DNA of 32,000 nt, taken from contig NZ_LN885086.1 in NCBI RefSeq assembly GCF_001458695.1, forward strand, positions 450,001 through 482,000, in the 5' to 3' direction. A model generated the notes under the pieces. That model saw nothing but the letters and a program-made list of their open reading frames with translations, ran no database searches and was not told the origin of the DNA. Position numbers and translations under genes: made by a program. The DNA is from Candidatus Nitrospira inopinata. Its GTDB lineage: Bacteria; Nitrospirota; Nitrospiria; Nitrospirales; Nitrospiraceae. Shown here piece by piece: positions 1-32,000 of the stretch; position 1 is the stretch's first letter, and each line of letters opens with the position of its first letter.

Positions 1-739
1 GCCGAGCAAGGAACGTGACGGTCCGTTCGGTGTCGGGCTGGAGGGAGGAGGGGACGCACGTCAGACGCAGGACTCCGCCTTCGTGCAGGTTGTGCGCTGC
101 AGGGTATGTGCGACATTCGCCGTCATGCCCCCGAACAACGAGGACCGACACCTCGCGCTCAAATGTCACCAATTGTTCGAGAATCCACTTGGAGCACGAG
201 GGTTTCGTTTGTTGTAATTCATGGGCAACCCTTTCGATTTCGGCCGGCTGGCGGATGATCCATTGCCCTTTTCCATCATAGCCGGACCTCACGGTTTTGC
301 ACACGGCCGGCAGACCGATCTGTTTCACGGCTTCGGCCAGTTGCGTCGGTGAATCCAGGGCGACAAAATCCGGAACCGGCAGAGAGACGGCCGAGAGGAA
401 CTGTTTTTGTGAGATTCGATCTTGAATGATGCGGAGGACTGCCGACGACGGCCTGACCGGATGGCTCTGCTCGAACCGCTCACACAGGTCGGCGGGGACA
501 TTTTCCCATTCGAACGTGATCGCGTGGACAAAACGGGAAAAGGCCTCGAAACTCTGAGAATCGGAGAAAGAGGAAACGAACGATCGGTCCGCGACGGCAT
601 GAGCCGGTGCGTCGGGATCGGGATCCCACACGGCAACGCGATAACCCATTCGCCGCGCCGCGCCGGCGAACATCGCCCCCAACTGCCCGCCGCCTAATAC
701 GCCGAGAACCGAGCCTGGTTCGAGAATCGCCTGCGCCAT
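1..739 (-). CDS. purK: N5-carboxyaminoimidazole ribonucleotide synthase PurK (ATP-grasp), truncated by the window edge
   Basis: Absent from the ORF track because the frame runs off the window. My minus-strand translation from the ATG (complement of 737-739) reads MAQAILEPGSVLGVLGGGQLGAMFAGAARRMGYRVAVWDPDPDAPAHAV...GLPAVCKTVRSGYDGKGQWII... It has the GGGQLG loop and the ATP-grasp core typical of PurK. It starts 10 nt downstream of purE on the same strand. Confidence 0.85.
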   Translation of the reverse strand, partial: MAQAILEPGSVLGVLGGGQLGAMFAGAARRMGYRVAVWDPDPDAPAHAVADRSFVSSFSDSQSFEAFSRFVHAITFEWENVPADLCERFEQSHPVRPSSAVLRIIQDRISQKQFLSAVSLPVPDFVALDSPTQLAEAVKQIGLPAVCKTVRSGYDGKGQWIIRQPAEIERVAHELQQTKPSCSKWILEQLVTFEREVSVLVVRGHDGECRTYPAAHNLHEGGVLRLTCVPSSLQPDTERTVTFLAR

Positions 740-749
740 GCCTGAATAA

Positions 750-1316
750 TCATTCACGGTGAGTTGAGGAAGAGAATGTCTTGGCTCCACCGGCCTCCGG
801 AGAATTGAGCACAGTCTCGGTCTGCCGATGCCTATACTGTTTGACTCGCTCGGCAATGTCCGGATATCGTCCGGCAAGAATTTGCGCCGCAAGCAATCCC
901 GCGTTTTCGCCTCCCCCAATCGCCACCGTCGCCACCGGAATTCCTCTCGGCATTTGAACAATGGACAACAAGGAATCAAGACCGCGCAGGTGCTCGGTTG
1001 GGATAGGGACACCAATGACGGGAAGATGAGTTTTGGCAGCGAGCATCCCCGGAAGATGAGCCGCCCCTCCGGCGCCGGCGATGATCACCTCAATGCCACG
1101 ATCAGCGGCCGAGGCAGCATATTCGAATAATCGATCCGGAGTGCGATGTGCCGAGACGACCAGCAATTCATAGGGGACATTCAGTTCAGTTAAGATCGCA
1201 CCGGCTTTTTCAAGGATTGGGAAGTCGGACTTGCTTCCTCCCAAGACTCCCACCAGAGGCTCCCGATCATCCGACAGAGAGCCGTCTTGAGAACGTCGTC
1301 TTGACTGCTGCTTCAT
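750..1316 (-). CDS. purE: N5-carboxyaminoimidazole ribonucleotide mutase PurE
   Basis: 188-aa ORF with an ATG start. It carries hallmark PurE segments: [46 protein letters not shown]. It lies directly upstream of purK. Confidence 0.95.
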
Positions 1317-1404
1317 AGCACTACTTTGTTCCAGAGATAGGTTTTTGGTCTATTGGACATGACTCTTGGGCATTGGAAAAGTGATTCTTTCATACGGAGT
1401 TCTC

Positions 1405-1433
1405 ACCTTAACGACTCATTCATGAAGGGTCAA
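1405..1433 (-). promoter_or_regulatory. Putative sigma70-type promoter for purE-purK
   Basis: The minus strand reads TTGACC-N17-TAAGGT (complement of 1428-1433 and 1405-1410), about 90 nt upstream of the purE ATG. Motif match by eye only. Confidence 0.3.
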
Positions 1434-1618
1434 GCTCTGAAAACCATGCCGGGCAAACGAACAATGTGCTGCTGGTCAGCGAATGTGAAGATGGATAAAA
1501 AAGCAGGCGGCAACTCGGGAGAGAGAATAGAACAGTCTCAGAGCTATCAATACCGGAGTTTTGTAGTAGGTTTTTTTGCGCCCCTATCACCCTAGCAGGG
1601 CAAACGTTATTCAAACTG

Positions 1619-1648
1619 GGGAGGGGAGCGCGCAAACGCTCCCCTCCC
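1619..1648 (-). terminator. GC-rich hairpin immediately after the HlyD-family gene; probable end of the operon
   Basis: A 12-bp perfect stem pairs GGGAGGGGAGCG (1619-1630) with CGCTCCCCTCCC (1637-1648), with a 6-nt loop. It begins 10 nt past the stop at 1658. On the minus strand it is followed by CAGTTTGAATAACGTTTG, which is only moderately T-rich. Confidence 0.45.
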
Positions 1649-1657
1649 TCTGCGAGA

Positions 1658-3100
1658 TTATTTAATACCTTGTCCCGTTGTTCTGGGCATGAACATTTCG
1701 AAGATGCTAGGTTCTCGCTCAGTATAATCAGGCGGGAAGAAGTTGAATCGCCGCCACAATTCATACCACAGCGGAACACGATTCAGAATGACCCAGCCCA
1801 AGACCTTCGTCCCTTGCCGAACCCGTGACTGGTCCGGCCATGGTTGAGAATCTTCCGGGTCCGGCACCACCCAAAATCTAAAATTGCCTTTGCCGTCGTC
1901 AATCTGATCGACGACTCGAATGATGCCGGTCCGAGTGCCCGCCATCAATTCAGGCCATGCCGGCAATGGAATCGCCGGAACCCCGAAGAAGAGAATTTTC
2001 ACCTTTCGCCCCGGCGTCAAGAGCGGGGCGTCCAATCCCTCGGCCCTCATTTCAATCGCAACGTCCTCCGCCTTGGGAGACAGTGTGACGAGCGTCTCTC
2101 CTTGCTTGACAGTTTCCATGATGCCGATCCTTGCCTGCCTGACCACGGTCCCATCCATCGTCGCATAAATCTTGGCCGCATCGATACGTTGTTGATTGTT
2201 CTGTAAGCGCACGGTCACATCCGCCAATTCATCCGCCGCCTTCGCGGCACTTGCAACAGCCTGGTCACGAGCTGCTTCCGCCTCTATCAACCGCTGCCAT
2301 ACCTCGGCGGAGACCTGATCTCGACCAAATGCCAATGCCGACCTTGCTTGTTCAGCAGCCTTGAGATTGGCCTGCGCGGCTTGCAGGGCGGCCTGGGCCG
2401 TCACCTCAGCTTGAATCGTCAACTCAAGTTCCCGTTGGGAAACCAAACCGTCCTTGACGAGCTGTCGGTGCCGATCGACGTTGAGCAGCGCTGTAGTCAA
2501 ATCGATTTTGGCCGCTTCAAGTTTTTGCTGGGCTTCACGCACTCTGTTCTCCGCCTCAACCACCCTCGCGTCGGCAGAAGGAACCGCGGCCTTGACTAAG
2601 TTCCTCATTTCTCCAATCCGCTTATTTAACTGCTCAGCTCTAGCCAGAGCCGCTTCCCGTTGCTGTTGCAGGGCGATCTTTCGCTGCTCCAACAGAGAAA
2701 TGAGTTCTGGCGCCATGAAATTCGGATCATAGTCTTCAAGCTCGGCGATGAGGTCGCCTTTCTTCACCGGCATGCCTTCATAGATGTGCCAGGCCTTCAG
2801 TCGACCGGTGATACGAGACTCTATGTTTTGCGGTCGTTCATATGGCGTGTACGCCGAGACTTTCCCCGTGGCGCTGATCGTCTGCGTCCACGGAACAAAC
2901 TCGACGATAATCAGTATTAGAAGAAGAATGGTTAACGTTACCCGCGATGAGCCGAGTAAACTTCTTGGCACCTTTACGGCCTGCCATGATGACATATTGG
3001 CCACACTGCCCATCATGTCGACATCAGCGGCCGCGATCCCTGGCCCCGGTTGTGATACCACAAGCGATCTTTCTTCTGAATTACCTTGTTGGCGAGCCAT
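1658..3100 (-). CDS. HlyD-family periplasmic adaptor (membrane fusion protein)
   Basis: 480 aa with an ATG start preceded by GGGAGG. It has a short cytoplasmic N-terminus and one TM helix (VTLTILLLILIIVEFV). A barrel-sandwich motif (ITGRLKAWHIYEGMPVKKGDLIAELED) is followed by a coiled-coil of about 200 aa rich in A/Q/E/R, then a C-terminal beta domain. This is the classic HlyD/T1SS adaptor architecture. Confidence 0.85.
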   Translation of the reverse strand: MARQQGNSEERSLVVSQPGPGIAAADVDMMGSVANMSSWQAVKVPRSLLGSSRVTLTILLLILIIVEFVPWTQTISATGKVSAYTPYERPQNIESRITGRLKAWHIYEGMPVKKGDLIAELEDYDPNFMAPELISLLEQRKIALQQQREAALARAEQLNKRIGEMRNLVKAAVPSADARVVEAENRVREAQQKLEAAKIDLTTALLNVDRHRQLVKDGLVSQRELELTIQAEVTAQAALQAAQANLKAAEQARSALAFGRDQVSAEVWQRLIEAEAARDQAVASAAKAADELADVTVRLQNNQQRIDAAKIYATMDGTVVRQARIGIMETVKQGETLVTLSPKAEDVAIEMRAEGLDAPLLTPGRKVKILFFGVPAIPLPAWPELMAGTRTGIIRVVDQIDDGKGNFRFWVVPDPEDSQPWPDQSRVRQGTKVLGWVILNRVPLWYELWRRFNFFPPDYTEREPSIFEMFMPRTTGQGIK

Positions 3101-3139
3101 GGAGCCTCCCTTAATTCGCTGTTACATGACAACGGTCAG

Positions 3140-4816
3140 TTACATATGGGCATGATGCAGCATCACACGGCGATCAGCATGATCCGTCAAGTTTGGATCA
3201 GTGGACACAAAAATCACCGACCAAGGTTCTTCTTTCGCACAGAGCCTGCGCAAGATTCTCTCTCGCAGCGATGGTTCTAGACTGTGAATGAGACCGTCGA
3301 AGATCAGAACTTGAGGTCGACCAAGAATAGCCCTCGCAAGAAGGATTTGGACGGCATGACTTGGAGAAATAGCTTCGCCCAGTTCCGAGATATCCGATTT
3401 GATGCCTTGAGGAAGAACATCGATATCTTCTTCGAGTTCTGTAAAACGGAGCGCCCATATAATGTCATCGTACGTAACGTAGGATCGTCCGAGCACGATG
3501 TTGTCTTCGATCGTCCCCTTCAGCAGAGAAAGCTGAGAATCGATCATGACGCTCCGACATTGGCTGAGGACGGTAGGATCGATGTATCGCAAATCAACCC
3601 CATTATATTGGACAACTCCGCTGGTCGGAGCCTCCAACCCGCCCAACACCCTGGCCAACGCCGTTTTTGCCGTGGTGGTACGAGCATAGATCCCAAGCTT
3701 TTCCCCCGGAGCAACATCCAAATTGAAACTATCAAACACAGGCGCTCCGTCATGAACCAGTCCCACGCTTTTACAGGTAACGCGAATCCCCTCATTCAGA
3801 TGTGAGGGCAATGCGACCGTCGACGCAGCGGGAAGCGGATCCCGCTGAAGTGAGAAGAAATCGCTCAGTTCCATGACGGCCGTAAAGAAATAATACACGT
3901 GGCCCATGTTTTTGATCAGTGAGTCAAAATTCAGCACTAACGCGCCAACCACCACTTCGGCGGCCACTAACTGACCGAGAGTCATTTGCCCCTGCGCCAT
4001 CAGCCACCCGGCGAGCGCGAGCGCACCGGCTTGCGCGACTGCTTGCCCGGAGACAGAACCGATGTACTGGCGCAACAAGACCCGAATTCTCGCCTTTCGA
4101 GTTTCGGTGTAGCGGTTAATAAGCTGGTCGGTCTTCTGCATGATCCAGGCGGAACTGTCCGTGGCCTTTAACTGCAAGACATTGCGCGAAATATCCTGCA
4201 TCCAATCGAAGACTTCATACTTGGCCTCGGCCATATCCATCGTCGTCCGCAACGCGCCACGGGAAAGAACAAAAAAGGTGATGGCGAAGCCGACCATCAG
4301 CAGCATGTCGTACACAAGAAAATAGGGGTGATAAATCACCAGCAGGGCCATGCCCACCGTCCCACCCACGACGACATTCACCAAGTCGATGAGGAGCGTG
4401 GACAAGGCACGTTGCATGAACACGATCTCAATAAAGCGATTGGCCGCTTCCGGCCTAAAGCCTTGGAAGCGATAGCGTGGAAGCTGTTGAGCCATGGCAA
4501 TGGCCACCCGAGCAAAGATCCGCCGCTGCACGATTTCAACCGCGTAGAAGTGAAACGTCTTGAACATGCCGACGAATAGCAAGACCGCCAGCATGATGCC
4601 GGTCAATGTCCAAATCATCACGGGCTGAACGGCATAGGAGAAGGTGCTGACGAGTTCTTGAACCGTTAAGGGAACAATAAGGGAGAACAGTCCGATCGCG
4701 AGAGCGTAGGCCAGGATGACGGTGAGCAATTTTTTCTCGACACGCGACCCTACAGAGAGCTGTCTCATCAGTGCTTGAAACAAGTTCGGATAGCTTGAAC
4801 CGTAAAGCTCTTTCAT
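3140..4816 (-). CDS. ABC exporter-fold protein (6-TM domain plus C-terminal NBD) with degenerate ATPase motifs
   Basis: The tracked ORF is 3140-4822 (GTG). I prefer the ATG at 4816 because AGGGGG lies 5 nt upstream. The N-terminal roughly 320 aa contain multiple hydrophobic helices typical of ABC_membrane. The C-terminal roughly 220 aa align by eye to HlyB-type NBDs, but the Walker A, signature, Walker B and H-loop positions are all altered (see findings). There is no N-terminal C39 peptidase or CLD domain. Confidence 0.8.
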   Translation of the reverse strand: MKELYGSSYPNLFQALMRQLSVGSRVEKKLLTVILAYALAIGLFSLIVPLTVQELVSTFSYAVQPVMIWTLTGIMLAVLLFVGMFKTFHFYAVEIVQRRIFARVAIAMAQQLPRYRFQGFRPEAANRFIEIVFMQRALSTLLIDLVNVVVGGTVGMALLVIYHPYFLVYDMLLMVGFAITFFVLSRGALRTTMDMAEAKYEVFDWMQDISRNVLQLKATDSSAWIMQKTDQLINRYTETRKARIRVLLRQYIGSVSGQAVAQAGALALAGWLMAQGQMTLGQLVAAEVVVGALVLNFDSLIKNMGHVYYFFTAVMELSDFFSLQRDPLPAASTVALPSHLNEGIRVTCKSVGLVHDGAPVFDSFNLDVAPGEKLGIYARTTTAKTALARVLGGLEAPTSGVVQYNGVDLRYIDPTVLSQCRSVMIDSQLSLLKGTIEDNIVLGRSYVTYDDIIWALRFTELEEDIDVLPQGIKSDISELGEAISPSHAVQILLARAILGRPQVLIFDGLIHSLEPSLRERILRRLCAKEEPWSVIFVSTDPNLTDHADRRVMLHHAHM

Positions 4817-4868
4817 GAACACCCCCTGTGATTTAAAAATGAGGGATCGGCCTTACCCTCCGGACCCC

Positions 4869-6467
4869 TTAATCACGTCCCTGCAGCTTTCGGCCTGACA
4901 AACCGGCCGCGGTGGCAGGATCACCGTACTTTACCAAAATATTATCGGGCACAGGCTTCGACAGCGCCCCCTTGGCCCACAAATAGCCGCCCCGTGCCAG
5001 GTCGTAATCATATTGTGCTTGATACAGCTCGTAGGCGGCCTCGACGGCGTTTCGCTCCCGTAGATTCACGAACAAGAGACTGGTGATACCCATGTCGAAT
5101 CGCTTCTGCTCACCGGCCAACAGGGTTTGCGCCAATTGATACGCTTCCTTAGCAGCCCTCACGCGGTCCCTGGCCCGCACGATGGCGGATACCCAGTTAT
5201 CAACGTCGAGGCTGACTTTTTGTTCGGCATTCCACAGGTCATACGTCAGTCGTTCTTGCTCGGCCTCTGCATGGGCCACCTTGCCACGGGCTTCCCGGTT
5301 GAACAACGGCATGCTGAGTACGGTTCCCACCCGGTAGCCAAATCCTCCTATCCAATAGATACCGCCGGTCGAACGTCCTCCTTCCAAAGTCAGTTTGGGA
5401 AGCAGTTTGTTCTTGGCCAACTTGAGATCAATGTTATTCATCCTGACGTCGATTGCCAGTTTCCGCACTTCCGGCCGATCTTCCTTGGCGGACACTTTCG
5501 CCTCGACGATTTCGTCTTCGGTCGGCAAGGGTGTTTCCCCCCCAAACTCCGGCGCCCACTCGGGGAGAGGCGTGATTGGTTCCTCCTTCTCCCAAAGGAA
5601 TAGAGACAGTTTGTACTGTTCATATTCCAATTTTCGCTGAGCGGCAATGGCGGCCTCTCGGCGCCGCTGGGCTTCTTGACCAGCTTCCACCACATCCAGT
5701 GGCGAGACCAATCCCGCCTTGGCTTGTCCTTCAATGAAAGCCAGCCGATCCTCTGCAACCCGCAACGCCTGTTTTTGAACATCAGCCTGCTTGACCGCAA
5801 GCTGCCAGTCCCAGTACTGTACGGCCCCGGCCAAGAAGAGATCTTGCCGAGTCTGAGCCACTTTCACCTCGGCCAGCGGCCCCGCGAGTTCGGCCTGCTG
5901 AAACTCAGCAAACTCATCGTTGATCATGAAGCCGCGCAGGAGATTGAATTCTCCACCAAAGATGGCCATTTGATTTGGGTAAAAAAGTTCGAGATCCTCA
6001 GGGAACGCCACAGGCCCTCCATGGGGAACACGAAAGATCGCCCCTGAGCTCGAAATCGTGGCCCGATCCCCAAAGCCATGGCGGATGCCGCCGAAAATAT
6101 TGAACCCATAGGGGTGCCCGACCTTGAGCATCGTATCGCTATAACCTCCCGTCAAGGTATTGGGCACACCTTGAACGTTCGTCAGATTCCACGTTTGAAA
6201 TCGGTCGACCTCAACCTCATTCTTTAGCTTTGGCTCCCACGCGCTCAACGCTTTCAGGACCTTTGCTCGAGCCTGCGCCCGCTCCAATCCGGTTGCGCGG
6301 ATCAGCGGGTGGGTCAACTCAATTCTGGCCAGCACCTCTTCAATGGTCAGCGGAGCGGTTCGCATCGGAGCCTGCCTCGATGATCCCATGGCCGTTGGGG
6401 CCTCAGCCAGGACGGTCACTGGTATCCAGACCAACGAGACTAACAACACTACCAACAAAGCGATCAC
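4869..6467 (-). CDS. TolC-family outer-membrane channel protein, paralog 1
   Basis: 532 aa with a GTG start preceded by GGGAG. The signal peptide MIALLVVLLVSLVWIPVTVLA/EAP contains no lipobox Cys. There are two long helical repeats rich in A/Q/E/R separated by short beta segments, as in the outer-membrane efflux protein family. It is about 60-70% identical by eye to the two upstream paralogs. Confidence 0.85.
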   Translation of the reverse strand: MIALLVVLLVSLVWIPVTVLAEAPTAMGSSRQAPMRTAPLTIEEVLARIELTHPLIRATGLERAQARAKVLKALSAWEPKLKNEVEVDRFQTWNLTNVQGVPNTLTGGYSDTMLKVGHPYGFNIFGGIRHGFGDRATISSSGAIFRVPHGGPVAFPEDLELFYPNQMAIFGGEFNLLRGFMINDEFAEFQQAELAGPLAEVKVAQTRQDLFLAGAVQYWDWQLAVKQADVQKQALRVAEDRLAFIEGQAKAGLVSPLDVVEAGQEAQRRREAAIAAQRKLEYEQYKLSLFLWEKEEPITPLPEWAPEFGGETPLPTEDEIVEAKVSAKEDRPEVRKLAIDVRMNNIDLKLAKNKLLPKLTLEGGRSTGGIYWIGGFGYRVGTVLSMPLFNREARGKVAHAEAEQERLTYDLWNAEQKVSLDVDNWVSAIVRARDRVRAAKEAYQLAQTLLAGEQKRFDMGITSLLFVNLRERNAVEAAYELYQAQYDYDLARGGYLWAKGALSKPVPDNILVKYGDPATAAGLSGRKLQGRD

Positions 6468-6491
6468 GAAGGATACTCCCTTGTTGTCGAA

Positions 6492-8057
6492 TTAATCGCG
6501 TCCAGACTTTTTGTAACCGTTCTTTCCTGCCGCCGTCAGAGGATCTCCATATTTCGCCAACACCACATCCCCTACCGGCTTCGACAAAGCCCCCCTCGCC
6601 AAGAGAAGGCCGCCCCGCGCCAAATCGTAATCGTACCGCGCTTGATAGAGTTCAAATGCCGCCTCAACGGCATTCTGTTCTCGCATATTCACAAATAAAA
6701 TACTGGAGATTCCCATATCGAATCGTTTCCTCTCTCCCTCTTCCAGCGCCTTGGCCAATCGGTAGGCTTCCGTCGCCGCCCTCACGCGGTCCCTGGCCCG
6801 CACAATGGCCGAGAGCCAGTTGTCCACATCGATGCTCACTTGCTGTTCAGCATACACTTGGCTCAAGACCAACTGTTGTTGCTCCGCCTCCGCATACAGA
6901 ACCTTCCCCCGGCCCTCCCGTTGGAAGAGCGGCATAGCAAACTGTGTCGCATAGCGATATCCCACGCCTACGATCCAGTCCGCAGGCGCATCCATTCGCC
7001 CTCCCTCAAAATCAAACTTGGGAAGCAAGTAGTTCTTAGCAAGTTTGAGATCGATGTTGTTCATCTTGGCTTCAATGTACAGGGCCCGCACCTCCGGCCG
7101 ATCTTCCTTCGCCTCCACTTTATAGGCTGCAATCTCTTCCTCGGTCGGCAGCGGCGTTTCGCCCTGAAATTCAGGCGCCCACTCCGGTCTCGGCGTCACA
7201 GGCTCGCCGTTCTCCCAGAGAAACAGCGACAATTTGTACTGCTCAAGCTCCACCTTCCGTTGCGCGGCTATGGCCGCCTCCCGCCGGCGTTGAACTTCCT
7301 GACCGATCTCGACCACATCGAGCGGCGACACCTTGCCCGCCTTGGCCTGCCCCTCAATCTGCTCAAAGCGAGCTTCCGCCACCGCCAAATTCTGCTTCCG
7401 CACCTCGGCCTGCTTGACCGCAAGTTGCCAATCCCAATACTGAATGGCGCCTGCGAGGTAGAGATCCTGCCGTTTCTGCGCTACCTTCACCTCCGCGAGT
7501 GGTCCCGCCAATTCGGCCTGCTGGAACTCGGCGTACTCATCATTGACCATCAACCCGCGCAGCAGATGGACAGAGCCACCCACAATAATCTGTTGCTGAG
7601 GATAGAAAAGCTGGAGATCAGGAATGAGCGCAACCGTCCCTCCCGATTGAGGAGGGGTCCCGACTATGCTGCGATCTCCAAAGCCGTTGCGGATGCCGCC
7701 CAGAATTCGGAAGCCCCAAGGGTGCCCCACTTCCAGCTTGGTATCGTTAAATCCTCCCGTCGAAACATGATCGTAAGCCAAGAAGTTCCAAATTTGGATG
7801 CGCGCGGTTTCTGTAATGTTCTTAACTGTCGGCTCCCATGCCCCGAGCGCCTTCAAGATTTTTGCCCGGGCCTGCTTCCGTTCAACTCCGGTCGCTCGAA
7901 GCAGGGGATGGGTCAACTCGATTCTGGCAAGGACTTCTTCGATAGTAAGCGGAGCAGTGCGCGTCTGCTGAAGCCGCACGATTCCTCCGTCTCCCCCCGA
8001 TTCCGCCAGCGTCACCACCGGAGACAAGATGAAAATCGCGAAAAAGAGAGCGATCAT
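6492..8057 (-). CDS. TolC-family outer-membrane channel protein, paralog 2
   Basis: The tracked ORF 6492-8111 overlaps the stop of paralog 3. I place the start at the ATG at 8057 (MIALFFAIFILSPVVTLA/ESG), by analogy with the MIAL N-termini of the other two copies and a GAAGG motif upstream. The domain pattern matches paralog 1. Confidence 0.85.
   Translation of the reverse strand: MIALFFAIFILSPVVTLAESGGDGGIVRLQQTRTAPLTIEEVLARIELTHPLLRATGVERKQARAKILKALGAWEPTVKNITETARIQIWNFLAYDHVSTGGFNDTKLEVGHPWGFRILGGIRNGFGDRSIVGTPPQSGGTVALIPDLQLFYPQQQIIVGGSVHLLRGLMVNDEYAEFQQAELAGPLAEVKVAQKRQDLYLAGAIQYWDWQLAVKQAEVRKQNLAVAEARFEQIEGQAKAGKVSPLDVVEIGQEVQRRREAAIAAQRKVELEQYKLSLFLWENGEPVTPRPEWAPEFQGETPLPTEEEIAAYKVEAKEDRPEVRALYIEAKMNNIDLKLAKNYLLPKFDFEGGRMDAPADWIVGVGYRYATQFAMPLFQREGRGKVLYAEAEQQQLVLSQVYAEQQVSIDVDNWLSAIVRARDRVRAATEAYRLAKALEEGERKRFDMGISSILFVNMREQNAVEAAFELYQARYDYDLARGGLLLARGALSKPVGDVVLAKYGDPLTAAGKNGYKKSGRD
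7045..7361 (-). repeat. 317-bp tract in TolC paralog 2, 316/317 identical to 8636-8952
   Basis: Direct comparison of the two stretches at a 1591-nt offset finds one mismatch (7253 C versus 8844 T). Flanking coding DNA of the same paralogs is only about 75-80% identical. Confidence 0.9.
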
Positions 8058-8082
8058 ATAATACGCCTTCGTTGCGGAATGA

Positions 8083-9636
8083 TTAATCACGTCCCGGCTG
8101 CTTGTACCCATTCATCCCCGCCGCAGTCAGAGGGTTTCCATACTTGACCAACACGGTGTCCGCCACCGGTTTCGACAAGGCTCCTATAGCCCAGAGGAGG
8201 CCGCCGCGTGCCACGGCATAGTCGGCTTGCGCCCGATACAATTTATAGGCTGTGTCCACAGCGTTGCGTTCCCGCAAGTTGACAAAGAGAATGCTTGACA
8301 GCCCCAGATCGAACCGCTTGCGCTCGCCCTCCTCCAATTCCTTGGCCAACCGGTATGATTCTGTAGCGGCTCTAACCCTGTCCCTGGCTCGCACGATCGC
8401 CGAGAGCCAATTGTCCACATCGAAGCTGACTTGCTGCTCGGTATATTGCTGCTTCAAGGCCAATTGCGCCAATCCCACCTCTGCTCCCATGACCTTCCCG
8501 CGGCCCTCCCGCTGGAACAGCGGCATTTCGAAATGAAGCCCGGTCCGGTAGCCGACTCCTACAATCCAGTCTGTAGCACCCTCGGTTGGCCCTCCTTCGA
8601 GGACCAATTTCGGCAGCAGTTTGTTTTTGGCCAGCTTGAGATCGATGTTGTTCATCTTGGCTTCAATGTACAGGGCCCGCACCTCCGGCCGATCTTCCTT
8701 CGCCTCCACTTTATAGGCTGCAATCTCTTCCTCGGTCGGCAGCGGCGTTTCGCCCTGAAATTCAGGCGCCCACTCCGGTCTCGGCGTCACAGGCTCGCCG
8801 TTCTCCCAGAGAAACAGCGACAATTTGTACTGCTCAAGCTCCATCTTCCGTTGCGCGGCTATGGCCGCCTCCCGCCGGCGTTGAACTTCCTGACCGATCT
8901 CGACCACATCGAGCGGCGACACCTTGCCCGCCTTGGCCTGCCCCTCAATCTGTTGATATCGAGCTTCGGCCACCGCCAGCGCCTGCTTCTGAACCTCCGC
9001 CTGCTTGACCGCCACCTGCCAATCCCAGTATTGGACGGCCCCCGCCAGATAGAGATCCTGCCGTTTCTGGGCCACCTTCACCTCCGCGAGCGGCCCAGCC
9101 AGTTCGGCCTGCTGGAACTCAGCGTTCTCTTCGTTGATGATCAAGCCACGCAAAAGTTGGAACGATCCGCCGAGAATAAGTTGCTGCTGAGGATAGAACA
9201 GTTGGAGATCGGGGATAATAGCAATAAAATTCTGGTTACCTCGATCCCCCATTCCATTTCGAATCCCGCCAACAACCTGGAACCCCCAGGGATGCCCCAC
9301 CTGGATTTTGGTGTCGTTAAATCCCCCAGTGTGGATCTTCGGTAAGAAGGGAGATGTCGTGAGATTCCACGTTTCATACCGTTCAATCTCTGTAATATTC
9401 TTGAGCGTGGGCTCCCAGGCTCCGAGCGCTTTCAGAACCTTCGCGCGAGCCTTCATTCGCTCGGCTCCGGTCGCCTGAAGCAGGGGGTGGGTCAACTCGA
9501 TTCTGGCGAAGACTTCTTCAATCGTGAGAGGAGCGGTGCGGGTGGCCTGATTCTGCGCGGTCCTCGAATCGCTTACCGGTTCCGCCAGTGCGATCATCGG
9601 CGTCGAGATGAGCACGACCAGCAGCAGGGCGATCAC
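8083..9636 (-). CDS. TolC-family outer-membrane channel protein, paralog 3
   Basis: The tracked ORF runs to 9801, but the first 55 codons are basic and low-complexity. A GTG at 9636 lies 7 nt after AAAGGAG and gives (M)IALLLVVLISTPMIALA/EPV, matching the other two paralogs. This start leaves a normal divergent intergenic region with the LysR gene. Confidence 0.8.
   Translation of the reverse strand: MIALLLVVLISTPMIALAEPVSDSRTAQNQATRTAPLTIEEVFARIELTHPLLQATGAERMKARAKVLKALGAWEPTLKNITEIERYETWNLTTSPFLPKIHTGGFNDTKIQVGHPWGFQVVGGIRNGMGDRGNQNFIAIIPDLQLFYPQQQLILGGSFQLLRGLIINEENAEFQQAELAGPLAEVKVAQKRQDLYLAGAVQYWDWQVAVKQAEVQKQALAVAEARYQQIEGQAKAGKVSPLDVVEIGQEVQRRREAAIAAQRKMELEQYKLSLFLWENGEPVTPRPEWAPEFQGETPLPTEEEIAAYKVEAKEDRPEVRALYIEAKMNNIDLKLAKNKLLPKLVLEGGPTEGATDWIVGVGYRTGLHFEMPLFQREGRGKVMGAEVGLAQLALKQQYTEQQVSFDVDNWLSAIVRARDRVRAATESYRLAKELEEGERKRFDLGLSSILFVNLRERNAVDTAYKLYRAQADYAVARGGLLWAIGALSKPVADTVLVKYGNPLTAAGMNGYKQPGRD
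8636..8952 (-). repeat. 317-bp tract in TolC paralog 3, 316/317 identical to 7045-7361
   Basis: Partner of the 7045-7361 tract. It encodes the shared peptide ...GQAKAGKVSPLDVVEIGQEVQRRREAAIAAQRK.ELEQYKLSLFLWENGEPVTPRPEWAPEFQGETPLPTEEEIAAYKVEAKEDRPEVRALYIEAKMNNIDLK... Confidence 0.9.
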
Positions 9637-9787
9637 GAGGATGCTCCTTTCGTATGTATGTCGCGTGTGTCTCTGGCGCGGCGGGAGAGTAGCAATCACG
9701 GCCCTTTTATGAAAAATAGATAAAACGGATTGGAATCTTCGTGAAAGACGATGTATAGTGGATGCGCCACTTTTCGACGCAAACCGT

Positions 9788-10684
9788 ATGGAATGGCTCA
9801 ACTATCACCATTTGCTGTACTTTTGGTCCGTCGCCAAGCACGGCACGGTCGCTAAGGCTTGCGAGGAGCTTCGCCTCGCTCAGCCGACCATCAGCGGACA
9901 GATCCGGCTCCTGGAACAATCCTTGGGGGAAAAATTGTTCGTGCGCACGGGACGCCGACTCGCGTTGACCGAGATGGGACACGTGGTGTTCGGATACGCG
10001 GAAGCCATCTTCGCCATGGGGCAAGAGTTGCTGAACACGGTGAAAGGACGTGCGGAGGGGCACCAGGCACGCCTGGTCGTCGGCATCGCCGACGTCGTGC
10101 CCAAACCGCTGGCGAATCATCTTCTCCGAGCGGGACTAAACTTGGATCAGCCCATGCACTTGGTTTGCCAAGAGGACAAACTGCATCGGCTCCTGGCCGA
10201 CTTGACGATGCACCGATACGACCTTGTCATCTCCGACACGCCCGCGCCGCCGAACTTCAAGGTGCACGCCTACAGCCACCCCATCGGCGAATCGGGGGTG
10301 ACGTTCTTCGGCACGTCGAAATTGGCATCGCTTTATCGGCGTGAGTTTCCTCGGTCACTGCACGGCGCCCCGATGCTCCTGCCTACCGCCGATGCAGCCC
10401 TTCGCCGATCGATCGATCAATGGTTGGTCCACCACCGCCTCCACCCCACCATCGTGGGCGAGTTCGACGACAGCGCGACGCTCAAGGCCTTTGGGCAGGA
10501 GGGATTCGGCATTTTCCCCGGCGTGACCGCAATGGAAAAGGAAATCTGCCGCCAATATAGGGTCTCGGCCATCGGCAAGCTGGATTCCGTCAAACAGCAC
10601 TTTTATGCGATCACCGTCGAGCGCCGTCTCAAACATCCGGCGGTGCTGGCGATCGTCCAAGCGGCCCGACGGGAGCTGGACTGA
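9788..10684 (+). CDS. LysR-family transcriptional regulator, NhaR-like
   Basis: The tracked ORF starts at 9758. The ATG at 9788 gives MEWLNYHHLLYFWSVAKHGTVAKACEELRLAQPTISGQIRLLEQSLGEKLF. That closely parallels the E. coli NhaR N-terminus (INYNHLYYFWHV...QTITGQIRALEE..GKLF) and the later GEFDDSA.LKAFG and HPAV motifs. It is divergent from the TolC/ABC/HlyD operon. Confidence 0.85.
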   Translation: MEWLNYHHLLYFWSVAKHGTVAKACEELRLAQPTISGQIRLLEQSLGEKLFVRTGRRLALTEMGHVVFGYAEAIFAMGQELLNTVKGRAEGHQARLVVGIADVVPKPLANHLLRAGLNLDQPMHLVCQEDKLHRLLADLTMHRYDLVISDTPAPPNFKVHAYSHPIGESGVTFFGTSKLASLYRREFPRSLHGAPMLLPTADAALRRSIDQWLVHHRLHPTIVGEFDDSATLKAFGQEGFGIFPGVTAMEKEICRQYRVSAIGKLDSVKQHFYAITVERRLKHPAVLAIVQAARRELD

Positions 10685-10729
10685 GACTCCTCCTTCGCCG
10701 AGCCTTCTTGCTCCTTCACGCTCGTTTCC

Positions 10730-11452
10730 TCACGACACATGGAACTCATGCCGCCCCACGGCCTCCAGCAGCTTCCCTCGCTCCTGAGCGGTCAATTCTC
10801 GCCATTCTCCCGCGCCAAGCCCATCAATGGTGACGTGCATGATTCGCACGCGGTGAAGGCTCACGACCCGGTAGCCCAACGCCGCACACATCCGCCTGAT
10901 CTGACGATTGCGCCCCTCCGTGAGAATGATTCGAAACCGCTTTGGTCCGACACGGGAAATCTTGCACGGTTTCGTCATGGCTCCAAGCACTTCCACGCCC
11001 GCGGCCATTTGATCCAGAAACCGTCGATCGAACGGGCGATCCACCTCGACGACATATTCCCGTTCGTGTCCAAACTCAGTGCGAAGGATTTCATTGACGA
11101 TGTCTCCGTCGTTCGTCAGCAGAATCAACCCGGAGGAATCTTTGTCCAACCGTCCGATCGGGAAAATCCGCTCCGGATAGCCGATTTCCGCAATGATGTT
11201 GCGATAGACGTACGGCTCGCTGGTGGTCGTCACCCCCACCGGCTTGTGGTATTTGATATACACGGGCGCCTTTCCCCAGGGGATCACCTGTCCCTCACGG
11301 GCGATCACATCCGAGCGACTCACCCGATCGCCGAGCTTGGCCACGCGTCCGTTGATCGTAACGGCTCCCGATTCAATCAGACGGTCCGCCTCACGCCGGG
11401 AACAGATCCCCTGCTCGGTGAAAAACTTGTTGATGCGGATGAAAGCGGTCAC
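10730..11452 (-). CDS. RsuA/RluB/RluF-family rRNA pseudouridine synthase with S4 domain
   Basis: 240 aa with a GTG start. The N-terminal S4 RNA-binding motif is RINKFFTEQGICSRREADRLIESGAVTINGR. The catalytic motif is GRLDKDSSGLILLTNDGD, and NRQIRRM follows later. Confidence 0.8.
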   Translation of the reverse strand: MTAFIRINKFFTEQGICSRREADRLIESGAVTINGRVAKLGDRVSRSDVIAREGQVIPWGKAPVYIKYHKPVGVTTTSEPYVYRNIIAEIGYPERIFPIGRLDKDSSGLILLTNDGDIVNEILRTEFGHEREYVVEVDRPFDRRFLDQMAAGVEVLGAMTKPCKISRVGPKRFRIILTEGRNRQIRRMCAALGYRVVSLHRVRIMHVTIDGLGAGEWRELTAQERGKLLEAVGRHEFHVS

Positions 11453-11481
11453 AGGCGACCCGTCGACAACTGTGCAAGAGC

Positions 11482-12432
11482 TTACAAGGCGGGAGATGAC
11501 TCGCGAACAAGCTTTGCGGCCTTGATGCGGCCGAGCATGCGATAGATCAACCGAGCCACCGAAAACTGGGGGGCCACAAACCCGTCAATAGGGGTCATTT
11601 CACTTACGTCCATCCCCACGATACCGGGGCCTCCGGCGAGGGCGGCGACCAGATTCAGCGTGTCGTACCAGCCCAACCCGCCCGGCTCGGGAGTGCCCAG
11701 CGCGGGAACGATGGAAGGATCAAGCCCATCGCAGTCGAACGTAAGATACACCGGGCCGTTGCAAGCGGCCACGACGTCGGGAATCCATCGGGAGGCCTGC
11801 CCGCCGTAGGGGCCGGAGGGATCCAAGAGGCTTGCGGCGAAAAACGTGGTGATCCGGTCCGTCGCCTTCATTCGAATCATCTCTTCCCCGCTGATCGACC
11901 GTATGCCGACCTGGACCAACGGATGCCCGTCCTCCACCACCCTGGCCATGACGCTGGCGTGGCTGAACGGGTTGCCTTGGTAGGCCTCGCGCAGATCGCC
12001 GTGCGCGTCAATCTGCACGACGCACATGTTCGGATGGCGCCGGGCGTGGGCGCGGATGGCTCCCAATGCGCCGGTATGTTCCCCGGTCAACGTCACGAGA
12101 AATCGCCCGGCCTCGACGTGCGGACGAACGAACTGCTCGATGGCGGCGACGGCGGCCCGATCTACTTCGCCTTTCAGATCCAGAGCCGACGCCGTGGCAA
12201 TACCGCCCCACTCACGAAAGGGTTCACATTCAAGTTGCTCATCATACAGCTCGACCTGGCGGGATGCTTCAAGAATGGCGGAGGGGCCGTGATCCGATCC
12301 TCGGACATAGCTGGACGTATGTTCGTACGGAACCGGCAGGACGTAGACACCGGCCCGATCCGGATGGCACCACGGTTCTTCGAGGCCGAGAAAATTGTGC
12401 TCCGGCCCTTCCCATCCGGCTGGCAACGTCAT
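11482..12432 (-). CDS. speB: Agmatinase (arginase/ureohydrolase family)
   Basis: The tracked ORF extends to 12753, but its first 107 codons are R/S-rich and overlap the pdaD coding region. The ATG at 12432 gives MTLPAGWEGPEHNFLGLEEP... The Mn-binding ureohydrolase motifs are present: GGEHT-like (LTGEHTGALG), QIDAHGDL and FDCDGLDPS. Confidence 0.85.
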   Translation of the reverse strand: MTLPAGWEGPEHNFLGLEEPWCHPDRAGVYVLPVPYEHTSSYVRGSDHGPSAILEASRQVELYDEQLECEPFREWGGIATASALDLKGEVDRAAVAAIEQFVRPHVEAGRFLVTLTGEHTGALGAIRAHARRHPNMCVVQIDAHGDLREAYQGNPFSHASVMARVVEDGHPLVQVGIRSISGEEMIRMKATDRITTFFAASLLDPSGPYGGQASRWIPDVVAACNGPVYLTFDCDGLDPSIVPALGTPEPGGLGWYDTLNLVAALAGGPGIVGMDVSEMTPIDGFVAPQFSVARLIYRMLGRIKAAKLVRESSPAL

Positions 12433-12490
12433 GGCATGCGTCCTTATTATCAAGCCCTGGTCAAACTGAAGCGTCAGAACGGCGCGCCCG

Positions 12491-13060
12491 CTATCGGCGA
12501 TACCGCTTGGCCACGTTCTCGCCCGGAATGAAGACCGCGAGCGCGATGACCGTCGTCCACTTGCCGGCCTTGCCGATCGCCGACTGAGTGATGTTCGACG
12601 TTTTGACGATTTTGCCGCCCATCTTAAACACTTGCTCGCGCTCCTTCCAGGCGACGTTGGGATCAAATTCCAACCCCAGCGTAGTGGCCAACATCTGAGC
12701 CGCGAGATCTTCCGTGTACTCGCCGGTTTCCTCGTCCGTCTCGCCGTGGGCATGGTGTTCGGACAAGTAGCCGTAGCTGTTCCGGTCCGTCGGTTTCGCC
12801 AGACCGACCGAGGCCGAAATCAACCGATTCCGTTCGTTGGTTTCGGAACGGGCCATCACGCAGAACGTGATTTCCCCGGGACTCAACAGTTTCTCCCCCC
12901 GATTCCGCGAGATGATTTTGCAATTGGGCGGCAAAATGGACGACACGCTGACGAGATTGCAGTAGGCAACCCCCGCGCTTCGCAACGCCTCCTCGAAAGA
13001 GGCCAGTTTCTCCTTGTGCACGCCCACTCCTCTCGTCAAAAACATGTGCGTCGGTACCAT
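12491..13060 (-). CDS. pdaD: Pyruvoyl-dependent arginine decarboxylase (PdaD family)
   Basis: 189 aa with an ATG preceded by GGGAG. The pattern [24 protein letters not shown] matches the PdaD self-cleavage region (the Ser-Ser site that generates the pyruvoyl group). It sits immediately upstream of agmatinase. Confidence 0.75.
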
Positions 13061-13233
13061 GTGTGCTCCCTCTCTTGGTGATTGAGTCGCCCGGGCTTTC
13101 GAGCTGTCGGCGGGGCTTGCGCGGATCTCCGGCCCTCAGTCATCCGAATCAGAATCGGTTCCCGTACAAAGCGTGCTCTTGTATCAAGATTGATTCCGCT
13201 TCGCAATATCCTGAAACAATTTTTACAATTTTC

Positions 13234-14676
13234 TTAGGCCGAAGGGTCCGGGGCCTGGGCATTCACGATCAGCAGCTTCGGCTCCGTCATCTCTTCAATG
13301 GCGGCCCGCACGCCCTCGCGTCCCAACCCGGAATCCTTGACGCCGCCGTACGGCATATGGTCGGAACGGAACGTCGGGATTTCGTTGGCAAGCACGGCTC
13401 CGACTTCCAGATGGCGAAACGCATAAAAGACTTTGTTGATATCCCGCGTAAACACGCCGGCCTGGAGCCCGTAGTCCGATTGATTGAGCATGGCGATCGC
13501 CTCGCCGAACCGGCTGTACGGCGTCACCGTCACCACGGGGCCGAACACCTCCTGACAGGACACTTTCATGTCCGGTTTCACGTCCGACAAGACGGTCGCC
13601 TCGATCACCGATCCCATCCGTTTCCCCCCCAGCAACACACGGGCCCCTTCCGCCACGGCTTCATTGATCCAGCTTTCGACGCGATGGGCTGCGGCGTGAT
13701 CGATCAACGGCCCGATGGTCGTCGTGTCGTCCGTGGGGTCTCCGGCCTTCAACCTCGCGACGTGCATGAGCAACTTCGTCGTAAATGGATCCGCCACCGC
13801 CTGATGCACGAACACCCGCTGGACGGAAATGCAAGTCTGCCCCGCGTAACCGAACCCGCCGGCGGCGCATCGCCGGGCCGCCAAATCAAGATCGGCGTCC
13901 GGTTCGACGATCACCCCCGCATTGCCTCCCAGTTCCAACACGACCTTCTTTTTGCCGCACTTCGCCTTGAGCATCCAGCCCACCGCAGCGCTGCCGGTAA
14001 AACTCAGGAGCTTAAACCGAGGATCAACGACCAACCGCTCCGCCAACAGGTTGTCGCAGGGCACGACGTTGAGCCCGCCGGGGGGGAGCCCGGCTTGCAA
14101 GGCGATTTCCCCCAGCAACAACGCGGTGAGCGGCGTTTGGGGAGCCGGTTTGATGAGAATCGGATTGCCCGCGGCCAACGCCGGCGCCACCTTGTGAGCG
14201 ACCAAGTTGAGTGGAAAATTAAACGGCGTGATGCCGAGAACGGGCCCGATGGGAAACCGCCTGAGGATACCCACGTGGGCATCGGACCCCGGTGTCCAAT
14301 CCAAGGGAACGACTTCGCCGGCGATTCGTCGGGATTCCTCGGCCGCCACCGTAAAGGTTTGCACCGCCCGATCAACTTCCCGTTTGGCGTCCGTGATCGG
14401 TTTGCCCGCTTCGGCGGTGATCGTGGAGGCGATTTCATCCCGGCGTTGAGAAAGGAGGGCGGCGATCTGTTGCAGGATCTTATACCGGGCGTGTCCCGGC
14501 ATACCCGCCATCACGGGCGCGGCTTCAACCGTGGAGGCGATCGCCTCTTCGAGATCGTTCTCCGAAGCTTGGGAGACGGTGGCGACGGTCCGGCCGGTAA
14601 ATGGATCAATGACCGTTGTCGTTCGATCGCTTTGCTTCCATTGGCCGTGAAGGAGAAAGGGGCGCGATTGCTGCAC
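13234..14676 (-). CDS. NAD(P)+-dependent aldehyde dehydrogenase
   Basis: 480 aa with a GTG start. ALDH hallmarks are present: VVLELGGNAG (catalytic Glu motif), GYAGQTCISVQRVFV (catalytic Cys motif), FTGSAAVG, and EEVFGPV-like (QEVFGPVV). Confidence 0.85.
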   Translation of the reverse strand: MQQSRPFLLHGQWKQSDRTTTVIDPFTGRTVATVSQASENDLEEAIASTVEAAPVMAGMPGHARYKILQQIAALLSQRRDEIASTITAEAGKPITDAKREVDRAVQTFTVAAEESRRIAGEVVPLDWTPGSDAHVGILRRFPIGPVLGITPFNFPLNLVAHKVAPALAAGNPILIKPAPQTPLTALLLGEIALQAGLPPGGLNVVPCDNLLAERLVVDPRFKLLSFTGSAAVGWMLKAKCGKKKVVLELGGNAGVIVEPDADLDLAARRCAAGGFGYAGQTCISVQRVFVHQAVADPFTTKLLMHVARLKAGDPTDDTTTIGPLIDHAAAHRVESWINEAVAEGARVLLGGKRMGSVIEATVLSDVKPDMKVSCQEVFGPVVTVTPYSRFGEAIAMLNQSDYGLQAGVFTRDINKVFYAFRHLEVGAVLANEIPTFRSDHMPYGGVKDSGLGREGVRAAIEEMTEPKLLIVNAQAPDPSA

Positions 14677-14700
14677 GAGATACCTGCGAGCAGTGACCTG

Positions 14701-14973
14701 CTAGTCCGCCGCTTCGACCGGGGCCGAGGATTCGACAGGGGGTTCCGACGTCGCCGACTCTTGCTGCGCCGCAACGGCCTTGGCGATCAACTCTTCCGTT
14801 CCCCAATCGCGAATGGCCTCGAGAGAAAACCCCTCATAGGTCGAAACTCCGTGACACGATGGGCAATCGGGCATAGGAACTTTTCGATAGAAAACCTCTC
14901 CCAGACAGGACATGCAGACCCAAAAATCATCGTCACGATGGGAAACCGGCCAGAACAACTGTGGTGATGCCAT
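14701..14973 (-). CDS. Small hypothetical protein with a CxxC...CPxC zinc-ribbon-like motif and an acidic, low-complexity tail
   Basis: 90 aa with an ATG start and AGGA 8 nt upstream. The motif is VCMSC-x14-CPSCH. It ends 24 nt upstream of the ALDH start on the same strand. I recognise no family. Confidence 0.45.
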   Translation of the reverse strand: MASPQLFWPVSHRDDDFWVCMSCLGEVFYRKVPMPDCPSCHGVSTYEGFSLEAIRDWGTEELIAKAVAAQQESATSEPPVESSAPVEAAD

Positions 14974-15110
14974 AAGATATTCCTATCTGGTTACAAACGT
15001 GACCGATGCAACAGAATCCCTCATCACACTCGAACGAAGAAGCGGCCGGGCTGCATGGGCATGGCGTTGCCCTCGTCTTCCGGCACCATCTTTCACGTCC
15101 TTAATTACAT

Positions 15111-15749
15111 CTAACGCACTTTGCCGGCAAGAAGCTGTTCGATCTCCTCCGCAAACATCTCAAAGGGAAACGCCCCCGGAATGGCAATCGCCGGTTCCTT
15201 CTCGTTCGGTTCGCTGTGCGTCCGAAGCAGAATGAACCCCGGCGTCCCTCGGAATCCCCAATTGTTGGCTTCCTGCCGATCTTCGAAAATCGCCTTGGCA
15301 TAGCGTCCGTCTTTGACGCACTGCGCAAAGGCGGCTGCATCCAGCCCGATCGCCGACGCATGGCGGGCATACACGGTCGTGGCGAGTCGCCCTCCTTCTC
15401 CGAACAGACGATCGTGCATCGCCCAATATTTGCCCTGCGCACCGGCGCAGCGGGCCGCCATCGCCGCATCGAAACCAGGCCCCTGATCGGAGCGCGGAAA
15501 GTCTCGGTACAGGAACCTCACTTTGCCGGTATCGACGTAGCGAGCCTGCAAGCGCGGCCAGGTCTCTTTGAAGAACTTGACACAGTACCCGCAGGTGAAG
15601 TCCGAGTATTCGATCAATGTCACCGGCGCGTCGGCCTGCCCCCTGACCCGCACATCCGGCTCAGCGGCAGAGACCGATGCCAGCCCGAAGCAGCCGCACC
15701 ACAAGGCCGTCGCAATCGTCAGCCCCAACCATATCAACCGCCGTCTCAT
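15111..15749 (-). CDS. DsbA/thioredoxin-fold thiol:disulfide oxidoreductase, secreted
   Basis: The tracked ORF starts at 15833. The ATG at 15749 gives a signal peptide, MRRRLIWLGLTIATALWCGCFGLASVSA/AEP. The active-site motif is FTCGYCVKF (CxxC), in a DsbA-like domain of about 180 aa. Confidence 0.7.
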   Translation of the reverse strand: MRRRLIWLGLTIATALWCGCFGLASVSAAEPDVRVRGQADAPVTLIEYSDFTCGYCVKFFKETWPRLQARYVDTGKVRFLYRDFPRSDQGPGFDAAMAARCAGAQGKYWAMHDRLFGEGGRLATTVYARHASAIGLDAAAFAQCVKDGRYAKAIFEDRQEANNWGFRGTPGFILLRTHSEPNEKEPAIAIPGAFPFEMFAEEIEQLLAGKVR

Positions 15750-15972
15750 GAACGTTCCATTATTCCGTCTTCGTGGAGCTCGCGCGGGGCGTGACTCGAA
15801 ACAAAGCGTGGCACGCCACTTTCTTATACACAACCGTTGCCGGAGGCGTCAACGAATCACGCCGTCTAAATTCATGACTCGCAGAAATGGCGCCGCCATG
15901 ACATCGAGCGCGAGAGAACGGAATGAAGCAATCAGTGAGAAACCTATCGGACGGATCAACGAACGAAAAGAG

Positions 15973-16017
15973 AAGGGCCCGGCGAGCATGGCCTTGTGCC
16001 ATGCTCGCCGGGCCCTT
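15973..16017 (-). terminator. Strong hairpin; candidate rho-independent terminator on the minus strand
   Basis: A 20-bp perfect stem pairs AAGGGCCCGGCGAGCATGGC with GCCATGCTCGCCGGGCCCTT, with a 5-nt loop (CTTGT). On the minus strand it is followed by CTCTTTTCGTTCGTT. It lies about 210 nt downstream of the SARP-like stop codon. Confidence 0.55.
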
Positions 16018-16228
16018 CCCCCATATTGCGCAGGAGGTCTTATATGCGCTGAAGAGGGACATCAACGGGGACAAATACGTCCGTGACAAACTTTTAACGC
16101 TTGAAACGTCGGAATGTAACAAACCGCGGGGGGCGACAGGTATTTACCGGGGAACATCGGGCACCGTGCCCAAGACAGGTAAAGAAACGTCACTCGATGC
16201 CGGTCGCATTCACGGAGAGCAAACCCGG

Positions 16229-17092
16229 TTAGACGCCAAGACCATGACCCAGCCGTAGCGTCTCAGGAGAAAGGAGACCACGTCCCCGTTGCCGATGCGC
16301 TTGCACGCACATTCGATAATATTGCCGTGCCTCCGCCGGCCGCCCTTGCGCAACCAGTAAGGGGATCAATCGCTGATACAGCGACTCAGCGGCCGTCTCC
16401 GCCTCAATGGCTCGTTCCAGCAGCATAATCACTTCCTCCACGTTTCCCTGCTCGAGGACGTCCTGACAGCGACAGGTGACCAGGCGAAGCCATCGGATTC
16501 GAAGTTGGGATCGCCGGAATTCGGCCCAGGCCGGCAGTTCCTCCAGGCCCAGGAAAGGACCTGTATAGAGCGCGATCGCTTGATCGACTTGTTGTCGCCT
16601 GACACAACAATCGAACTCCTCCACATCGAACCAGCACAAGTCAGGATTGAATGAAACCTTCCGGTCCTGCAACTGAAGGACCTGATCGACTCCGATCAGT
16701 TTGCGCAGGCGAGCAATCGATTTCTTGAAATTCGCATAACCCCTGTCGCCATCTGCGTCAGGCCAAAGCGCATCGATGACGCGTGATACCGGCACGTCAT
16801 GCCCGCCGAAGGTGATAACGGCTGCCACTAATTCCAACAGGCGATGAGACGCCTTGCGCCGTTTCTCCAACGGTTTGCCATCCACCTCCACCACGAGCAT
16901 CCCGAACGCCCAAATTCTGACCCTCCAGGATTGATTCTCTGGCACAGGTTCATCAGCTAGACGGGAGAAGTTGGCAGGCGGTTGGCCCCACTGGTCTTGT
17001 CGCCGTCTCACGGAGCACCTCAAGAGAAATCTACGAGGGGGGGATATATCAGGCCCCTCTTTCGTGGCTCGTTCTGAAAAGATGTTGAACAC
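16229..17092 (-). CDS. SARP/AfsR-DnrI-type regulator (OmpR-like winged helix plus BTAD domain)
   Basis: The segment RIWAFGMLVVEVDGKPLEKRRKASHRLLELVAAVITFGGHDVPVSRVIDALWPD fits the SARP DNA-binding N-terminus. The segment LCWFDVEEFDCC...ALYTGPFL...WAEFRRSQLRIRWL...AESLYQRLIPLLVAQGRPAEARQYYRMC fits the BTAD/TPR-like domain. The start is uncertain: 17092 is a GTG, and there is no ATG/GTG/TTG just before the conserved RIWAFG. Confidence 0.65.
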   Translation of the reverse strand: MFNIFSERATKEGPDISPPRRFLLRCSVRRRQDQWGQPPANFSRLADEPVPENQSWRVRIWAFGMLVVEVDGKPLEKRRKASHRLLELVAAVITFGGHDVPVSRVIDALWPDADGDRGYANFKKSIARLRKLIGVDQVLQLQDRKVSFNPDLCWFDVEEFDCCVRRQQVDQAIALYTGPFLGLEELPAWAEFRRSQLRIRWLRLVTCRCQDVLEQGNVEEVIMLLERAIEAETAAESLYQRLIPLLVAQGRPAEARQYYRMCVQAHRQRGRGLLSPETLRLGHGLGV

Positions 17093-17158
17093 AACCGGTT
17101 ACTTGGGAATCGCCCGTGCGTGACAAAGAGGAGCGCACAGTACGTGCAAGCGATGTGG

Positions 17159-17236
17159 TGGTGGTCCCAACGGGATTCGAACCCGTGTTTAAGCCTTGAG
17201 AGGGCTCCGTCCTAGGCCAGGCTAGACGATGGGACC
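17159..17236 (-). tRNA. tRNA-Glu (anticodon CUC), CCA encoded
   Basis: The minus strand reads GGTCCCATCGTCTAGCCTGGCCTAGGACGGAGCCCTCTCAAGGCTTAAACACGGGTTCGAATCCCGTTGGGACCACCA. It folds as a cloverleaf with a 7-bp acceptor stem, the GTTCGAATC T-loop and the anticodon loop CTCTCAA. It resembles E. coli tRNA-Glu. Confidence 0.9.
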
Positions 17237-17395
17237 ATCCTTCGTGGCACGCCACTCAACAGGGGGAACCGTGCTGAAGGCGCTAAGTACCGGGAAGAAG
17301 ACAAGATTGCCAAGGACGGTAGCATAGGGCCTTCGGGCTTTGCAATGGGAGCGACCATCGTTCTTCATGCGTTCCCGTGGCTCCTCTTCACCCTC

Positions 17396-17424
17396 TTGAC
17401 AGGAACACCCCATCGGCCTAGCCT
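17396..17424 (+). promoter_or_regulatory. Putative sigma70-type promoter for the hypothetical gene at 17452
   Basis: TTGACA (17396-17401), a 17-nt spacer, then TAGCCT (17419-17424). Motif match by eye only. Confidence 0.3.
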
Positions 17425-17451
17425 GCTTCTCTGCTTCGTCGACAAACGGTC

Positions 17452-18042
17452 ATGGACTCACCACGAACCATGAGAGAACAGTTCCTACGGTCTTTCCAAG
17501 ACGAGTCCACGACTCGAACGAGTCTCGAAGGGAAGGGCCTGCGCCAACAGCGGTTCGAGCTGCTCATCGGCTCCAACGTGTTCCACGACACCAACGGCGT
17601 GGTGATGATCGAGGAAAAGGAACAGCTCGTCTTGGAATGGCGGCCCGACGAGGAGCTGTTGCTCGTGACGATGGATCTGTACGATGAACGCGGCATCCAC
17701 GTCGCGCACCTGCGACGCAATGTGTTCGCGGTGAACCGATCCGCGCAATTCAGCGTCGAGGTCCACCGCAGCGCGGATGACATCGGCGCTGATCCCCCTT
17801 GGGTTCGACTCTTCGACAATCAGTCCGGGCTTTCCGTGCTCGACGTTCACATCACTTCGGAGCATCGAGTGCGCATCTCTTCCGGCCGGTTCCATTCGCA
17901 TCGCGGCACGCCGGTGGAGATCACCCCTCACTATTGTCGCCTCGGCTCACAGGCGACGTTGTTCGGTGAAATCGTCGAAGCCCGAGGCGGCATGGTCGTC
18001 CTTGGCTCCGAACGACCACGACCGCCCTCTCCCGCGCCATGA
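17452..18042 (+). CDS. Hypothetical protein, no recognised family
   Basis: 196 aa with an ATG start. The + frame has strong G/C third-position bias, consistent with real coding sequence, unlike the overlapping minus-strand ORFs. The composition looks beta-rich and the tail is Pro-rich. Confidence 0.5.
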   Translation: MDSPRTMREQFLRSFQDESTTRTSLEGKGLRQQRFELLIGSNVFHDTNGVVMIEEKEQLVLEWRPDEELLLVTMDLYDERGIHVAHLRRNVFAVNRSAQFSVEVHRSADDIGADPPWVRLFDNQSGLSVLDVHITSEHRVRISSGRFHSHRGTPVEITPHYCRLGSQATLFGEIVEARGGMVVLGSERPRPPSPAP

Positions 18043-18207
18043 CCTTCGACGACGATCGCGCACCGGTCTTTCACGGGGTCCCGTTGCCGTTCGGGACGAA
18101 CATGCTTCTCTCGCACAATCATGGGCTTCTTCGGCAAGACCACTCCACACTCACGATGAGCCCTGTTCGATGGGAGACATCGTGCTTGTCATGATGTCGA
18201 TCGTCTC

Positions 18208-18648
18208 ATGACGGATTTTCTCAAACCCACGGTGCAGGCCTTCCTCGTCTGCGACCAAGTCATCGAGGACAGTTTGACCAGAAAGAAGAGCGTGATCGGC
18301 ATCTTCACGCACCTCCAAGCCGCTGTCTTTCCCTTCCAACACCAGCACATGGGCCTCTACTTTTGCCTGACGGATGTCGAGGGAACCCATCAGTTTGAAA
18401 TCGATCTCGTCTATCTCAACAACGAACAGCTCGTGTGTCGCGCCGTTCTTCCCAGCATCTCGATCGGCAACCGGCTGCAAATCTCTGACTTCGGCATCAA
18501 CATCCCGTCATTGATCGTTCCCTCGCCCGGCCGCTATGAGTTTCGACTGAAGATGGACGGCCACTTGATCGCGCAGAAAGACTTTAACGTGGTGCAGGCG
18601 ATGCCACCCCCGACCACGGAACCGCCCACGCAGGAGCCGGCTCCCTGA
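18208..18648 (+). CDS. Hypothetical small protein, possibly DUF6941-like
   Basis: 146 aa with an ATG start. The pattern AFLVCDQVIED...KKSVIGIFTHL.AAVFPFQH..MGLYFCL.DVEGTHQFEIDLVYLN...GRYEFRLKMDGHLIAQKDFNV recalls a widespread uncharacterised family of about 130 aa. I believe this is DUF6941 but cannot verify it. The C-terminal linker is PT-rich. Confidence 0.55.
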   Translation: MTDFLKPTVQAFLVCDQVIEDSLTRKKSVIGIFTHLQAAVFPFQHQHMGLYFCLTDVEGTHQFEIDLVYLNNEQLVCRAVLPSISIGNRLQISDFGINIPSLIVPSPGRYEFRLKMDGHLIAQKDFNVVQAMPPPTTEPPTQEPAP

Positions 18649-18747
18649 GACCCCGGCTCAGCCATTCCTTGGCACTTGCTTCTGTGGTAGAAATGCGCGG
18701 ACCATGAGCCGTGTCGATTCCTCCCAGCCGATGATGAAAGGACTTGC

Positions 18748-20448
18748 ATGACGACGCCGGACTCGACAGCCCCCTCGGACTTCATACGCGACATCATTGC
18801 AGCGGATCGAGCGGCCGGCAAGCATGGCGGCAGGGTCGTGACCAGGTTTCCTCCTGAGCCCAACGGCTATCTCCACATCGGCCATGCCAAGTCGATCTGC
18901 TTGAACTTCGGCATCGCCCTGGAAAATCCAGGAGGCCGGTGCCACCTGCGGCTCGACGACACCAACCCCACAACCGAAGACCCAGAATATGTCGCGGCCA
19001 TTCAAGAGGACATCAGGTGGCTGGGGTTTGATTGGAATGGCCATCTCTTTTATGCCTCGGACTATTTTGAGCAGCTCTATCAGTTCGCCGTCACGCTCAT
19101 TAAAAAAGGCAAGGCTTATGTGGACAGCCTCTCGGCCGACGAAATCCGCGCCTATCGCGGGACGTTGACCGAACCGGGACGGGAGAGTCCATATCGGAAC
19201 CGTTCGGTCGAAGAGAATTTGGACCTATTCGCCCGCATGAGAGCCGGTGAGTTTCCCGACGGCGCTCATGTCTTACGCGCCAAGATCGACATGGCCTCGC
19301 CCAACATCAATCTCCGCGACCCGGTGCTCTATCGCATCCGGCATGTCGCCCATTACCGGACAGGCACTGCGTGGTGCATCTATCCCTCTTATGATTTCGC
19401 CCATCCACTCTCCGATGCCATCGAGGGGATCACCCATTCCATTTGCACACTGGAATTTGAAGACCATCGCCCGCTGTACGATTGGGTGGTGGCCGAGGCC
19501 GAAGCCCCCCATCGGCCCCGGCAAATCGAGTTTGCCCGCTTGAATCTGAGCGGCACCGTGATGAGCAAACGCCGCCTGCTCGAGCTGGTGGACAAACGTC
19601 TGGTCGCCGGCTGGGATGATCCTCGACTGCCGACCCTCAAGGGCCTTCGCCGCCGAGGCGTCCCCCCCGAAGCCATCCGCGCCTTTTGCGAACACATCGG
19701 GGTGGCCAAGCGGGATGCCGTCGTGGAGATGCAGCTCTTTGAACACTTCATCCGTGAAGATTTAAACCGTCGTGCCCCGCGGGTCATGGCGGTGCTCAAG
19801 CCGCTCAAACTGATCATCGACAACTATCCGGAACAGCTCGTGGAGGAACTGGACGCCGTCAATAATCCGGAAGACCCCTCGGCGGGAACCAGAAAGGTTC
19901 CCTTCTCTCGAGAACTGTACATTGAGCAGGACGACTTTCGGGAAGACCCGCCCAAACAGTTCTTCCGTCTCGCGCCGGGGCGGGAAGTGCGGCTGCGCTA
20001 CGCCTATATCGTCAAGTGCGTGGGCGCCACGAAAGACCCGAGCACTGGCCAGGTGACCGAGGTGCACTGTGTGTATGATCCGGACACGAAGGGGGGATCC
20101 TCGCGAGACCAGCGGAAAGTGAAGGCGACGATCCATTGGGTGTCGGCGGCCCACGCCGTTCCGGCGGAGGCGCGCCTGTACAACCAATTGCTCACCTGTG
20201 ACCTCAACGAGATCCCCGACAACGAGGAATGGACCAAGTATCTGAATCCCCATTCCCTCGAACGATTGACCCGCTGCCTGGTTGAGCCAGGGCTGCGACA
20301 GGCCCCCCTTGGAGCCCGATTTCAATTTGAGCGGCAAGGGTACTTCTGCGTGGACCCTGACTCGTCGACGGACCGGCCGGTCTTCAATCGAACCGTCTCT
20401 CTCAAGGACACCTGGGCCAAGGTCGAAAGGGCTCAACAACAGCGGTGA
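18748..20448 (+). CDS. glnS: Glutamine--tRNA ligase (GlnRS)
   Basis: 566 aa. The N-terminus [48 protein letters not shown] is nearly co-linear with E. coli GlnRS. The HIGH motif and the VMSKR (KMSKS) motif are present. Confidence 0.95.
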
Positions 20449-20519
20449 CAGGCGGACTTTGCCAAAGCTTGGAAGGGCACAGCCTGTCCATCACCCGCCC
20501 ATCTTGGTATCATAGGGCC

Positions 20520-20708
20520 ATGGTCTGTCCTCTTTGCCGCCAACCGACCACGTGGGAACAGAACCCGTGGCGGCCCTTTTGCTCCGAACGGTGCAAGCTG
20601 ACGGATCTGGGACGTTGGGCGGCTGAAGGGTATCGGATTGCTGGCGCTCCACTCTCCATCGAATCCGCCGTTGAATCCGAGCCTCGCGAATCAGAATCAA
20701 CCGGCTAG
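20520..20708 (+). CDS. yacG: YacG-type zinc-binding DNA gyrase inhibitor
   Basis: An internal ATG at 20520 in the tracked ORF 20445-20708 gives [40 protein letters not shown]. This matches the YacG CPxC...RPFCSxRCxxxDLGxWA signature. Confidence 0.8.
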
Positions 20709-20744
20709 GCGTCTTTTTATCTCTTTTTTCGCTTCACCACCCAG

Positions 20745-20773
20745 TTGGCAAGCCGTGAAAAACTTGCTATGGT
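20745..20773 (+). promoter_or_regulatory. Putative sigma70-type promoter for the alcohol dehydrogenase gene
   Basis: TTGGCA (20745-20750), a 17-nt spacer, then TATGGT (20768-20773). AAAGGAGG lies about 7 nt before the ATG at 20810. Confidence 0.4.
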
Positions 20774-20809
20774 CCTGCCGTTTTTTGAAGGCCCGAAAGG
20801 AGGTACTTC

Positions 20810-21853
20810 ATGTTGCCTACCAAAGGCTATGCGGCCCTGACCGCCAAGGCGCCGTTGCAGCCTTATTCGTTTGAACGGCGTGCCGTCGGCGATCATGATG
20901 TCCTGATTGCCATCAGTCACTGTGGGATCTGCCATTCCGACATCCATCAAGCCCGTAACGAATGGGGCGGATCGCTGTTTCCCATGGTGCCGGGCCACGA
21001 AATCATCGGCACGGTCACCCGTGTAGGAGCAGCCGTCACGAAGTTCCAAGTCGGCGATCGGGTGGGAGTCGGCTGTTTTGTGGACTCCTGCCGAACCTGC
21101 GCCGCTTGCCGGGAAGGCTTGGAGCAGTACTGTGAAACGGGCATGGTGCTGACCTACAGCGGCCGCGACCGAGACGGGCGGATCACCCAAGGAGGCTACT
21201 CGACCCAGATCGTGGTGGACGAACAGTATGTCCTGCGCGTGCCTGCTTCCCTATCGGCCGCCGGCGCCGCGCCGTTGCTCTGCGCCGGCATTACGACGTA
21301 CTCTCCGCTGCGACATTGGGGCATCGGCAAATATCACAAGCTCGCCGTGGTCGGACTGGGCGGGTTGGGCCACATGGCGGTCAAACTCGCCAAAGCGCTC
21401 GACATCGACACCGTCGTGCTCAGCACGTCAGAGGGAAAGCGCAAGGAGGCGGAACGGTTGGGCGCGTCCGACTTTGCCGTGACGTCCGATCCGCGGACCT
21501 TCGCCAAACTGCAGCGACGCTTTGATTTTATCCTTGATACGGTTTCCGCGCCGCACGACTACAACGCCTATCTCAACCTCCTCAAAACTGACGGCACCAT
21601 GATCTTGGTCGGGGTACCGGAGAAACCCATGCCGCTTCACCCGTTTGCCCTGATTCTCAACCGGAGGCGGCTGGCCGGATCCGTCATCGGCGGAATTCGT
21701 GAGACTCAAGCGATGCTCGATTTCTGCGCGAGTCAGGCTGTCGAAGCCGACGTGGAAGTGATCCCGATCCAACAGGTCAATGAGGCCTATGAACGGGTCC
21801 TGAAAGGTGACGTGCGATTTCGGTTTGTCATTGATATGGCCTCCCTGTCGTAA
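20810..21853 (+). CDS. Zn-dependent NAD(P) alcohol dehydrogenase/aldehyde reductase (YahK/cinnamyl-ADH type)
   Basis: 347 aa. The motifs GICHSDIH, PMVPGHEIIG, GDRVGVGCFVDSCRTCAACREGLEQYC (structural Zn Cys cluster) and VVGLGGLGH (Rossmann) are present. It is co-linear with E. coli YahK. Confidence 0.9.
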   Translation: MLPTKGYAALTAKAPLQPYSFERRAVGDHDVLIAISHCGICHSDIHQARNEWGGSLFPMVPGHEIIGTVTRVGAAVTKFQVGDRVGVGCFVDSCRTCAACREGLEQYCETGMVLTYSGRDRDGRITQGGYSTQIVVDEQYVLRVPASLSAAGAAPLLCAGITTYSPLRHWGIGKYHKLAVVGLGGLGHMAVKLAKALDIDTVVLSTSEGKRKEAERLGASDFAVTSDPRTFAKLQRRFDFILDTVSAPHDYNAYLNLLKTDGTMILVGVPEKPMPLHPFALILNRRRLAGSVIGGIRETQAMLDFCASQAVEADVEVIPIQQVNEAYERVLKGDVRFRFVIDMASLS

Positions 21854-21902
21854 GGTCCCTTACCCAGGAGGCGCCACGTTGAGGAAATCGGTGGAAACGA
21901 GG

Positions 21903-21976
21903 AGGAGGATAATGGCTGGGGGACTAGGAATCGAACCTAGGTAGCCAGCTCCAAAGGCTGGCGTCCTACCGCTAGA
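21903..21976 (-). tRNA. tRNA-Gln (anticodon UUG), CCA encoded
   Basis: The minus strand reads TGGGGGATCGTCTAGCGGTAGGACGCCAGCCTTTGGAGCTGGCTACCTAGGTTCGATTCCTAGTCCCCCAGCCA. The anticodon loop is CTTTGGA. U1-A72 and G73 match E. coli tRNA-Gln. Confidence 0.9.
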
Positions 21977-22037
21977 CGATCCCCCAGCGTCGTTGATGCA
22001 ATTATGGATGGCGAAGCCGAACGCTTTCTTCGATGAT

Positions 22038-22111
22038 TGGCTGGGGGACTAGGAATCGAACCTAGGTAGTCAGATCCAGAGTCTGACGTCCTACCGCTAG
22101 ACGATCCCCCA
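22038..22111 (-). tRNA. tRNA-Gln (anticodon CUG), CCA encoded
   Basis: The minus strand reads TGGGGGATCGTCTAGCGGTAGGACGTCAGACTCTGGATCTGACTACCTAGGTTCGATTCCTAGTCCCCCAGCCA. The anticodon loop is CTCTGGA. It is identical to the UUG isoacceptor except for 5 positions in the anticodon arm. Confidence 0.9.
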
Positions 22112-22147
22112 ACCGACGCTCACCGTAATATACGAGACCGTGATCCG

Positions 22148-23569
22148 TCAAGCCTGGCCCCGTTTCGCTCGCTCCACCCCCTGCTGAAGCCGCCACAGGA
22201 CCCGTTCTTTGCCCAACACCTCCATCACCTCGAACAAGCCCGGACTGGCGGATCGACCGGTGAGGGCGACGCGGACCGGTTGGGCCAGTTGCCCCATTTT
22301 TATCCCTTCCTCTTGGACAAGTTGCTTGAAACACTGTTCCCACTCGGTTTTGGAGAACGTTGGCAAGGCGGAGAACCGCTCGATCAATCGGCCCAGAACC
22401 GGGGCAATAGCCGGCGTGAGAAACTTGTTCGCCGCCTCCTCGTCGTGCGGGACCGACTGTCCGAAATAGGGTTTGACCCACTCGACCATCTCGACGAGCG
22501 TCTTGGTTCGCTCTCTGACCAACACAACCAATTGAGCCAGCCAGTCAGCCGAGGCCTGCTTGACCTGCTCTCCCAGACCGGCCTGCTCCAAAAAAGGAAC
22601 CAACAGGGTGGCCACTCGCTCGGGCGGACTGGTTTTGATGTATTCGGCGTTCATCCAGAGCAGTTTGTCGGGGTTAAAGACCGCCGCCGATTTTTGCACG
22701 TGGTCCCATGAGAACTTCTGGATCAGCTCTTCTCGTGTAAAGAGTTCTTGATCGCCATGGGACCATCCGAGGCGGGCCAGATAGTTGATCATGGCCTCCG
22801 GCAGGTATCCCATGTCTTTATAGGCCATGATGGAGGTCGCGCCGTGCCGTTTCGACAGCCTCGTCTTGTCCGAACCGAGAATCATCGGTAAATGGCCGAA
22901 GCGAGGCACGAGGAACCCGAGCGCCTGGAAGATCGGGACTTGGCGCGGCGTGTTGGTCAGATGGTCGTCGCCGCGCACGACATGGGTGATCCCCATCAGC
23001 GCATCATCGACGACCACGGAAAAATTATAGGTCGGATACCCGTTGGACCGCAGAATGATGAGGTCGTCCAGCACCGCATTGTCAAACACGACCGTGCCCT
23101 TGATCAGATCATCCACCAGGGTCTGCCCGGACTGCGGCGCCTTGAACCGCAACGCCGCCTCCGAGGTGGGATGCATAATGCCTCGCTCGCGGCAGCGGCC
23201 GTCATAACGTGGGGATAGGCCCTTGGCCTCTGCTTCCCTGCGTCGGGCCTCCAGTTCTTCAGGCTTGCACACGCACCAGTAGGCTTGCCCTTTTTCCAGG
23301 AGCTGGAAGGCATATTGTCGATGGAGGTCCATCCGTTCCGTTTGCCGAAACGGTCCCTCGTCCCAATCGAGTCCAACCCATCGCATGCCTTCCAGGATCG
23401 CCTGGATCGACTCTTCGGTCGAGCGGCTTTGGTCCGTATCTTCAATACGCAAAATGAACGTCCCCCCCTGCTGGCGGGCATACAGCCAATTGAACAGTGC
23501 CGTCCGGACTCCTCCGATATGGAGAAAGCCCGTCGGACTGGGAGCGAATCGAACACGGACCTTGGTCAT
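22148..23569 (-). CDS. gltX: Glutamate--tRNA ligase (GluRS)
   Basis: 473 aa. The N-terminus is VRVRFAPSPTGFLHIGGVRTALFNWLYARQQGGTFILRIEDTDQSRS. The KLSKRHG (KMSKS) motif and a Zn-binding-like segment CVC...RYDGRCR are present. Confidence 0.95.
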   Translation of the reverse strand: MTKVRVRFAPSPTGFLHIGGVRTALFNWLYARQQGGTFILRIEDTDQSRSTEESIQAILEGMRWVGLDWDEGPFRQTERMDLHRQYAFQLLEKGQAYWCVCKPEELEARRREAEAKGLSPRYDGRCRERGIMHPTSEAALRFKAPQSGQTLVDDLIKGTVVFDNAVLDDLIILRSNGYPTYNFSVVVDDALMGITHVVRGDDHLTNTPRQVPIFQALGFLVPRFGHLPMILGSDKTRLSKRHGATSIMAYKDMGYLPEAMINYLARLGWSHGDQELFTREELIQKFSWDHVQKSAAVFNPDKLLWMNAEYIKTSPPERVATLLVPFLEQAGLGEQVKQASADWLAQLVVLVRERTKTLVEMVEWVKPYFGQSVPHDEEAANKFLTPAIAPVLGRLIERFSALPTFSKTEWEQCFKQLVQEEGIKMGQLAQPVRVALTGRSASPGLFEVMEVLGKERVLWRLQQGVERAKRGQA

Positions 23570-23714
23570 CTCTTGACTCCTCGGCTCACCGACCGTCGTC
23601 TCGACACGTGACAGCGTCTATAACATGGAGTGAAACGGCCTGTATAGGATGGTCGCGCTCCCACACTTTTCTTCCCGTCCATCCCTCTGATAAGAAGACT
23701 CCCTCAGAGGCATC

Positions 23715-24416
23715 ATGACTGAACCCATCCAACCGGCCGTCGTCCTGTCCGTCACCGACCTGACCTCCAACGTCCGTCAGCTCGTTCTGCTCCCCCAACA
23801 ACACAAACTCGATTTTCTGCCCGGCCAATGGGTGTCCCTCAAATTGCCGGTCGGCCCCCACCCCCCCCTCAATCGGGCCTATTCCATGGCTGAGCCGGCG
23901 TCGCCGTCCGGCGCATTGACGCTGGTGTTCGACCGTGTGCCGCAAGGATTGGGATCCAACTATCTCTATCAGCTTCGAGCCGGCGATACGGTCTCCCTGT
24001 CCGGCCCTCACGGGAAATTCGTGCTTCCGCAGCCGCCGGATCGAGAACTGCTCTGCATCGCCCGTTACACCGGCCTTGTTCCGATCCATTGCATGGTAAA
24101 GGCTTTGGAAGCGACTCGGGCCCCCACGCCGGTTCTCTTAGTCGCGGTGGGGCCGACGGAAGACGAACGGTTGTATCACGCCGAGTTGCTCTCTCTTGCC
24201 GTGACCCGGCCATCTTTTCAGTATTTGCCGCTGGTGGCTCCCACTGAAGAAGCCGCCGTGGCACTGGTCACCGACACGTTGTCTTCTTTGCTCCCCAACA
24301 AATCTAAAGCCGTTCCTCTGCTCTGCGGAACAAAAGCGTTCGTGCATCCCCTCCGACAGCGCTTGATCGAAGCGGGATATCAGCGGAAGGAGGTCAAGAT
24401 GGAAAGCTACGGCTAG
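23715..24416 (+). CDS. Ferredoxin-NADP reductase-like FAD/NAD(P)-binding oxidoreductase
   Basis: 233 aa. It has the RAYS (RxYS) FAD-binding motif, GLGSNYL, and two-domain FNR-like co-linearity. The usual GGTGIxP NAD(P) motif reads ARYTGLVP, which is atypical. Confidence 0.65.
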   Translation: MTEPIQPAVVLSVTDLTSNVRQLVLLPQQHKLDFLPGQWVSLKLPVGPHPPLNRAYSMAEPASPSGALTLVFDRVPQGLGSNYLYQLRAGDTVSLSGPHGKFVLPQPPDRELLCIARYTGLVPIHCMVKALEATRAPTPVLLVAVGPTEDERLYHAELLSLAVTRPSFQYLPLVAPTEEAAVALVTDTLSSLLPNKSKAVPLLCGTKAFVHPLRQRLIEAGYQRKEVKMESYG

Positions 24417-24455
24417 AGTCTCGATTGCAAGCCGGGATAATCGACCGCTGATTGT

Positions 24456-24872
24456 TCAATGGCCCTCGCGAACAAGATTCTTATTGACGGCCGGAATCTC
24501 CACGATGACGTCTTGCGTGCCGTCGGGGACGCATTGGCATCCCAATCGGGATTGCAGCGTGGTCATCGGCGCTTCCTCAAGCTGATCGAACTCGTCATCC
24601 GTCCCTTCGTTGCAACTTGCCAACCCCTGTTTGACGATCACATGGCACGTCGAGCAGGCGCAGACCCCCCCGCACACGTGTTCTAAATCCACGCCGTTTC
24701 CCATCGCAATGTCGAGGATGCTTCCGGGAAGCCCCGTCGAGCCGTAGGGGATTTTCGTTGGGTCCACCCTCACCTTTGTGACGGTCCCTCCCGGATGAAC
24801 AAACGTGACGGTGTAACTCGTTGTCGGCAGTTTATAGTCGGCTTTCTCTATATAGGGATTTGTCCCGCCCAT
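24456..24872 (-). CDS. fdx: ISC-type [2Fe-2S] ferredoxin (adrenodoxin-like Fdx) with an N-terminal extension of about 20 aa
   Basis: 138 aa with an ATG preceded by GGAAGGA. The cluster ligands are EHVCGGVCACSTCHV...SRLGCQ. The C-terminus VVEIPAVNKNLVREGH parallels E. coli Fdx VVEIPRYTINHAREH. Confidence 0.85.
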   Translation of the reverse strand: MGGTNPYIEKADYKLPTTSYTVTFVHPGGTVTKVRVDPTKIPYGSTGLPGSILDIAMGNGVDLEHVCGGVCACSTCHVIVKQGLASCNEGTDDEFDQLEEAPMTTLQSRLGCQCVPDGTQDVIVEIPAVNKNLVREGH

Positions 24873-24926
24873 TGATTGATCCTTCCTCTCGGTTAAGATG
24901 GCTAAAATAATATGTTCAACACCGTG

Positions 24927-24997
24927 TTGACAGGGTTTGTCCCTCCATGCTACTTTAAGTGCGACTTTTTTGATCGGAGATCATTATAGTCTCCGAT
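24927..24997 (+). promoter_or_regulatory. Putative iscR promoter plus palindromic operator
   Basis: TTGACA (24927-24932), an 18-nt spacer, then TACTTT (24951-24956). A perfect inverted repeat follows at 24973-24997: ATCGGAGA-N9-TCTCCGAT. It sits just upstream of the iscR ATG at 25027. A TTGATCGG half-site recurs at 25001-25010. Confidence 0.4.
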
Positions 24998-25026
24998 TCA
25001 ATTGATCGGCAATAGAGAATAGAGAG

Positions 25027-25500
25027 ATGCTGAAACTTTCCAAAAAAGCTGATTACGCGCTGATGGCCCTTCAACACATTGCCTCCGTTCAGTTCGGCGA
25101 TGTGACGCCGGGTCGCGTCGTCAATACCAAGGAGATTGCCGAAGAATACAACATCCCTCTGGAGCTGTTGGCCAAGGTGCTCCAAACCCTCTCCAAAAAC
25201 GGTATGATCGAAAGCCATAACGGTCCCAAGGGAGGGTACCTGCTGGCCAGGAGCGCGCGGCACATCACGATCGCGCAGATTCTCGAAAGCATCGAGGGCC
25301 CGTTGGGCCTGACCGACTGTTCCCATGAGAAAACCGGCGAGTTGTGCATGCAGCGGGAACATTGCAACATCCGCACGCCGTTGCTCAAGATCCAAGACAG
25401 TATTTATCAATTGCTCAACAACATGACCTTGCAAGACATGCTGAGCGGAACGCCGCTCATCACGATTCAGTCGCCGTCAGCGGAAGGAGTCGACCGATGA
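25027..25500 (+). CDS. iscR: Rrf2-family Fe-S cluster assembly regulator IscR
   Basis: 157 aa. [19 protein letters not shown] is the Rrf2 winged-helix N-terminus. The three-Cys region is [17 protein letters not shown]. It is the first gene of the isc operon, and its stop overlaps the iscS ATG (ATGA). Confidence 0.85.
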
Positions 25501-26714
25501 AGCTTCCGATTTTCCTTGATAACCATTCGACCACGCCGATGGACCCCAGGGTCCTGGAGGCCATGCTCCCCTATTTTGTCGAGAAATTCGGCAACGCCGC
25601 GAGCCGCAATCACGCGTTCGGGTGGGAAGCGGAAGAAGCGGTGGAACAGGCCCGCAAACACATCGCCAAACTGATCAACGCCGACGCCAAGGAAATCGTC
25701 TTCACCAGCGGCGCCACCGAATCGGACAACCTGGCGCTCAAGGGCGTGCTGGAAATGTATCGCGAGAAGGGGACCCACATCGTCACGTCGTCCACGGAAC
25801 ATCGGGCCGTGTTGGACACGGCCAAATCGCTGGAGGCCAAAGGCTTGGCGACGGTCACCTACCTGCCGGTCGACAAGTACGGGATGGTCAACCCCGACGA
25901 CGTGCGGAATGCGATCACGGACAAGACCATTTTGATTTCGGTCATGCTGGCCAACAATGAGATCGGCACGATCAACCCCGTCCACGAAATCGGGAAAATC
26001 GCGAAGGCCAAGGGCGTGCTGTTCCATTGCGACGCCACGCAGGGCGTCGGCAAGATTCCGGTGGACGTCCAGGCCATGGGAATCGACTTGATGTCGTTCT
26101 CGGCCCATAAGATTTACGGTCCCAAAGGGGTCGGCGCCCTGTACGTCAGAAAGAAAAATCCGCGCGTGAGGCTCGTGCCTCAGATGGACGGCGGCGGACA
26201 CGAACGAGGGATGAGATCCGGTACCCTGCCGGTTCCCTTGATCGTAGGCTTCGGCAAGGCCTGCGAGCTGTGCGGAGCGGAAATGGCGACGGAAGCGCCG
26301 CGCATCGCCGCCATGCGCGACCGGCTCCAAACCGCGATCATGAACGCATTGGAAGAAAGCTATTTGAACGGCCACCCCACCGAGCGGTTGCCGGGCAACC
26401 TCAATATTTCCTTCGCCTACGTCGAAGGTGAATCGTTGCTGATGGGCATGAAGGACATCGCGCTTTCGTCCGGCTCGGCCTGCACGTCGGCGACGCTGGA
26501 GCCGTCGTACGTGCTGCGCGCCTTGGGCGTCGGAACGGAGCTGGCGCACTCGTCCATCCGCTTCGGCCTGGGCCGCTTCAATACCGACGAGGAAATCGAC
26601 TACGCCATTAAGAAAGTGATCGAGGTCGTGACCAGACTGCGGGAAATGTCCCCGCTCTACGAGATGGCAAAGGAAGGCATCGATCTGAAATCCGTGCAGT
26701 GGGCTGCACATTGA
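25497..26714 (+). CDS. iscS: Cysteine desulfurase IscS
   Basis: The ATG at 25497 lies after GGAAGGAG. The 51 codons upstream in the track overlap iscR. The N-terminus is [27 protein letters not shown]. The PLP lysine motif [12 protein letters not shown] and the active-site SSGSACTS are present. Confidence 0.95.
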
Positions 26715-26742
26715 ACGACAAAGACAGTCGAAGGAGGATTCT

Positions 26743-27147
26743 ATGGCCTATAGCGATAAAGTCGTCGACCACTTCAACAATCCCCGCAACATGGGATCTT
26801 TTAACAAGGACGAAGAGGGCGTCGGAACCGGCATGGTCGGAGCTCCGGAATGCGGCGACGTCATGAAGCTGCAAATCAAGGTCCAGAACGATCGGATCGT
26901 TGACGCCAAGTTCAAAACGTTCGGTTGCGGCTCGGCCATTGCCAGCTCCAGCCTGGCCACCGAGTGGCTCAAGGGTAAGACGATCGAAGAAGCCGAACAA
27001 ATCAAGAACACGGACATCGTCCAGGAGTTGAACCTCCCGCCGGTGAAGATCCATTGTTCCGTGCTGGCGGAAGACGCCATCAAGGCCGCGCTGGCGGATT
27101 ACCAGAAAAAGGCGGGAACCAAGACGGGAACGGGATCGGCTCAATAA
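26743..27147 (+). CDS. iscU: Fe-S cluster scaffold IscU
   Basis: 134 aa. The motifs MAYSDKVVDHFNNPRN, GAPECGDVMKL, FKTFGCGSAIASSS, LPPVKIHCSVLAEDAI are present, including all three conserved Cys and the LPPVK motif. Confidence 0.95.
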   Translation: MAYSDKVVDHFNNPRNMGSFNKDEEGVGTGMVGAPECGDVMKLQIKVQNDRIVDAKFKTFGCGSAIASSSLATEWLKGKTIEEAEQIKNTDIVQELNLPPVKIHCSVLAEDAIKAALADYQKKAGTKTGTGSAQ

Positions 27148-27172
27148 TCAGCGAGGGAAAAGGAGCGCGCCT

Positions 27173-27529
27173 ATGGATACCTCGAACGCCACAACGTCGG
27201 AACCGGTCATCACGGTGAGCGAGGCCGCGTTGAAAGAAATCAAGCGACTCATGAACGTGCAAGGCATCGAAAGCGGCGGCCTCCGCCTGGGCGTCAAAGG
27301 CGGAGGCTGCTCGGGGCTCAGCTACACGATCAATTTCGACGACAAGATCGGGCCGTACGATCAGGTGATCGAGATGGACGGCGTCAAGGTGATCATCGAC
27401 GCCAAAAGCGCCATCTATTTGCAGGGTACGCAACTTGACTATCAGAAGGACCTGATGGGCGGCAATTTTAAATTCTTGAACCCGAACGCCAACAAAACCT
27501 GCGGATGCGGAGAATCCTTTTCCGCGTAA
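27173..27529 (+). CDS. iscA: A-type Fe-S carrier IscA (HesB family)
   Basis: 118 aa. It has GLRLGVKGGGCSGLSY and the C-terminal CGCGESF motif. Confidence 0.9.
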   Translation: MDTSNATTSEPVITVSEAALKEIKRLMNVQGIESGGLRLGVKGGGCSGLSYTINFDDKIGPYDQVIEMDGVKVIIDAKSAIYLQGTQLDYQKDLMGGNFKFLNPNANKTCGCGESFSA

Positions 27530-27585
27530 GTCGCCCGTCGACTTCCGCCCGGCGCGCGTTCACGTGAGACCGGCTTGGATAAACG

Positions 27586-28299
27586 ATGAATCAACCTTCC
27601 CCCGGCAGCGGTTCCCGCAATGTTCAGATGGCCAGAAGCATGTGCTGGCATTGCCAGTCCGAGGTGGCCGGCGAATACTTTTGTGAACGGTGCGTGAAAG
27701 TTCAGCCGGTTTCGAAAGAGACGGACTACTTCACCTGTCTCGGCCTTCCGCGGCGCTTGGCCATCGATCCCGCCGTCCTGGAGGCCAAGTACTACGAACG
27801 AAGCCGCGCCTTTCACCCGGATTTTTATCTCAACAAGACGGAGGCCGAGCAAGCGATCAGCCTCGACAACGCGGCGACCCTCAACACCGCCTATCGCACC
27901 CTTCGAGATCCCGTTCAACGCGCCGAGTATCTCCTCGATCTGGAAGCCGGCTCGGTCAAGACGATCCGCACGTCGCCTCCCGCGGATCTCTTCGAAGAAA
28001 TTCTCGACCTGCAAGACACGCTCGACGCCTACCGGGCCGGCGATCATTCCTCCGAGACGGGCCGGCAACTCCGCGCGCGGCTCGAAGCCGAGCGCGGGGC
28101 GTTGGAACGGCGTCAAGCGGAAATGGAGGACGAGCTTCAGCGACTCTTCGTCGAATGGGACGCCCTTCAGGACCGAGGCGAAGCCGACGGCCAAGCCCGC
28201 ATGGAACGGGATCGCCTGCTCAGACGCATGCGAGAGATCCTGTCGAATCGGACCTACGTCAAGAACATCGTCAACGACCTCGTTGAAACCATCGGATGA
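27586..28299 (+). CDS. hscB: J-type co-chaperone HscB with an N-terminal tetracysteine motif
   Basis: 237 aa. The J-domain is DYFTCLGLPRRLAIDPAVLEAKYYERSRAFHPD. It is preceded by CWHC-x10-CERC. The exact start is uncertain because the RBS is weak. Confidence 0.85.
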   Translation: MNQPSPGSGSRNVQMARSMCWHCQSEVAGEYFCERCVKVQPVSKETDYFTCLGLPRRLAIDPAVLEAKYYERSRAFHPDFYLNKTEAEQAISLDNAATLNTAYRTLRDPVQRAEYLLDLEAGSVKTIRTSPPADLFEEILDLQDTLDAYRAGDHSSETGRQLRARLEAERGALERRQAEMEDELQRLFVEWDALQDRGEADGQARMERDRLLRRMREILSNRTYVKNIVNDLVETIG

Positions 28300-30125
28300 C
28301 GACCATGGCTCGTATCGTCGGCATCGATCTCGGCACAACCAACTCGCTTGTCGCATACATGGACAAGGGAGTCCCCTGCGTCATCCCCGGCGCCGACGGG
28401 CGGACCATGGTGCCCTCCGTCGTCGCGATGACGGATCACGGCCTCCTCGTCGGCGACGAAGCCAAGGACCATCTGCTGCGCAGCCCAGACCGAACCGTCT
28501 ATTCCATCAAACGATTCATGGGCAAGGGCCTTGTGGACGTGCAGGGTGAATTGGCCTATTTCCCCTACACGCTGACCGAGCAGGGCGGCGTCATCCGCAT
28601 CAAGCTGAACGGCAAAACCTATTCTCCCCCGCAGATCTCCGCGATGATTCTGAAAGAACTGAAACGGCGGGCCGAAGCCTACCTGGAAGAAGACATCACC
28701 AAGGCGGTGATCACCGTTCCGGCCTATTTCAACGACAGCCAGCGCCAAGCCACCAAAGACGCCGGCCTGATCGCCGGGCTGGAAGTCTTGCGGATCATCA
28801 ATGAGCCGACCGCCGCCTCACTCGCCTACGGCCTTCAGGAAAAAACACAGGGAACCATCGCCGTATACGATTTCGGGGGCGGCACCTTCGATATCTCGAT
28901 CCTCAAGTTGAAACAAGGCATCTTCGAAGTCCTGGCCACGAACGGCGACACCCACTTGGGCGGCGACGACATCGACCGCCGGATCGCGAACCTGCTGCTC
29001 GACGAAATCCGCTCCGCTTATGGCCTCGATCTCGGCCCCTGCCCCGACCACATGCAGGCCCTCCGCCTGGAGGCGGAACGGGCCAAGATCCGGTTGTCGG
29101 ACGAACTGAAGACGCTGCTGACCGTCGAGCTGCCCGATGGACGGGGCCGCTTCACCAGGGAGCTGACGCGCGATCAGCTCGAGTCGCTGGTCGCGGACAT
29201 CATCGAGCGCACGCTGGCTCCCTGCCGGTCGGCGCTCAAAGACGCGGGACTCGCCCCCGATCAGATCGACGAAGTGGTGCTGGTCGGCGGATCGACCCGC
29301 ATGCCCCTGGTCAGGCGGCGGGTACAGGAACTGTTCGGCAAACAGCCGCACTGTCATCTCAATCCCGACGAAGTCGTGGCGCTCGGAGCGGCGGTTCAAG
29401 CGGACATTTTGAGCGGAGGCACCACCGACATGCTGCTGCTCGACGTCACGCCGCTGTCCCTCGGCATCGAGACGATGGGCGGCGTCATGAGCTGCCTGAT
29501 TCCCCGCAATACGACGATCCCGGCCAACGCCAAAGAAATGTTCACCACCTACGTGGACGGTCAGACCGGCGTGGACATCCACATTCTTCAGGGCGAACGA
29601 GAGCTGGCGAAGGACAATCGCAGCCTCGCCCGCTTCCGGCTCAAAGTCCCGCCGCTGCCGGCCGGCGTGCCCCGCATCGAAGTCACGTTCTTGATCGACG
29701 CCAACGGCATTCTGCACGTCACCGCCAAGGACATGCGAACCGGCCGGCAACAGTCGATCGAGGTCAAACCCTCGTACGGACTGTCGGAGACCGAAGTGGA
29801 GCGGATGATCGAGGAGTCGTTCAAATTCGCCAAAGAAGACGTCGCCTCCCGCAAGCTCATCGAAGCGAGGCTCGACGCCGGCTCCTTGCTCGCCGCGACG
29901 GAGAAATCCCTTTCGGAGGGCGGTCATCTCGTTCCCGATGACGTCCGGACAGCCGTCCGCGCGGCGGTATCGGCCCTGGCCTCGGCAAAAGAAGGCGACG
30001 ACGTTCGCACGATTCGGGCCCGCATGGCCGAGCTCGAACAGACGGCCAAGCCGCTGTCGGTCGCCCTGATGGACGATTCACTCAAACGAGGCTTGGAAGG
30101 GAAGAGCCTGTCTGACCTGACGTGA
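28296..30125 (+). CDS. hscA: Hsp70-type Fe-S chaperone HscA
   Basis: 609 aa. Motifs GIDLGTTNSLVA, AVITVPAYFNDSQRQATKDAG, DFGGGTFDIS, VVLVGGSTRMP are present. The ATG overlaps the hscB stop (ATGA). Confidence 0.95.
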   Translation: MTTMARIVGIDLGTTNSLVAYMDKGVPCVIPGADGRTMVPSVVAMTDHGLLVGDEAKDHLLRSPDRTVYSIKRFMGKGLVDVQGELAYFPYTLTEQGGVIRIKLNGKTYSPPQISAMILKELKRRAEAYLEEDITKAVITVPAYFNDSQRQATKDAGLIAGLEVLRIINEPTAASLAYGLQEKTQGTIAVYDFGGGTFDISILKLKQGIFEVLATNGDTHLGGDDIDRRIANLLLDEIRSAYGLDLGPCPDHMQALRLEAERAKIRLSDELKTLLTVELPDGRGRFTRELTRDQLESLVADIIERTLAPCRSALKDAGLAPDQIDEVVLVGGSTRMPLVRRRVQELFGKQPHCHLNPDEVVALGAAVQADILSGGTTDMLLLDVTPLSLGIETMGGVMSCLIPRNTTIPANAKEMFTTYVDGQTGVDIHILQGERELAKDNRSLARFRLKVPPLPAGVPRIEVTFLIDANGILHVTAKDMRTGRQQSIEVKPSYGLSETEVERMIEESFKFAKEDVASRKLIEARLDAGSLLAATEKSLSEGGHLVPDDVRTAVRAAVSALASAKEGDDVRTIRARMAELEQTAKPLSVALMDDSLKRGLEGKSLSDLT

Positions 30126-30132
30126 GGCACAG

Positions 30133-30345
30133 ATGAACTTGAAATGGCAGGATGCCGAAGACATCGCGATTCGTTTGGCCGAAGAACATCCGGATACGGA
30201 CCCCCTGACCGTTCGTTTTACCGATCTGCACGCCTGGGTCGTGGCCTTGCCGGAATTTACGGACGATCCCAAGAAATCCAACGAAAAGATTCTCGAAGCG
30301 ATCCAAATGGCCTGGCACGAGGAGTATCAGGACTCGCGATCCTGA
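30133..30345 (+). CDS. iscX: IscX (YfhJ) Fe-S assembly accessory protein
   Basis: 70 aa. MNLKWQDAEDIAIRLAEEHPDTDPLTVRFTDLHAWV...DDPKKSNEKILEAIQMAW is co-linear with E. coli IscX ([36 protein letters not shown]...DDPQASNEKILEAIL). Confidence 0.85.
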   Translation: MNLKWQDAEDIAIRLAEEHPDTDPLTVRFTDLHAWVVALPEFTDDPKKSNEKILEAIQMAWHEEYQDSRS

Positions 30346-30348
30346 CCG

Positions 30349-32000
30349 TCACAGGTCGTTTCCGTCGGTCGCCGACTGCCCTTCCGGAATCTGATCCAAC
30401 TTGTAAAAATCCGTCGGATCGACGCGGCGGCGCGAAGCCTGCGTCGGCTCGCTGCCCTTGACAAAAAGCTCCACTGCTCCGCCGGAGTCCTCGCCGTCCT
30501 GATCGTCCTCCAAGAAACCGGTCGATTCGTCGATTTTCACGAACGTGACGCCGTCGGGAATCTCAAAGGGCACGACGGGAAGCCGATTCAGGGCTTCTTT
30601 CATGAAACCCGTCCAGATCGGCAGGGCCGCGCGGGCGCCGGTTTCGCCGCGGCCGAGCGAGCGGCGATCGTCAAACCCCACGTACACGCCGGCCACCAGG
30701 TTGGGAGCGCCTCCGATGAACCAGGCGTTGATGTAGTCGTTCGTCGTCCCGGTCTTCCCCGCGATCGGACGATTCAAAACCCGCGCGGCCTGCCCCGTTC
30801 CCTTTTGCACCACGTCTTCCATCATGTTGGTGATCAGGTAGGCCGTTTCCTTCGTCATGACCTCGCGCGGCGCCGGCTCGGCCGCTTCCAAGACCTGTCC
30901 CGTATTATCGACCACCGATTTGATGGCGAACGGTTCCGCGCGAACGCCTTGGTTGAGAAAGACCCCGTACACCGCCGTCAGTTCCAACAGCCCGACGGAC
31001 GATGATCCCAGCCCCAAGGAAAGATCGGCCGGCAGCGAACTGGTCACTCCGACCGAGCGGGCGAAGTCGATGACGTTCTTGACACCCACCTTGTCGAGCA
31101 ACCGCACCGTCGCCAGATTGTGCGAGTGCGCCAAGGCGTCGCGCAACGTCACCAGACCGTGAAACTTCCGTTCATAGTTCTCGGGCTTCCAAATTTTGTC
31201 GTCTTCCATCTGTTCATAGACGACCGGGGCGTCGAGAATCCTGGTGCCCGGACTCAATCCTTGATTCATCGCGGTCGCGTAGATGAGCGGCTTGAACGCC
31301 GAACCCGGCTGCCGATGCGCCTGGACCGCCCGATTGTACTCGCTTCGCGAAAAATCGACGCCTCCGACCATGGCGCGAATCGCCCCGCTTCTCGGATCGA
31401 TCGCGATCAAGCCTCCTTCAACGAGCGGCACCTGTTCGAGCGTCAACTGAATCCCGTCCCTGCCGACCTTCTTGACCCCCACGTCGATGACGTCGCCGGG
31501 CTTTACAATCTGCCTGACATTGGAAACCATCACGAAATCAACCGCGGGGTCCGGTCCTTTCAGCACCCGCTTGGCCCACGCCATGTCGTCGAACGCCAAC
31601 CGTCCCGTCTCCGCTCCCACTTGGACCACGAAATGATCCTTCCCCGCTTTCACGACGATCCCTTCGACGATGTCGCCCGGACGAAGCGGCTTGTCGTAGG
31701 ACGCAAGCTGCGCGGGCTGGAGCGTGCCCAGATCCACGGTTCGCTTTGGACCTCGCCACCCCTGACGTTTGTCAAGCTCGCGAACCCCCGAGGCGAACGC
31801 CGCTTCCGCCGCCTTCTGCATGGCTACGTTCAACGTGGTGTGGACTTGCAGACCGCCCTTATACACCATGGTCTCCCCGTATTTCGCCATCAGTACTTGA
31901 CGGACGTATTCGACGAAATACGGAGCCAAATGCTCATTGCCCGGACGGTGAAAGATGAGGGTTTCGGCGGCGGCGGCTTCCCGCTCGGCCGCCGTGATGA
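30349..32000 (-). CDS. mrcA: Class A penicillin-binding protein (PBP1A type); C-terminal part, continues past the window
   Basis: The 'start' at 31929 in the track is a TTG inside an open frame that continues without a stop to base 32000. The segment APYFVEYVRQ..LQVHTTLN is followed by the transpeptidase motifs SAFKP (SxxK), SHN (SxN) and KTGTT (KTG). Confidence 0.9.
   Translation of the reverse strand, partial: ITAAEREAAAAETLIFHRPGNEHLAPYFVEYVRQVLMAKYGETMVYKGGLQVHTTLNVAMQKAAEAAFASGVRELDKRQGWRGPKRTVDLGTLQPAQLASYDKPLRPGDIVEGIVVKAGKDHFVVQVGAETGRLAFDDMAWAKRVLKGPDPAVDFVMVSNVRQIVKPGDVIDVGVKKVGRDGIQLTLEQVPLVEGGLIAIDPRSGAIRAMVGGVDFSRSEYNRAVQAHRQPGSAFKPLIYATAMNQGLSPGTRILDAPVVYEQMEDDKIWKPENYERKFHGLVTLRDALAHSHNLATVRLLDKVGVKNVIDFARSVGVTSSLPADLSLGLGSSSVGLLELTAVYGVFLNQGVRAEPFAIKSVVDNTGQVLEAAEPAPREVMTKETAYLITNMMEDVVQKGTGQAARVLNRPIAGKTGTTNDYINAWFIGGAPNLVAGVYVGFDDRRSLGRGETGARAALPIWTGFMKEALNRLPVVPFEIPDGVTFVKIDESTGFLEDDQDGEDSGGAVELFVKGSEPTQASRRRVDPTDFYKLDQIPEGQSATDGNDL

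Follow-up and report, generated by a model that had tools for sequence, protein, structure and literature searches.

Among described systems, the closest counterparts of the Nitrospira operon examined here are HlyB-HlyD-TolC and PrtD-PrtE-PrtF, both of which have the same three-component architecture, and PrtDEF-type systems resemble it further in lacking an N-terminal C39 or CLD domain and in carrying the outer-membrane factor (OMF) gene inside the operon. From these HlyB/PrtD type I systems the Nitrospira family differs in having neither the catalytic Glu, the H-loop His nor the LSGGQ signature (239 sequences), in that no component reaches a curated cut-off (the ABC protein scores 101-130 bits against 510-725), and in encoding three OMF paralogues with no RTX or other cargo gene found nearby. 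The NHLP/NHLM bacteriocin export cassette (TIGR03796/TIGR03797 plus HlyD) provides the top NCBIfam models for the ABC protein, but the scores of 128-131 bits fall far below the cut-offs of 709-853, and the Nitrospira locus has no peptidase domain, paired second ABC protein or NHLP/Nif11 precursor genes. SbmA and BacA, which are related to ABC exporter membrane domains and are driven by the proton gradient with no ATP hydrolysis, offer a precedent for powering such a domain by other means, but SbmA is an importer with no nucleotide-binding domain (NBD) and no adaptor or TolC partner. The same degenerate-site hallmarks, with the ATP-binding residues kept, are known from TM287/288, TmrAB, IrtAB and the eukaryotic ABCC/TAP proteins (PMC7756269, PMC7544095), but heterodimeric exporters always retain one consensus site from the partner chain, whereas in Nitrospira the degenerate elements all reside in a single gene. 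In CFTR (ABCC7) the ABC exporter fold works as a nucleotide-gated channel whose degenerate site keeps ATP for minutes unhydrolysed (PMC7756269), which is the functional analogy for the mechanism proposed below; it differs in being a eukaryotic single polypeptide that still has one hydrolytic site, by which the channel is closed, and that has no periplasmic adaptor or outer-membrane duct. Finally, a type I secretion-like SecA_DEAD/Peptidase_M50/HlyD/GAF module reported in Nitrospirae and other phyla (Kamneva et al. 2015, PMC4452313) likewise has a non-standard inner-membrane and energy component, but it contains no ABC protein and uses a secondary SecA_DEAD and an M50 peptidase-like membrane protein, neither of which is found in the Nitrospira operon.

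In the window (the whole 32-kb stretch analysed, from Candidatus Nitrospira inopinata), a tight run of five genes on the minus strand, with gaps of 25, 24, 52 and 39 nt, comprises three TolC paralogues in tandem (OEP1-OEP3), followed by the genes for an ABC half-transporter of HlyB fold and an adaptor of the HlyD family (Table 1). An ATG start at 4816 gives the ABC protein the same length as its homologues; a GTG at 4822 is also open and would shorten the preceding gap from 52 to 46 nt. A purine-rich GGAG-like site lies 5' of each of the five genes, and that of OEP1, which starts with GTG at 9636, reads AAGGAG. The tight spacing and the single downstream hairpin (-30.9 kcal/mol by RNAfold) suggest that the five genes form one transcript with its probable end at the hairpin; no clear T-run was found there, so termination itself is an inference. 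The initial annotation had recognised this compact run, with its ribosome-binding sites, end hairpin and divergent NhaR-like LysR gene, as the parts list of a tripartite ABC or type I secretion machine; its coordinates and domains were reproduced, and profile-HMM domains and structure matches both agree with that description.

Table 1. Features of the operon and its divergent regulator (window coordinates).
Feature	Position	Strand	Evidence
GC-rich hairpin after the HlyD stop codon	1619..1648 (about)	-	sequence and RNAfold
HlyD-family periplasmic adaptor, 480 aa	1658..3100	-	Pfam Biotin_lipoyl_2 and HlyD_3
HlyB-fold ABC half-transporter, 558 aa, NBD predicted hydrolysis-incompetent	3140..4816	-	Pfam ABC_tran, 34 bits
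OEP3, TolC-family paralogue, 532 aa, adjoins ABC gene	4869..6467	-	Pfam OEP, 126.9 bits
OEP2, TolC-family paralogue, 521 aa	6492..8057	-	Pfam OEP, 128.5 bits
OEP1, TolC-family outer-membrane factor paralogue, 517 aa	8083..9636	-	Pfam OEP, 121 bits
Divergent regulatory region	9637..9787	.	alignment of 46 Nitrospira loci
NhaR-type LysR regulator, divergent	9788..10684	+	NCBIfam NF008284

The OEP genes are tandem triplicates that recur about every 1.6 kb (DNA identity 61-83%, protein identity 67-77%, with OEP2 and OEP1 77% identical), and their best family match, type_I_sec_TolC, reaches 49-61 bits against a cut-off of 225. OEP3 forms a separate clade among Nitrospira OEPs, and OEP2 clusters with OEP1 in the sublineage of the window and separately in the main sublineage. 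An AlphaFold2 model of OEP3 (pLDDT 71.8) was most similar to TolC (7ng8/1ek9), ST50 and CmeC, and OEP1 has a signal peptide and no lipobox. That three OMF genes in one operon are unusual was borne out, and the arrangement is conserved, not accidental: the three occur in fixed order in 44 Nitrospiraceae loci, with OEP1 as the leading gene of the run. All three share the periplasmic tip motifs GQAKAG(K/L)VSPLDV and KRFD(L/M)G(L/I)(S/T)S(I/L)LFVN, and their variable segments fall mainly on predicted strands and loops of the barrel and surface; with near-identical tips and variation concentrated elsewhere, they would therefore be expected to dock onto the same HlyD adaptor, whether mixed in one trimer or as homotrimers that can replace one another. 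The adaptor has an N-terminal transmembrane segment and lipoyl, coiled-coil and barrel regions, its best NCBIfam match (type_I_hlyD, 61.7 bits) stays below the cut-off of 209, and synteny between its gene and that of the ABC protein holds in more than 70 loci.

The ABC protein consists of six transmembrane helices and an NBD, reaches no NCBIfam cut-off and scores only weakly with Pfam. Its AlphaFold2 model (pLDDT 77.4) matched HlyB of the HlyB/D complex best in the PDB (8dck, TM-score 0.86-0.87), with PrtD (5l22) also among the fold matches. Motif states were read from an alignment of 239 sequences, the window protein and 238 relatives. The residue after the Walker B Asp is Gly in 236 of them and Glu in none, the H-loop His is found in 0/239, and the LSGGQ signature is absent (the window protein reads ISPSH), its second Gly missing consistently across the family. 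At the D-loop position, normally Ser, 229 of the 239 have His (His513), and either His or Gln occupies position 489. Of the three Walker A glycines, two are replaced family-wide, and the third is Ala in the lineage of the window and Gly in about half of the family; these replacements may weaken or abolish nucleotide binding. Still retained are the Walker A Lys (235/239) and Thr/Ser (224/239), a nearly invariant Walker B Asp, the Q-loop Gln (204/239) and an A-loop Tyr (112/239) or His (103/239), although the Walker A Lys or the Q-loop Gln is lost as well in a few deep relatives (P0122, P0123). The alignment thus confirms degeneration, but the initial annotation overstated it in claiming that every catalytic ATPase motif had been lost, because the Mg-ATP-binding residues (Walker A Lys-Thr, Walker B Asp, Q-loop Gln and A-loop) are kept and only the catalytic Glu, H-loop His and LSGGQ are gone. 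Degenerate sites that do not hydrolyse ATP are recognised by their missing Walker B Glu (PMC7544095, PMC7756269). Judging from the residues kept and lost, ATP bound without hydrolysis is the likeliest state of this NBD. The absence of a C39 or CLD domain, also flagged as anomalous, holds but is not anomalous on its own, since PrtD-type type I ABC proteins lack both as well.

Purifying selection on the dead NBD is strong and matches that on the membrane domain: dN/dS is 0.009-0.047 in both, and mean identity to the window protein is 65% in the NBD against 60% in the membrane domain. The membrane domain keeps HlyB-type exporter hallmarks such as PLTVQELV and GQLTLGQ, and its helices are highly conserved.

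The LysR gene, with an ATG at 9788, matches the NCBIfam NhaR equivalog NF008284 at 240.6 bits (cut-off 219) and is separated from OEP1 by 151 nt, in which the intergenic alignment revealed a block of about 47 nt (9713-9759) conserved at 80% or more. Within it lies a LysR-type T-N11-A box at about 9738-9752, reading ATCG-N7-CGAA in the window and ATCG-N7-CGAT in the consensus. The gene is present in the three-OEP loci whose contigs extend far enough, and the window copy is 46-54% identical to LysR genes adjoining distant ABC-HlyD-OEP operons.

Searches of species-representative genomes returned 314 relatives, the best 80 of which all belong to Nitrospira, Nitrospiraceae or Nitrospirales, and the survey confirmed that synteny of a degenerate ABC gene with HlyD and multiple TolC genes is conserved across Nitrospiraceae. 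Complete loci of the form RluF/LysR/OEPx3/ABC/HlyD/purE numbered 33, in addition to partial ones, and at least 15 others had the form purE/HlyD/OEP/ABC/RluF; a sister lineage combines HlyD-OEP-ABC with a conserved fourth gene for a small membrane sensor-like four-helix-bundle protein (4HB_MCP_1). The nearest relatives outside, in Planctomycetota, Acidobacteriota and Myxococcota, are likewise single ABC-HlyD-OEP operons (49 of 80 loci; in a further 21, many of them on short contigs, ABC-HlyD occurs and no OEP was detected). Their NBD motifs range from canonical through dead, with many degenerate, in a set biased towards degenerate members by retrieval with a profile built from degenerate sequences. 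The arrangement is therefore not a one-off, but one lineage of a wide, unnamed single-ABC/HlyD/OEP clade in which catalytic degeneration is frequent. Recurrent neighbours of the related operons are an SbtA-like transporter, a beta-carbonic anhydrase and a Na+/H+ exchanger; an orthologous LysR, Sbt_1 or Pro_CA gene adjoins 17 of the outside loci, 15 of which belong to the 48 whose upstream sequence exceeds 2.5 kb. This association with Na+ and bicarbonate genes was seen in distant relatives and is absent from the main Nitrospira locus.

Beyond this gene, the window encodes no ABC domain, and it has no ORF in which GGxGxD recurs; a Pfam scan of the large flanking ORFs brought up no domain suggestive of a cargo. 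The related loci, surveyed over about 20 kb each, agree with the initial annotation that no cargo gene lies in or beside the operon, and they place no canonical ABC partner next to it; either could possibly be encoded elsewhere in the genome. No published description of the operon was found in the literature, and the orthologous operons, none of which we found characterised under a known name, support the earlier view that the combination is not a described system.

The machine has its homologues in type I secretion systems such as HlyB-HlyD-TolC and in tripartite efflux systems of the ABC type. We lean, with modest confidence, towards a conserved and functional envelope-spanning machine of Nitrospira in which the NBD would bind ATP but not usefully hydrolyse it, acting as a gate and not as a motor. 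Because no second ABC gene lies nearby, the half-transporter is presumably a homodimer, and since its single gene carries all of the degenerate elements, both sites of that dimer would be dead. To judge from the retained residues, the NBD would bind Mg-ATP with no useful rate of hydrolysis and serve as a nucleotide-dependent dimerisation or gating module, and the substrate would pass the HlyD/TolC duct down its electrochemical gradient or with energy from some other source, a logic closer to that of the ATP-gated channel CFTR or the proton-driven, ABC-like SbmA than to that of a pump.

An ordinary ATP-hydrolysing type I system with a rewired catalytic site and an unlinked protein or peptide substrate would also account for the conserved nucleotide-contacting residues and for a fold and operon layout resembling HlyB/PrtD. 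Such rewiring is entertained because of the near-universal His513 at the D-loop Ser position and the His/Gln at 489, either of which might act in trans, and type I substrates can be encoded apart from their transporter. We nevertheless regard it as unlikely, as the general base, the H-loop His and the second signature Gly are all missing together, consistently across the family, and no candidate substrate, RTX-like or other, was found in the window or beside related loci; in canonical exporters mutation of the Walker B Glu alone abolishes transporter function (PMC7756269). If the motor is gone, strong selection could instead be maintaining a non-transporting assembly on the TolC-HlyD-ABC frame, whether it serves as tether or scaffold or senses ATP or a ligand, which would suit the multiplied OMF copies with their variable surface loops and the sensor-like fourth gene of the sister lineage. 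However, the exporter hallmarks and helices of the membrane domain and the TolC tip motifs required for duct opening are intact, and we know of no precedent for such an assembly, which seems to us quite unlikely.

Nor does it seem at all probable that the ABC protein forms a heterodimeric exporter, as its degenerate half, with a catalytically competent partner from another part of the genome. Partner genes are normally adjacent in such systems, but none adjoins in about 80 Nitrospira and 80 outside loci, and where a second ABC copy does adjoin (L087) both are degenerate. The chains of TmrAB, TM287/288 and IrtAB are among the best structural matches, and it is common for a heterodimeric exporter to have one degenerate site (PMC7756269); this chain, however, with its dead Walker B/H-loop and its dead signature, would disable both composite sites. 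That the ABC gene is a pseudogene decaying along with its operon, as the weak Pfam and NCBIfam scores and degenerate motifs might suggest, is effectively refuted by the invariance of the degenerate residues themselves and by dN/dS of 0.01-0.05; the frame is moreover intact at 554-562 aa in hundreds of genomes, and synteny is kept.

For the gated conduit that we favour, the regulator type and the recurrent neighbours give a weak lead towards a role in Na+, pH, inorganic-carbon or small-solute homeostasis and not in toxin secretion. A type I secretion-like machine has been conserved in Nitrospira although its ABC motor is without the residues for ATP hydrolysis.

Gene calls, Pfam assignments and folding energy agreed with the initial annotation in placing five close-packed minus-strand genes in the window, closed by a hairpin and faced by a divergent LysR gene. 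By Pfam, an ABC exporter, a membrane fusion protein and TolC-family outer-membrane factors (OMFs) are encoded jointly in this single run, with spacers of 25, 24, 52, and 39 nt, a GGAG-like site 5' of every gene, and the hairpin (-30.9 kcal/mol) just 3' of the stop codon of the HlyD adaptor gene. The LysR gene diverges from the three OMF genes (OEP1, OEP2, and OEP3) across a shared intergenic region of 151 nt, and its assignment to the NhaR type was upheld by a score of 240.6 bits against the NhaR equivalog model NF008284 (cut-off 219), with residues 11-302 aligned to model positions 1-288 of 299. Alignment of the LysR-OEP1 intergenic region from 46 loci revealed a conserved block of ~47 nt holding ATCG-N7-CGAT, a T-N11-A LysR box. 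Because the block with its box is conserved over these 46 loci, we infer that the divergent LysR would control the OEP-ABC-HlyD run through this putative box.

Features of the window, and of related loci where indicated
Feature	Position	Strand	Basis or remark
HlyD-like adaptor	1658-3100	-	Pfam HlyD_3/Biotin_lipoyl_2
ABC protein	3140-4816	-	Pfam ABC_tran; ATG start gives 558 aa, as in all homologues
OEP3	4869-6467	-	Pfam OEP
OEP2	6492-8057	-	Pfam OEP
OEP1	8083-9636	-	Pfam OEP
Putative LysR box	~9738-9752		conserved intergenic block
NhaR-type LysR gene	ATG 9788 to 10684	+	NCBIfam NF008284 equivalog
purE	HlyD side of the operon		Pfam scan of flanking ORFs
Pseudouridine synthase, agmatinase-family gene, pyruvoyl arginine decarboxylase, aldehyde dehydrogenase, DsbA, GlnRS, GluRS, DnaK, PBP	far-side flank
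Arginase/agmatinase-family ORF	11482-12753	-	open for 423 aa
Pyruvoyl arginine decarboxylase	12491-13060
tRNA genes (three)	17162-17236, 21916-21986, 22041-22111	-	two in tandem directly upstream of the GluRS gene
Overlapping opposite-strand long ORFs, 456 aa (+) and 414 aa (-)	25344-26714	+/-	minus-strand ORF without Pfam match
~255-aa 4HB_MCP_1 gene, L001	11680-12456
~255-aa 4HB_MCP_1 gene, L087	9729-10517
~255-aa 4HB_MCP_1 gene, L088	9780-10544

The ~340-nt gap between HlyD and purE contained two short overlapping ORFs and nothing more, and the equivalent gap at a related locus (L002) has no called gene. On the other flank, the first ~110 residues of the arginase/agmatinase-family ORF are Arg/Ser-rich and its homologues are called at 310 aa; its true start is probably near position 12420, and with the pyruvoyl arginine decarboxylase it looks like a polyamine synthesis pair. 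The three tRNAs were the only Rfam features of the window.

The ABC protein had been described as apparently having lost every catalytic ATPase motif, a statement that held for some motifs of the NBD and failed for others. In the window protein the Walker A reads A-R-T-T-T-A-K-T (canonical G-x-x-G-x-G-K-S/T), the signature I-S-P-S-H (canonical L-S-G-G-Q), the Walker B F-D-G (canonical D-E), and the H-loop V-S-T-D-P (VSTDPNL) where the canonical form has His; the A-loop carries His357 in place of an aromatic residue and the Q-loop retains its canonical Gln (Gln430). When the protein was aligned with 238 full-length relatives, the residue after the Walker B Asp was Gly in 236 of the 239 sequences and Glu in none, and neither the H-loop His nor LSGGQ occurred in any, so that a proper alignment bore out the degeneration rather than restoring intact motifs. 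Retained were the Walker A Lys and the Walker B Asp (235/239 each), the Walker A Thr/Ser (224/239), and the Q-loop Gln (204/239), with Tyr (112/239) or His (103/239) at the A-loop position; the last Walker A Gly is kept in about half of the family, and those members match or nearly match the minimal P-loop [AG]x4GK[ST]. A catalytically competent NBD, with Walker B Asp-Glu, H-loop His, LSGGQ, and GxxGxGK[ST], is therefore not what this protein has. As read from these sequences, the predicted Mg-ATP contact residues are retained in the family and the hydrolysis residues are gone. Degenerate sites in heterodimeric exporters show the same combination (PMC7756269, PMC7544095), but since it lies here on a single chain, a homodimer would have two dead sites. 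Mean identity to the window protein was 65% for the NBD versus 60% for the membrane domain, and dN/dS against close orthologues was 0.009-0.047 in both domains; the NBD, being at least as conserved as the membrane domain at such low dN/dS, is therefore functional rather than decaying.

Pfam ABC_tran (34 bits) was the sole domain detected in the ABC protein, and no curated NCBIfam cut-off was approached: it scored 101-120 bits against cut-offs of 510-725 (TIGR01846/01842/03375), the HlyD adaptor 61.7 against 208.65 (TIGR01843), and the OEPs 49-61 against 225.15 (TIGR01844), leaving NhaR as the only component to pass a named-family cut-off and every other match far below. The profile and structure searches proposed in the initial annotation nevertheless placed the operon proteins in the expected families, with HlyB and TolC folds for the ABC protein and OEP3, respectively. 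The ABC protein was modelled with AlphaFold2 from 61 family sequences (pLDDT 77.4). Six long TM helices joined by short periplasmic loops are followed by the NBD at the C-terminus, and the best Foldseek match of the model was HlyB in the HlyB/D complex 8dck (E 1e-24, TM 0.86-0.87), followed by TmrAB, PCAT1, IrtAB, and PrtD 5l22; the protein is accordingly modelled as an inner-membrane exporter of the HlyB/PrtD (type IV) fold. Only ~30 residues, with a short amphipathic helix among them in the model, precede TM1, and no Peptidase_C39 or C39-like domain was matched there, in keeping with the reported lack of a C39 peptidase or CLD domain and at odds with a PCAT/bacteriocin exporter. When the PDB was searched by sequence, the ABC protein matched only generic ABC exporters, HlyD gave a single weak match to MacA, and the OEP gave none.

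OEP1, OEP2, and OEP3 form a tandem triplication that repeats every ~1.6 kb (61-83% DNA and 67-77% protein identity), and each protein contains two stretches matching Pfam OEP (121-128 bits). The OEP3 model (pLDDT 71.8) matches TolC 7ng8/1ek9, so that two repeats, the TolC fold in the OEP3 model, and tip motifs in all three paralogues mark them as TolC-type OMFs. The occurrence of three OMF genes in one operon, which the initial annotation had singled out, was not confined to the window, as it was found at 44 loci; the loci with two or four OEPs come from metagenome-assembled genomes and may therefore be artefacts of collapsed or expanded repeats, for which reason their copy numbers were not interpreted. 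In distance clustering OEP3 formed its own clade, whereas OEP1 and OEP2 were separate in the main sublineage and clustered together in that of the window, a pattern compatible with gene conversion or later duplication. The three proteins share nearly the same sequence at both periplasmic tip motifs, and all three should therefore, from sequence, dock onto the same adaptor. The assembly could be either a mixed trimer or alternative homotrimers; just 10 sites show fixed differences between the paralogue groups, a number too small to weigh for or against a heterotrimer. Variation was concentrated at OEP3 residues ~80-165 and 357-385, the strand/loop segments of its model. The segment between helices 2 and 3 of the first TolC repeat (OEP3 residues ~75-183 and the equivalents in OEP1 and OEP2, window 4869-9636) is ~70 aa longer than what we take to be its length in E. 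coli TolC. AlphaFold2 gave it, at low confidence (pLDDT 35-70), four strands and a disordered loop, versus two strands in the second repeat, and in this model the extra segment could form a surface hairpin or cap.

All named homologues of the ABC protein belonged to Nitrospira, Nitrospiraceae, or Nitrospirota, and of 314 relatives found in a scan of species-representative genomes the best 80 were all from these taxa. The neighbourhood survey called for in the initial annotation, in which six window proteins were mapped onto 83 loci, defined two architectures at one chromosomal position: 1) Type A, with ABC proteins at least 68% identical and the window included, in the order RluF / divergent LysR / OEP1-OEP2-OEP3 / ABC / HlyD / purE, and 2) Type B, with ABC proteins ~60% identical, in the order purE / HlyD / one OEP / ABC / RluF. 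The synteny of the degenerate ABC gene with HlyD and three OEPs was conserved at 33 complete Type A loci, with partial ones besides. At the Type B loci with gene calls examined, a conserved gene of ~255 aa directly follows the ABC gene, and its product has a 4HB_MCP_1 four-helix bundle set between two TM segments and ends in a short tail; this sister-lineage protein has no homologue in the window. In some Nitrospira genomes (L041, L046, L053, and L058, in the first ~5 kb of each locus) the three-OEP operon has beside it another degenerate ABC gene, more divergent at 59% identity and accompanied by an oppositely oriented HlyD gene and, in the last three, by a second LysR gene. Deeper paralogues were found as orphans, for example P0381 in a Na+/H+ exchanger-Usp-ABC run (L084, 8366-11659). 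In that run the start of the ABC gene shares 4 nt with the end of the Usp gene, and neither an HlyD nor an OEP gene lies nearby.

A wider search of 1.84 billion library representatives found only three full-length clusters (P0121-P0123) scoring with the family, at 578-678 bits and all degenerate; the next scores were at most 369 bits and belonged mostly to HlyB/LssB/NHLM-like proteins of 700-760 aa, together with shorter ones of ~550-620 aa. The N-terminal extension of the longer proteins (~180 aa) had no Pfam match even at E = 5. Among the 145 nearest full-length representatives, a ranking biased by a query profile built from degenerate sequences, only 27 combined GK[ST] with the catalytic Glu and the H-loop His, and 69 lacked both Glu and His. 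A metagenome scan with 24 outside proteins as queries yielded 80 loci, of which 49 were single ABC-HlyD-OEP operons, 21 were ABC-HlyD pairs in which no OEP was detected (the contig being short in many cases), and five had all three genes but arranged differently or accompanied by an additional ABC ORF; a second ABC ORF occurred at four of the 80 (three short NBD-only ORFs and one 178-aa fragment adjoining the main gene). The ABC proteins of the 80 loci range from canonical to fully dead in their motifs, and their named sources are Gemmataceae, Planctomycetota, Acidobacteria bacterium Mor1, and Myxococcota. An NhaR-like LysR gene (nine loci), an Sbt_1 Na+-dependent bicarbonate transporter-family gene (six), or a beta-carbonic anhydrase gene (four) lay near 17 of the 80 loci, two of which carry two of the three; 15 of the 17 belonged to the 48 loci at which upstream sequence extended beyond 2.5 kb, and the ABC gene was degenerate in all 17. 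The carbonic anhydrase gene (L122, L129, L152, L161) immediately precedes the degenerate ABC gene and shares its strand, and the Sbt_1/SbtA-family gene is nearby at L107, L129, L146, L157, L158, and L167; in such distant relatives these neighbours are hints of a link to inorganic-carbon or Na+ handling. The window LysR was 43-54% identical to eight of these outside LysR genes (46-54% if the seven matches of full length are taken alone), against only ~30-34% between the ABC proteins. Given the outside operons with single ABC, HlyD, and OEP genes, the Nitrospira system is one lineage of a broad unnamed clade, and the LysR-ABC-HlyD-OEP module predates Nitrospira.

Full-text searches of the literature found no description of this system, in agreement with the initial annotation, which had not recognised the combination. 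The closest in build and working is PrtDEF/HlyBD-TolC, but the window operon fails the catalytic test and every curated cut-off and was for these reasons not filed under those families. In MacAB-TolC and DevBCA pumps the periplasmic domain is large and the ATPase either separate or N-terminal, in contrast to the six-helix HlyB-type protein of the window with its short periplasmic loops and C-terminal NBD, which does not have the type VII (MacB) fold. NHLP bacteriocin export ABC2 (TIGR03797) was rejected on 130.7 bits against 709.4 and for want of an ABC1 peptidase subunit and a second ABC gene, and the SecA_DEAD/M50/HlyD module (PMC4452313), the one published type I-like module of Nitrospirae known to us, has different components.

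Partner chains of heterodimeric exporters are normally encoded adjacently. The 32-kb window contained no second ABC domain, and no consensus-site partner was seen at the Nitrospira or outside loci surveyed, so a heterodimer with one degenerate site and an adjacently encoded partner was rejected, and related loci did not reveal the window arrangement as a local rearrangement beside a canonical partner. In Nitrospira sp. Kam-Ns4a (L087, OZ224218; 2972-10517; order HlyD-OEP-ABC-ABC-4HB) the tandem ABC genes are 63% mutually identical and both degenerate; a gene for the inorganic carbon pump DabA lies immediately upstream on the opposite strand. With no such chain at the surveyed loci and a doubly degenerate pair where two genes do stand together, we regard a canonical partner encoded at a distant site as very unlikely. 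The claim that no cargo gene lies in or beside the operon also survived: no window ORF had two or more GGxGxD repeats, Pfam scans of flanking ORFs returned housekeeping genes alone, and no candidate substrate recurred beside the 80 related loci, though a substrate may be encoded elsewhere in the genome. A rewired ATPase exporting an unlinked protein substrate is unlikely, and a non-transporting structural or sensory assembly somewhat more so. Decay into a pseudogene, to which we give practically no probability, is ruled out by dN/dS and by the invariance of the degenerate residues.

To our knowledge, all tripartite TolC-dependent machines characterised so far draw their energy from the inner-membrane partner; those of the ABC type use ATP hydrolysis, and the RND and MFS types the proton gradient. 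In the reading that we favour, the NBD would bind ATP without turning it over and act as a dimerisation or gating module, with some other source, or the gradient of the substrate itself, driving flux through the HlyD/TolC duct; CFTR and SbmA are the analogues. The type of regulator and the genes adjoining the relatives weakly suggest a small solute or ion tied to Na+, pH, or inorganic carbon. The most specific version would be a widespread and so far unrecognised class of conduits in which an HlyB-type ABC dimer, a hydrolysis-independent nucleotide-gated channel switched on by an NhaR-type Na+/pH-responsive regulator, lets a small anion or other ion leave the cytoplasm directly for the exterior by way of HlyD and TolC for Na+, bicarbonate, or pH homeostasis, with a heterotrimeric three-paralogue duct in Nitrospira; taken whole, we consider it decidedly improbable. 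We know of no described heterotrimeric TolC-family duct and of no tripartite system without an energy-transducing inner-membrane pump.

The system, known here from sequence and models, is solidly real and would surprise specialists in ABC transport and type I secretion: the hydrolytic residues are uniformly missing, yet the NBD is among the most constrained parts of the protein, and a nitrifier genus of global importance has conserved the arrangement, with the operons of Planctomycetota, Acidobacteriota, and Myxococcota trending likewise. If the ABC protein truly works without ATP hydrolysis, nature would have provided a case in which to ask what nucleotide binding minimally does in an ABC exporter and how a TolC duct can be operated without a motor, and the fixed set of three TolC paralogues offers a chance to test the formation of mixed OMF trimers. 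For the biology of Nitrospira, the operon represents an unstudied, regulator-controlled envelope system whose chromosomal neighbourhood is the same at most of the loci examined.

Follow-up and report, generated by a model that had tools for sequence, protein, structure and literature searches.

The 32,000 nucleotides of Candidatus Nitrospira inopinata DNA analysed here (the window) encode on the minus strand an ABC exporter half-transporter, hereafter the ABC protein, whose nucleotide-binding domain (NBD) is degenerate in both halves of the ATP site and is nevertheless strongly conserved. We propose that the ABC protein acts as a homodimer without hydrolysing ATP and forms the inner-membrane part of a tripartite conduit, with the NBD serving as a gate, a reading that could equally well prove right or wrong. 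The conduit itself is a conserved core feature of Nitrospira, which are key nitrite oxidisers and comammox bacteria.

The gene and its two domains are positioned in the window as follows.

3140 to 4816, minus strand: gene of the ABC protein, a full-length type-I ABC exporter half-transporter (transmembrane domain, then NBD) of 558 aa plus stop, whose NBD is non-canonical, as judged from the ORF, orthologues, PF00005, AF2 and Foldseek.
3851 to 4783, minus strand: transmembrane domain (TMD, residues 12-322) of six long helices, recognised from the AF2 helices, a weak PF00664 match and conserved polar residues.
3158 to 3784, minus strand: degenerate NBD (residues 345-553), recognised from Pfam, phmmer, AF2 and orthologue conservation.

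The likeliest start is the ATG at 4816, which has AGGGGG upstream and gives a product of 558 aa that matches the lengths of the orthologues (120 sequences of 60-99% identity, mostly 554-558 aa); the GTG at 4822 is a less likely start. Homology of the NBD was evident from PF00005, which matched residues 364-509 with 34.4 bits against a cut-off of 25, while relatives that have an intact Walker A (P0129-P0134, P0150, P0173 and P0217) scored 51-106 bits. The TMD matched PF00664 with 14.8 bits, below the cut-off of 28, but superposition of the AF2 model nonetheless identified a six-helix exporter TMD, with helices at residues 9-60, 65-114, 129-162, 166-211, 222-274 and 280-321. The usable model (pLDDT 89.2, pTM 0.81) was built on an alignment of 140 sequences; the 32 Nitrospira orthologues alone gave a pLDDT of 60.7. 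Its top Foldseek match in the PDB was HlyB in the HlyB/D complex (8dck_A, TM 0.86), and superposition on HlyB, PCAT1 and TmrAB gave TM values of 0.86-0.89, or 0.83-0.89 with Sav1866 included. By its predicted fold, the ABC protein is a full-length type-I ABC exporter.

The motif register was taken from phmmer alignments to ABCB4 and ComA, and the coordinates were verified by direct translation.

3662 to 3685, minus strand: Walker A position, ARTTTAKT in place of GxxGxGK[ST], with all three Gly lost and Lys-Thr kept (phmmer).
3533 to 3541, minus strand: Q-loop, DSQ, kept and one residue out of register (phmmer), with zero entropy in 117 orthologues.
3356 to 3370, minus strand: signature position, ISPSH in place of LSGGQ (phmmer).
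3293 to 3310, minus strand: Walker B, VLIFDG, with Asp kept and the catalytic Glu replaced by Gly (phmmer).
3275 to 3292, minus strand: D-loop position, LIHSLE (canonical SALD), with an invariant His511 (phmmer, orthologues).
3194 to 3211, minus strand: H-loop position, FVSTDP, with His replaced by Thr or Asn (phmmer); Thr539 lies at 3200-3202.

In these alignments, ARTTTAKT paired with GSSGCGKS and GASGSGKT, ISPSH with LSGGQ and ISGGQ, VLIFDG with ILLLDE and VLILDA, HSLE with SALD, and FVSTDP with FVAHRL. The AF2 model has the expected strand-loop-helix at residues 373-392 and a helix that begins at the signature position (485-497). PF00005, phmmer, AF2 and the superposition all placed the motifs where the initial annotation had read them by eye, and its description of the Walker A, signature and Walker B substitutions, as well as of the missing H-loop His near 3200, was confirmed. 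Its statement that every catalytic motif is degenerate applies to the Walker A Gly residues, the signature, the catalytic Glu and the H-loop His, but not to Lys384-Thr385 of Walker A, Asp507 of Walker B or Gln428 of the Q-loop, which are invariant in 117 orthologues. The Q-loop Gln, which it considered at best shifted, is indeed displaced by one residue in the phmmer alignment, but the residue itself is kept within an invariant D426-S427-Q428.

The initial annotation left it to orthologues to decide whether the degenerate motifs are themselves conserved, and reasoned that canonical motifs in close relatives would speak against it. In the 117 orthologues, which range from 60 to 99% identity, not one Walker A is canonical, and the catalytic Glu, the H-loop His and SGGQ are likewise absent throughout. 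The substitute residues are fixed or nearly so: A378, T380 and K384 were found in all 117 and A383 in 116; P485 in 115 and H487 in 111, within a clade pattern of [LI][SA]P[TSG]H; F506-D507-G508 in all 117; S538 and P541 in all 117 and D540 in 116. Residue 539 is T in 74 sequences and N in 43. Comparison with a 96%-identical orthologue, at a dS of about 0.5-0.7 (unsaturated), gave a dN/dS of 0.035 for the whole gene, 0.016 for the NBD and 0.041 for the TMD, and purifying selection is hence tighter on the NBD than on the TMD.

A GTDB scan found relatives in 322 species genomes, of which the best 80 were all Nitrospira or Nitrospiraceae. The nearest sequence family is an uncurated, HlyB/PCAT-like 'peptidase domain-containing ABC transporter' of Planctomycetota and Myxococcota, which shares TMD motifs and about 30% identity and scores 315-369 bits with the Nitrospira profile; the Nitrospira clade is an offshoot of this family at the end of a long branch, with profile scores of 683, 641 and 583 bits before the drop to 369. 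A neighbour-joining tree (A2) has its midpoint root between the Nitrospira-like clade and the rest and does not resolve the order of motif losses. When the wider family was surveyed with a wide-family profile, Walker A was intact in 99 of 114 members, and 71 (62%) were fully canonical. An earlier census, which gave 16% canonical, had been skewed by its degenerate query profile, and the idea that the whole wider family is non-catalytic was therefore abandoned. Loss of the catalytic Glu is recurrent within the family, and in the sister cluster P0122 the Walker A Lys is gone too (CETETVRH). The four members examined in context (L010, L091, L092 and L093) lie in single-ABC clusters with a membrane fusion protein (MFP), three of them also with an outer-membrane factor (OMF), and two of the four are without the catalytic Glu. 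The N-terminal extension of the long relatives matched no Pfam domain. Neither this family nor an exporter with two degenerate sites was found described in the literature searched; a SecA_DEAD/HlyD/M50 module (PMC4452313) is a different system.

The ABC gene is surrounded by the following genes.

1658 to 3100, minus strand: HlyD-type MFP of 480 aa (PF13533, PF13437), 39 nt downstream of the ABC gene.
4869 to 6467, minus strand: TolC-like OMF, paralogue C (PF02321, 126.9 bits), with a signal-peptide-like N-terminus.
6492 to 8111, minus strand: TolC-like OMF, paralogue B (PF02321, 128.5 bits).
8083 to 9801, minus strand: TolC-like OMF, paralogue A (PF02321, 121 bits), given as the maximal ORF.
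9758 to 10684, plus strand: divergent LysR-family regulator (PF00126, PF03466).

The three TolC-like genes, the ABC gene and the HlyD-like gene form an operon with Shine-Dalgarno-like sequences, in which adjacent genes overlap or are 24-52 nt apart. Paralogue B is 69-74% identical to its neighbours, and the true start of paralogue A is probably further downstream, the L002 orthologue having 516 aa. The MFP has a cytoplasmic N-terminus and a single TM anchor, read in the sequence as the hydrophobic segment RVTLTILLLILIIVEFVPW; its top NCBIfam match, TIGR01843 (type_I_hlyD), was below the cut-off. A co-encoded HlyD-type MFP and TolC-type OMF are conserved in L001, L002 and L004-L006, and the trio of MFP, OMF and ABC protein is kept across lineages though gene order varies (L001 versus L002). 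Synteny of the LysR gene with the operon extends to several lineages, and such a gene also lies beside wider-family clusters (L002, L004, L010 and L091). The ABC gene is among the best-conserved genes of its operon across Nitrospira, and the view that both domains are retained in an uninterrupted ORF within an intact operon is borne out by the AF2 fold and by synteny across Nitrospira. In one lineage, a chemoreceptor-like 4HB_MCP protein is encoded after the ABC protein. Elsewhere in the neighbourhood, the larger ORFs with a Pfam match are housekeeping genes and several larger ORFs have no match; no RTX-type or other substrate gene was recognised among the larger ORFs near the operon, and Rfam, tRNA and promoter/terminator scans yielded nothing tied to it.

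The ABC protein is degenerate in its Walker A/B/H half as well as in its signature/D-loop half. Judging from the sequence, no dimer that contains it can therefore form a consensus ATP site, and its ATPase activity has probably been lost. In a tblastn search with three NBDs, no canonical ABC NBD was found within 8-10 kb of a Nitrospira-clade orthologue in 82 loci (L001-L006 and L011-L090, duplicated places counted once), none of which has the adjacent canonical half-transporter of a heterodimeric exporter. The sole additional match belongs to the same degenerate family and is its second copy in L047, and the window ORFs of at least 150 aa that were scanned included no partner ABC gene. Since no partner gene is linked, a homodimer is the most likely form in which the ABC protein acts. 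The two genes lie side by side for the characterised bacterial heterodimers TM287/288, TmrAB, BmrCD, IrtAB and CydDC. One could envision that the ABC protein instead pairs, as the non-catalytic half of a heterodimer, with a canonical partner whose gene lies in another part of the genome, and that a single impaired working site, made of the Walker A/B/H elements of the partner and the ISPSH signature of the ABC protein, drives transport. It is common for a heterodimeric exporter to have one degenerate site (PMC7756269), the wider family has many canonical members, and the inspection for partners spanned 8-10 kb on each side. Even so, we consider this scenario unlikely: canonical neighbours are missing from all 82 loci despite the reshuffled gene order, known degenerate subunits keep one canonical half, and the degenerate signature and D-loop of the ABC protein would spoil the one site that could work.

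How might a homodimer of this kind function? According to our proposal, the ABC protein would be the inner-membrane subunit of a HlyB/HlyD/TolC-type conduit that spans the envelope. The type-I exporter scaffold would have been kept whole while the NBD was remodelled into a non-hydrolytic domain, in which the three P-loop Gly, the catalytic Glu, the H-loop His and the SGGQ clamp gave way to other residues that are now fixed, and the usual Mg2+ and phosphate ligands (Walker A Lys and Thr, Walker B Asp and Q-loop Gln) were kept. Instead of acting as a motor, the NBDs may then form a gate that is coupled to the TMDs and serves in dimerisation or ligand sensing, and substrate movement through the MFP-TolC duct would be driven otherwise than by ATP hydrolysis at the sites of the ABC protein, candidates being the gradient of the substrate itself or the proton-motive force (PMF). 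A more specific form of the idea, which we advance only tentatively, is that this is a natural exporter that works without ATP hydrolysis, either as a secondary transporter driven by a gradient or by PMF or as a ligand-gated channel, within a machine resembling type 1 secretion. It would represent the extreme of a so far unrecognised tendency in the wider family, in which tripartite single-ABC clusters lose Glu and His (the 'LLLIDG...TGR' subclade). No residue could be assigned to proton coupling; Glu287 in TM6 was considered as a coupling residue specific to exporters with a dead NBD and was rejected, since relatives with canonical motifs also have it almost without exception.

Another scenario is that the ABC protein transports nothing and has a structural or regulatory role, as a scaffold on which the MFP-TolC assembly is nucleated or anchored, for example in envelope tethering or signalling. 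Pseudoenzymes often turn into scaffolds, the presence of three TolC paralogues in tandem suggests that elaboration has centred on the outer-membrane part, and a chemoreceptor-like neighbour is seen in one lineage. Speaking against a pure scaffold are the strong constraint on the TMD (omega 0.041) and its polar residues, of which R99, Q135, K199, Y200, R240, Q250, Q282 and E287 are near-invariant family-wide. R99, Q135, K199, Q250, Q282 and E287 vary hardly at all among relatives with and without canonical ATPase motifs, which suggests that a shared TMD function is maintained. We think that this scenario, like the heterodimer, is improbable.

The main point against a non-hydrolytic gate is that the retained Lys384, Thr385, Asp507 and Gln428 could mean nucleotide binding and perhaps slow hydrolysis. 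A further alternative, to which we give slightly less weight than to the scaffold, is that the ABC protein still binds and hydrolyses ATP or another NTP at an unorthodox site composed of His487, His511, Asp540 and Ser538 together with these four residues. In agreement with this, all of the Mg2+ and phosphate ligands are kept, and nowhere is the NBD more conserved than at the former active-site positions: its mean entropy in the 117 orthologues is 0.67, compared with 0.38 at Walker B, 0.24 at the H-loop and 0 at DSQ. Such a site, however, would have to operate with all three P-loop Gly replaced (A..T.AKT) and with Gly, which has no side chain, at the position of the general base. The AF2 model hints in the same direction, in that the Walker A helix appears to start at residue 381 and to leave a loop of just 3 residues, and the sister cluster P0122 dispenses with the Walker A Lys altogether. 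Finally, the low dN/dS at an unsaturated dS (omega 0.02-0.04), the uninterrupted ORF and the presence of the same motifs in 117 independent orthologues from many assemblies leave practically no room for a decaying pseudogene, for decay confined to one strain or for an error of sequencing or assembly, for which nothing speaks beyond the non-canonical motifs themselves, and bear out the purifying selection claimed in the initial annotation; relaxed selection, a broken ORF and sporadic spread are all missing.

That a half-transporter degenerate in both half-sites and without a linked partner is so well conserved raises the questions of what powers the tripartite conduit and what the NBD now serves. 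If the ABC protein works without hydrolysis, it would be a natural test of the long-debated proposal that secondary transport is intrinsic to the membrane domains of ABC proteins, and the labels 'ATP-binding cassette domain-containing' and 'bacteriocin exporter' given by annotation pipelines would mis-state its energetics. If it still turns over ATP, it would represent new active-site chemistry on the ABC fold.

Among known systems, HlyB-HlyD-TolC of E. coli (7SGR/8DCK) is alike in the exporter fold and in the co-encoded TM-anchored HlyD-type adaptor and TolC-family channels. The ABC protein differs from HlyB in having no N-terminal C39-like domain, in its non-canonical Walker A, Glu, H-loop His and signature, and in the lack of a recognised substrate gene among the larger ORFs nearby. 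Its scores with the type 1 secretion NCBIfams were below cut-off (TIGR01846, 103 against 726; TIGR01842, 101 against 510; TIGR03375, 120 against 693), as were its top NCBIfam matches, both for NHLP bacteriocin export (TIGR03797, 131 against 709; TIGR03796, 128 against 853). The PCATs (PCAT1, ComA) are alike in that the PCAT1 core superposes on the ABC protein with a TM of 0.88-0.89, and their relatives in Planctomycetota and Myxococcota in the single-ABC cluster with an MFP, in three of four cases with an OMF and in two with a LysR neighbour (L010 and L091). In contrast, the TMD of the ABC protein begins at about residue 12, with no C39 domain and without the N-terminal domain of 170-260 aa of that family, which mostly retains Walker A and often Glu and His.

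The degenerate sites of TM287/288, TmrAB, TAP1/2, CFTR and Pdr5 NBS1 resemble the ABC protein in their substituted Walker B Glu, H-loop His and signature, and Pdr5 NBS1 additionally has a substituted Walker A Lys (PMC7756269). All of those transporters, however, keep one consensus site and generally a Gly-rich P-loop that binds ATP tightly, and characterised ABC exporters, among them every one with a degenerate site in the review of such sites (PMC7756269), have at least one consensus site, whereas the ABC protein is degenerate in both halves, has lost the P-loop Gly and has no linked partner. Transport without an ATPase has precedents. SbmA is a PMF-driven relative of the ABC-type BacA. LmrA-MD, which has no NBD, is a homodimeric proton-coupled secondary transporter, so that an exporter TMD can transport without ATP (PMC2704374), and MsbA and LmrA are reported to be proton-coupled (PMC4979069, PMC6155054), which indicates that the membrane domain of an ABC exporter can be ion-coupled. 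LmrA-MD is an engineered truncation and SbmA has no NBD, whereas the ABC protein, which if hydrolysis-free would be the natural counterpart of LmrA-MD, carries an NBD that is remodelled yet strongly conserved and belongs to a tripartite system.

In ABC*, the half-transporter gene under study, the motif region falls within the last third of a minus-strand ORF at 3140-4822. Because close orthologues are all 554-558 aa long and start at the ATG equivalent to 4816, and because AGGGGG lies upstream of this ATG, we place the gene at 3140-4816 (558 aa). The initial annotation had read its nucleotide-binding domain (NBD) as a pseudo-ATPase. The motif coordinates it gave match the direct translation exactly, and the motif positions were upheld by AF2 superpositions and by phmmer alignments to solved structures, which set the following register.

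Walker A position: ARTTTAKT, aligned with GSSGCGKS (ABCB4) and GASGSGKT (ComA)
Signature position: ISPSH, aligned with LSGGQ/ISGGQ
Walker B position: VLIFDG, aligned with ILLLDE
D-loop position: HSLE, aligned with SALD
H-loop position: FVSTDP, aligned with FVAHRL

Walker A retains its Lys-Thr, and Walker B its Asp. The Q-loop Gln, earlier described as at best shifted, is indeed one residue out of register, but the Gln itself is present (DSQ).

A protein search returned 120 ABC* orthologues (60-99% identity); wherever a source is named, it is Nitrospira, Nitrospiraceae or Nitrospirota. The initial annotation had proposed checking whether the degenerate motifs are themselves conserved, and they are: a canonical Walker A, Walker-B Glu, H-loop His and SGGQ each occur in 0/117 full-length orthologues, in which the substitutes are fixed (A378, T380, A383 and K384 at Walker A; D426-S427-Q428 at the Q-loop; P485 and H487 at the signature position; F506-D507-G508 at Walker B; H511; and S538, D540 and P541 at the H-loop). 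The former active-site positions are conserved above the NBD average, with entropies of 0 to 0.38 for the Q-loop, H-loop and Walker B compared with an NBD mean of 0.67. Across the Nitrospira clade, conservation is higher in the remodelled NBD than in the transmembrane domain (TMD) (71.6% vs 67.8%). The Cys and His residues C348, H355, H487, H511 and C526 of this NBD (window 3140-3800) are invariant or nearly so and, judged from the sequence, could make a metal or ligand site.

Pfam identified ABC_tran at residues 364-509 with just 34.4 bits (cut-off 25), and the ABC_membrane match was below threshold. The top NCBIfam models were the NHLP-bacteriocin, LssB, HlyB and PrtD exporters, and ABC* fell far under the cut-off of every one of its best models (e.g. 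131 vs 709). A shallow alignment gave a poor AF2 model; 140 sequences gave a confident one (pLDDT 89.2, pTM 0.81). The superposition of this model in full length on HlyB of the HlyB/D complex (8dck_A, TM 0.86), together with its match to the PCAT1 core (TM 0.88-0.89) and TmrAB (TM 0.88), indicates that the modelled scaffold is that of a complete type-I ABC exporter.

An exhaustive HMMER search with the Nitrospira profile against 1.84 billion representatives found only three close full-length clusters (P0121-P0123; 683-583 bits, 42-46% identical), which are degenerate as well; in P0122 the loss extends to the Walker A Lys. Below these clusters, scores fall to 369 bits, at a large set of HlyB/PCAT-like proteins of 550-860 aa. 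An NCBIfam cut-off was reached by 0 of the tested members of this wider family, and their N-terminal extension had no Pfam match. A wide-family profile retrieves thousands of proteins; those with a named source, which NCBI calls 'peptidase domain-containing ABC transporter', are mainly from Planctomycetota (Paludisphaera, Schlesneria, Gemmataceae) and Myxococcota (Archangium, Polyangium). A census of Nitrospira-profile matches, biased toward degenerate sequences, found all three of Walker A, Glu and His intact in 19/122; 71/114 of the top wide-family-profile matches were fully canonical. Degenerate members recur in the wider family, including a coherent 'LLLIDG...TGR' subclade with intact Walker A (P0296, P0326, P0346, P0355, P0357, P0368, P0369, P0390, P0393, P0396, P0398 and P0399), which reads L[LV][LVI]IDG at Walker B and, in most members, xTGRx at the H-loop, with the catalytic Glu and the His both lost. 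P0368 (locus L093) and P0129 (L010; DG at Walker B, His kept) each stand in a cluster of a single ABC gene, a HlyD-type membrane fusion protein (MFP) and a TolC-like outer-membrane factor (OMF/OEP). The four wider-family contexts examined (L010, L091, L092 and L093) were all single-ABC clusters with an MFP; an OMF is also present in L010, L091 and L093, and in L092 the ABC and MFP genes alone are seen. TMD identity exceeds NBD identity in this family (45.7% and 36.5%), whereas in ABC exporters it is usually the NBD that is the more conserved.

ABC* lies in a tight minus-strand operon, in which three TolC-like genes are followed by ABC* and a HlyD-type adaptor, with spacings of 24-52 nt or overlapping genes; a LysR gene is transcribed divergently from it.

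4869-9801, minus strand, three tandem TolC/OEP paralogues upstream of ABC*
11482-14676, minus strand, polyamine-type module (arginase/agmatinase family, arginine decarboxylase-like ORF, aldehyde dehydrogenase)

The paralogues are mutually 66-74% identical and might assemble into heterotrimeric channels or provide alternative ones in the outer membrane; the adaptor has its N-terminus in the cytoplasm and is anchored by one TM segment. In both L001 and L002 the polyamine-type module, with its pyruvoyl-dependent arginine decarboxylase-like ORF at 12491-13060, is found in synteny with the operon. The true agmatinase start is probably further downstream than that of the maximal ORF, because the latter encodes 423 aa vs 310 aa in orthologues. 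Pfam-matching neighbours are housekeeping genes (purE, rluB-like, agmatinase, GlnRS, GluRS and dnaK). GlnRS and GluRS are near two tRNA-Gln and one tRNA-Glu (window 17159-17236, 18748-20448, 21913-22111 and 22148-23569). A 369-aa ORF (28818-29927, minus strand) antisense to the HSP70 gene dnaK (28296-30125, plus strand) matches PF10712, 'NAD-specific glutamate dehydrogenase' (Pfam, 2.5e-86); it most likely belongs to a known antisense-of-dnaK artefact family and is no real gene.

A GTDB scan for relatives covered one genome per species; 322 loci encode one, the best 80 of the 322 all being Nitrospira, Nitrospiraceae or Nitrospirota, and the window is ~99% identical to Nitrospira sp. JZ-3_Bin7. 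The MFP, OMF and ABC* trio is kept across Nitrospira despite varying gene order (MFP-OEP-ABC* in L001, OEPx3-ABC*-MFP in L002 and L004) and TolC copy number (one in L001, at least two in L006 at a contig end, three in L002 and L004). In L001, a 61%-identity lineage, the LysR arrangement is replaced by a gene for a 258-aa TarH/4HB_MCP-like (chemoreceptor sensor-type) protein directly after the trio (L001:11680-12456). An MbnB/TglH/ChrH-family (PF05114) gene occurs ~10 kb from the cluster in L001 (1-709) and L002 (21110-21680), two distant Nitrospira lineages.

The reading that we favour, at roughly even odds, is that ABC* forms a non-hydrolytic homodimer that serves, at the inner membrane, as a gated entry to a duct of MFP and TolC. 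Such a conduit might be driven by a gradient of its substrate or by the proton-motive force; NBD-less LmrA-MD, a proton-coupled secondary transporter, offers the analogy (PMC2704374). The P-loop glycines, general base, His and SGGQ clamp are lost and the four Mg2+/phosphate ligands strictly kept, a pattern that argues for a site which no longer hydrolyses ATP yet is still in use. The remodelled site may bind a ligand, or it may couple NBD to NBD and NBD to TMD.

It seems improbable that ABC* instead forms a heterodimer with a canonical subunit whose gene is unlinked. The two subunit genes of the characterised bacterial heterodimeric ABC exporters are adjacent. When the NBD of ABC* and two canonical ones were run by tblastn against 90 loci, a canonical ABC gene lay within 8-10 kb of the Nitrospira-clade orthologue in 0/82 of the distinct places carrying one; the only extra hit there was in L047, to another member of this degenerate family. 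That second NBD (L047:3-206, 66% identical, with the main copy ~8 kb downstream) suggests a duplicated cluster in this Nitrospira MAG. To a role as a non-transporting scaffold we give the same low probability. Slightly less credible still is an unorthodox yet active ATPase. A pseudogene is next to inconceivable, being excluded by the residues fixed in 117 orthologues and by dN/dS (0.035 overall, TMD 0.041, NBD 0.016; Nei-Gojobori against the 96%-identical orthologue in L004, dS 0.5-0.7), which bear out the purifying selection proposed in the initial annotation. Strain-specific decay or a sequencing error is excluded on the same evidence.

No curated family covers the ABC* clade, which clearly belongs to the ABC exporter fold and to a tripartite T1SS-like architecture; in literature searches, neither this clade nor any exporter with both sites degenerate turned up. 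An ABC ATP site is composite: one NBD supplies Walker A/B/H, and its partner the signature and D-loop (PMC7756269). By sequence, both of the contributions of ABC* are degenerate, so that no dimer containing it would form a consensus site, in agreement with the earlier proposal that a homodimer has no functional site and a heterodimer only compromised ones. The degenerate sites of TM287/288, TmrAB, TAP and CFTR are always paired with one consensus site, and even NBS1 of Pdr5, the extreme among characterised degenerate sites, is found alongside one (PMC7756269). Whereas all of these transporters keep one consensus site, both contributions are degenerate in ABC*.
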